Assembly (NCBI GenBank): GCA_947478315.1 | Contig: CANJWF010000001.1 | Span: 1 to 35,892, forward strand | Direction of reading: 5' to 3' | Source: Sphingobacteriaceae bacterium | Lineage (GTDB): Bacteria > Bacteroidota > Bacteroidia > Sphingobacteriales > Sphingobacteriaceae | DNA length: 35,892 nucleotides | Part shown: piece after piece, positions 1 to 35,892 of the stretch | How positions within the stretch are numbered: the stretch's first letter is position 1 | How the letters are laid out: the number at the start of each line of letters is the position of its first letter | Notes under the pieces: generated by a model | Seen by the model: only the letters and a program-made list of their open reading frames with translations | The model's database searches: none | What the model was told of the DNA's origin: nothing | Program-made: the position numbers and the translations under genes

Positions 1-1
1 A

Positions 2-562
2 CTTACAGAATTGTACCAACATCAGAAACACAATTACGCAATTCCGAATCTCCGATTACTCCAAAGTAACGGTGTATATCAAATATTACGGGAGTTGGAT
101 CCTGAAATAGAACGATTAACTATTGAAAAAGATATTCACGGTAAGCCATTTTTCAAAGAAGCAACATGGCATTTTTCAGTAAGCCATTCAGGTAATTTAT
201 TAACCGCAATATTATCAAAAAACCGACCCGTAGGAGTCGATATTCAACAACTAGACCATAAAGTACTGCGAGTAGCACCCAAATTTTTAACTCCCGATGA
301 AATAAATTTCATAAACCCTACACTCAATTTACTACAAACTACTACATGTTGGTGTGCTAAAGAAGCCATTTTTAAACTATATGGGAAACACGACATATCA
401 TTAAAAAAAAACATTCACTTGCAACCTTTCATATTTTGCGAACAAGGAGGTTCTTTCGATGCAACCTTGTGCACCCAAACCGAATTACAACCCATTAGAA
501 TTAAATACGAGATGTTAGGTAACTACGTATTAGCATACACAACACATACAAAAAATCTTTAA
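2..562 (+). CDS. 4'-phosphopantetheinyl transferase (Sfp-type), 5'-partial at the window edge
   Basis: The frame is open back to base 2; the TTG at 11 is only the ORF track's start. VGVDIQ and WCAKEAIFKLYG match the PPTase GxD and (W/F)xxKE(A/S)xxK signatures. About 30 N-terminal residues seem to be missing compared with Sfp-type enzymes. Confidence 0.75.
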   Translation, partial: LTELYQHQKHNYAIPNLRLLQSNGVYQILRELDPEIERLTIEKDIHGKPFFKEATWHFSVSHSGNLLTAILSKNRPVGVDIQQLDHKVLRVAPKFLTPDEINFINPTLNLLQTTTCWCAKEAIFKLYGKHDISLKKNIHLQPFIFCEQGGSFDATLCTQTELQPIRIKYEMLGNYVLAYTTHTKNL

Positions 563-644
563 AAATTAGATTGTAACTTAATTTTCAGAGCACTCGAGGA
601 GAAGGTACCTGTCCTGAAAAATTGAACTAAGATATTCAATATAT

Positions 645-706
645 CCATTGAAAAACAACCTACGAAGCACGCATGAATACCATTGAGGAACAAACACTAA
701 TGAAAA
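645..706 (+). repeat. Degenerate fragment of the R150 repeat family upstream of lipB
   Basis: CCATTGAAAAACAACC and CATGAATACCATTGAGGAACAAACACTAATGAAAAA match the internal and terminal modules of R150 (compare CATGAATACCATGAAAGATAAAACACTAATGAA in the GH2 copy). Confidence 0.5.
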
Positions 707-714
707 ATTAACAG

Positions 715-1422
715 ATGAAAAATAAAAAAGTTGTATTTGAAGACTGGGGTCTAATAGATTATCAAGAGGCATGGACGAAACAAGAAACAATTTTTGCAGA
801 AACAGTTCAAATAAAAACGACGAATAGAGAAAGTTCTACACCTCAAGCTACCGATAATTATTTAATTTTTTGTGAGCACCCGCATGTGTACACTCTAGGA
901 AAAAGTGGACTCATGGACCATCTATTATTAGACGAGAAAACATTAACAAGTAAAAAAGCCTCTTTTTACAAAATTAATCGAGGTGGCGACATCACGTACC
1001 ACGGACCAGGACAAATTGTAGGCTATCCTATTTTAGATTTAGAAAATTTTTTCACCGACATTCACCAATATCTTCGTCTTTTAGAAGAGGCTATTATTTT
1101 AACTTTAGCAGACTATGGCATAAAAAGTGGTAGAATTTCGGGTATGACAGGTGTTTGGCTTGACGGAGACAACAAACAAAAGGCTAGAAAAATTTGTGCA
1201 ATGGGCGTACGCTGTAGCCGTTGGGTAACGATGCATGGTTTTGCACTAAATATCAACACTCAACTAGATTATTTTAATCACATTGTCCCCTGTGGCATTA
1301 GCGACAAAGCAGTTACTTCACTATCGACAGAGTTAAAAAAAACAGTCGATATAGATGAAGTTAAAAAAATATTAAAAAGACACCTTATCGAACTTTTTGA
1401 AATGGACTCTATTGCAGATTAA
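715..1422 (+). CDS. lipB: Octanoyl/lipoyl-[ACP]:protein transferase
   Basis: 235 aa. NRGGDITYHGPGQIVGYPILDL and KICAMGVRCSRWVTMHGFALN are classic LipB motifs, including the catalytic Lys/Cys region. Confidence 0.9.
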   Translation: MKNKKVVFEDWGLIDYQEAWTKQETIFAETVQIKTTNRESSTPQATDNYLIFCEHPHVYTLGKSGLMDHLLLDEKTLTSKKASFYKINRGGDITYHGPGQIVGYPILDLENFFTDIHQYLRLLEEAIILTLADYGIKSGRISGMTGVWLDGDNKQKARKICAMGVRCSRWVTMHGFALNINTQLDYFNHIVPCGISDKAVTSLSTELKKTVDIDEVKKILKRHLIELFEMDSIAD

Positions 1423-1434
1423 TCAAACAAATAT

Positions 1435-2445
1435 ATGCCTCTCAAAAAACTCGTTTTTATAATAGTAGCACTAATAACTTTTTGTTTTGGAGTACTATAC
1501 AATTATTTCTCAAATCATGCAAGCACACTTATTCTTCTGTGTATATTAGTTTTCGTGAGTTTTTATGTCATTATTTATTTTTTGATAGAAAAATACTTGT
1601 ACTCAAAAATTAAATTGATATACAAACTTATTCACCATCTTAAATTAGGAAAAGATTTAAAAGACGCATTAGGAGAGTATGTTGGCAATGATCCACTTCT
1701 GGATGTAGAAATTGCAGTAAAACAATGGGCAGGAGAAAAAACAAAAGAAATTAACGCCCTCAAATCACAAGAAGAATTTAGAAGAGAATTTTTGGGAAAC
1801 ATTGCACACGAATTTAAAACACCTTTATTCGCTATTCAAGGTTATGCAGAAACCCTATTAGATGACGGCATCACAGACACTGAGTTAGTAAAAAAATTTC
1901 TACTTAAGGTGAAAAAAAATGCAGAACGTCTAACCGTACTTATTAAAGATTTAGATGAAATAGCTAAACTGGAATCAGGAGAATTACGCATACATTTCAA
2001 AAAATTCGATTTGGGAGAGTTAATTAAAGAAGTAACTGAATTAATGGAAGCTAATAATGACAATGCTAATATTAAATTGTTATTCAAGAATAAAATCGAA
2101 GTTTTGGCAGATCGCGATAAAATTAGACAAGTACTCATTAACCTCATGGATAATGCACGAAAGTATGCGAAAGAAAATGGCAGCACAACGATTAACGTAT
2201 TTGAACTACACCAACAAGTTTTAATAGAAGTAACCGACAATGGTATCGGTATCGAAGAAAAATATCTCCCTCGCTTATTTGAACGTTTTTTCAGAACAGA
2301 ACAAAGCCGTTCACGCGACATAGGAGGTTCAGGGTTAGGGTTATCTATCGTTAAACATATCATAGAAGCACACCAACAAACTATACACGTAAGAAGCACT
2401 TTAGGCTTAGGTTCTACATTTGGGTTTACCCTAGCTAAAGCCTAA
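1435..2445 (+). CDS. Membrane sensor histidine kinase (HisKA + HATPase_c)
   Basis: Two N-terminal TM helices. H-box FLGNIAHEFKTPL, N-box LINLMDNARKYA, G-boxes DNGIGI and GGSGLGLSIVKHI. No response regulator is adjacent. Confidence 0.85.
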   Translation: MPLKKLVFIIVALITFCFGVLYNYFSNHASTLILLCILVFVSFYVIIYFLIEKYLYSKIKLIYKLIHHLKLGKDLKDALGEYVGNDPLLDVEIAVKQWAGEKTKEINALKSQEEFRREFLGNIAHEFKTPLFAIQGYAETLLDDGITDTELVKKFLLKVKKNAERLTVLIKDLDEIAKLESGELRIHFKKFDLGELIKEVTELMEANNDNANIKLLFKNKIEVLADRDKIRQVLINLMDNARKYAKENGSTTINVFELHQQVLIEVTDNGIGIEEKYLPRLFERFFRTEQSRSRDIGGSGLGLSIVKHIIEAHQQTIHVRSTLGLGSTFGFTLAKA

Positions 2446-2536
2446 TCAACTTTTCGTTCAACTTCCATAAATTTTAGCCTTAACATTATTTAACAATAAG
2501 CTAAAGTCAATCAAGCGTAATATTCCTACAAAATTT

Positions 2537-2544
2537 TATCTTTG
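2537..2544 (+). promoter_or_regulatory. Bacteroidota sigma-A -7 box (TATCTTTG = TAnnTTTG)
   Basis: Exact match to the TAnnTTTG consensus, 22 nt upstream of the ATG at 2566. It overlaps the TTG at 2542 that the ORF track used, which argues that TTG is not the real start. Confidence 0.4.
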
Positions 2545-2565
2545 GGCACTAAAAAATCGATTCTA

Positions 2566-3546
2566 ATGCGTAAAGAAAAAGGTCCTATTTCTCAGTTTAT
2601 AGAAAAAAATTACTTGCATTTTAACGCTGCAGCATTAGTAGATGCCGCAAAGGGTTATGAAGCTCATCTCGACGAAGGGGGAAAAATGATGATTACCCTC
2701 GCAGGAGCCATGAGCACTGCGGAATTAGGTATTTCGTTAGCAGAAATGATTAGACAAGACAAAGTATCCATCATATCTTGTACAGGCGCAAACCTCGAAG
2801 AAGACATTATGAATCTAGTCGCTCACAGTTACTACAAAAGAGTACCTCATTACCGTGATTTAAGCCCTCAAGATGAATGGGATTTACTAGAGAATCATTA
2901 CAATAGAGTTACCGATACTTGTATTCCTGAAGAAGAAGCATTTCGGCGTTTACAAAAACATATCTATAAAATATGGAAAGACGCAAACGATAAAGGGGAA
3001 CGTTATTTTCCGCACGAGTTCATGTACCAAATATTGCGAAGTGGAGACTTAGAACCATATTATGAAATAGACCCTAAAAACTCTTGGATGCTTGCTGCCG
3101 CAGAAAAAAACCTCCCCATTGTAGTCCCAGGGTGGGAAGATTCAACTATGGGCAATATTTTTGCATCCTACATCATTAAAGGCGAATTTCAAGCACAAAC
3201 CATGAAAAGTGGAATCGAATACATGGCATGGTTGGCTGATTGGTATGTCCAACACTCCAAAGGTAAAGGGGTAGGATTTTTTCAAATTGGAGGAGGTATC
3301 GCAGGAGATTTTCCAATTTGTGTAGTCCCTATGCTATACCAAGACATGGAAATGCAGAATATTCCCTTTTGGAGTTATTTCTGCCAAATTTCCGACTCAA
3401 CAACTTCTTACGGCTCCTATTCTGGTGCCGTACCCAACGAAAAAATCACTTGGGGAAAATTAGATATCAACACACCGAAATTTATCATAGAATCCGATGC
3501 AACCATCGTTGCACCATTAATATTTGCCTGGATATTAGGGCAATAA
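2566..3546 (+). CDS. Deoxyhypusine synthase family protein (DHS / homospermidine-synthase-like)
   Basis: ISCTGANLEEDI, GWEDSTMGNI, FQIGGGIAGDFP and the overall ~325 aa length match the DHS-like NAD-binding family. The start was moved to the first ATG (MRKEKGPISQF) downstream of the -7 box. Confidence 0.75.
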   Translation: MRKEKGPISQFIEKNYLHFNAAALVDAAKGYEAHLDEGGKMMITLAGAMSTAELGISLAEMIRQDKVSIISCTGANLEEDIMNLVAHSYYKRVPHYRDLSPQDEWDLLENHYNRVTDTCIPEEEAFRRLQKHIYKIWKDANDKGERYFPHEFMYQILRSGDLEPYYEIDPKNSWMLAAAEKNLPIVVPGWEDSTMGNIFASYIIKGEFQAQTMKSGIEYMAWLADWYVQHSKGKGVGFFQIGGGIAGDFPICVVPMLYQDMEMQNIPFWSYFCQISDSTTSYGSYSGAVPNEKITWGKLDINTPKFIIESDATIVAPLIFAWILGQ

Positions 3547-3580
3547 GACAGAATGTTTTTTCAAAAATAACCCTTGCAAG

Positions 3581-4267
3581 ATGCCCAATTTAAAGTTCAT
3601 CTATTGTTTCTTTATACTCGTAGGAATCGTTTGCTCAACCGTACTATTATTAGATGCTTGTACAAAAGAGAGTATACAATCCGAAAAAACCATTTATTTT
3701 CAAAACGATGTCTTGCCCATTTTTCAATCCAATTGCACGCAAGCAGGATGTCATAACGCCAAAGATAAAGCAGAAGGTTATGATTTAACAAGCTATGAAA
3801 GCATCATGGCATCTAAAAAAAGTAAAGGCATTAAACCTGGAGATTATAAAAATAGTAGTATCTATGAATCCTTAGTGACAGGAGGACCTGACTTGATGCC
3901 TGCAAACCCATACAACCCACTTTCTGATGCACAAATCACTACCATAGCCCTTTGGATTAAACAAGGAGCACTCAACAACTCTACCACTACAAACGTCGAT
4001 TTAAATAACGTTACCTACACCCTCTCTGTTAAACCCATTTTAGACACCTATTGTAAAGGCTGTCACTCTTCGAGCAATGCAGGAGGAAATATTTCTTATG
4101 AAGACTACACCAATACACAAGTAACCGCGAATAATGGCAAACTATTGGGTAGCATCCAGCAATTATCAACAAACTATAAAGCAATGCCGCAAGGAGGTAA
4201 TAAACTTTCAGATAACAACATCGCCATTATTCAAAAATGGATTAGTAATGGCAGCCCGAACAACTAA
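3581..4267 (+). CDS. Lipoprotein with two heme-binding-type domains (one CX4CH and one CXXCH motif)
   Basis: Signal peptide with lipobox (LLLDAC). Internal duplication: FQNDVLPIFQSNCTQAGCHN and VKPILDTYCKGCHSS. Resembles PSCyt/Haem_bd-type c-type heme domains. Paralogue of the next gene. Confidence 0.6.
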   Translation: MPNLKFIYCFFILVGIVCSTVLLLDACTKESIQSEKTIYFQNDVLPIFQSNCTQAGCHNAKDKAEGYDLTSYESIMASKKSKGIKPGDYKNSSIYESLVTGGPDLMPANPYNPLSDAQITTIALWIKQGALNNSTTTNVDLNNVTYTLSVKPILDTYCKGCHSSSNAGGNISYEDYTNTQVTANNGKLLGSIQQLSTNYKAMPQGGNKLSDNNIAIIQKWISNGSPNN

Positions 4268-4281
4268 ACAACAATCATAAT

Positions 4282-4962
4282 ATGTCCATTAAAAAAGTTA
4301 AGACCCAATTACTTTTTCTTTCACTCATCACGTTAAGCATATATAGCTGTAAAAAAGATAGCGATAGTAGTACAACCATACCCGATGCAACCATTTCAAA
4401 CACAACTGTCTATTTTCAAAACGATGTATTACCTATTTTTCAATCTAGTTGTGCTATGAATGGTTGTCACAATAGTACCAATAAAGTAGATGGATACGAC
4501 CTATCAAACTACGATGCCATTTTATCTAAAGGAATTACCAAAGGAAATTATAAGTCTAGTAAAATTTATACAGAAATAGCCAATGGAGCTATGCCTCCCC
4601 GCGGGTACACCGCTATAACGTCCACTCAACTCAACTCCATCGCATCTTGGATACAACAGGGAGCACTCAATAACATCACTAATACTACTTCCGACTTAAA
4701 CAATATTACCTATTCTCAATCTGTTAAACCCATTTTAGACACCTATTGTAAAGGATGCCATTCTTCAAGCCTAGCCAGTGGAGGCATCTCTTATCAAGAT
4801 TACGCTAACACCCAAATAACTGCAAACAATGGTAAACTATTAGGTAGCATTCAACAACTATCAGCCAACTATAAAGCAATGCCACAAGGAGGGAACAAAC
4901 TTTCCGACAACACCATTGCCATTATTCAAAAATGGATTAACAATGGTAGCCCCAACAATTAA
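4282..4962 (+). CDS. Lipoprotein with two heme-binding-type domains (paralogue of 3581-4267)
   Basis: Lipobox SIYSC. FQNDVLPIFQSSCAMNGCHN and VKPILDTYCKGCHSS. The C-terminal ~80 aa are nearly identical in protein sequence to the upstream gene. Confidence 0.6.
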   Translation: MSIKKVKTQLLFLSLITLSIYSCKKDSDSSTTIPDATISNTTVYFQNDVLPIFQSSCAMNGCHNSTNKVDGYDLSNYDAILSKGITKGNYKSSKIYTEIANGAMPPRGYTAITSTQLNSIASWIQQGALNNITNTTSDLNNITYSQSVKPILDTYCKGCHSSSLASGGISYQDYANTQITANNGKLLGSIQQLSANYKAMPQGGNKLSDNTIAIIQKWINNGSPNN

Positions 4963-4980
4963 TGCAATAATTTCAGTCTC

Positions 4981-5556
4981 ATGAAAAAAAATCTTTTCCC
5001 CATCTTGTTGATATGTTTAACAACGACACAATTGGCATTTTCACAAAGCAATAAATACTTTTCAAAAAATGCAATTATCAGTTTTGATGCAGAAGGTAAA
5101 TTAGACGATATTGAAGAAATAAAAGCAACAACAAAACAAGCAATTTGCATATACGATGACGCAAGCAGAAATTTTGAATGGTCTGTGTCCATAAAAAGTT
5201 TTGTATTTGCTAATAGTTTGATGCAAGAACATTTCAATGAAAATTACTTAGAAAGTAGTAAATATCCCAAAGCAACATTTATCGGCAAAATAGACCCTAG
5301 CAATACCCTCACTTTTGATAAAGATGGAACTTATCCTGTTAAAGTAACTGGAAAATTAACCATGCATGGTATTACACAAAATGTAAGTACATCTGGTATG
5401 TTTAATATTCAAAAAGGCATTATTTCAGCTTCTGCGAAATTCGAAGTAACGCTCGCAGACTACAAAATAGACATTCCTACACTAGTTTTTATGAAAGTAG
5501 CAGAAATCGTTAAAATTAATGTAAGCACCAATTTACAACCTTTGAAACACCCATAA
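4981..5556 (+). CDS. YceI-family periplasmic (polyisoprenoid-binding-like) protein
   Basis: Signal peptide ending AFSQ. YPKATFIGKI and VTGKLTMHGITQNV are typical of the YceI lipocalin-like domain. Confidence 0.75.
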   Translation: MKKNLFPILLICLTTTQLAFSQSNKYFSKNAIISFDAEGKLDDIEEIKATTKQAICIYDDASRNFEWSVSIKSFVFANSLMQEHFNENYLESSKYPKATFIGKIDPSNTLTFDKDGTYPVKVTGKLTMHGITQNVSTSGMFNIQKGIISASAKFEVTLADYKIDIPTLVFMKVAEIVKINVSTNLQPLKHP

Positions 5557-5620
5557 ATACATGCGCATGATTCTGTTGTATAGGTTCTATACAGTGTAAC
5601 AAAATAACCTGCAAAACACA

Positions 5621-5655
5621 CATGAATACGATTGATAAACAACCACAAATTAATT
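5621..5655 (+). repeat. Degenerate R150-family unit downstream of the YceI gene
   Basis: CATGAATACGATTGATAAACAACCACAAATTAATT resembles the ~35-bp CATGAATACCATTGA..AACAAACAC unit. Confidence 0.35.
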
Positions 5656-5752
5656 AACAACTGAAAATAACAACTAGTATTTTTTGCCAATCATCAAGCC
5701 TCATCGTTTTAAACCAACTGCTTCACCTACCTAAGTATTAAACTCTACGCCC

Positions 5753-6652
5753 ATGAAAAAATATCATTTTCTTTTATTACTTGCCTTATTTTATTCCCAA
5801 ATCGCATTTTCTCAAGAAGAGCAGAGCAGCCTTTTAGGACTTTTAGGAGAAGAATCAAAATCTGAACCTGTTACTAATGCATTTAAATCTCATCGCGTAA
5901 TCAATAGCCAAAGTATGGAAATGTTAGGCGAAGGAGCTTTAGATTTTCGTATTTTACATCGCTTTGGAAACCTAAATCAAGGCTATCAACAATTATTCGG
6001 TTTAGACCAAGCATCCATGCGCATAGGATTTGATTACGGCGTATTAAAAAATTTCATGATAGGTGTAGGACGCAGCACATTAAACAAAGAAATAGACGGG
6101 TATGCCAAGTACAGAATTTTTTGGCAATCGGAAGGAGGGAAAGAAAACATGCCTATTTCATTGATTTGGGTAAGTGGATTTACCGCTAATGGAGAACAAC
6201 ACCCCTTTCAAGGTACTGGTTTCGAAGATTCTTTTACCCACCGTTTGGCCTACTTTCACCAATTAATTATTGGACGTAAATTTAGCAACAAACTAACCTT
6301 ACAAATTACCCCCACCCTATTACATCAAAACGTAGTTATTAACTCCCTTACTCCCAACGACCTATTTGCAATAGGTATAGGAGGACGATACAAAGTTTCT
6401 CAACGGGTAGCATTTGTATGGGATTACTCATTCTTATTCAATCGTTTCCCCGACGCAACTTTTGCCTATCCACTATCCTTAGGATTTGATATCGACACAG
6501 GCGGGCATGTATTTCAACTACACATTTCAAATGCTGCGGGGATGAATGAACGAGCTTTTTTGACCGCTCAAAACGGTTCTTGGTTAAAAGGAGATGTTAA
6601 AATCGGATTCAATTTATCTCGAGTATTTCAATTGAAGAAAAACACGCTATAA
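5753..6652 (+). CDS. Secreted beta-barrel-like protein of unknown function (DUF5777-like by recollection)
   Basis: Signal peptide (IAFSQEE). Alternating hydrophobic beta-strand pattern with an aromatic-rich C-terminus. Last gene of the heme-lipoprotein/YceI cluster. Confidence 0.5.
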   Translation: MKKYHFLLLLALFYSQIAFSQEEQSSLLGLLGEESKSEPVTNAFKSHRVINSQSMEMLGEGALDFRILHRFGNLNQGYQQLFGLDQASMRIGFDYGVLKNFMIGVGRSTLNKEIDGYAKYRIFWQSEGGKENMPISLIWVSGFTANGEQHPFQGTGFEDSFTHRLAYFHQLIIGRKFSNKLTLQITPTLLHQNVVINSLTPNDLFAIGIGGRYKVSQRVAFVWDYSFLFNRFPDATFAYPLSLGFDIDTGGHVFQLHISNAAGMNERAFLTAQNGSWLKGDVKIGFNLSRVFQLKKNTL

Positions 6653-6654
6653 GC

Positions 6655-6707
6655 CTATTCTTACACATTGATGCCTAATAAAAGGAGGCATCAATGTGTA
6701 AGAATAG
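6655..6707 (+). terminator. Long perfect hairpin (22-bp stem) after the secreted-protein cluster
   Basis: CTATTCTTACACATTGATGCCT (6655-6676) pairs perfectly with AGGCATCAATGTGTAAGAATAG (6686-6707) around a 9-nt loop. It begins 3 nt after the stop codon. Confidence 0.6.
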
Positions 6708-6888
6708 AAATGTATTCAGAATATACTACCTAAGTTTACACAACACACTTCCAGAGAGATTAAACTCAATCATACACCGCGCCTATTCTATAAGACGAAA
6801 CGAAGAAGACGATTAAAGATGGATTCTTTTATTTTGTGATAACATTTAGATTACAAACGAGAACGTACGCTTAGCTACTTATTTGATG

Positions 6889-6896
6889 TAAGTTTG
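6889..6896 (+). promoter_or_regulatory. Bacteroidota -7 box (TAAGTTTG)
   Basis: Exact TAnnTTTG match about 40 nt upstream of the ATG at 6937. Confidence 0.35.
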
Positions 6897-6936
6897 TAAC
6901 TTGCGCAAACAAAAATTTACCCTTAATCACACTTCC

Positions 6937-8328
6937 ATGGCCAAGAATAAATTAATCTGTAGTATCCTTTTTACACTTACTACGCTGCAAACTCTTATCC
7001 CCCATTTAAATTTATCAGCACAGCATCTTAAAACAGTAGATAAAGTCGTTGCCGTAGTAGGAGACAACATCATTTTATTATCTGATATCGAAATGCAGTA
7101 TGCACAATTTTTAGCACAAGGAAATGGCCCGGACGAAAAAATAAAATGTTTCATTCTTCAACAACTCCTAACACAAAAATTACTTGCACAACAAGCACGC
7201 CTAGATAGTGTAGATAAAGATGTGAACGCAGGTATGGTAGATGACGAAATCGAAAGAAGAATGCGTGTGATGACACAAAGAGCTGGAGGACAAGAACGAT
7301 TAGAAGAATTCTTAGGTCGTTCTTTATTACAGTACAAAGACGAGATGAGAACCGACATTCGAGAACAACTGATTGCACAAAAAATGCAGGGAAAAATTAC
7401 CGAAAAAGTAAATGTCACCCCACAAGAAATTAAACGTTATTTTGAGTCGATTCCTAAAGATAGTTTACCAAACTACAATACAGAAGTAGAAATAGGTCAA
7501 CTAGTAATTCATCCCAAACTCAACAAAGAAGAAAAACAATTCTACAAAGACAAGCTGGAGTCTATCCGGGCACGCATAAAAGCAGGCGAAAATTTCGCCA
7601 CCCTAGCTCGTTTATATTCACAAGATCCAGGTTCAGCCAAAGAAGGTGGAGATTTAGGTTTTATGGATAGAACCGGTTTAGTAAAAGAATATGCAGCAAA
7701 TGCTTTCAAGTTAAAGCCAAACGAAATTTCACCCATTTTTGAAACAGAATTTGGATTTCATTTTTTACAAGTCTTAGAACGTAAAGGAGAGCAAATCCGC
7801 ACTCGCCATATTTTACTCAGACCTGATTTTACCCAAGCCAGTTTAAAAAGAGCGCAAGTGCACATAGATAGTATTCACCAAAAAGTAGTTTCAGGCACAC
7901 TCAACTTTTCTTCAGCAGCATCACTTTATTCTGACGACAACGAAACTAAATTTAATGGAGGAACCATCATCAATCTTCAAAATGGTAATTCACGTTCCAC
8001 TTTTATTCCTGTAGATAAACTTGACCCGCAACTATTCTTAATCATAGATACCATGAAAGTAGGCTCCTATTCTAATCCTACATTATTTGTTGAACAAGAT
8101 GGGAAAAAAGGTTTTCGTTTTTTATATCTAAAATCAAAAACACTACCACATCAAGCAAGCCTAACACAAGACCTGCCAAAAATTAAAGAATTAGCATACG
8201 AAGATAAAGTAAACCGTATTGTAAGTGAATGGTTCGAAAAAAGGCGACAAAAAACATATATTAGCATTGACACAGAATTTGCAGCATGTGAAAAACTAAA
8301 AGATTGGGTTAATAAAAACCCTAAATAG
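6937..8328 (+). CDS. Periplasmic peptidyl-prolyl isomerase / chaperone, SurA-like (two parvulin domains)
   Basis: Signal peptide after MAKNKLICS. Two PpiC/rotamase modules (GGDLGFM...FGFHFLQV and a second degenerate one). The start was moved to the ATG downstream of the -7 box. Confidence 0.8.
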   Translation: MAKNKLICSILFTLTTLQTLIPHLNLSAQHLKTVDKVVAVVGDNIILLSDIEMQYAQFLAQGNGPDEKIKCFILQQLLTQKLLAQQARLDSVDKDVNAGMVDDEIERRMRVMTQRAGGQERLEEFLGRSLLQYKDEMRTDIREQLIAQKMQGKITEKVNVTPQEIKRYFESIPKDSLPNYNTEVEIGQLVIHPKLNKEEKQFYKDKLESIRARIKAGENFATLARLYSQDPGSAKEGGDLGFMDRTGLVKEYAANAFKLKPNEISPIFETEFGFHFLQVLERKGEQIRTRHILLRPDFTQASLKRAQVHIDSIHQKVVSGTLNFSSAASLYSDDNETKFNGGTIINLQNGNSRSTFIPVDKLDPQLFLIIDTMKVGSYSNPTLFVEQDGKKGFRFLYLKSKTLPHQASLTQDLPKIKELAYEDKVNRIVSEWFEKRRQKTYISIDTEFAACEKLKDWVNKNPK

Positions 8329-8400
8329 CATGCAACCTTTTTGACAAAGATCTGTTTATAGGCGCTCGTATTAAACCAAAAAAAATCAAATTATATTCTA

Positions 8401-9366
8401 ATGAATACTACTAAAAATGGAGTAGAAGAATTAGATGCTTTATGTGCATCTTACCAATCCGTAAAATCAGAAATAAGTAAAATTATTATCGGTCAGGACG
8501 ATGTTGTGAAAGCCGTTTTAATGGCAATTTTCAGCAATGGTCATTGCCTATTAGTCGGTGTACCTGGTTTAGCAAAAACTTTACTCATACAAACACTCGC
8601 ACAAGCACTCGATTTAAGTTTCAATCGCGTACAATTTACGCCTGATTTAATGCCATCGGACATTTTAGGAGCAGAGGTATTTGGTGACGACCGTAATTTT
8701 AAATTCATTAAAGGTCCAGTTTTTGCCAATATTGTTCTAGCCGATGAAATAAATCGTACACCCCCTAAAACACAATCTGCACTTTTAGAAGCCATGCAAG
8801 AACGAGCAGTAACCGTTGCTGGCGTATCTCACCGCTTGCCAGCACCTTTTTTCGTGCTAGCCACACAAAATCCTATTGAACAAGAGGGTACATACCCTTT
8901 ACCCGAGGCGCAATTAGACCGGTTTATGTTCAACATTGTGTTAGAATACCCTACTTTAGAACAAGAGATAGCTGTTGTAAAATCGACAACTGGCACTCAT
9001 CCAGTAAGCGTACAAAAAATAATGGGAGCTCAAGAGATTTTAAAATTCCAGCAACTCATTCGAGGTTTACCCATTACCGATCATGTATTAGAATACGCCG
9101 TTCGACTAGCTACGAAAACACGGCCTAATACTCCCTTAGCAACCTTAGAAGTCAATAAATTTTTGAATTGGGGAGCAGGACCACGAGCCTCACAACAATT
9201 AGTATTAGGCGCCAAATGTCATGCCGCCATTCAAGGAAAATATGCTCCCGACGTGGAGGATGTGCAAGCTGTTGCCATTAATGTCTTACGTCACCGTATT
9301 GTCCGAAACTACAAAGCCGAAGCCGAAGGAATGACAGTAGAAAAAATTATTACCAATTTGTTTTAA
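8401..9366 (+). CDS. MoxR-family AAA+ ATPase
   Basis: Walker A GVPGLAKT, Walker B LADEINR, QNPIEQEGTYPLPEAQLDRF. Typical ~320 aa MoxR/RavA-like protein. Confidence 0.9.
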   Translation: MNTTKNGVEELDALCASYQSVKSEISKIIIGQDDVVKAVLMAIFSNGHCLLVGVPGLAKTLLIQTLAQALDLSFNRVQFTPDLMPSDILGAEVFGDDRNFKFIKGPVFANIVLADEINRTPPKTQSALLEAMQERAVTVAGVSHRLPAPFFVLATQNPIEQEGTYPLPEAQLDRFMFNIVLEYPTLEQEIAVVKSTTGTHPVSVQKIMGAQEILKFQQLIRGLPITDHVLEYAVRLATKTRPNTPLATLEVNKFLNWGAGPRASQQLVLGAKCHAAIQGKYAPDVEDVQAVAINVLRHRIVRNYKAEAEGMTVEKIITNLF

Positions 9367-9540
9367 CAAGAAACTGTTACGATAAAGTAAGGCATTTGTA
9401 TAAACGCTATTAAAAAACTACTCTCAATCATACAGACTATTGCTACGAATACGGTCGTTCAAAAATTTTAAGATAAAGCCAAACAAAATCAACAGATTGT
9501 CAATTCTATCGATACACTTTTAACAGAAAATACTAAACCG

Positions 9541-9548
9541 TAATTTTG
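9541..9548 (+). promoter_or_regulatory. Bacteroidota -7 box (TAATTTTG)
   Basis: Exact TAnnTTTG match 27 nt upstream of the ATG at 9575. Confidence 0.4.
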
Positions 9549-9574
9549 TTATCAAACTCACTAAAAAAAATAAT

Positions 9575-9985
9575 ATGTATCCAGAATATTTAGTTGCTCC
9601 AATGAGAGAAGAATTGACCAAAGCAGGCTTTGAAGACCTCAGCTCAGTAGAAGAAGTAGAAACTGCTATTCAATCGCAAGGAACCACATTCGTGGTCATA
9701 AATTCTGTTTGCGGTTGTGCTGCCGCTAATGCTCGCCCAGCAGCACGTTTAGCGGCACAAAACGTAAAAAAACCCACCAAAATGATTACCGTATTTGCCG
9801 GAGTATCGAAAGATGCGGTAGATAGTGCACGTAAGTTTATGTTGCCCTATCCCCCCTCATCGCCTGCAATGGCCTTATTCAAAGATGGCAAATTAGTACA
9901 CATGATTGAACGTCACCAAATCGAGGGACGCGCAGCACAAATGATTGCAGATAATTTGGTAGAAGCCTTCAACCAATACTGTTAA
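9575..9985 (+). CDS. Bacilliredoxin (BrxA/BrxB, YphP/YqiW family)
   Basis: 136 aa with the family's INSVCGCAAANARP redox motif (CGC). Confidence 0.75.
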   Translation: MYPEYLVAPMREELTKAGFEDLSSVEEVETAIQSQGTTFVVINSVCGCAAANARPAARLAAQNVKKPTKMITVFAGVSKDAVDSARKFMLPYPPSSPAMALFKDGKLVHMIERHQIEGRAAQMIADNLVEAFNQYC

Positions 9986-10003
9986 TCTCATTGATATCAA
10001 AAA

Positions 10004-11272
10004 ATGGTTTTAGATGATGTCAAGTCATTTAAAAGAAAAGCCCTTCAATGGGCTTCTTCTTTTAACGTCTGTGCCTATTTAGACAATAACGGCTATCCAT
10101 CTAACTTACAAACAGATTTTGATGCCATACTCGCTGTTGGAGTAGAACAATCTGCAACGGCCATTGATTCCAATATTGACACATTAACACAGTTCTCAAC
10201 CATTCCACACCAGTGGAAATTTGGCTTCTTAAGTTACGAACTCAAGAATATTTTCGAATCCCTCGAAAGCAAAAATCCTACCTTATTTAATTTCCCCCCA
10301 TTTTATTTTTTCATTCCTACATATATACTCCGTTTCGTCGGTGAAGAAGTCTATGTGTTAAAAGGCCCTCAAAATATATTAACTTATATCGACGACATTA
10401 TCCCGATAGCTGCTAGTGGTAGTCCTATTAACATCTGTTCGAAAATTTCAAAAGAAGAATATTTATGCCACTTATCTAATATACAATATCATATTAGAAG
10501 AGGAGATGTGTACGAAATAAATTTTTGTCAAGAGTTTTATGCCGAAAATTGCAAATTGTCGCCTATTGACATTTTTTGGCAATTAAATACACTGTCCCCT
10601 ATGCCGTTTGCCTCATTCTTTAAGTATCATGACCAATACATTATTTCTGCGTCTCCAGAAAGATTTTTAGCAAAACGAAACAACACCATTATTTCACAAC
10701 CGATTAAGGGAACAGCTGCACGTAGTCATACATTCAAAGATGATGAAATAAACAAAGAGCACCTACGTAATAGTGTAAAAGAACAAGCGGAAAATGTAAT
10801 GATTGTTGACTTAGTGAGAAACGACCTTTCTAAAGTTGCCATTTCAAAAACAGTAAAAGTTGATGAATTAATGGGTATCTACAGTTTCACACAAGTGCAT
10901 CAAATGATTTCGACTATCAGCTGTAAAATTGATGCTGAAATTAGTTTTACAGAAATATTAAAACACACATTTCCGATGGGATCCATGACAGGTGCCCCAA
11001 AAATAAAAGCAATGCAACTTATTGATAAGTATGAATCTACACAGAGAAATATCTACTCAGGTTCACTAGGCTATATTAGCCCCAACGGCGATTTCGATTT
11101 TAATGTTGTTATTCGTTCTATACTATACCATCAACTCCAACGGTACGTTTCTTTTCAAGTCGGAAGCGCCATCACTCATTTATCTAATCCAGAACAGGAA
11201 TACGAAGAATGTCTACTAAAAGCCAAGGCAATGATTACTGTATTAAAAAATGCTAACACAACGTTTCAATAA
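10004..11272 (+). CDS. pabB: Aminodeoxychorismate synthase component I (chorismate-binding enzyme)
   Basis: SPERFL, IKGTAAR, MIVDLVRNDL and PMGSMTGAPK are chorismate-binding-family motifs. The short ~420 aa form is typical of PabB. Confidence 0.75.
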   Translation: MVLDDVKSFKRKALQWASSFNVCAYLDNNGYPSNLQTDFDAILAVGVEQSATAIDSNIDTLTQFSTIPHQWKFGFLSYELKNIFESLESKNPTLFNFPPFYFFIPTYILRFVGEEVYVLKGPQNILTYIDDIIPIAASGSPINICSKISKEEYLCHLSNIQYHIRRGDVYEINFCQEFYAENCKLSPIDIFWQLNTLSPMPFASFFKYHDQYIISASPERFLAKRNNTIISQPIKGTAARSHTFKDDEINKEHLRNSVKEQAENVMIVDLVRNDLSKVAISKTVKVDELMGIYSFTQVHQMISTISCKIDAEISFTEILKHTFPMGSMTGAPKIKAMQLIDKYESTQRNIYSGSLGYISPNGDFDFNVVIRSILYHQLQRYVSFQVGSAITHLSNPEQEYEECLLKAKAMITVLKNANTTFQ

Positions 11273-11327
11273 ATTTAAACGCATTTCCTAATCCATAGGA
11301 GTAGTGTAGTAATAGGAAAGAAGGACC

Positions 11328-14087
11328 TTAATCATTTACACAAATAACTGTAAGATTTTTCTTTACTTCCGCCAATGATAAAGATGTTTTAAGCCAAATT
11401 TTAACCTCTTGTTGCGGAAGTAAATCAAAGAAATTATCACTAAAATGATAACTAGCAGTGTTACCCATTTTTAAGCAAACATTTTTTGCCAAAGTTTTGC
11501 TCTTTAGTTTAATAACAATTCGGTCATTCTCACTCAACACATCGGTATCAATAACAGTTTTAGGTAATAAGAGAGCCTTAGGAGACGTAAAATAAAGTAT
11601 ATTTTGGCTTACTTGTTCATTATCCACCCACAATTCAGCCGTTAAAAAACACTTTTTTTTATCCATATCTTTTTTTAAAAAAGAAGTTTTAGCCACGAAC
11701 ACCGTAAAGTTCATCGCTGGATTAATATCATATAGCGCATCTTTTTGCCATAATACTTTACCTTCTACATCTATCAATTTTAAATATAATGTACCCTCTA
11801 CAGGAATAAGTTTATCAGAAACAAGGCTAATTTTTATCGTATCATTTTGACAAATTGCATGGACTAACAATGGCGAATAGGCCTTTTTAACAAAATATTG
11901 AGCAGCTTTCCATCGCTCATGGCTATCAATCGTTGAATGACTAATAGTAAATGTATAATCATTAAAATGCGAGTAAATTATACCCGTGGTAAATGGTTGT
12001 TTTCTCCGATTATATTCGATAAATGTCTTCAAGCGTTCGGCCTGCAATAGCTGACTAAAATAACTGAGCCTTTGTGTGTCAACGCTATCTATTATCGGAT
12101 AATATTGGCGAATATCGGCCAATAACAAGGTCATATAAGATTGTTGCCATTGGTGTATATCCCTATCAAACACAATACTATCTGGCATAGATAAAGATGA
12201 AAAAAAGGGAGAATTAGAACCTGAAACATCGCTACTTTTCAACATTGCATCTTCATCTGAAAACAAATTATTTTTTGAAGAAGAATTCTTAGCAGCATTA
12301 TCATGCCTCTGTGAAAGAATATGACTCACGGATATTTCATCTGTTAATTTGTTTTTTAATGGTGATGAAGAACCCATAACAACATTATCATTCTTCTTTG
12401 TGAGCGTATTGCTCATGGGTGTTTCATTTCCTTCTATAAACGGTCGCTTTTTTATTACAGCTTCTTCGAGAGCGCGCGCCAAAGGAGATTCGGTACCATG
12501 CAAACACAATCGACCAGAATCCAAATTATGAATCATTCCCGGAATAACAACATCAAATAACGTCTGATTAGATGGGAATAGCTTGTGTTTAAGTTGCTGG
12601 TACTGCACATACGATGAATCAACCGTTTCATTAGAACAAAATTTGTTTTTCAATGGATTAATGGAATGCCCAAACGTATTATTCATTAGTGTTTTATCTT
12701 TCATGGTATTCATGAATGCAAAGCATTTCATCTCGGTTGGTGAGTACTCGCTCATGAGCATTTCATCAGCAGCAGAATTGTAGGCAACACCGTTAACACT
12801 CCACATCGCAATAGAAGGATGATTTCGCAAGCGTTTTATTTGATAGTCGAGTTCTTTACGAACGTTATTAACAAACAAGGTATCTGTTGGATAATTTGTA
12901 TCGGTAAACATTAAATCTTGCCACACCAAAATACCATTTTCATTTGCCAAACGATAAAAATCATTAGATTCATATACGCCCCCACCCCAAACTCTGATGA
13001 TATTAAAATTGGACGTTACCATATCTGCAAACAAACGCCTGTATTTGTCCTTATCCGCATGCGGTGTAAGTATATCCGTAGGCAGCCAAACAGCTCCCTT
13101 TAAAAATATCTTCTTCCCATTTAATTTTACCTGAAGTTGCCCTTGTTGTTCCAATACTTCAAGTGTTCTTAAGCCTATTCTTTCGGAGCGAATATCCTCT
13201 TCATTAGTAGTGGTAACCTTAAAATTCAAACTATATACATAAGGAGTACCCAAATCATGAGTCCACCAACGCTCTGGATTCGCAATTTCGAAAGGAATTT
13301 CAATAACTTGCACCCCCTCTTCAAGGTCAACTTCTTTTAAAATAGAGTTTTGAATAGACAAAGTTGCATGCTGTGCGTAAGTAGACTCCACCTCTATTTT
13401 TGCCAACAGTTCTGCCTTAGTATCCGACAGTGCCAATTGTTGAAGATGGATATTAAGAAGACGAACATCATTCCACATCAATAATCGAATAGGCTTCCAA
13501 ATACCTACCGATACTTTACTCGAAACAAAGGGAGATGCAAATTGATAAGCGGCCTTCCTCAAGCAAGGGCTCAAAGCGCACAACGATAGGCTATCTACTG
13601 AAGAGGTATTTGCGGAAAATGTACGATAAGCCTGATTCATCACCTGATTTAAAGCTCCAAATACAATTCTCAATCGGTTAGTACCTTTTTTTAAAAAAGG
13701 CTTCAATCGCATTTCAACGGGGACAAACATATTGTCGTTATGTAGAATGAGACTATCATTCAGAAATACATCCGCGTAAGTATCTAAACCTTCAAATAAA
13801 ATATTGATATGCTCGTATTTAAGATGGTAACTACTAATCGTAAAAGTAGTTTCATATTCCCAAGCACTTTGAGTAATTGAAGCAGCGAGGTTATTAGGCT
13901 CCGAAGAATCTTGAATTTTTTTATTCAGTAACAAATCAGTATACAGGTTGCCAGGAACCTGAGCAGCAAGCCAATTAACATCCCCAACTTGCCTAAACAA
14001 CCAATTGGTTTTTAACTCGGTTTTATAAAGGGCGTAAATTTGTGTAGAGAAAATGTAAAATGTAGATAATAATAAGTATTTCCTCAT
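11328..14087 (-). CDS. Glycoside hydrolase family 2 beta-mannosidase homologue carrying two in-frame repeat insertions; catalytic residues apparently lost
   Basis: Signal peptide. N-terminal WLAAQVPGNLYTDLL and FEGLDTYADVFLND, and TIM-barrel RVWGGGVYESNDFYRLANENGILVWQDLMF, match GH2 beta-mannosidases. First ATG is at 14087 (MRKYLLL). See findings for the insertions and the missing glutamates. Confidence 0.8.
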   Translation of the reverse strand: MRKYLLLSTFYIFSTQIYALYKTELKTNWLFRQVGDVNWLAAQVPGNLYTDLLLNKKIQDSSEPNNLAASITQSAWEYETTFTISSYHLKYEHINILFEGLDTYADVFLNDSLILHNDNMFVPVEMRLKPFLKKGTNRLRIVFGALNQVMNQAYRTFSANTSSVDSLSLCALSPCLRKAAYQFASPFVSSKVSVGIWKPIRLLMWNDVRLLNIHLQQLALSDTKAELLAKIEVESTYAQHATLSIQNSILKEVDLEEGVQVIEIPFEIANPERWWTHDLGTPYVYSLNFKVTTTNEEDIRSERIGLRTLEVLEQQGQLQVKLNGKKIFLKGAVWLPTDILTPHADKDKYRRLFADMVTSNFNIIRVWGGGVYESNDFYRLANENGILVWQDLMFTDTNYPTDTLFVNNVRKELDYQIKRLRNHPSIAMWSVNGVAYNSAADEMLMSEYSPTEMKCFAFMNTMKDKTLMNNTFGHSINPLKNKFCSNETVDSSYVQYQQLKHKLFPSNQTLFDVVIPGMIHNLDSGRLCLHGTESPLARALEEAVIKKRPFIEGNETPMSNTLTKKNDNVVMGSSSPLKNKLTDEISVSHILSQRHDNAAKNSSSKNNLFSDEDAMLKSSDVSGSNSPFFSSLSMPDSIVFDRDIHQWQQSYMTLLLADIRQYYPIIDSVDTQRLSYFSQLLQAERLKTFIEYNRRKQPFTTGIIYSHFNDYTFTISHSTIDSHERWKAAQYFVKKAYSPLLVHAICQNDTIKISLVSDKLIPVEGTLYLKLIDVEGKVLWQKDALYDINPAMNFTVFVAKTSFLKKDMDKKKCFLTAELWVDNEQVSQNILYFTSPKALLLPKTVIDTDVLSENDRIVIKLKSKTLAKNVCLKMGNTASYHFSDNFFDLLPQQEVKIWLKTSLSLAEVKKNLTVICVND
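12335..12428 (+). mobile_element. R93 repeat (MITE-like, internally palindromic), copy inside the GH2 CDS
   Basis: About 94% identical by eye to 19346-19438 (5 substitutions, 1 indel). ATGAAGAACCCAT and ATGGGTGTTTCAT form imperfect inverted arms. Confidence 0.75.
12626..12767 (-). mobile_element. R150 modular repeat, copy inside the GH2 CDS
   Basis: Its reverse complement shares the ends GATGAAATGCTCATGAG..CACCAACC and GGGCATTCCATTA.TCCATTGAAAAACAAATT..TTCTAATGAAA with the copies at 25534-25686 and 25735-25849. Confidence 0.75.
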
Positions 14088-14486
14088 TAGCAACAACGAT
14101 TATTAACGGATATTGAACGTGAAATATGACCATAAAGTTTTAAAAGGTGTATCTTAAAGTAAGCGTAAAGCATGCTCAGTTTAAGCACAAAACATAGACC
14201 TATAAAATAGTACTACACTAGTCTGTTTTGCAATTCAATGTAAATATTTACACAGTAAACTACTGTAAATAAACTACTTGACAAGCTCAATTATTTTTCC
14301 GTTATTGCACCCCTATAGCGGTTCGTCCATATTATGGCGACACACGAATCTTTTTAATTTTAAAATACGTATTTTGTAACGAGAATTTTACACCCCAACA
14401 CGTTTAACATAACACTTAGGTTGAATGTTTTTCAATCTAAGATTATATCAAATAATTTTTTATTCATTTACCTATTACCTAATACT

Positions 14487-15200
14487 ATGGGAAAGCACAT
14501 AGATTATCTAAAAGATTACCCCAATTCAGGAAAATTCCAACACGTGTTGCGGGATAAAGTAAAGGAAATGCAAAATTTGTTGGATAGCACGCACAACGCA
14601 AACAACCCTCAATTGAAAAATCAGTTGAAAGAAAAAATCGAAAGTATCAATGTAATGTTAGGTAACTATGATGCTTTTTTCACCGAGCTAATTAATACGC
14701 TTAGCATATCGTTAGAAAAAGATTTTGAAACAGGTATGCGAAAAATGGCACAAATGGAAAGTGTATGCGAATTCACTGAAATTTTTGTAACCATCCTAAA
14801 CATGTTTATGACACTAATGCAAGAGCGTGAAATAGAAGAAAACTACAGTACACCCAATTGCATCGTACAATCTATATTGAATAAAAATGAGTTAATTATC
14901 GTCACAGATAGTTGCGGACACATCGATTATATAAGTGAAAACATTGACGCAAACATGCATTGTGCCGATGAAATTAAAGGAGAATTGAAAATTATTACCG
15001 ACGACCATATAGATAGCATACTAATGCCCATGCTTACTACCACCGAAGAAGCCATACAACTCGCACTTACCAACAAACGCAACTACCACGGATTTGTTAA
15101 ATTATTTGTAGGAGCCATACCCTGCCAAATAACGGAAGAACGACTGCGAAATAACCTAGTGATGTACAACATTCGGTTAACCACCTTGCTGCAAAACTAA
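14487..15200 (+). CDS. Hypothetical protein (helical N-terminus, PAS-like C-terminal half)
   Basis: Long ORF with normal codon usage. The first ATG (MGKHIDYL) is preferred over the track's TTG. No motif recognised; the PAS-like call is only a fold impression. Confidence 0.45.
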   Translation: MGKHIDYLKDYPNSGKFQHVLRDKVKEMQNLLDSTHNANNPQLKNQLKEKIESINVMLGNYDAFFTELINTLSISLEKDFETGMRKMAQMESVCEFTEIFVTILNMFMTLMQEREIEENYSTPNCIVQSILNKNELIIVTDSCGHIDYISENIDANMHCADEIKGELKIITDDHIDSILMPMLTTTEEAIQLALTNKRNYHGFVKLFVGAIPCQITEERLRNNLVMYNIRLTTLLQN

Positions 15201-15204
15201 GCAC

Positions 15205-15645
15205 TATTTAGTCAGTCCTAAAAAGCACTTAAAAAGCTATATGATAGGTCATTAAATTGAAAAAGTTAACAAAAAATCTGCAAGATTTTAGATAAAACAC
15301 GTAGCAATCTTGCAGAAAAACCTTTCCGCTGTGCTTTGCGAAATGCAACAGCACCAAACATTCATAACCGTTTTTTGTCGCCTTATATTTGTCGGCAAAC
15401 ACCCAATTGCTAAAGCGCTGATTTTCAAAGACAAATATTCAGCGACGAGTTTTTCGTTGCTACTTTTTTTTACTCACAGAGGAGTAAGCCATCATAGGTG
15501 TTCGTGAATGCTTCGCATTTCGCGGATACAACGAAGATAATCAGCGCTGCGCAGTCATGAGTTCCATGCAAAACAAACATTCACGAATAAAAAAAGTAGA
15601 GATAAGTGCGATAGACTTTTTGAGGGTCGGCTATTTAAAGCACTA
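15205..15645 (+). mobile_element. IR-A element, copy A1 (~440 bp MITE-like, terminal inverted repeats)
   Basis: Ends CTATTTAGTCAGTCCTAAAAAG and CTTTTTGAGGGTCGGCTATTTAAAG are inverted. Internal 11-bp hairpin TCTGCAAGATT/AATCTTGCAGA. Matches 16767-17093 in reverse complement, except for about 110-120 extra bp at ~15470-15590. Confidence 0.7.
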
Positions 15646-16053
15646 CTCAACAAACTGCTGCAACCAGTCCATCGCCTCTTCACGAGATAGAAACGCCTGC
15701 ACCGGAAAAGGAGTATAACGACGACTAATGGATAGAAAAAAAGTAGTTGCCAAATACTGCGGATAGCGATGTACCAAAATAGCCGAAGCAGACACATCCA
15801 CCATACTTTCGGGAAGTACGTAGTACTTCATCGCCTTTACGTCAATGTGACAAGCTTGATTGATATCGACAAATAGTGGGGTAGCATGCCTCTTTGTGAG
15901 TAATTGACGGTCTGCCGCGGTTAGCAATGCAATGGGGAAGGTAATGCGCTTTACCTCATCCTTAAAACGTTGAAACAATATGCCACCTTCGAGCTGATAG
16001 GTTAAATAGGCATTTTCGGCAAACAAGCTGGCATCGTTAGCATCGGGCATCAT
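15643..16053 (-). CDS. Small STAS/SpoIIAA-like protein (paralogue 1)
   Basis: About 136 aa, paralogous to 16312-16722 (shared GGI.FQ.FKD, IDV.AMKY.VLP, DV.ASAI, RR..PFPV, WLQQF). Resembles the STAS-like N-terminal modules of Bacteroidota sensor proteins, by recollection only. ATG at 16053 or 16050. Confidence 0.45.
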   Translation of the reverse strand: MMPDANDASLFAENAYLTYQLEGGILFQRFKDEVKRITFPIALLTAADRQLLTKRHATPLFVDINQACHIDVKAMKYYVLPESMVDVSASAILVHRYPQYLATTFFLSISRRYTPFPVQAFLSREEAMDWLQQFVE

Positions 16054-16088
16054 TACATACAATTTAACTAACTGGGAATAGACCTTTC

Positions 16089-16290
16089 ATGCGTAATTTG
16101 GGTTAAAAGATACCCAATACGGCAATTTTGGCAAATAGGTCGTTAAAAAAGCTGTGCTGGGTTATCCTGAACTCGATTCAGAATCTATTAGATTGCGGAG
16201 CAAGTCCGCAATGACCGCTCTTTTTAGAAACCGCTAAGAACTTTATTGCCCCTCTGCCCTTTTTATAGAATTTGAACCCAAATTCGCATT
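16089..16290 (+). mobile_element. IR-B element, copy B1 (~200 bp MITE-like)
   Basis: Terminal inverted repeats ATGCGTAATTTGGGTT and AACCCAAATTCGCAT. Internal hairpin ATTGCGGA-GCAAGT-TCCGCAAT. The reverse complement of 17138-17340 is about 90+% identical by eye. Confidence 0.7.
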
Positions 16291-16311
16291 ACTTATAAAA
16301 TTTTAACCGTT

Positions 16312-16722
16312 TTACATAAACTGCTGTAACCACAGCACGCCTTCGCGTCTCGATTTTACCACCTCTACGGGAAAAGGTATTTGACGGCGATAAAACCGAA
16401 GAAAAAATTTGGCAACCGCATATTGCAAATAGCTATCAATACAGATAGCCGAAGCCAACACATCTTGGGTACTTGCCGGCAATACAAAATATTTCATAGC
16501 AGCAACATCTATACGCTTAGAACTACTATAACTTACATCAACCAACAAAAGCACAGGTTTTTTTTGAGTGAACGATTGTCTTCCATTCGTAATCTCTACA
16601 GCCATATCCACATTAATTTCCTTAAACCCACTATCCTTAAATACCTGAAAGACGATGCCACCATCAATCCAATATTGAGCGTAATCATTTTCGTAGAAAG
16701 GGGTATCCGTATTTGCATCCAT
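16312..16722 (-). CDS. Small STAS/SpoIIAA-like protein (paralogue 2)
   Basis: 136 aa; see paralogue 1. The antisense ORF at 16381-16749 is rejected. Confidence 0.45.
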   Translation of the reverse strand: MDANTDTPFYENDYAQYWIDGGIVFQVFKDSGFKEINVDMAVEITNGRQSFTQKKPVLLLVDVSYSSSKRIDVAAMKYFVLPASTQDVLASAICIDSYLQYAVAKFFLRFYRRQIPFPVEVVKSRREGVLWLQQFM

Positions 16723-16766
16723 AAAGAGAATTTATTAAACCAACACTAAGGTAGCATATTTTAAAC

Positions 16767-17093
16767 TATTTAGTCGACCCTCAAAAGTCCATCGCACTTA
16801 TCTTTTCTTTTTTCTCCGCGAAAAAAGAAACAAAAAAGCTCGTCGCTGAATATTTGTCTTTGTAAGTCAGTGATTTTGCAATTTGGTGCTTACCGACAAA
16901 TATAAGGCGACAGGGGACGGTTATGAATGGCTGTATCTGTTGCAGCTCGCCATTATTGGTCGGGATAGGTTTTTCTGCAAGTTTTTAACGTGTTTTATCC
17001 AAAATCTTGCAGATTTTTTACCAAATTTTTCATTTTAATAACCTGTTATATACATTATTAAGTACTTTTTGAGGACCGACTATTTAAATAGCT
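16767..17093 (-). mobile_element. IR-A element, copy A2 (inverted relative to A1)
   Basis: The reverse complement aligns with 15205-15470 and 15590-15645, with the same termini and the same TCTGCAAGATT hairpin. Confidence 0.7.
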
Positions 17094-17137
17094 ACACTAA
17101 GCAAAAATAGTTGTTAGGCTACCCTATTCTTATTCTC

Positions 17138-17340
17138 AATGCGAATAATTGGTTCAAATTCTATAAAAAGGGCAGAGGTGCAATAAAGTTCTTAGCGGTT
17201 TCTACAAAGAGCGGTCATTGCGGACTTGCTCCGCAATCTAATAGATCCTGAATCGAGCTCAGGATAACCCAGCACAGCTTTTTTAACGACCTATTTGCTG
17301 AAATTACCGTATTGGGCATCTTTTAACCCAAATTACGCAT
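17138..17340 (-). mobile_element. IR-B element, copy B2 (inverted relative to B1)
   Basis: The reverse complement aligns end to end with 16089-16290. Confidence 0.7.
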
Positions 17341-17443
17341 TTTTAATATGAACCCATTTCTCTCTGATAACACCGCCAACACTCAAAGCGTAAAAATAAT
17401 TCCCTACCAAACCTCATTACTGTGTAATATTGCCCTATAATTA

Positions 17444-18853
17444 TTGAAAAATTACCCTTTAATTCTTTATTACCATGAAAAAAAACTTGATTTAATTAAT
17501 GAGATTTTACAAAACAGTAAATCTAAAGGCCTAACGCATCACGAGGCAGAAGAAAAAACTTATAATGGAAAAAATATTAGACTAAATGAGAAAAGTCTCA
17601 TAAACTTCGGGTCCTGTAGTTATATGGGTTTAGAAACCGACCATCGCCTCAAAAAAGCAGCTATCAACGCCATCGAAAAGTTTGGCATCAGCTATTCTTC
17701 TTCTCGTGCCTATCTATCAAGTCCGCTTTATTCAGAATTAGAATGTTTACTTGAGTCCCTATTCGATGCTCCTGTTGTCTTATTTGCTTCGGTGTCTATC
17801 GGGCATCAAGGCGTTATTCCCATCATAACCGAACAAGGTGACACCATTCTCTTAGACCAACAGGTGCACACAAGCGTACAAGATGCCGCACGCAAGGTGC
17901 AATGTAGTGGGGTAGGTCTTCAAGTTGTGCGACACAATGATTTGGATACTCTAGAGCAAAAAATTATTGAATTAAGTTCTCAAACTGGCAAAATTTGGTA
18001 TATGTGCGATGGGGTTTACTCTATGTATGGCGATGTTGCCCCCATCAAAGCCTTAATTGCCTTAGCAGAACGCTATCCAGCATTTCATATCTATGTAGAT
18101 GATGCCCATGGCATGAGCTGTTTCGGCAACAATGGCACAGGGTTTGTGATGAGCCAAACCCCACTACACCCCAACATGGTTCTTTGCACAGGCATGGCAA
18201 AAGCTTTCGGAGCCATCGGAGGGCTGTTTGTGTTTCACAACAAAGCCTTAGCCGAAAAAGTACGCAATTGTGCAGGGCCGTTAATTTTTTCGGGTCAGCA
18301 ATCAAGTGCCGTGTTGGGCGCAAGCATTGCATCTGCTAAAATTCACTTATCGGAAGAGATTAACATCCGACAAAATGCGTTAGCAGCGCATATTAGTTAT
18401 TGTCATCAACTTTTAAAACAGCACGGCTTGCCCAATATATCGGATGCACGTGTTCCTGTTTTTTTTATCGCGGTAGGCACCATTAGCATGGCAAGTAATT
18501 TAGTGAAACGGATGCTTAACGAAGGTTTTTATATCAATGGGACTACATTTCCTGCTGTACCCGAAGGCTGTAGTGGCATCCGATTTACCATTACCTTGCA
18601 CCATACTGTAGAGGACATTAAAAATATGGTAGAAGCACTTGCCAAACATTTCTTTTTGGCCCTGCATGAAGAAGGCAGAAACCTACAAGATATTCAACGT
18701 GCATTTAGGAGAATTGCCACTTTTGAAATCTCAAATGAGGAGGCTAAAATGCGTACCGAAAGAATAAGAGAAACTTTACATAAAATAAAAGTAACTCGCC
18801 ACAGTGAAATAACCCTAGTCGAACACGCAGACGACACCCTCTCGGTAATTTAA
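17444..18853 (+). CDS. Alpha-oxoamine synthase family PLP enzyme (AONS/KBL/serine-palmitoyltransferase-like) with a C-terminal extension
   Basis: FGSCSYMGLE, VDDAHGMSCFG and the PLP-lysine motif CTGMAKAFGAIGG match the AOS family. About 70 extra C-terminal residues. The start is uncertain: TTG, with no in-frame ATG until residue ~61. Confidence 0.7.
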   Translation: MKNYPLILYYHEKKLDLINEILQNSKSKGLTHHEAEEKTYNGKNIRLNEKSLINFGSCSYMGLETDHRLKKAAINAIEKFGISYSSSRAYLSSPLYSELECLLESLFDAPVVLFASVSIGHQGVIPIITEQGDTILLDQQVHTSVQDAARKVQCSGVGLQVVRHNDLDTLEQKIIELSSQTGKIWYMCDGVYSMYGDVAPIKALIALAERYPAFHIYVDDAHGMSCFGNNGTGFVMSQTPLHPNMVLCTGMAKAFGAIGGLFVFHNKALAEKVRNCAGPLIFSGQQSSAVLGASIASAKIHLSEEINIRQNALAAHISYCHQLLKQHGLPNISDARVPVFFIAVGTISMASNLVKRMLNEGFYINGTTFPAVPEGCSGIRFTITLHHTVEDIKNMVEALAKHFFLALHEEGRNLQDIQRAFRRIATFEISNEEAKMRTERIRETLHKIKVTRHSEITLVEHADDTLSVI

Positions 18854-18943
18854 ACATGAACCTTTGAATAATCTGCCTCAAAGAGCCACATAAAATTGTC
18901 TTGTGTGGCTCTTATTAAAAACCTTAAAATAACAATAGATGCA

Positions 18944-18987
18944 AAAAAACAAGTCTACAAAATAGCTATTTTGTAGACTTGTTTTTT
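18944..18987. terminator. Bidirectional terminator (perfect 22-bp-arm palindrome flanked by A and T runs)
   Basis: AAAAAACAAGTCTACAAAATAG / CTATTTTGTAGACTTGTTTTTT lies between convergent genes 17444-18853 (+) and 19058-19351 (-). A smaller hairpin, AGAGCCACA/TGTGGCTCT, is at 18882-18912. Confidence 0.65.
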
Positions 18988-19057
18988 GTTAGGAGTTTAT
19001 TCTAACAGGGAAAGAATTGATAGGAAAACGAAAACTATATATGATTATGAAGTCGCG

Positions 19058-19351
19058 TTAAAGTTTTAAATCTTTCGGGTTACGACGGTTATCCCAAAAA
19101 AATAAAAGATATATCCCGTCATCATTAGGATAATAGTAAACGGAAATTATATTGGTTAAAACAGCACGTCTAACATTTTGATATTTATCTGATTCTTGAA
19201 AAGAAAATGGATTATTACGAATGTGTGTAAGTAGTTCTTGTGTTCTTTCGATGAATTTTTGATACTCTCTATTAGTCCAATTTTTTATCAAGTAATCTAT
19301 TAAATCGTTAAACGAACGTTCTGCATTAATAGTCCAAAAAATATCTTTCAT
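19058..19351 (-). CDS. Type II toxin, ParE/RelE family
   Basis: 97 aa. Its layout (N-terminal helical hairpin, then the C-terminal LLFFWDNRRNPKDL) matches Bacteroidota plasmid-stabilisation ParE-like toxins. Confidence 0.7.
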   Translation of the reverse strand: MKDIFWTINAERSFNDLIDYLIKNWTNREYQKFIERTQELLTHIRNNPFSFQESDKYQNVRRAVLTNIISVYYYPNDDGIYLLFFWDNRRNPKDLKL

Positions 19352-19438
19352 CTGTTAATTTGTTTTTTATGGTGATGAAGAACCCATAACAACATTATCA
19401 TCCTCCTTTGTGAGGATAGTGCTCATGGGTGTTTCATT
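19346..19438 (+). mobile_element. R93 repeat, copy between the antitoxin and toxin genes
   Basis: Near-identical to 12335-12428. It spans the whole antitoxin-toxin spacer and overlaps the toxin ATG (19349-19351) and the antitoxin stop (19434-19436). Confidence 0.75.
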
Positions 19439-19751
19439 CGCTTTTTAAATACTTGGCATTACATCTATTAAAAACTTCTTCTGTAGTAGAAACTAAACCA
19501 TTTTTAGCCTGTTCCATTGACTCTTTCAATACCCTACCTATGTACACAGATTCATATTCAGCTGGATATATAAGCGAAAAAATCTTTATCAACTCATTAA
19601 TATCAAAGCGTTTTTCTTTCAATTTTTTGTAGTAAGTAGTTTTTGTTACCCCCAACTCTTTGACAATATATTCCACTTTATAATGACTATTTGCAATATG
19701 TTTCCCAATATCATTAAGTAAATCTTTTGTTTCAAAAATCGCTTGTATCAT
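19434..19751 (-). CDS. Putative cognate antitoxin (small DNA-binding-like protein)
   Basis: 105 aa ORF directly upstream of the ParE-like toxin on the same strand. The call rests on position only. Confidence 0.4.
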   Translation of the reverse strand: MIQAIFETKDLLNDIGKHIANSHYKVEYIVKELGVTKTTYYKKLKEKRFDINELIKIFSLIYPAEYESVYIGRVLKESMEQAKNGLVSTTEEVFNRCNAKYLKSE

Positions 19752-19784
19752 TTTTGTTTTAATTTAAAGTTCGTTTTTTTACTA

Positions 19785-19792
19785 CAAAAATA
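19785..19792 (-). promoter_or_regulatory. Bacteroidota -7 box (TATTTTTG on the minus strand)
   Basis: The plus strand reads CAAAAATA. Lies 34-41 nt upstream of the antitoxin ATG at 19751. Confidence 0.35.
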
Positions 19793-19865
19793 ATAAAAAT
19801 TGCATCAACCATCATATAAACTGTATAACAAAATAGGAAGCGGTAGATTCAACTCGTTTTTAACA

Positions 19866-19892
19866 AAAAAAACCGAATTAATCGGTTTTTTT
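19866..19892. terminator. Rho-independent terminator (AAAAAAACCGA-loop-TCGGTTTTTTT)
   Basis: 11-bp stem with a 5-nt loop and a T run on either strand. Lies 41 nt downstream of the stop of the minus-strand amidohydrolase operon. Confidence 0.65.
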
Positions 19893-19932
19893 CTGGGTAG
19901 CATGTAAGTGCAGTAGATTTTTTGATGACCGA

Positions 19933-21228
19933 CTACTTAGCCACAACACCATATTTTTCTGCATATCGTTTATACAACTGTTTGTGCAAATTGTCTAAAT
20001 TCAAATCTTTCCCTTTAATAAAAGCTCGCTCTACATCATTGGTAATCATATCCAATATATCGCCTTTAGAAATTAAAAAAGTAGCGTCTTTTCCTGTTTC
20101 TAAACTCCCAACGATTGCATCCACACCCATAATTTTAGCAGCATTTAAGGTGATTGCGGCAAGGGCTTGCTCTTTGGTAAGTCCGTAAGCAACAGTAGTA
20201 CCTGCCACAAAAGGCAAATTGCGTTGTTGCCAAAAACCATCTATTGCAAAAGAGAATAAAACGCCCGCATCTTGTAACAACTTGGCTTGTTTATATGGCA
20301 AATCAATATCTTCTTCGGCTAAATTTGGTAATGTATGAGGTTGATTTAAAATAACTGGTATTTGATTTTCTTTAAGAAATTCAGCTATTAAATGAGCTTC
20401 AGATGCTCCTACAATTACGGGAGTAATATTAAATCGTTTACAAAATTTTACAGCTTGAATTATATCTGAGCTATATTCGGCATGAATAAAAAGTTTTTTT
20501 GTTCCTGCAAAAACGCCTTTCATTGCCTGTAATCGGGCATTAAAAGATGTAGGAGTAGCTACAGAATAAGATTGAGCGGCTACAAAAAATGACTGTAATT
20601 GCTGTAATTGATTGGAGTGGGTCTGCTTGTAATTTTCAATGGCACTGGCGTTAGTAATATTTATTAAACGACTGCATGGCCAATTGATATGAACAGCTAC
20701 ATCTGATTTTAAAAGTGCATCTTCCCAATTCCATCCATCTAACTGCATCACCGACGATTGTCCTGCAATAAGCCCTCCTTCTGGAGCAACTTGTGCCAAT
20801 AGAATACCGTTTGAACGTACGGTTGGAATTACTTTAGAATCGGCATTATAGGCAATTACAGAGCGTACATGAGGGTTTAAATCTCCTGTTTCAGCAAAAT
20901 CTCTAGTGGCTCTAACAGCTTCTATTTCACTGAGACCAATAGTAGTCATTGGGGCAATTAAACCTGGATAGATATGTCTTCCTGCGGCATTAATTAATAC
21001 GGCTGATTCATCGGGCCTCATTTCTCCCATGGGACCTACAGCGGTTATTTTACCTTGATTAAAAGACATAAAACCATTTTCGATAATTTGCCCATTACCC
21101 AAATGTAATGTAGGTCCAATAATGTAAACATGGTACATTTGCTCGGTTGCGGGTCTTATATTGGGTTGTGCATTGGCTATCATCCCGACGAACAGTAGCC
21201 ATAACATTGAAATTATATTTTTTTGCAT
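19933..21228 (-). CDS. Amidohydrolase-family protein (secreted; metal-ligand-poor partner)
   Basis: Signal peptide after MQKNIISML..ANAQ. The C-terminal GSLETGKDATFLI is typical of the amidohydrolase fold. There is no N-terminal HxH. Start moved to the ATG at 21228. Confidence 0.7.
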   Translation of the reverse strand: MQKNIISMLWLLFVGMIANAQPNIRPATEQMYHVYIIGPTLHLGNGQIIENGFMSFNQGKITAVGPMGEMRPDESAVLINAAGRHIYPGLIAPMTTIGLSEIEAVRATRDFAETGDLNPHVRSVIAYNADSKVIPTVRSNGILLAQVAPEGGLIAGQSSVMQLDGWNWEDALLKSDVAVHINWPCSRLINITNASAIENYKQTHSNQLQQLQSFFVAAQSYSVATPTSFNARLQAMKGVFAGTKKLFIHAEYSSDIIQAVKFCKRFNITPVIVGASEAHLIAEFLKENQIPVILNQPHTLPNLAEEDIDLPYKQAKLLQDAGVLFSFAIDGFWQQRNLPFVAGTTVAYGLTKEQALAAITLNAAKIMGVDAIVGSLETGKDATFLISKGDILDMITNDVERAFIKGKDLNLDNLHKQLYKRYAEKYGVVAK

Positions 21229-21283
21229 GGTAAAATGATTTATGAATGAATAATGATAAGTAAACAAACGATATTAATCGCTA

Positions 21284-24200
21284 TTAGTAATTGTCTCCGC
21301 AATGATAAGGTGAGACTTTTTCAATAGTTGATATCTGCGTTTGCGCTCCTTTAGCTTTAGCTTGAATCATTTTTTGAACTAAACGAGCTTTTTCTGCTTC
21401 AATCTCTTTCCTTGAGCGAATATCTTTTTCAGCATCAAAATAAGGAACCCCATCTACGTAGGTTTTTTCAACTTTAGCGTAAACAGATAAAGGATTGTTA
21501 TCCCACACTACAATATCGGCATCTTTACCCACTTTAATACTTCCCACTCTATTGTCGATATGTAGCATTTTAGCAGGGTTGAGTGTAATCAATTTTAAGG
21601 CATCTTGTTCGTTTAATTGACCATATTTAACCGTCTTCGCTGCTTCTTGATTTAATCGACGTGCCATTTCAGGATCATCGGAATTAATAGCTGTATTAAC
21701 ACCTACCTTCGTCATTAAGGTCGCATTGTAGGGTATGGCTTCAGCTACTTCCATTTTATATGCCCACCAATCGGCAAATGTAGAACCTGCAATATTTCGT
21801 TGTTTCATTTTATCGGGAATTTTATAGCCTTCTAAAACATGGGTAAAGGTATTGATATCAAATTTCATAGAATCGGCAAGATGCATCAACATATTAATTT
21901 CTGATTGCATATAAGAGTGGCAAGTAATATGTCTTTTTTTATCTAAGATTTCTACCAAGGCATCTAATTCTAAATCTTTTCTTGGTTTTTCTATAACAAG
22001 GGCTTTTTTATTTTTCTTATTCGGCGTTTTGTATGCTTCCCATGCTAATTTATATTCTTTTGCTCTTGTAAAAGCATCTACATAAACCTGCTCTACGCCC
22101 ATACGAGTTTGGGGGAAGCGAGAGGTATGGTTTTCTCCCCAATTAGACTGTTTTACGTTTTCACCTAAGGCAAATTTGATAAATGGAGGATTATCTCCGT
22201 ATTTTAAATCTTCGGGCGACTTTCCCCAACGTAATTTGATGAGTGATGTCTGCCCACCTATTGGATTTGCAGACCCATGTAGTAAATGAGCAACAGTTAC
22301 TCCTCCTGCTAACTGACGATAGATGTTAATATCTTCCGAATTAACCACAGCAGCAATACTCACTTCAGAAGTAACTGCTTGTGCTGCTTCGTTTACTCCT
22401 CCACTAATGGCAATATGTGAATGTTCATCAATAATGCCAGGTGTTATATGTTTTCCCTTTACATCCAACACTTTGGCTCCTTGAGGAACAGCAAGTCCCT
22501 TACCAATAGTTTTAATTTTTCCGTTTTCAATTAATAAGTCTGTTTCATAAAGTTTCCCATCTTTTTCATTAGTCCAAATGGTAGCATTTTTAAACAGAAT
22601 AGTTTCTTGCGTGGGTTCCTGCTCCCATCCATAGGCCACAAAAGGATAAATAACTTTTGCTAAAGTTTGCTTTTCTACATGGTCTGATTTTTTGGCTTCT
22701 TCTGAATATGCTGAAGCTAATGTAGCTTGCCATTTTCCATGGCTACCGTCGGGATAAATAACGTTTCCTTTTAAAATAACAGGATTGTAAGATGCTACAT
22801 AACCACTAAAGCGTATGTTACCTATTGGGTTTTTACCTAAGTCGAAATAGAAATTAACCAAATCTTCACTTCTATTAATATCACCTTTAACACTTGCAGT
22901 ATCTTCTTCACCTTCTATTTGCATTTGTGCACGCAAGTCGTATTTTGCTAATGTTCCTCCAATTTTGAGTGATAAAGTAAGCGTATCTCCCAATTGTAAC
23001 TGAACATTTGAGACTCCTTTTAATAGTGAATCGACACCCACAATTTGCAAATCATAATTGCCTCTAAAATCAAATTCGTCATGATCGTTAATAACGTAAC
23101 GGTTTCCTTGAATCCAATTTTCGTATAACACATTATCTTTTTTGAAAACATTAGTGGAGGTAATAATAAAATTAGCCAATTTTCCTTGAGCAATGGAACC
23201 TACCTCATCATCAACACCTAAAAACTGTGCTGGTATTTCCGTCAACGATTTTAATGCTTGTTTTTCTGTTAACCCTTTTTCTATCGCTAGTCTAACATTT
23301 CCCAAAAAGTCAGTTTTGTTTTCTAAATCAGCAGTCGTAAAAGCAAAAGGAATAGCTGCTTGCTCGACCAACGCAGGATTAGAGGGAGCTAACTCCCATT
23401 CTTTCATTCGTGCTAAACTAACATTTTTAGCATCTGACAAACTCTCAATTTGATAAGGCTTTGGAAAATTAACGGGAAGAATCAACACTGCCTTTGTTGC
23501 TTGCACTTGTTGAATACGTTTGTATTCATCTCCAACTGTTTTAAAAATATATTGCTGTCCGAATTCATCTCCAATTTTATCGGCTCTAAATATGTTCAAT
23601 ACATCATCTACCTCAAATATTTGAGGTAAATTCTGCTGCTCGTTGAAAGTTGCCAACGAAATATTGTAAGCAGTATTTTTTTGATTTCTATACCATTCCG
23701 CATCGTAATAAGTTTGACGTAAAAGAGCAATAGCCCCCATTAAAGAAGAGGGGTAATCATTTTTTGAACTACCCTTCTCAAACGATAAATTTCGGGCGGA
23801 TTTTTCTTTCAAAATTAATTTATCCTCTTTGGTGCTATTCAAACTTACTACAGCAGAGGTTCCTCTCACAATGCCATCCCTAACAATGATATTGACCACT
23901 CCAAAACCCAATTTCCTAAATTCTTCAGCTTTTTTACTATCAGGACTAAATAAGGTATAAGCACTCACCTCTGGTCGAATAGCTTCATTCCAGTCATATA
24001 GACCTTTCTTAGTGGAAAGATATACCGACTTGATATCTCGATTTGATTTAGGAACAGCACCACATACACCATAACTAGTAAATGGGTCTACAAAAGAGGG
24101 ATAAACATACTTACCCTTTAAATCGAAAACTGTATAGCCTTCAGGTGTTGGCATTGCTTGCCCAACTGCTTCAATTCGTTCCCCATTTACCAATAAAACA

Positions 24201-24361
24201 CCATTCGTGATAATCTGTTCAGCATTAACAATAATAGTGGCATTGATGAATGCAAAGCGCCTAGGACGTTTGTCAACTGACCCATTAACAGGAAAAGTTT
24301 CTTGTGCTTGCACAGCCAAATAAGTCGCACAGGACAATAGTATAAAAAGAATTTTTCTCAT
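21284..24361 (-). CDS. Large amidohydrolase-family protein (secreted, ~1025 aa)
   Basis: Signal peptide MRKILFILLSCATYLAVQAQ. PGIIDEHSHIA (HxH metal motif) and GSIKVGKDADIVVWD. Start at 24361 is supported by the -7 box at 24419-24426. Confidence 0.8.
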   Translation of the reverse strand: MRKILFILLSCATYLAVQAQETFPVNGSVDKRPRRFAFINATIIVNAEQIITNGVLLVNGERIEAVGQAMPTPEGYTVFDLKGKYVYPSFVDPFTSYGVCGAVPKSNRDIKSVYLSTKKGLYDWNEAIRPEVSAYTLFSPDSKKAEEFRKLGFGVVNIIVRDGIVRGTSAVVSLNSTKEDKLILKEKSARNLSFEKGSSKNDYPSSLMGAIALLRQTYYDAEWYRNQKNTAYNISLATFNEQQNLPQIFEVDDVLNIFRADKIGDEFGQQYIFKTVGDEYKRIQQVQATKAVLILPVNFPKPYQIESLSDAKNVSLARMKEWELAPSNPALVEQAAIPFAFTTADLENKTDFLGNVRLAIEKGLTEKQALKSLTEIPAQFLGVDDEVGSIAQGKLANFIITSTNVFKKDNVLYENWIQGNRYVINDHDEFDFRGNYDLQIVGVDSLLKGVSNVQLQLGDTLTLSLKIGGTLAKYDLRAQMQIEGEEDTASVKGDINRSEDLVNFYFDLGKNPIGNIRFSGYVASYNPVILKGNVIYPDGSHGKWQATLASAYSEEAKKSDHVEKQTLAKVIYPFVAYGWEQEPTQETILFKNATIWTNEKDGKLYETDLLIENGKIKTIGKGLAVPQGAKVLDVKGKHITPGIIDEHSHIAISGGVNEAAQAVTSEVSIAAVVNSEDINIYRQLAGGVTVAHLLHGSANPIGGQTSLIKLRWGKSPEDLKYGDNPPFIKFALGENVKQSNWGENHTSRFPQTRMGVEQVYVDAFTRAKEYKLAWEAYKTPNKKNKKALVIEKPRKDLELDALVEILDKKRHITCHSYMQSEINMLMHLADSMKFDINTFTHVLEGYKIPDKMKQRNIAGSTFADWWAYKMEVAEAIPYNATLMTKVGVNTAINSDDPEMARRLNQEAAKTVKYGQLNEQDALKLITLNPAKMLHIDNRVGSIKVGKDADIVVWDNNPLSVYAKVEKTYVDGVPYFDAEKDIRSRKEIEAEKARLVQKMIQAKAKGAQTQISTIEKVSPYHCGDNY

Positions 24362-24418
24362 AAAATATATTTTGGATACGTAACCTAAAGAATATAAAAC
24401 TGCGTTTTTTTTGTGGCG

Positions 24419-24426
24419 CAAAATTA
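24419..24426 (-). promoter_or_regulatory. Bacteroidota -7 box (TAATTTTG on the minus strand)
   Basis: The plus strand reads CAAAATTA. Lies ~58 nt upstream of the ATG at 24361 and inside the track's N-terminal extension. Confidence 0.4.
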
Positions 24427-24497
24427 CTGATTTATTTATAGATAGAGAAAAGAGGAGAAAGTTTTAACGCAATAGAAAATCGAGATTATATCCCCTT

Positions 24498-25259
24498 CTA
24501 ATCATTAAAATAGTTAAGAGTTAAAGTAACACCGTCAAAAACGGCATAAGAAAAATAATTAATCCACTCCCCAAGATTAACGTACTTACTTTGGTTTATA
24601 GATATCTCAAGTGGTAAATGACGATGCCCAAAAACTAAATAATCGAAGTATTCCTTTTGTAGTAATTTCTGAGAATATACATAAAGCCATTCCTGCTCAT
24701 TGGTCACAAATTGCTCTTTTTCATTATTGGCAATTCGACTATTTTTAGACCATTTCTTAGCAATACCGATACCTATATTGGGGTGCAAACGTGCAAATAA
24801 CCATTGACAAAAACGACTTCTAAATATTTTTTTAAGAACTTTATATTTCGTATCCCCAGGACCTAAACCATCTCCATGATGAAGAAAAAAACGTTTACCA
24901 TTGCGTTCAATGACTAATTCATCATCTATAATTTGAACACCTAACTCTTTTTTAAAATAGTCAAACATCCACATATCGTGATTACCTTTAAAAAAAGTAA
25001 TTTGAACTCCACTATCACTTAATAATGCTAATTTACCTAAGAAACGAACAAACCCCTTAGGTACGACCGTATCATATTCAAACCAAAAATCAAAAACGTC
25101 GCCCATTAAATATAATTCAGCAGCATCTTCTTCGACTTTGTCGAGCCAACGAAGTATTTTATGCTCCCGTTCCCTACTTGTTCGATAAGAGGGTACACCC
25201 AAATGAAAATCGGAAGCAAAATAAATTTTATTGCGTTCTTTGGAATGTACAATAGACAT
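24498..25259 (-). CDS. lpxH: UDP-2,3-diacylglucosamine diphosphatase
   Basis: Calcineurin-like metallophosphoesterase motifs SDFHLG, GDVFDFWFEY, GNHDMW, HHGD. Size and pattern are typical of LpxH. Confidence 0.75.
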   Translation of the reverse strand: MSIVHSKERNKIYFASDFHLGVPSYRTSREREHKILRWLDKVEEDAAELYLMGDVFDFWFEYDTVVPKGFVRFLGKLALLSDSGVQITFFKGNHDMWMFDYFKKELGVQIIDDELVIERNGKRFFLHHGDGLGPGDTKYKVLKKIFRSRFCQWLFARLHPNIGIGIAKKWSKNSRIANNEKEQFVTNEQEWLYVYSQKLLQKEYFDYLVFGHRHLPLEISINQSKYVNLGEWINYFSYAVFDGVTLTLNYFND

Positions 25260-25323
25260 AAATTCTATGATTAAGATTTTTATTTATCAACAAAATTCGC
25301 AACTCAACCACTTGTGATAACGG

Positions 25324-25331
25324 CAAAGATA
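25324..25331 (-). promoter_or_regulatory. Bacteroidota -7 box (TATCTTTG on the minus strand)
   Basis: The plus strand reads CAAAGATA. Lies ~65 nt upstream of the lpxH ATG. Confidence 0.3.
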
Positions 25332-25515
25332 CAACGTCAATTACCAAGTCACAAAAAAGTGGGTGATGCGTTACTTACGTTGTCAACAAGCTATTTTCAC
25401 TAGGTTTAGTTAGTTTTGCGGTTTATTGATTACACCGCTGTAAATATTTAAAATCAACAAGCAAAACCTCTCCACAATAGGGAAATAAAAACAGACCATC
25501 ACATCCGAACAATGT

Positions 25516-25686
25516 AAAAAGAAAGTATTTTTAGATGAAATGCTCATGAGTGAGTTTTCACCAACCAATAATGATACCGAAGATTCATGAAGTCCCTTAT
25601 GGAAAAGGAAACACAACTGAATACATCGAAGATGCATGAGTGCCATTGAAAGATAAACACAAACGAATAATTTTGTTCTAATGAAA
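25516..25686 (+). mobile_element. R150 modular repeat, intergenic copy 1
   Basis: Begins AAAAAGAAAGTATTTTTAGATGAAATGCTCATGAGTGAGTTTTCACCAACC and ends CCATTGAAAGATAAACACAAACGAATAATTTTGTTCTAATGAAA. The ends match the GH2 copy and copy 2, but the middle module differs. Confidence 0.7.
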
Positions 25687-25734
25687 CCGACATGCACAGC
25701 CTACACAAAAGGGCATAAAAACGTTCATGACCAT

Positions 25735-25849
25735 TAAAAAACAAACTATTTTTATATGAAATGCCCATGAGTGGGTGCTCACCAACCGATGATGAATACG
25801 TTTGGGCATTCCATTAGTCCATTGAAAAACAAATTATATTCTAATGAAA
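25735..25849 (+). mobile_element. R150 modular repeat, intergenic copy 2 (short form), overlapping the lnt start codon
   Basis: AAAAAACAAACTATTTTTATATGAAATGCCCATGAGTGGGTGCTCACCAACCGATGATGAATACGTTTGGGCATTCCATTAGTCCATTGAAAAACAAATTATATTCTAATGAAAA. The final ATG is the lnt start. Confidence 0.7.
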
Positions 25850-27487
25850 AAATATTTATATCTATCGATTACCAGTGGAATATTGCTGTGGTTAGGATGG
25901 CCCCCTACACGTTTTACTACACCACTACTATTTATCGGATTTGTACCATTACTATCGGTAACAGAGCAATTAGCCCCTACTCAAAATACTAATAAAAAAA
26001 ATGGCATATATATATTCACATTCATTGGATTAAGTTTTTTACTGTGGAATATTGGAAGCATTTATTGGGTTTACTACGCCATACGAGTAGGCACTGGTAA
26101 TATTGGAGGTTTATTCGTTTCACTAATACCTTGGGGGCTGGGCACCCTACTCATGACTGTAAGTTTTTGGGGCTATTTTCAACTTAAAAAAAACTTAAAC
26201 AAATGGCTAGCGTACATAGGACTGTTATGTTTATGGACAAGCTACGAATACCTACATCAAACTTGGGACTTAGCTTTCCCCTGGATGACTCTAGGGAATG
26301 GATTAGCGGAATGGCCTCAATTAATACAATGGTATAGCTATACGGGAGTGTATGGAGGCACTATATGGATTTTGATTTGTAACATTTTATTATTTGAATG
26401 CTATACTAATATCCGAAAACATAACGTCAAACAACATAAATTTATAATCATTAGCAGCATACTATGTTTCCTCATACCCATATCCATATCGTTAACGATG
26501 TACTATAGTTATGAGGAAACGGAAAATCCTTGCCATGTGGTAGTCATTCAGCCTAATATAGACCCCTATCAAAAATACAATGGGTTAAGTATATCAGAAC
26601 AAGAGAAACGTCTAATAAAACTCAGCGATTCATTAGGTATATCCAACACCGAATTTTTTATTTGGCCAGAAACAGCCATTGCTGAATATGTCGATGAAGA
26701 AAATATTCGTCAATACCCCATCTATCAACAGTTAAAACAATTTATATCTCACTATAAAAATGGGAATATACTCAGTGGAATAGAAAGCTATAAAACTTAC
26801 GGTTTTGCAAAAACCCCTAGCGCAGATTTTATAGCTCAACATAACAGATATATAGACAATTTTAACGCCGCAACTTTAATTGACAACTCTGATAAAATTC
26901 AATTTTATCACAAATCAATTTTAGTACCAGGAGTCGAAAAATTTCCTTTTAAAAACAGTTTAACTCTATTTAAGCCCCTATTTGCAAAATTAGGTGGAGC
27001 TACGGGAAGCTATGGAAGCCAACTAGAACCTTCCGTTTTTTACAGCCAAAGTGGCATCGGAGTGGCGCCTATTATTTGTTACGAATCTATTTGGGGTAAC
27101 TATGTAGCTCAGTACATGCAAAAAGAGGCACAGTTCATTGCTATTATTACCAATGATGCTTGGTGGGGAAATACATCAGGAAAAGACCAGCACTTGGCAT
27201 ACGCACGTCTAAGAGCTATAGAAACACGAAGATGGGTTGCCCGTTCAGCAAATACTGGCATATCCGCATTCATTAATCAACGTGGCGATGTTGTTCAAAA
27301 AACCAACTGGTGGAAAATAGAAGGGTTACGTCAAACTATTAATTTAAATACCGAAAAAACTTTTTACGTTCAACATGGCGACTGGTTAATCATGCCACTC
27401 ATCTGCACAGAAATATGTTTAATAATCTGCTCATTTGCAATAGGTATTAAACGCAAGAAATTATCTTGCGTTATATCGAAAAAATAA
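25844..27487 (+). CDS. lnt: Apolipoprotein N-acyltransferase
   Basis: Multi-TM N-terminal half plus a CN-hydrolase domain with FFIWPE, ICYESIW (catalytic Cys) and ITNDAWWG. Confidence 0.85.
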   Translation: MKKYLYLSITSGILLWLGWPPTRFTTPLLFIGFVPLLSVTEQLAPTQNTNKKNGIYIFTFIGLSFLLWNIGSIYWVYYAIRVGTGNIGGLFVSLIPWGLGTLLMTVSFWGYFQLKKNLNKWLAYIGLLCLWTSYEYLHQTWDLAFPWMTLGNGLAEWPQLIQWYSYTGVYGGTIWILICNILLFECYTNIRKHNVKQHKFIIISSILCFLIPISISLTMYYSYEETENPCHVVVIQPNIDPYQKYNGLSISEQEKRLIKLSDSLGISNTEFFIWPETAIAEYVDEENIRQYPIYQQLKQFISHYKNGNILSGIESYKTYGFAKTPSADFIAQHNRYIDNFNAATLIDNSDKIQFYHKSILVPGVEKFPFKNSLTLFKPLFAKLGGATGSYGSQLEPSVFYSQSGIGVAPIICYESIWGNYVAQYMQKEAQFIAIITNDAWWGNTSGKDQHLAYARLRAIETRRWVARSANTGISAFINQRGDVVQKTNWWKIEGLRQTINLNTEKTFYVQHGDWLIMPLICTEICLIICSFAIGIKRKKLSCVISKK

Positions 27488-27495
27488 TACTTTTG
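27488..27495 (+). promoter_or_regulatory. Bacteroidota -7 box (TACTTTTG) for the riboswitch-nrdBA transcript
   Basis: Exact TAnnTTTG match immediately after the lnt stop and ~35 nt upstream of the riboswitch core. Confidence 0.35.
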
Positions 27496-27529
27496 TCGTA
27501 CAACGTGGTTGTGTATATATTTTTATACA

Positions 27530-27705
27530 GAGTATAACACATTAAAAGGGAATTCGGTGTAAATCCGAAGCTATCCCCGTAGCTGTAAGTTCATTATCTA
27601 TTTAGCATCCCTCGCCACTGTCCATATCATAGGACGGGAAGGCCGTTAAATAAAGAACAAGCCAGAAGACCTGCCAGTAACTAACACCAATTTCATTTAG
27701 CTTTC
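27530..27705 (+). promoter_or_regulatory. Cobalamin (B12) riboswitch
   Basis: AAAAGGGAATTCGGTGTAAATCCGAAGCTATCCCCGTAGCTGTAAG, GCCACTG, GGGAAGGCC and the B12 box AGCCAGAAGACCTGCC (27660-27675) follow the Cobalamin riboswitch consensus. Confidence 0.85.
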
Positions 27706-27929
27706 GGAGGAAAAGTATGTGAAATGTTCATTATCTATAAGCCTAAATTATATGTAAAGTTCTTCGTATAAATCTATCATAAGATTTTACGAGGACCTCG
27801 AACGCAAAAAATGAATTTTGACAAATCCATTATGATAAGATTTTGTCTAAAACATTCATAATCTGCCATTATTTCGGCATCACATAGACCACAAAATACT
27901 TATTAAAAATTCTATTTAAAACCAGTCAC

Positions 27930-28904
27930 ATGGCATCCTCTATTTTAACTCCACGATTAGCTTTTAAACCTTTTAAATACCAATGGGCCTATGAATATTG
28001 GTTTAAACAACAAAATGCACATTGGTTACATACCGAAATCAACATGCAAAAAGATCTTAAAGATTGGTTAGAGGAATTATCAAATGCCGAAAAAAATGTA
28101 ATCGGAAACATACTAAAAGGATTTGCCCAAACAGAAACACATGTAGAAGATTATTGGACGCAATACGTTACACATTGGTTTCCTATACCCGAAATTAAAA
28201 TGATGGCTACCGCTTTCGGCAACATGGAAACCATTCACGCAACGGCTTATTCCTATCTTAATGACACGTTAGGCTTAGATGATTTTCAGGCTTTTATGAG
28301 TGATACAGCCACCATGAATAAATTAGATGTACTTATCAACGTCAATAATAATGATTCGTCTATCGAACATATCGGACGCTCCATCGCATTATTTTCAGCA
28401 TGTGCAGAAGGCATACAATTGTTCAGTTCATTCGCGGTATTGCTTTCATTTAGGAAAAAAAATTTACTAACAGGAATAGGTCAACAAATGATATTCTCCA
28501 TTAGAGACGAAAGTTTACATAGCGAAGCAGGATGTAAGTTATTTCGAACACTTATCGAAGAAAATTCTGGCATTTTTACGGAATCATTCAAAAAAAGCAT
28601 TTACGAAGGCGTCGACTTAGCACTTCAACTAGAATTCAATTATATCGATAAAATATTTGAATTAGGCGATTTAGAAAGTATCACAAAATCACAACTCAAA
28701 ACATTTATGCATGATCGAGCAAATCGCAAACTACAAGAATTACTATTGTCGCCCGCATATACTGTAGATAATGCCCTCATACAAGAAATGGAATGGTTTT
28801 ATCTAATGGTTTCAGGAGAACAACAAACCGATTTTTTCGCCAATCGAGAAACAGGATATGCTAAACCTAATGACGATTGGAATAATATAGAAGACCTATT
28901 TTGA
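27930..28904 (+). CDS. nrdB: Class I ribonucleotide reductase small (beta) subunit
   Basis: Ferritin-like di-metal motifs METIHATAYSY (ExxH plus Tyr at +7) and IRDESLHSE (ExxH); 324 aa. Confidence 0.9.
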   Translation: MASSILTPRLAFKPFKYQWAYEYWFKQQNAHWLHTEINMQKDLKDWLEELSNAEKNVIGNILKGFAQTETHVEDYWTQYVTHWFPIPEIKMMATAFGNMETIHATAYSYLNDTLGLDDFQAFMSDTATMNKLDVLINVNNNDSSIEHIGRSIALFSACAEGIQLFSSFAVLLSFRKKNLLTGIGQQMIFSIRDESLHSEAGCKLFRTLIEENSGIFTESFKKSIYEGVDLALQLEFNYIDKIFELGDLESITKSQLKTFMHDRANRKLQELLLSPAYTVDNALIQEMEWFYLMVSGEQQTDFFANRETGYAKPNDDWNNIEDLF

Positions 28905-28953
28905 AAACACGGAAAATTTCAATCACCTACATCATTTCACAAACTACATAAAA

Positions 28954-30681
28954 ATGGAAACACACGTATTAGCGAAAAAAAAAGGTTGGAAATCTGGAAT
29001 TGACTTTCCAGAATGGGGTAACAATGCCCTCTATCTAACTACTATACAAGGAGGCTATCTACAAACCCATGAAACACCTAAAGACGCTTATAATCGTTTA
29101 GCGACAACAGCTGCCCACCACCTCCAAGATGCAACTTTAGCCAAGGCATTTTTTAACATATTTTGGAATGGATGGCTCATCCCAGCAACACCCGTTATGT
29201 CTAATATGGGAACAGAAAGAGGATTACCCATTTCATGTTTTGCAGGATTAATCGGAGACGATATGTATGAAATTTATCGCAAAAATTTAGAAATGGCCAT
29301 GTTATCAAAACATGGAGGAGGTACAGCCTATGATTTTTCTGCAATTCGACCAATTGGTTCAGCCATAAAGGCAGGACTCAATGGTAGCTCAGATGGAGTT
29401 ATACCCTTTATAAAATCCTTCGATTCAACCATCCTTGCGGCAAAACAAGGTTCCATGAGAAGAGGAGCCGTAGCCATTTATCTTAATGCAGAACACGAAG
29501 AATACCGTTCTTTTTTAGAAATAAGAGAACCCAAAGGAGATATCAATAGGCAAGCACATAATGTACATCAAGGTAGTATTTTTTCCGATAATTTCATGGA
29601 ACAAGTAGTCTCAAAACATGGAAAAGAACGTGAATTATGGTTAGAAACCATCAAAAAAAGAGTTAAAACAGGCGAACCTTACTGCTTTTTTATCGATAAC
29701 GCTAACAAGCAGTTACCTGATTTTTTTCAGAAAAATAATCTACGAGTAAAACATTCCAACTTATGTTCCGAAATTATGCTACCAACAGATGACAAACATA
29801 CTTTAGTTTGTTGCCTATCTTCCCTTAATCTACTCAAATGGGATGAATGGAAAGATACTAACACTGTACAATTGAGTATTTTATTTTTGGATGCCGTCAT
29901 CACCGAATTTCTAAATCGGTCAACAACAATTATGGGTATTGAAGATGCGCATAAATTCGCCACAAAATCACGTGCATTAGGCTTAGGTGCATTAGGATGG
30001 CACTCTCTATTACAAAGCAAACTCATTCCATTTATTAGTCTAGAATCTAATGCATTAACCCGAATCATATTCGGACACATTCAACAAGAAGCAGAAAAGG
30101 CCACGCTATATCTAGCACAAAAATTTGGAGAGTCTGAATGGTGTAAAAATACTGGCAGAAGAAACTTAACCTGTTTGGCAATAGCACCTAATAGAAGCAG
30201 TTCAAAATTAGCAGGAGGATTATCTCAAGGGGTAGAACCTATAGCTGCTAACGTATATATGGACGACGATGCCAAAGGGATACACATTCGAAGAAACACA
30301 TTTTTAGAAAATTTCTTAGAAAAAAAGGGACTAAATACACCTCAAGTTTGGGATCAGATTGCAGATGATAAAGGTAGTGTATTGCACCTAAAAGGTTTAA
30401 GTAAAGAGGAAAAAGATATTTTTCTTACATTCAAAGAAATCAATCAATTAGAATTAGTAAAGCAAGCTGCAATCAGACAAACTTATTTAGACCAAGGACA
30501 ATCTATTAACCTCGCATTTTATCAAGATGCCCCCGCAAGATTCATTAATCAAGTTCATCTAGAAGCGTGGCATTCAGGTTTAAAATCTTTATACTACCTA
30601 CGTTCAGAATCCATACTACGAGCAGATACCAAAATCATTCAGAGAGATTTATACTCAGAATGCCTATTGTGTGAAGGATGA
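28954..30681 (+). CDS. nrdA: Class I ribonucleotide reductase large (alpha) subunit, short form without an ATP-cone
   Basis: PISCFAG, the active-site NLCSEI, and the C-terminal redox cysteines CLLC. 575 aa, with no N-terminal ATP-cone sequence. Confidence 0.85.
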   Translation: METHVLAKKKGWKSGIDFPEWGNNALYLTTIQGGYLQTHETPKDAYNRLATTAAHHLQDATLAKAFFNIFWNGWLIPATPVMSNMGTERGLPISCFAGLIGDDMYEIYRKNLEMAMLSKHGGGTAYDFSAIRPIGSAIKAGLNGSSDGVIPFIKSFDSTILAAKQGSMRRGAVAIYLNAEHEEYRSFLEIREPKGDINRQAHNVHQGSIFSDNFMEQVVSKHGKERELWLETIKKRVKTGEPYCFFIDNANKQLPDFFQKNNLRVKHSNLCSEIMLPTDDKHTLVCCLSSLNLLKWDEWKDTNTVQLSILFLDAVITEFLNRSTTIMGIEDAHKFATKSRALGLGALGWHSLLQSKLIPFISLESNALTRIIFGHIQQEAEKATLYLAQKFGESEWCKNTGRRNLTCLAIAPNRSSSKLAGGLSQGVEPIAANVYMDDDAKGIHIRRNTFLENFLEKKGLNTPQVWDQIADDKGSVLHLKGLSKEEKDIFLTFKEINQLELVKQAAIRQTYLDQGQSINLAFYQDAPARFINQVHLEAWHSGLKSLYYLRSESILRADTKIIQRDLYSECLLCEG

Positions 30682-30683
30682 AA

Positions 30684-30725
30684 GCAACAATAGCATCTAT
30701 TTCAATAAATAGATGCTATTGTTGC
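30684..30725. terminator. Bidirectional terminator hairpin (19-bp perfect stem, 4-nt loop)
   Basis: GCAACAATAGCATCTATTT (30684-30702) pairs with AAATAGATGCTATTGTTGC (30707-30725), between convergent nrdA and pyrD. Confidence 0.65.
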
Positions 30726-30727
30726 CC

Positions 30728-31759
30728 CTAACACGATGTATTTAAAATTTTCTTATTAATTCTTTTAACCAAACTCGGACCTTCGTAAATAAAACCAGTA
30801 TAAACTTGTACTAAACTAGCCCCACTCTTCAACTTTTCAAGAGCATCATTTTCATGATGAATACCTCCAACAGCAATAATAGGAAACTTCCCTTGCGAAC
30901 GTTTCGATAAATAACAAACAATTTCAGTCGAACGTTGAAAAAGGGGCTTCCCACTTAACCCGCCCTGTTGTTCAATAATAGTTATCTTAGATTTTAAATT
31001 CTTTCTAGCAACAGTTGTATTAGTGGCTATAACACCAGATAAATTTGTTTCTAAAACAATATCAACAATATCATCTAATTGAGCATCGGTTAAATCCGGC
31101 GCGATTTTTAAAAAAATAGGTTTTACACGCGATTTTTCAGCACTACGTTGCTGTAATCCATTTAAAATTCGTTTTAATGGTTCTTTTTCTTGTAATTCTC
31201 GCAGATTAGGAGTATTAGGAGAACTCACATTAACAACAAAATAGTCGACAACATCATATAATACATCCAAACATTTAACATAATCATCCAATGCGCGTTC
31301 ATTAGGCGTAGTTTTATTTTTACCGATATTACCTCCTATAATGATTCCATCTCGCTTAATAGATTTTAAGCGAGCCGCAACAACATCAACACCCAAATTA
31401 TTAAACCCCATTCTATTAATCAAAGCCTCATCCTCTTCCAAGCGAAACATTCTTGGAGAATCATTCCCCGGTTGCGGCAAAGGTGTCACCGTTCCAATTT
31501 CAACAAATCCAAAACCACAACAACTCATCTCTTCAATAAATTCGGCATTTTTATCAAATCCTGCCGCAAGACCAACGGGATTTTTAAATTTAATCCCACA
31601 AATTTCTCGCTCCAACAATTGATTATTAACATTTAAAAAATATTTGAACAAATTTTTAACTCCCCATATACCAAATACGCGTTTTAAACTCTTGGTTACG
31701 AAATTGTGTGCCGTTTCTGGTTCAAGAAAAAAAAGAAAAATTCTAATAATTCGATACAT
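30728..31759 (-). CDS. pyrD: Dihydroorotate dehydrogenase (quinone), class 2
   Basis: [27 protein letters not shown], and GGI..G near the C-terminus. The N-terminal membrane-association helix is typical of class 2. Confidence 0.9.
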
Positions 31760-31819
31760 AATTCTTACGTAAATAAATTGAAAAAGGCAATACTATTAGG
31801 TACTGCCTTGGGTTCTATA

Positions 31820-34417
31820 TTAATTTCCTGTTGGACTTTGCTTCTGTTTATCAATCTGCTCTTGATGTTCCCTTTGTTCCCTTTTCAAAGCTTCCAGCTG
31901 CTCTGGCGACACTTGCTGTTGTGCTTTTTTCAATGCCTCTAACAATTGAGGTGGAATATCTTGCTGACCTCCTGTTTTTCCCAAATTATTCAAATTAAAC
32001 ATCGGAGATTTACCTTTTTTTCCCAAATTACTTAAACACATTTGATACATCACATTCAAGTTAACCTTATCCTTAATATGTTGTTTCACAAAATCAAAAT
32101 CCGCAAGTGCCTTTTCATATTGCTGAGTATAAAAATAGCTATATCCTCTAAATTCACGTGCTCTTAAAACACTTTCCAAACTAGATTCATCAGACAAAAA
32201 TTGAGTAAAATGATTAATTGCGGCAGAATAATCTTTTTTATTATAAGACATAGCAGCCAAATTGAAAGAATTTTGGTTTTTGGGTGTAATACGACGATTA
32301 TTAACACTTTGCTTTAGTTGAAGTAAAGACGAATCTTGCCCAGTGTTTTTAATAGCAGAATCAATCATTAATGTTGCAGATTTTTTATCTCCACTCCGTT
32401 CGTATAAAGATGCCGCATTTAACCACGCCTGTTTATCACTAGGCATCTTTGTTAGATAATTTCTTACCACCTTAAGTGCAGCAGGAAAATCATTTTTCAT
32501 CACCAACAAATCACTCATTAAACCAATACTACCCCAAAACAATGGTTTCACTTTCGCCGATTTTTTAGCATAGTATAAGGCACTATCGAGATTATTCAAT
32601 TTAAAATGACAAAAAGCAGAAAGATACTCTACACGACCATCCCATGGGCTAGAAGCATCTCCATTAAGTACATTGAGTGCTTTTCGATAATTATTTTCGG
32701 TCACATAATAACGTCCCTTGACAACAGCCATCGGCTCTTCAACTACTGTCATATCAGGAATTTTAGGAATACGCCTTTCTAATTCCTCTCCAGTCAATTT
32801 AGGTTTGGGTTGTGCTGAGTCTTGAGCAATAATCCACTGAATTTTAGAAGATTGATAATTAATCCATAAAATCCAAGTACCCAAAACTAAAATACAACTT
32901 ATGACATAAATAAGAGGCTTACTATACCGATGAAGTTTCGTATTGACAAAATCATTCGGTTGTTTAACAATAAATAAATTAGAAGAATAAACTATACTAA
33001 TAGCAACGAAAGACCCTAATATAATTTGCATAGCAGGTCTATCTGCGGGAAAATTGAAAAATGCATCCACTGAATAAGCGGCAGCACCAAATAATCCAAG
33101 AAATAACGCTGAATTATTAAACTGTAAATCAGCGTCTTCTTCATCACCCTCACTTTTATGATTTCTGAAGAAATTAACCCCAATCAGTACAAAAATGCCC
33201 ACAAATGCTAAACCTCCAAACACCCCTAACTCAGTAAATGTTTCAACAAAGTCATTATGGGCTTTATACATGTAAGTAAACGAACCATTGGTTTCATTTT
33301 CATATTTTAACACTTTAACCTTCCAGTTACCTATCCCTGCCCCTAACATAGGTCCATCCTTAAATAATCGCCATGAATTTTTCCAAGAAGTTAGGCGAAG
33401 ATTGATAGAGCCATCATTAGAAAGATTTTTAACATCAATAGAAGCAAGACGATCGGCGACATTAACATTAAATTTATCATCATTTTTAGGATATAAATAG
33501 TTCTTAGTCATCGTAAAAACAAACAACGACAACGCAATGGACACAGCCAATGGAATCACATATGACCAGTAATTTTTCCAATTTCTTCGCGTACTTCTTA
33601 TTTGAACATAAAGTAGATAACCAGCTAAAATGACAAACAAAAAAAAGATACCTAGGTAAGACGCCCGAGCACTTAAAAACCAAATACTCAAAAAAGCTCC
33701 AAAACTAGCAGCAAGTCCAATTTTTTTCCAAAAAGATTTATCTCTTAAATAAAGCCACAAGGCAAAAGGAATTTTGACTAAAATAGCTGACGAAAAAATA
33801 TTTTTGTTGGAATAATTAGACTTTATCTGATCGATTCCAGTAATTTTCATGCTGATGTATTTATTCACTTCATTTAACAAAACAAACACATCATACAATA
33901 ACACCAATGTCATCGCCTGAGCCAAATGACTTAAATAACGCTTATCTAAAGAAATAAGCATACTCAATATAATTGCAGTTGTGAAAGTCGTAAAGTATTT
34001 CGAGCACGTTATAACTGCCTCGCCAAAATTCACAATTTTGGCTAACGATAAGAACATAAAGAAAATGTAAACAGCGTAAGACAGCCCCACTGGATTTTTA
34101 AAAAACACCCATCTAAAGTATTGATTATTCTTAAAAGTATCAGTAGTAAACATGTACGAATAAATAACCAAATTAAATGCAGACAAGATTAAAAAATGAG
34201 TTGCATTAGTATCCCAAGCACCTAAATGGGGAATAAAAGCGAACCAAGCATAAGCCCAAACGAGTATAACGTAAAATATATTAAGAGAATTTTTTTTATC
34301 ACCCGACGAAGTATTTTTTTTATAAGTTGTAGTTTTCTTTGCTTGAATATCGGATTTAGCAACAGTCGCTTTCGCATTAGGGTATAGGGGTTGATTAAAT
34401 CTACTTTTAGCAGCCAT
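31820..34417 (-). CDS. Polytopic membrane protein, O-antigen ligase (Wzy_C)-like, with a C-terminal TPR region
   Basis: At least 10 predicted TM helices followed by TPR-like repeats (YYKALNVL, YYAKKSAKVKP and others) and a Q/E-rich tail. The family call is by architecture only. Confidence 0.5.
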   Translation of the reverse strand: MAAKSRFNQPLYPNAKATVAKSDIQAKKTTTYKKNTSSGDKKNSLNIFYVILVWAYAWFAFIPHLGAWDTNATHFLILSAFNLVIYSYMFTTDTFKNNQYFRWVFFKNPVGLSYAVYIFFMFLSLAKIVNFGEAVITCSKYFTTFTTAIILSMLISLDKRYLSHLAQAMTLVLLYDVFVLLNEVNKYISMKITGIDQIKSNYSNKNIFSSAILVKIPFALWLYLRDKSFWKKIGLAASFGAFLSIWFLSARASYLGIFFLFVILAGYLLYVQIRSTRRNWKNYWSYVIPLAVSIALSLFVFTMTKNYLYPKNDDKFNVNVADRLASIDVKNLSNDGSINLRLTSWKNSWRLFKDGPMLGAGIGNWKVKVLKYENETNGSFTYMYKAHNDFVETFTELGVFGGLAFVGIFVLIGVNFFRNHKSEGDEEDADLQFNNSALFLGLFGAAAYSVDAFFNFPADRPAMQIILGSFVAISIVYSSNLFIVKQPNDFVNTKLHRYSKPLIYVISCILVLGTWILWINYQSSKIQWIIAQDSAQPKPKLTGEELERRIPKIPDMTVVEEPMAVVKGRYYVTENNYRKALNVLNGDASSPWDGRVEYLSAFCHFKLNNLDSALYYAKKSAKVKPLFWGSIGLMSDLLVMKNDFPAALKVVRNYLTKMPSDKQAWLNAASLYERSGDKKSATLMIDSAIKNTGQDSSLLQLKQSVNNRRITPKNQNSFNLAAMSYNKKDYSAAINHFTQFLSDESSLESVLRAREFRGYSYFYTQQYEKALADFDFVKQHIKDKVNLNVMYQMCLSNLGKKGKSPMFNLNNLGKTGGQQDIPPQLLEALKKAQQQVSPEQLEALKREQREHQEQIDKQKQSPTGN

Positions 34418-34450
34418 AGGTTAAATGTTTACAGTTTATCTCAAATTATT

Positions 34451-35743
34451 TCAGCTATTCATCAATTCTTCAATATGATCCGCCTCTATAGGGACATTAT
34501 CTGTCAAATCGACATTTCCAAATTCGGTCAGCAAAATATCATTTTCTAATCTAATACCCAAATTTTCATTTGGAATATATATTCCAGGCTCACAAGTTAG
34601 TACATTCCCCACTTGCAAAGGAGAGTACCTATCTCCAATATCATGAACATCTAAACCTAAAAAATGCGAAACCCCATGCATAAAATAACGCCTATATAAA
34701 GGGTTGGAAGCATCTTGTTTTTCTACATCGTGTCTATCAATAAGACCTAAATCTATTAATTCACTTTGCATAATTAATCCAATATCCTTATTATAATCAT
34801 CTAATAAAACCCCTGGCTTAAGCATTAATTTGGCCTGCCTTAAAACTCTCAATACGGCGTTATATACTTTTCTCTGTCTTTGAGAGAAACGCCCTCCAAT
34901 AGGAATAGTACGTGTCAAATCCGCATTATAATTATAATATTCAGCACCAAAGTCTAATAACAATATCTCGCCATCAACACATAGTTTGTTATTTTTCGTG
35001 TAATGCAAAGTACAAGAAGCTATACCAGAAGCTATAATAGGCAAATAAGCATGCCCAGCAGCTCTATTAGAAATAAATTCGTGAATAATTTCAGCTTCAA
35101 TTTGATACTCGTAAACATTAGGTTTAACAAATTTCAAAATACGCTCGAAAGCTTTTTGAGTAATGTTGCAGGCTTTTGTAATCAATTCTATTTCTTGAAT
35201 TGATTTTATGGCCCTTAAATTCCTCATAATCGGAGCTAAACGTTTATAGTGATGTAAAGGAAATTTAGCCTTTATTAGCTCCATGAACCTAAAGTCGGCG
35301 TAAGCCACCGTGCTGGAATATCGTTCATGTTCATTCGTATTTAAATAAATTATTTCAGAATGACACACGATGTGAGGCAAAAAACTCCAAAATTCATCTG
35401 ACCAAAAAACTGTATCGATTCCAGAAAGATTACTTGCATCCTCCTTACTCAGAGATTTACCATCCCAAATAGTCTCATCTTCATCAGATCGTTTAATAAA
35501 TAAAATTTGCTGGTACTTTTCATAGTGTGAATTAGGGAACAATAACAGATACGTTTCCTCTTGATTAATTCCCGTTAAATAAAACAAATCTGGATTTTGT
35601 TTAAACGCAAAAGATTGATCTCCGCTTTTTGGAAAAACATCATTAGAACACAATAAAACAACAGAATTAGGCGATAATTGCTCGATTAACCTCAACCTAT
35701 TTAAGACAAATAAACTTGAATCTACAGAAATATTCTCTAGCAT
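34451..35743 (-). CDS. pepP: Xaa-Pro aminopeptidase (M24B)
   Basis: Creatinase-like N-domain plus an M24 domain with LLDFGAEY..YNADLTRT, HGVSHFLGLDVHD and CEPGIY metal-ligand motifs. Confidence 0.85.
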   Translation of the reverse strand: MLENISVDSSLFVLNRLRLIEQLSPNSVVLLCSNDVFPKSGDQSFAFKQNPDLFYLTGINQEETYLLLFPNSHYEKYQQILFIKRSDEDETIWDGKSLSKEDASNLSGIDTVFWSDEFWSFLPHIVCHSEIIYLNTNEHERYSSTVAYADFRFMELIKAKFPLHHYKRLAPIMRNLRAIKSIQEIELITKACNITQKAFERILKFVKPNVYEYQIEAEIIHEFISNRAAGHAYLPIIASGIASCTLHYTKNNKLCVDGEILLLDFGAEYYNYNADLTRTIPIGGRFSQRQRKVYNAVLRVLRQAKLMLKPGVLLDDYNKDIGLIMQSELIDLGLIDRHDVEKQDASNPLYRRYFMHGVSHFLGLDVHDIGDRYSPLQVGNVLTCEPGIYIPNENLGIRLENDILLTEFGNVDLTDNVPIEADHIEELMNS

Positions 35744-35892
35744 ACTTACAGGGCAAACGCATTAAAAATTCATGAGTGTTTGTAAATAAGAAATGTCCAT
35801 AGCGGCTATCCTCCTTTTTCTTTTCATACTGCATGTTTTTGTTTTGTCGTTTTTGATGATATTCAAAGCTACTTTATTTATTAGCGAGAAGT

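Follow-up and report, generated by a model that had tools for sequence, protein, structure and literature searches.

The GH2 beta-mannosidase homologue encoded in the 35,892-nt stretch of Sphingobacteriaceae DNA analyzed here (the window) carries clean in-frame insertions of a short dispersed repeat. The repeat family is distributed across phyla, and its units coincide with the start codons of genes and show an initiation-region pattern that is host-specific. We think it probable that these units make up a modular, non-coding family delimited by ATGAAA, which spreads into ATGAA(A) sites, and that the copies in the GH2 gene are internal events of this spread.

Table 1. Repeat units, and the genes discussed with them, in the window
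Feature	Position	Strand	Description
GH2 beta-mannosidase homologue, host ORF	11328..14087	-	919 codons; signal-peptide-like N-terminus; catalytic residues lost; Pfam
Unit A2, degenerate tandem copy	12251..12340	-	84 nt, 28 codons, aa 583-610; ends ATGAAG
Unit A1	12335..12427	-	87 nt hexamer to hexamer, 29 codons, aa 554-582
Unit B, composite	12626..12766	-	135 nt hexamer to hexamer, 45 codons, aa 441-485
Nested module in unit B	12687..12731	-	45 nt, at an internal ATGAA, itself ending ATGAA
ParE-family toxin ORF	19058..19351	-	Pfam PF05016; begins on the terminal ATGAAA of a unit
Intergenic A-type unit	19346..19437	-	exactly between an antitoxin-like ORF and the ParE toxin gene
Degenerate modules	634..720	+	on the ATGAAA start (715) of a lipoate-protein ligase-family (LplA/B) gene; weak
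Very degenerate module	5621..5666	+	upstream of ORF 5753; not significant alone
Degenerate 3' module	8330..8406	+	on the start (8401) of a MoxR-like ATPase gene; E = 0.29, weak
First unit of the array upstream of lnt	25535..25687	+	B-type with extra modules
Partial unit between the two lnt-upstream units	25681..25761	+	E = 0.24, weak alone
Best-preserved unit	25756..25849	+	covariance-model score 82 bits; fold with helices P1 and P2

Three repeat units are inserted in the GH2 ORF

Three sense-oriented units lie within the GH2 ORF (Table 1), their lengths all multiples of three and their sequences free of stop codons in the reading frame. The initial annotation had described two MITE-like repeats at this place, 12335-12428 and 12626-12767, through which the frame remains open; both are real and would be translated as the peptides it quoted, and the count rises to three with the addition of A2, unit B being composite. 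Unit B is read in the frame xAT-GAA-A and has six copies of ATGAA within its 141 nt. Its nested module was defined by comparison with the unit at 25756-25849 and with positions 5634-5822 of locus L109 from a related genome. Unit A1 matched the covariance model with a score of 72 bits (E = 5.6e-13). A2, which takes its 5' ATGAAA in common with A1, is 67% identical to it (E = 6e-8) and matches the model weakly.

The near-identity of 12335-12428 and 19346-19438, counted by eye as five substitutions and one indel, was confirmed over the 93-nt unit and amounts to 90% identity over 109 nt when the flanks are included (E = 1e-30). The reported likeness of 12626-12767 to the reverse complement of the repeats upstream of lnt is also far beyond chance: in reverse complement, 12626-12686 aligns with 25789-25849 at 92% identity over 61 nt (E = 9e-17), and 12733-12767 resembles 25534-25566 and 25756-25789 at 88-91%.

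When the GH2 protein was compared with homologues (first 8, then 71), the segments were missing from all of them. BtMan2A, a solved beta-mannosidase, aligns with the intact protein at aa 25-433 and 658-899 only; after in silico removal of the 306 nt, the match became a single stretch (25-797 against 11-816) instead of two. The initial annotation had named shared segments in homologues and a lack of further copies as grounds for giving up a dispersed, inserted repeat; the segments are absent from all 71 homologues, and further copies are present in the related genome (loci L109 and L110) and at more than 100 loci elsewhere.

The remaining units of the window

The covariance model yielded seven clear and three weak units in the window. 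The antitoxin-like ORF preceding the ParE gene ends with a TGA that falls inside the 5' ATGAAA of the intergenic A-type unit, and the 3' ATGAAA of that unit provides the ParE start codon; four further environmental contigs carry this unit without any difference. Upstream of lnt, the partial unit has its hexamers in common with both neighbors, and the terminal ATGAAA of the last unit (25844-25849) is the start codon of lnt (ORF 25844-27487). Two degenerate copies had been proposed, at 645-706 and 5621-5655. The first of these areas stood up, with 81% identity at 667-708 (E = 5e-6), and the second is weak (5621-5654, E = 0.76; covariance-model E = 0.35).

Compared as inverted repeats, the ends of the window units agree at 8 of 20 positions or fewer. 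"MITE-like" is therefore only loosely apt: the units belong to a family of many small, dispersed, non-coding copies, as the term implies, but those in the window have no terminal inverted repeats.

The host protein has lost its catalytic residues

The GH2 reading frame is open over 11328-14096, with an ATG at 14087, and encodes the domain set of a beta-mannosidase (PF22666, PF00703, PF17786 and PF17753; Pfam). Its catalytic residues are lost. Alignment with homologues and BtMan2A places Val434 at the position of the acid/base Glu (NNE to NGV), and the nucleophile Glu is gone, FMSEFG (the SE[YF]G motif) aligning to KSSDVS or SSLS. The WDW motif has become SPF, and the GDxHYWGVW motif has also disappeared. 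Overall, the protein keeps 137 of 222 near-invariant columns (38% lost), with 13 of 48 near-invariant residues kept in the catalytic middle. An AlphaFold model gave pLDDT 80-96 for the N- and C-terminal domains and low confidence for aa 431-648, where half of the barrel is unmodelled and the insert region falls below pLDDT 50. The earlier picture of inserts tolerated as surface loops of a working enzyme is thus unsupported, given the missing catalytic residues and the low-confidence model of the inserts.

These losses, the unmodelled half-barrel and the lack of a called-gene record for this ORF in the collection holding the contig would all suit a young pseudogene, with the insertions as neutral debris and a frame left open by luck or recency. 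Such a reading would also suit the concentration of all three insertions in one gene: 22 further xAT-GAA-A sites in ORFs of the window are all without a unit. We nevertheless regard it as somewhat unlikely. The non-catalytic domains have lost 18-26% of their near-invariant residues, yet there is no stop in 919 codons, whereas simulated unconstrained substitution produced ~7 stops at only 10% residue change, and none of 200 runs stayed open. The GH2 units, unlike their intergenic relatives, are all stop-free multiples of three, and both terminal domains are modelled with high pLDDT. Selection on the frame appears to hold the ORF open, and the product is probably a translated non-enzyme.

A modular repeat family in several phyla

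The units are built on a 36-nt core that consists of ATGAAA-YRY-YCA-TGA, a hairpin (TGAGnn...nnCTCA) and a second ATGAAA-like hexamer. The 5' end of the core forms a built-in four-codon mini-ORF with its stop; the scan pattern imposed the 5' ATGAAA and the TGA stop, and outside the window these two are not independent observations. Further modules can follow the core, the last of them ending in a host-appropriate initiation region and [A/G]TGAAA. Every unit is bounded by ATGAA(A) at both ends, and neighbors in tandem share one hexamer. Among the matches listed, the second hexamer lies at +35 to +39 in 85 of 115, compared to 4.5% of random windows. The 3' hexamers are often not ATGAAA (GTGAAA, ATGAAT and GTGAAG occur), and a strict 6-bp duplication is therefore unsupported. 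Imperfect TGAAA..TTTCA complementarity is present in non-Bacteroidota units only.

A genome scan found at least 102 stretches with the pattern, many from isolates and complete genomes, including Algoriphagus aquaeductus T4 (NZ_QKTX01), Alkalitalea saponilacus DSM 24412 (NZ_FUYV01) and Ca. Brocadia pituitae (AP021856). Roughly 10 of the 115 pattern matches among those listed look like chance, which leaves ~105 genuine units. They come from at least four phyla or groups of genomes: Bacteroidota, Planctomycetota (Brocadia), Nitrospirota and Syntrophia-type genomes. The covariance model gave 39 matches in 266 kb of Bacteroidota loci. The same pattern gave no match in 2.9 million viral contigs, and a metagenome scan with the window-type 5' pattern gave none either. 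A plasmid BLAST with the unit of a Planctomycetes MAG and the lnt-upstream array returned no match, Rfam had nothing on the units in the window (E up to 1) or in 16 related loci, and literature searches by keyword and by literal sequence string found no description of the family.

The initial annotation had proposed a phenomenon like the Rickettsia palindromic elements (RPEs), new to Bacteroidota. The claim of novelty within that phylum falls with the spread of the family over several phyla. As to the rest, a lineage-specific family that habitually sits in frame in working genes, tolerated as surface loops, would explain three in-frame, stop-free copies in one ORF that selection apparently holds open, as well as a second in-frame case, in a radical-SAM ORF whose unit is read in the same frame as those of GH2. 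We consider it unlikely. Those two genes are the only in-frame hosts among the ~105 units (matches listed), rather than two of many unrelated protein genes, and searches with the insert peptides in 5.8 and 1.84 billion proteins revealed no further host protein. With in-frame copies this rare, "RPE-like" holds only in part: such copies do exist. Intergenic copies are 86 or 88 nt long or have stops in the xAT-GAA-A frame, which indicates that the family is not built for translation. Nor is the family lineage-specific, and the state of the GH2 protein described above, with its catalytic residues lost and pLDDT below 50 over the inserts, gives no basis for placing them in surface loops of a working protein.

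Many units end on start codons, and Bacteroidota-type units share a covarying fold

Among the matches listed, 29 of 74 terminal units (39%) have their end exactly at the start of an ORF with 100 codons or more; the background is 7.8% (p = 6e-14). The N-termini that follow look genuine (signal peptides, trigger factor, phosphoglycerate mutase), and solo 36-nt cores are found on gene starts too. Each unit is co-oriented with the gene that it precedes or interrupts. An SD-like motif precedes the 3' start by 5-16 nt in 26 of 32 units from lineages other than Brocadia and Bacteroidota; none of the 5 Brocadia units and none of the 10 Bacteroidota units has one, the region being A-rich instead. Before the 5' hexamer, SD-like motifs were not enriched in the SD-using lineages (10 of 30, compared to a 26% background, p = 0.23), so that feeding of the mini-ORF by the old ribosome-binding site is without the support that would be expected.

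Units of the Bacteroidota type have a covarying fold of three helices, P1, H1 and P2, that pairs with both terminal hexamers. Across the three helices, 87.7% of cells are paired, compared to 27-42% in slid controls, with compensatory change at seven pairs. The covariation score of 0.240, versus 0.133, was reached by none of 500 shuffles, and RNAalifold recovered H1 and P2 independently. An internal TTCCAT is complementary to both terminal hexamers, and one helix, in a fold that includes G-U pairs, joins CAUnnn to the nnnAUG of the start codon. Beyond Bacteroidota, P1 is inconsistent when inspected by eye. The conserved hairpin is confined to the 5' core.

This strand-specific structure, the constant co-orientation with the downstream gene and the match of the SD or A-rich region to the host could indicate a cis-acting 5'-leader RNA, with a mini-ORF and start-codon sequestration, that is copied between genes and is not transposable DNA as such. 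We find this improbable, as near-identical copies stand ahead of unrelated genes at unrelated loci, and as there are tandem arrays, nested copies and copies inside ORFs and within a toxin-antitoxin pair. Rfam offered no matching family, and the helices are short and AU-rich, with folding z-scores from -0.7 to -3.6 for the window units.

Search for a source of mobility

Clustering of 757 flank ORFs (~700 kb) showed no recurrent transposase or recombinase beside the units, only ABC ATPases, kinases and similar genes, and no Y1 transposase or RAYT was present in these flanks. There was no long "autonomous" copy among the units found. Neither the flanks nor the units without a nearby 3' end revealed an insertion sequence that shares these ends and could be the parent. 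At the toxin-antitoxin locus, 5 of 5 population copies carry the identical unit, with no empty site among them; the other retrieved loci also gave none, Algoriphagus yielding only diverged paralogous repeats. The distant GH2 homologues are the sole unit-free comparison for any insertion. With no empty site found, target duplication is indistinguishable from insertion next to a fixed target.

IS200/IS605 elements target a fixed short sequence. Insertion of the units next to a fixed penta- or hexanucleotide recalls this behavior, and hairpin elements of the REP/REPIN or IS200/IS605 type, moved by a single-copy HUH (Y1) transposase elsewhere in the genome, would account for a REP-sized 36-nt core with a conserved hairpin near fixed flanking sequence, for the lack of terminal inverted repeats and for the guide-like pairing of TTCCAT with both terminal hexamers. 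We judge this very unlikely: the 3' end has no second hairpin, the arrangement is direct and not inverted, the flanks contained no such transposase or recurrent gene, and orientation follows genes and not obviously replication. The reversed descent, in which the intergenic copies are GH2 gene fragments, is refuted, since the shared sequence is all that speaks for it while the segments are absent from the 71 homologues and BtMan2A and units occur in genomes and at loci unrelated to GH2. Splice-site-like ends (GT..CAG) were rejected, the commonest units having GC and the hosts being bacteria; integron attC sites, group II introns, CRISPR and riboswitches were ruled out by sequence features and the varied downstream genes.

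Proposed route of spread

We favor the reading that the family is a non-autonomous element which, always in one orientation, enters ATGAA(A) sites. Genes commonly start with ATG-AAA (Met-Lys). At such starts the element would rebuild the start codon and provide its own initiation signals, so that copies there would be nearly harmless and would accumulate. Movement of the element and duplication of its target are what this route would entail, and translation may be relayed from the old start to the new one. The GH2 gene would then record two or three insertion events at internal xAT-GAA-A sites, xAT-GAA-A being the only sense frame free of the element's immediate stop codons. These insertions would have survived because their lengths are multiples of three and no stop occurs in that frame. 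The units lie in the former active-site half, a region that the beta-mannosidase homologue presumably no longer needs.

A more specific version is possible, and we put it forward tentatively. Here, the units would be previously undescribed, tiny modular mobile elements, spread across phyla and inserting at Met-Lys starts. They would stop the old frame after four codons and supply a new start with a host-matched initiation region. A folded RNA or single-stranded DNA would join the old and new hexamers, and rare off-target copies within genes would add peptides.

If the family is mobile, with start codons as its targets and translation restored there, it illustrates a near-neutral route for selfish DNA in compact bacterial genomes. 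It could account for unexpected leaders, and for gene starts that are annotated wrongly, in many environmental genomes, and each lineage's version would be a natural stop-and-restart initiation cassette tuned to the ribosome-binding rules of its host. That the 36-nt core is conserved across phyla implies a partner that is conserved as well, be it an enzyme or the ribosome. The GH2 protein offers a modest illustration of repeats adding peptides to a protein, here one turned non-enzyme.

Comparison with known systems

RPEs are hairpin-forming dispersed repeats of ~90-150 nt that can sit in frame in protein genes and add a peptide (PMC10969869). By this description the present units are similar, being small, hairpin-forming, dispersed and able to add an in-frame peptide. 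RPEs, however, are restricted to Rickettsia and often intragenic, whereas the units described here span phyla, have ATGAA(A) direct-repeat ends, are rarely intragenic and usually lie on a start codon. By its GH2 relatives, the host of the window is Bacteroidota-like.

The likeness to REP, BIME and REPIN sequences is in the 36-nt hairpin core, the mosaic modular arrays, the high copy number, the non-coding nature and the lack of terminal inverted repeats; hairpin H1, with its compensatory changes, is the short imperfect palindrome expected of a REP core. REPINs are inverted pairs accompanied by a RAYT gene, whereas our units stand in direct tandem with no recurrent gene nearby. They also lie on start codons and are bounded by ATGAAA, unlike REPs and REPINs, which are found at 3' ends or between convergent genes.

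Correia/NEMIS, ERIC, BOX and Nezha MITEs resemble the family as small non-autonomous elements that may bring expression signals with them and at times give rise to in-frame fusions. In contrast to classical MITEs, the window units lack terminal inverted repeats, the same hexamer is used everywhere, and no parent insertion sequence was found. Palindrome-associated elements of the IS200/IS605 type also lack inverted terminal repeats; they have a hairpin close to the end, a fixed short target and internal bases complementary to their ends. They have subterminal hairpins at both ends, whereas our units have only one, with no TnpA or TnpB gene nearby and with an orientation tied to translation.

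Finally, leader-peptide or uORF coupling, T4 gene 60 and the mitochondrial byp elements share with the units a very short ORF, a stop within a hairpin, matching end sequences and an SD before the downstream site, and in both cases the whole would form a mobile insert with which the host gene can still be expressed. Of bypassing itself we saw no sign. It relies on a landing codon that matches the take-off codon, the latter being followed at once by a stop; our units do have matching hexamers, but their stop is placed two codons past the repeated AAA, and ordinary initiation suffices for most copies.

Three repeat units lie in frame in the GH2 gene

The repeats within GH2, an ORF homologous to beta-mannosidases, are real and more extensive than the initial annotation had them. 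The near-identity it noted between 12335-12428 and intergenic 19346-19438 amounted to 5 substitutions and 1 indel across the 93-nt unit (A1), and to 90% identity over 109 nt (E = 1e-30) with flanks included. The similarity to sequence near lnt was likewise borne out: 12626-12686 matched the reverse complement of 25789-25849 (92%, 61 nt, E = 9e-17), and 12733-12767 resembled 25534-25566 and 25756-25789 (88-91%). Sensitive self-comparison added a third, degenerate unit (A2) in tandem with A1 (67% identity, E = 6e-8). Unit B, the remaining one, is of the lnt type and carries a nested 45-nt module at an internal ATGAA; its six ATGAA motifs in 141 nt correspond to 42 per kb, compared with 2.1 per kb across the window (35.5% G+C). 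The GH2 frame, said earlier to stay open through the repeats, reads across all three units.

Features of the window
Feature	Position	Strand	Remarks
Paralogous pair, first gene	3581-4267	+	Cytochrome c domains
Paralogous pair, second gene	4282-4962	+	
GH2 ORF	11328-14087	-	ATG at 14087, stop at 11328; 919 codons
Unit A2	12251-12340		In GH2
Unit A1	12335-12427		In GH2
Unit B	12626-12766		In GH2
Nested inverted repeats	15220-17340		
Inverted-repeat arms	15220-15327 / 16963-17070		
Inverted-repeat arms	15338-15454 / 16834-16950		
Inverted-repeat arms	16089-16278 / 17151-17340		190 nt, 96%
DUF7793 gene	15643-16062	-	
DUF7793 gene	16312-16722	-	
ParE toxin gene start	19351		On terminal hexamer of a unit
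lnt start	25844		On terminal hexamer of a unit
Cobalamin riboswitch	27489-27692	+	104 bits; directly after lnt
Ribonucleotide reductase, small subunit	27930-28904		
Ribonucleotide reductase, large subunit	28954-30681	+	575 aa

Measured from hexamer to hexamer, the GH2 units are 135, 87 and 84 nt long (45, 29 and 28 codons), each a multiple of 3 with no stop codon. Related intergenic copies measure 86 or 88 nt or else have stop codons in the GH2-type frame. The sole sense frame that passes the 5' end of a unit is xAT-GAA-A, since ATG-AAA stops after four codons and xxA-TGA at once. This frame was used by all three GH2 units and by a single further in-frame example, which lies in a radical-SAM ORF of Syntrophaceae MAG MNZP01 (locus L102, minus strand). 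There a 132-nt unit, located at position 1728 once the locus is reverse-complemented, stands directly before the C-terminal Cys-rich motif and adds the peptide ETFMSHWLTKEDENK...KKVFSGE.

When homologues were compared to see whether the insertions are clean, a check the initial annotation had proposed, all three segments were missing from 8, then from 71 beta-mannosidase homologues, the closest homologue of the GH2 protein being only ~41% identical. The intact protein aligned with BtMan2A, a solved Bacteroides enzyme, over two separate segments (aa 25-433 and 658-899), and the 817-aa protein left by in silico removal of the units aligned in one stretch (25-797 against 11-816). By these alignments the three segments are insertions. 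Descent in reverse, with the intergenic copies as GH2 fragments, is excluded because the homologues and BtMan2A lack the segments.

State of the GH2 host gene

In the alignment with BtMan2A after unit removal, Val434 took the place of the acid/base Glu in NNE, Asp or Ser stood opposite the nucleophile Glu in FMSEFG, and WDW had become SPF. Retaining GH2 enzymes require two catalytic glutamates, so the protein, judged by these residues, cannot be a beta-mannosidase. It keeps 137 of the 222 columns conserved at ≥95% among the 71 homologues. Near-invariant columns were kept at 13 of 48 positions in the catalytic middle and at 74-82% in the N-terminal, Ig, first-barrel-half and C-terminal regions. 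An AlphaFold2 model from 72 sequences was confident at aa 1-430 and 650-919, and had no beta strand between 390 and 703. Placement of the inserts in surface loops, an idea of the initial annotation, cannot be claimed from this model because pLDDT was 28-58 through most of aa 431-648; in the native sequence separating the inserts, some 10-residue blocks reached 64-82.

Under unconstrained substitution, a 10% residue change brought ~7 stops, and none of 200 simulations stayed open; GH2 is probably not an old pseudogene. Because simulated drift brings stops and the inserts are all stop-free multiples of 3, we favour a translated, non-catalytic GH2-like protein. Counting against translation, the ORF (11328-14096, minus strand, ATG or TTG start) is absent as a called gene from a protein collection holding this contig, in which other genes of the contig (lnt, parE) are on record.

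Anatomy and spread of the ATGAAA family

On the sense strand every unit opened with ATGAAA and closed with ATGAA(A/G/T), and neighbouring tandem units had one hexamer in common. The 5' end read ATG-AAA-YRY-YCA-TGA, a four-codon mini-ORF whose stop is part of the hairpin TGAG(nn)...(nn)CTCA; CAC comes after the hairpin. Because a second ATGAAA-like hexamer lay at +35 to +39 in 85 of the 115 pattern matches listed, compared with 4.5% of random windows, the conserved core of the family is a 36-nt module that carries the hairpin and is flanked by two hexamers. Cores on their own sat directly on gene starts (in locus L066, the second hexamer opens MKINKISVIGAGTMGRG...), and longer units carried extra modules after the second hexamer. 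Lengths ranged from 64 to ~260 nt, and the middle was variable, often with GC-rich palindromes. Some units of Algoriphagus aquaeductus (L012, L069, L072, L079) and Alkalitalea saponilacus (L073) held a ~24-nt hairpin module at the same internal position (CTCCCGAT-GAAA-GATCGGGA and TCCCGAT-ACA-TCGGGA, respectively), which looks like a second, even smaller nested repeat common to the two genera.

Scanning one genome per species for ATGAAAYRYYCATGAGY-N5-8-YTCAC gave at least 102 stretches; 2.9 million viral contigs gave no match. About 10 of the 115 matches listed looked like chance hits in GC-rich coding sequence, and the remainder share the family architecture. Lineages among the matches listed include Bacteroidota (A. 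aquaeductus, at least 13 loci; A. saponilacus, at least 11 loci; Chitinophagaceae and Bacteroidales MAGs), Ca. Brocadia species, one complete genome among them, Nitrospirota, and Syntrophaceae, Smithella and other Thermodesulfobacteriota. A spurious 73-aa ORF translating an A-type unit led to a related environmental contig (L109/L110), which carried one A-type unit and a 189-nt B-type unit ending on the ATG of a PEBP-family gene. Nearly identical units of 180-220 nt were seen in groundwater MAGs assigned to very different phyla (L007, Nanoarchaeia; L029, Daviesbacteria; L018, L032, L040). Their contigs may be mis-binned and these lineages not the real hosts, which is why phyla should be counted from isolates and complete genomes. 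At A. aquaeductus locus L074 (1400-3400), another repeat family of ~260-370 nt has at least five copies, two with an ATGAAA unit and three without, and its junctions are too diverged for a clean empty site.

Many units end on start codons, with a predicted fold that pairs with them

Of the 74 terminal units among the matches listed whose 3' end could be recognised, 29 finished exactly on a start codon, defined by an ORF of at least 100 codons with an in-frame stop shortly upstream; the background over all (A/G)TGAA sites of the same loci was 7.8% (binomial p = 6e-14). Credible N-termini followed, including signal peptides, lipoproteins, trigger factor, cofactor-independent phosphoglycerate mutase and Lnt. 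At all six unit-bearing places of the window, units ran in the same direction as the gene downstream of them or hosting them. At the toxin-antitoxin pair, the TGA stop of the antitoxin-like ORF lies within the unit's 5' ATGAAA, as insertion into an original ATGA stop/start overlap would give. Outside units the window holds 54 ATGAAA, 3 at gene starts and 22 as sense xAT-GAA-A inside ORFs; none of these 22 is occupied, and the only three occupied internal sites are those in GH2.

Of 32 units outside Brocadia and Bacteroidota, 26 had an SD-like purine motif in the 5-16 nt preceding the terminal start; none of 5 Brocadia units and none of 10 Bacteroidota units had it, and theirs is an A-rich stretch. 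Bacteroidota use little SD pairing. For 18 Bacteroidota-type units, RNAalifold alone gave two helices, the core hairpin (H1) and a CAUnnn/nnnAUG pairing at the terminal start (P2). With the long-range helix P1, 87.7% of cells were paired, compared with 27-42% in slid controls, a comparison that favours the structure because it was drawn from the same sequences. The compensatory changes, seen at seven pairs, are independent of that. Covariation scored 0.240 compared with 0.133 for shuffled alignments, none of 500 of which attained the observed value. The invariant central TTCCAT pairs with both hexamers, TT with the final AA of the 5' one and CAT with ATG in the 3' one. G-U pairs mark the structured strand as the sense strand. 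In units from outside Bacteroidota, pairing is possible between the 5' TGAAA and the TTTCA that immediately precedes the terminal start; P1, judged by eye, was not consistent there.

Other features of the window

A cobalamin riboswitch lies upstream of the ribonucleotide reductase genes, whose large-subunit ORF has its Pfam barrel domain in three separate stretches and may be truncated or contain inserted segments. Nested long inverted repeats around two paralogous DUF7793 genes may have arisen by inverted duplication or may mark an invertible segment. The tandem paralogues share 77% DNA identity over 300 nt; the domain scan covered the first.

Proposed mechanism

The units form a modular, hexamer-delimited, sense-oriented family that sits on start codons and brings an initiation region, with three members in frame in GH2. 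We consider it fairly probable that they are non-autonomous mobile DNA: a unit would enter an ATGAA(A) site, and selection would leave mainly copies on ATG-AAA starts, where the gene keeps its start codon. Insertion at ATGAA(A) is suggested by the direct repeats at both ends, the hexamers common to array neighbours and the nesting at an internal hexamer. Searches of unit flanks, and of units without a nearby 3' end, yielded no transposase, recombinase or long parent copy, and no empty site turned up among toxin-antitoxin locus copies and the other loci compared.

Less probable, and in our view somewhat below even odds, is a relay of initiation from the old to the new start. Ribosomes from the old start would stop after four codons inside P1/H1, open the adjacent P2 helix and pass initiation on. 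Since an old SD upstream of the 5' hexamer was not enriched (10 of 30 vs 26%, p = 0.23), this step is unsupported at present.

Comparison with known systems

In-frame insertion of small repeats has already been described for RPE, ERIC, BOX, QMITE1 and Anabaena MITEs (PMC10969869), and the GH2 phenomenon, a real finding, is therefore of a known kind. The RPE-like reading put forward initially is partly right for GH2 and fails as a general description, since the ATGAAA family, unlike RPEs, is rarely intragenic and not lineage-bound. Rfam contained no family matching the units, and a literature search by keyword and literal sequence, covering some 8.3 million papers outside subscription journals, found no description. 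We judge the family more interesting than the GH2 case, being cross-phylum, ATGAAA-delimited, start-codon-associated and modular with a covarying fold. By kind it is rated among small non-autonomous bacterial repeats; that it is an undescribed start-codon-targeting, translationally self-masking mobile element is a real possibility, if short of probable. Classical MITEs are set apart by terminal inverted repeats, absent from the window units, and by a parent IS, of which none was found. The direct orientation of the units and their linkage to genes distinguish them from REP/REPIN, and no RAYT was seen; possession of one hairpin only distinguishes them from IS200/IS605 derivatives.

Follow-up and report, generated by a model that had tools for sequence, protein, structure and literature searches.

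Two families of small, non-coding, non-autonomous elements, here called A and B, have very probably inserted independently around a tandem pair of DUF7793 genes, and the two interleaved pairs of inverted repeats at this locus would then represent an ordinary accumulation of MITEs. The arrangement itself is real. Within the window, i.e. the whole stretch of DNA analysed (35,892 nucleotides), both direct reading and a blastn comparison of the sequence with itself confirmed the order and orientation given in the original prediction, namely A1 (+), gene 1 (-), B1 (+), gene 2 (-), A2 (-) and B2 (-) (Table 1). B1 (16089-16290) matches B2 (17340-17138) in inverted orientation at 94.6% identity over 203 nt (E 6e-86). 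A1 matches A2 in two inverted blocks, 15209-15469 against 17082-16821 (79.5% identity, 264 nt, E 3e-59) and 15590-15633 against 16813-16771 (88.6%), which amounts to ~80% identity across ~305 bp. The inverted homology of both pairs is far beyond chance, and the predicted similarity of 85-95% holds for B and is too high for A. No further copy of either family beyond these four was detected by this comparison in the window. Other features foreseen from the sequence were also found: terminal inverted repeats (TIRs) and hairpins particular to each family, with folds better than those of shuffled sequence; the position of A1, wedged with its target duplications between the stop codons of two convergent genes (15198-15200 and 15643-15645); 110-120 extra bp in A1 (~120 bp, absent from A2); and the paralogy of the two small genes (46% protein identity, E 8e-37), both of which match Pfam DUF7793. 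Each of the four repeats lies between genes, and both gene 1 and gene 2 are complete.

Table 1. Features of the repeat locus and the adjoining genes, with positions in the window.
Feature	Position	Strand	Remarks
237-aa gene	14487-15200	+	Public gene call; convergent with gene 1
MITE copy A1	15205-15637	+	Element proper 15211-15631; ends set by three-copy alignment
A1 flanking 6-bp direct repeats (TATTTA)	15205-15210 and 15632-15637		Three-copy alignment
A1 internal segment	15470-15589	+	Missing from A2, partly in A3; alignments and direct reading
Gene 1 (DUF7793, 136 aa)	15643-16053	-	Pfam PF25056, E 4e-19; ATG of public calls
Element copy B1	16089-16290	+	Spacer between gene 2 and gene 1; blastn and alignment to B2
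B1 core, two tail-to-tail hairpins	16161-16215	both	Hairpin scan
B1 core hairpin 1	16161-16187	+	GTTATCCTGAACTCGATTCAGAATCTA
B1 core hairpin 2	16189-16215	-	GTCATTGCGGACTTGCTCCGCAATCTA
Gene 2 (DUF7793, 136 aa)	16312-16722	-	Pfam, E 6e-16
MITE copy A2	16768-17086	-	Element proper 16774-17080; within divergent gene 2/PLP spacer
A2 flanking 6-bp repeats (TATTTA)	16768-16773 and 17081-17086		
Element copy B2	17139-17340	-	52 bp from outer target duplication of A2; blastn
Hairpin pair in B2	17214-17268		Same pair as in B1
BioF/Kbl-type PLP-dependent acyltransferase gene	17444-18853	+	NCBIfam and Pfam matches, homolog list

The third copy of element A, A3, lies at positions 9701-10070 of contig L062, an unrelated locus between a murF-alr fusion gene and radC. 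It was reached via the one match of a protein query in which A and B had been translated in all six frames and joined end to end, and L062 comes from the same sample as L068, a contig 99.995% identical to the window. A3 is 89% identical to A1 and 84.5% identical to A2, and its length is intermediate. The A copies are 307-421 bp long and contain only short spurious ORFs and no public gene call. Their TIRs of ~20 bp begin with GTCRGTCCTCAAAAAG... and end with ...CTTTTTGAGGGTCGRC in all three copies and close a predicted single-strand fold, for which A2 gave z = -4.9 relative to shuffled sequence. Each of the three copies is flanked by a 6-bp target duplication (TATTTA/TAAATA). Given that A1 and A2 face opposite ways and both display TATTTA on the + strand, the hexamer belongs to the target sequence and not to the element. 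The Correia elements duplicate TA, in contrast to the 6 bp duplicated by A at TAAATA.

A1 was also present in strains L070, L071 and L069, and indeed in all strain contigs that extend over its site (the L063 contig does not). In L069 the right flank of the A copy differs, and synteny is lost precisely where the copy ends on the right. With A3 at an unrelated locus and the differently flanked copy in L069, element A is dispersed, with at least three copies. The internal segment of A1 is situated in the loop of the internal hairpin of A (CTACTTTTTTTT...AAAAAAAGTAG) and has 10-bp inverted ends of its own (TTCGTGAATG...CATTCACGAA). Either this segment is a nested insert, or else A2 and A3 are internal-deletion derivatives.

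Comparison with related strains, as had been proposed with the prediction, showed that two of the four copies, A2 and B1, are missing from L063. In this strain, where gene 2 is 95% identical, the A2 site is cleanly empty and carries a single TAGATA (...GCTATT-TAGATA-GTTTAAAA..., as against ...GCTATT-TAAATA-A2-TAAATA-GTTTAAAA... in the filled site). Element A is a true, classical MITE, its mobility following from the TIRs, the 6-bp target duplications, the copy at an unrelated locus and the clean empty site in L063. Its movement would be of the cut-and-paste type with a transposase supplied in trans, and insertion duplicates the 6-bp AT-rich target TAAATA. No autonomous partner with the ends of A was found, and the Pfam scans of the window detected no transposase. 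The IS1595 transposase encoded in L069 was considered as the mobiliser of A and rejected, as the ends of this gene do not match the TIR of A. A scan of IMG/VR with one A pattern gave no match.

At the position of B1, L063 has another, unrelated sequence of 109 bp and hence not a clean empty site, and B1 is present in L070 and L071. B2 is shared by L063 (positions 1-128 against 17207-17079 of the window, 92%). The absence of A2 and B1 from L063 indicates that the nested arrangement is strain-specific and recent, and the presence of B2 in this divergent strain that B2 is the oldest of the four insertions. In the scheme proposed here, copies of A and B would have inserted separately and at different times into the spacers of a lineage-specific DUF7793 tandem pair beside the PLP gene, B2 probably first, and B1 and A2 after the split of L063, the most divergent strain. 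Contigs break within A1 and within B1, as expected for multi-copy repeats, and the genome contains several other small repeat families.

Element B (~202 bp) is bounded by TIRs of 16 bp (ATGCGTAATTTGGGTT / AACCCAAATTCGCAT in B1) and is largely palindromic. The TIRs close the single-strand fold of B1 (z = -3.4 relative to shuffled sequence). No target duplication was found for B, the flanks of B1 and B2 having no common direct repeat at the homology boundaries. It is three observations, namely the TIR and palindrome structure, the absence of B1 from L063 and a REP-type core, that suggest that B may be a dispersed mobile element.

The core hairpins of B are of the CGTC-tagged REP type, a class that includes dRS3 of Neisseria and RPE-4/-6 of Rickettsia (Di Nocera et al. 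2013, PMC3733652), is reported from Bacteroidetes among other phyla and lacks a transposase of its own (PMC3733652). Members of this class have a CGTC-like tag, a stem of 8-9 bp starting with A-T, a loop of 4-5 nt and a short tail, are frequently dimeric and occur in many copies across phyla (PMC3733652). The hairpin of B was read directly as GGTC-ATTGCGGA-CTTGC-TCCGCAAT-CTA, and like these repeats the core has a (C/G/T)GTC-like tag, an 8-bp stem starting from A-T, a 5-nt loop, a short unpaired tail and a dimeric organisation. Copies of the second hairpin that are identical over 25-26 nt are found at ~38 loci in several phyla, where ~17 chance matches are expected for the core 18-mer. Unlike the CGTC-tagged REPs, the hairpin pair of B is not free-standing but embedded in a 202-bp TIR-bounded element, and it is arranged tail to tail, which is rare among CGTC repeats (PMC3733652). 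A hairpin scan found hairpins of the CGTC type to be scarce in this lineage, being confined to B and the L063 spacer. The hairpin copies in a Lachnospiraceae MAG are intergenic, with no transposase adjoining them, and a literature search by hairpin sequence returned unrelated primer matches only.

Beyond the 1.3-kb stretch studied here, B was not found in GTDB, JGI metagenome, IMG/VR or six-frame protein searches. In GTDB genomes there was no full-length B, and the scan with the core 18-mer gave the cross-phylum hairpin together with ~17 chance matches. In JGI metagenomes, a B-specific 20-mer gave two chance matches only, and the B1 copy of L071, which is from JGI, has one mismatch within this 20-mer. 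Neither IMG/VR, scanned with one pattern, nor the six-frame protein search yielded a copy.

In being small, non-coding and TIR-bounded and in folding into a long hairpin, A and B resemble the bacterial MITEs, such as Correia of Neisseria, Nezha of cyanobacteria and the MITEs of Coxiella burnetii (PMC5896051). Further shared traits are the intergenic location near gene ends, length variation by internal indels and, at least for A, strain-polymorphic sites. Like these elements, A makes a target-site duplication, whereas B is without one. Unlike them, neither A nor B could be assigned to a described family (Rfam, E <= 1), and no parent insertion sequence was found for either. The Rfam search over 15000-17600 gave nothing for either element at the gathering threshold or at E <= 1, and the patterns scanned against GTDB representative genomes, JGI metagenomes and IMG/VR retrieved no copies. 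A and B constitute two undescribed MITE-like families of an uncultured Cytophagales-like bacterium, and a small, clean example rather than a discovery.

Two copies of each family fall within 2.1 kb, whereas the remaining 34 kb of the window has none. Such clustering exceeds random insertion and calls for either local hopping or a permissive region that acts as a hotspot. It might be ascribed instead to a local segmental (inverted) duplication that made the repeats together with the gene duplication, as the presence of two paralogs and two copies of each repeat within 2.1 kb would suggest. However, an inverted duplication of A-gene-B predicts B-gene-A, and in the window A2 is followed directly by B2 without an intervening gene. 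The ages are likewise mismatched, as the genes are 46% identical (protein) and the B copies 95% (DNA). Gene 1 and gene 2 are only 20-29% identical to the copies in relatives and thus closer to each other than to these, which places the gene duplication far earlier than the 95%-identical B pair. Moreover, A2 is flanked by a target duplication of its own, its site is empty in L063, and a copy of A lies at an unrelated locus. This extremely improbable origin is contradicted by the order, the ages, the empty site and the target duplications.

The original prediction had read the locus as shufflon-like, and offered a MITE insertion hotspot as the alternative. The MITE reading is supported for A by the TIRs, target duplications, additional copy and empty site, and B1 is missing from L063 as well. 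The shufflon-like reading is unsupported, given spacer elements of 200-420 bp, no recombinase nearby, an arrangement that is not conserved and no inverted junction. In shufflons, such as R64 pilV/rci, and in the invertons of Bacteroidetes, inverted repeats likewise bracket segments, and two interleaved pairs allow several arrangements. These systems use short (~19-30 bp) recombinase sites and usually have an adjacent gene for a tyrosine or serine recombinase; a shufflon swaps coding ends and an inverton flips a promoter. Unlike them, the present locus has as its repeats element copies of 200-420 bp, no recombinase near, whole genes between the repeats, an arrangement that varies between strains and no alternative orientation in consensus contigs.

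Programmed switching would require a recombinase encoded elsewhere to invert B1-B2 and/or A1-A2, re-orienting the DUF7793 genes relative to promoters and the PLP gene and rendering their expression phase-variable. The two interleaved inverted pairs do have the geometry for multiple inversions, the repeats occupy promoter-containing spacers, and the L070 and L071 contigs end within B1, as they equally would in any repeat. The predicted consequences of inversion are also correct, if hypothetical: inversion between the B copies would flip gene 2 and turn A1 and A2 into direct repeats, and inversion between the A copies would flip both genes. Programmed switching is nevertheless most unlikely. No recombinase, integrase, invertase or transposase domain was detected by Pfam in the 36-kb window (ORFs of at least 90 aa and L001 public gene calls), in agreement with the prediction that the window encodes no recombinase. 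The repeats are whole element copies with TIRs and target duplications rather than short crossover sites, and as all are intergenic no coding segments are swapped. The A arms are only ~80% identical, and the architecture is not conserved, A2 and B1 being missing in a related strain. Every junction-spanning contig has a single orientation. The junction of the 237-aa gene, A1 and gene 1 is crossed by six contigs (the window, L001, L066, L068, L070 and L071) and the whole region by three (the window, L001 and L068), and L063 crosses B2, gene 2 and gene 1. No inverted or deleted variant was found among ten contigs from at least eight samples, all of which match the window at the junctions crossed; these are consensus assemblies, in which minority orientations are invisible. 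Scans of the segments with sigma-70 and Bacteroidetes-type promoter patterns gave no more matches than shuffled sequence and are uninformative on switching; they yielded no convincing promoter, and on sequence alone a promoter flip is conceivable.

Under the insertion reading, the interleaved inverted geometry would be a by-product of insertions and not a device, as inversion would exchange no coding sequence and no recombinase accompanies the repeats. Unprogrammed inversion of the B1-B2 segment by RecA, and much more rarely of A1-A2, would leave low-frequency variants with no regulatory purpose. B1 and B2 share perfect runs of 41, 40, 26, 25 and 23 bp within their 203 bp at 94.6% identity. 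The minimal processing segment reported for E. coli RecA recombination is ~23-27 bp, which the B1/B2 runs exceed. A mosaic patch in gene 1 (15775-15924), dimorphic with clustered substitutions, indicates that recombination is active in this population, and the synteny break at the right end of A in L069 could stem from such an event, a chimeric assembly explaining it equally. Against this, no contig has an inverted or deleted variant, the A pair is a poor substrate with a longest perfect run of 24 bp, and mismatches of ~5%, as in the B pair, lower the rate of recombination in cells with active mismatch repair. Inversion of the B1-B2 segment by RecA is possible, with no instance seen in consensus contigs, and that it produces such variants here is judged unlikely. 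It is less likely still that the interleaved copies serve as a recombination substrate in vivo, for RecA or for a recombinase encoded elsewhere, such that in some cells gene 2 or both DUF7793 genes are inverted relative to the PLP gene and the 237-aa gene. If they did, the conserved DUF7793/PLP-acyltransferase module would show heritable, reversible heterogeneity of expression from a switch that MITE insertions had assembled by chance. The locus would then illustrate how mobile elements create a switch where there was none, though the present evidence does not point in this direction.

As accumulated insertions, the repeats catch the process in the act: one site is seen both filled and empty, the 6-bp target duplication is proven, and the insertions built up stepwise within 2 kb. 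Interleaved long inverted repeats can therefore form by nothing more than successive insertions into permissive spacers, and scans that take inverted repeats for candidate invertible switches should allow for this.

Elements of the MITE kind can supply nearby genes with terminators or promoters. The divergent DUF7793/PLP pairing is kept in three distant relatives (L057, L058 and L059), which have one DUF7793 gene 45-230 bp upstream of the PLP gene, and gene 2 occupies the position of this single gene. In the window, the gap between gene 2 and the PLP gene is 722 bp, of which A2 and B2 make up ~575 bp. A1 constitutes nearly the whole spacer between the convergent genes and includes a terminator-like hairpin. 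As judged from the sequence, the insertions may alter transcription, A2 and B2 by lengthening the divergent promoter spacer by ~575 bp and A1 by filling the convergent spacer with the terminator-like hairpin.

Gene 1 is intact and under purifying selection (dN/dS 0.26-0.38 between strains), and its longest ORF starts with TTG at 16062. Purifying selection also applies to gene 2 (dN/dS 0.17 against L063). No paper mentioning DUF7793 was found in the literature. The STAS-like character given in the prediction found no verification, as the sole solved relative by profile is the uncharacterised protein 3BL4, and a single-sequence AlphaFold model of gene 2 (pLDDT 47) was too poor to use. The 237-aa gene, whose stop codon precedes the left target duplication of A1 by 4 bp and whose longest ORF starts from TTG at 14421 (259 aa), matches no Pfam or NCBIfam family; the similarity of the 237/259-aa protein (E 0.1-0.3) to the PAS-like neighbour of 215-219 aa in relatives is too weak to decide whether it is a displaced ortholog. 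Homology of the PLP gene extends over 17600-18775 (tblastn, residues 1-402 of P0007), and the encoded acyltransferase is without the C-terminal GNAT/FemAB-like half present in homologs of ~800 aa.

Direct inspection of the sequence confirmed the described layout, in which two inverted repeat pairs (A1/A2 and B1/B2) alternate with two paralogous genes, and self-comparison revealed no further A or B copy within the 35.9-kb window. The B copies are 94.6% identical over 203 nt, as originally estimated (85-95%), while the same estimate for A was too high, the A copies sharing 79.5% identity over 264 nt and 88.6% in a second block. The 110-120 additional bp originally noted in A1 were found as ~120 bp missing from A2. 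The products of gene 1 and gene 2 are 46% identical, and the sole PDB profile match for these DUF7793 proteins, originally labelled STAS-like (a putative assignment), is 3BL4, an uncharacterised protein.

Coordinates of repeats, genes and other features in the window
Feature	Position	Strand or orientation	Remark
Tandem cytochrome c genes	3581-4267, 4282-4962		di-haem, paralogous
GH2 beta-mannosidase ORF	11328-14096	-	922 aa
C1; C2	12332-12428; 19343-19438		C2 intergenic
D1; D2	12626-12766; 25756-25849		D2 intergenic
A1/A2, first block	15209-15469/17082-16821	inverted	
A1/A2, second block	15590-15633/16813-16771		
A1 segment missing from A2	15470-15589		
Gene 1	15643-16053 (or to 16062)	-	Pfam DUF7793 match
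Gene 1 patch	15775-15924		150 nt
B1/B2	16089-16290/17340-17138	inverted	
B second hairpin	16189-16215, 17214-17240		
Gene 2	16312-16722	-	Pfam DUF7793 match
PLP gene	17444-18853	+	N-terminal half only
ParE-like toxin	19058-19351		
Putative antitoxin	19434-19751		
Cobalamin riboswitch	27489-27692		Rfam RF00174, 103.8 bits
Ribonucleotide reductase genes	27930-30681		small and large subunits

Six-frame translations of A and B, concatenated as one protein query, matched a radC gene call that extends into a repeat copy on public contig L062. This third copy, A3 (L062 9701-10070), is full, lies between a murF-alr fusion gene and radC, and shares 89% identity with A1 and 84.5% with A2. Given that L062 is from the same sample as L068, a contig that matches the window at 99.995% across 21.3 kb, A3 very probably belongs to the same genome as the window. 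Alignment of the three copies fixed the ends of A, with terminal inverted repeats (TIRs) reading GTCRGTCCTCAAAAAG..., and all three have a direct repeat of 6 bp on either side (TAAATA or the complementary hexamer). On the plus strand TATTTA lies beside both A1 and A2 despite their opposite directions, and the hexamer thus belongs to the target and not to the element.

A search for homologues of gene 2 returned one protein, 95% identical, encoded by the 1,015-bp Logan contig L063. This contig and the window are collinear over the end of B2, gene 2 and part of gene 1. Window positions 16773-17078, corresponding to A2, are absent from L063, where the junction reads GCTATT-TAGATA-GTTTAAAA, as compared with GCTATT-TAAATA-[A2]-TAAATA-GTTTAAAA in the window. 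These junctions represent an empty and a filled site, the latter bearing a target duplication of 6 bp. A was thereby shown to transpose with a 6-bp duplication and to be polymorphic between strains; it may be mobilised by a transposase supplied in trans.

B1 is also missing from L063, where gene 2 and gene 1 are separated by an unrelated sequence of 109 bp (589-697) that contains a single REP-type hairpin, GTCATTGCGGGCTTTACCCGCAATCC. The stem of this hairpin has G-C in place of an A-T pair found at the top of the B hairpin stem, a compensatory change. The spacer is therefore filled by different REP-bearing sequences in different strains. As L063 has B2 but neither B1 nor A2, B2 is old, and B1 and A2 post-date the split from L063. 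A1 is present in all strain contigs covering its site, L063 ending short of it, and A1 and gene 1, together with the first part of B1, are found in L070 and L071 (94-99% identity). The layout with all four copies is strain-specific, the arrangement differing between strains; this comparison, proposed in the original prediction, supports its MITE reading.

Several contigs from other samples terminate inside A1 or B1. L069 (GCA_031546565.1, JAVQIJ010103334.1; 10.3 kb, 29.7% GC) matches the window at 96% over its positions 8688-9868, only the 237-aa gene fragment and an A copy, and synteny stops exactly at the right end of A. This stretch has an IS1595-family transposase gene immediately upstream and TTCGATTCGATT-type repeats downstream, and the break stems either from a recombination event at A or from chimeric assembly. 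Of the 42 differences that separate the window from L070 over 3.5 kb, 32 are concentrated in one patch of gene 1, which encodes KRHATPLFVDINQACHIDV (window) or KNNPTPLLVDMNDVRFAKV (L070). L063, the most divergent strain, has the window allele, and L071 has that of L070; this dimorphic mosaic patch implies recombination between strains within gene 1.

The other reading offered originally was shufflon-like inversion at the nested repeats. As predicted, the window encodes no recombinase: integrase, invertase or transposase domains were found neither by Pfam scan of its ORFs of at least 90 aa nor among precomputed Pfam hits to the public gene calls of contig L001. The rest of the window carries housekeeping genes. 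All four repeats are intergenic and the two genes are whole, with between-strain dN/dS values of 0.17 (gene 2) and 0.26-0.38 (gene 1). Ten public contigs, representing at least 8 samples, overlap the region; six cross the junction of the 237-aa gene, A1 and gene 1, three cover the whole region, and L063 spans B2, gene 2 and gene 1. No inverted or deleted junction was found among the ten, all consensus assemblies that rare variants could escape. Perfectly matching runs measure 41, 40, 26, 25 and 23 bp in the B pair, and the longest in the A pair is 24 bp; judged by RecA homology requirements, B1 and B2 could plausibly mediate an inversion now and then, and A1 and A2 are unlikely to do so. Promoter pattern scans gave matches no better than shuffled sequence. 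The lack of a recombinase in the window and of any inverted contig, the intergenic repeats and the strain-variable arrangement argue against a shufflon-like device.

The locus is instead one where MITEs have accumulated in the ordinary way, within a genome that is rich in repeats and partly eroding, a reading favoured by the empty A2 site, the 6-bp duplications and A3 at another locus. Local hopping or a permissive region would account for the clustering of copies. A1, which includes a terminator-like hairpin, occupies almost all of the space separating two convergent genes, and A1 and A2/B2 may change transcription.

The best homologues of the PLP gene (58-66% identical; Cytophagaceae-like MAGs and one NCBI assembly) are nearly all roughly 800-aa fusions with a GNAT/FemAB-like domain. 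The GNAT half was found nowhere in the window and has been lost from the PLP gene; a ParE-type toxin-antitoxin pair follows in its place. Three such loci in relatives each have one DUF7793 gene, divergent from the PLP gene and 45-230 bp upstream of it. The window spacer is 722 bp, ~575 bp of it A2 and B2, showing that these two copies were inserted into a divergent spacer that is conserved. The window DUF7793 proteins are 20-29% identical to those of the relatives, less than to each other, which indicates an old lineage-specific tandem duplication that long predates the B pair (95% identical).

The TIRs of B are 16 bp long and close its predicted fold, with no target duplication at either copy, and a hairpin scan resolved its centre into two tail-to-tail hairpins. 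A scan of GTDB genomes with 18 nt of the second hairpin, GGTCATTGCGGACTTGCTCCGCAATCTA, found no full-length B. About 38 of 55 matched loci were identical over 25-26 nt, beyond the 18 nt searched; the remaining ~17 equal chance expectation. The longer matches are in Lachnospiraceae, Bacteroidales, Lentimicrobiaceae, Deferribacteraceae and Burkholderiales MAGs. This hairpin, GATTGCGGAGCAAGTCCGCAATGAC, recurs unchanged (~38 loci; set L003-L055) in Bacillota, Bacteroidota, Deferribacterota and Pseudomonadota, many of the MAGs being from termite guts, and one Lachnospiraceae MAG alone accounts for over 20 matched sites. In neighbouring variants the stem co-varies, with the GTCAT/ATC flanks and the loop unchanged. 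CGTC-tagged REPs, known from Bacteroidetes among other phyla and without a dedicated transposase, have the tag, an 8-9-bp stem starting A-T, a 4-5-nt loop, a short tail and frequent dimers (PMC3733652). The B core hairpin matches these features and fits this class, its cross-phylum identity being striking. With TIRs around a CGTC-type hairpin pair, B is thus composite, a TIR-bounded shell with a REP dimer core. B was not found outside the locus with a B-specific 20-mer in JGI metagenomes, an IMG/VR pattern or the six-frame protein query, and it is on this point that the MITE reading is least secure. B too is probably mobile.

Further small repeat families are present in the window. C and D, mutually related, have copies in frame inside the GH2 beta-mannosidase gene, the catalytic region of which no longer aligns to solved homologues. 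Alignment of the ORF to BtMan2A is confined to residues 28-436 and 661-902; the middle part left unaligned is equivalent to BtMan2A residues 437-573, which include the catalytic glutamates. C1 and D1 lie in this gap and the frame stays open; they look like in-frame small-repeat insertions, as in Rickettsia RPEs, or the gene is eroding. C2 fills the gap from the putative antitoxin stop to the ParE-like toxin start, its TTTCAT ends overlapping the toxin ATG. A short intergenic repeat (648-722) has a relative on L062 (11999-12074; 78% over 77 nt), consistent with both contigs deriving from one repeat-rich genome. The cobalamin riboswitch lies upstream of the ribonucleotide reductase genes, the large-subunit ORF of which is short (575 aa), with its Pfam barrel domain matched in three separate stretches. 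At their 3' ends, the tandem cytochrome c genes are 79% identical in DNA sequence across 316 nt.
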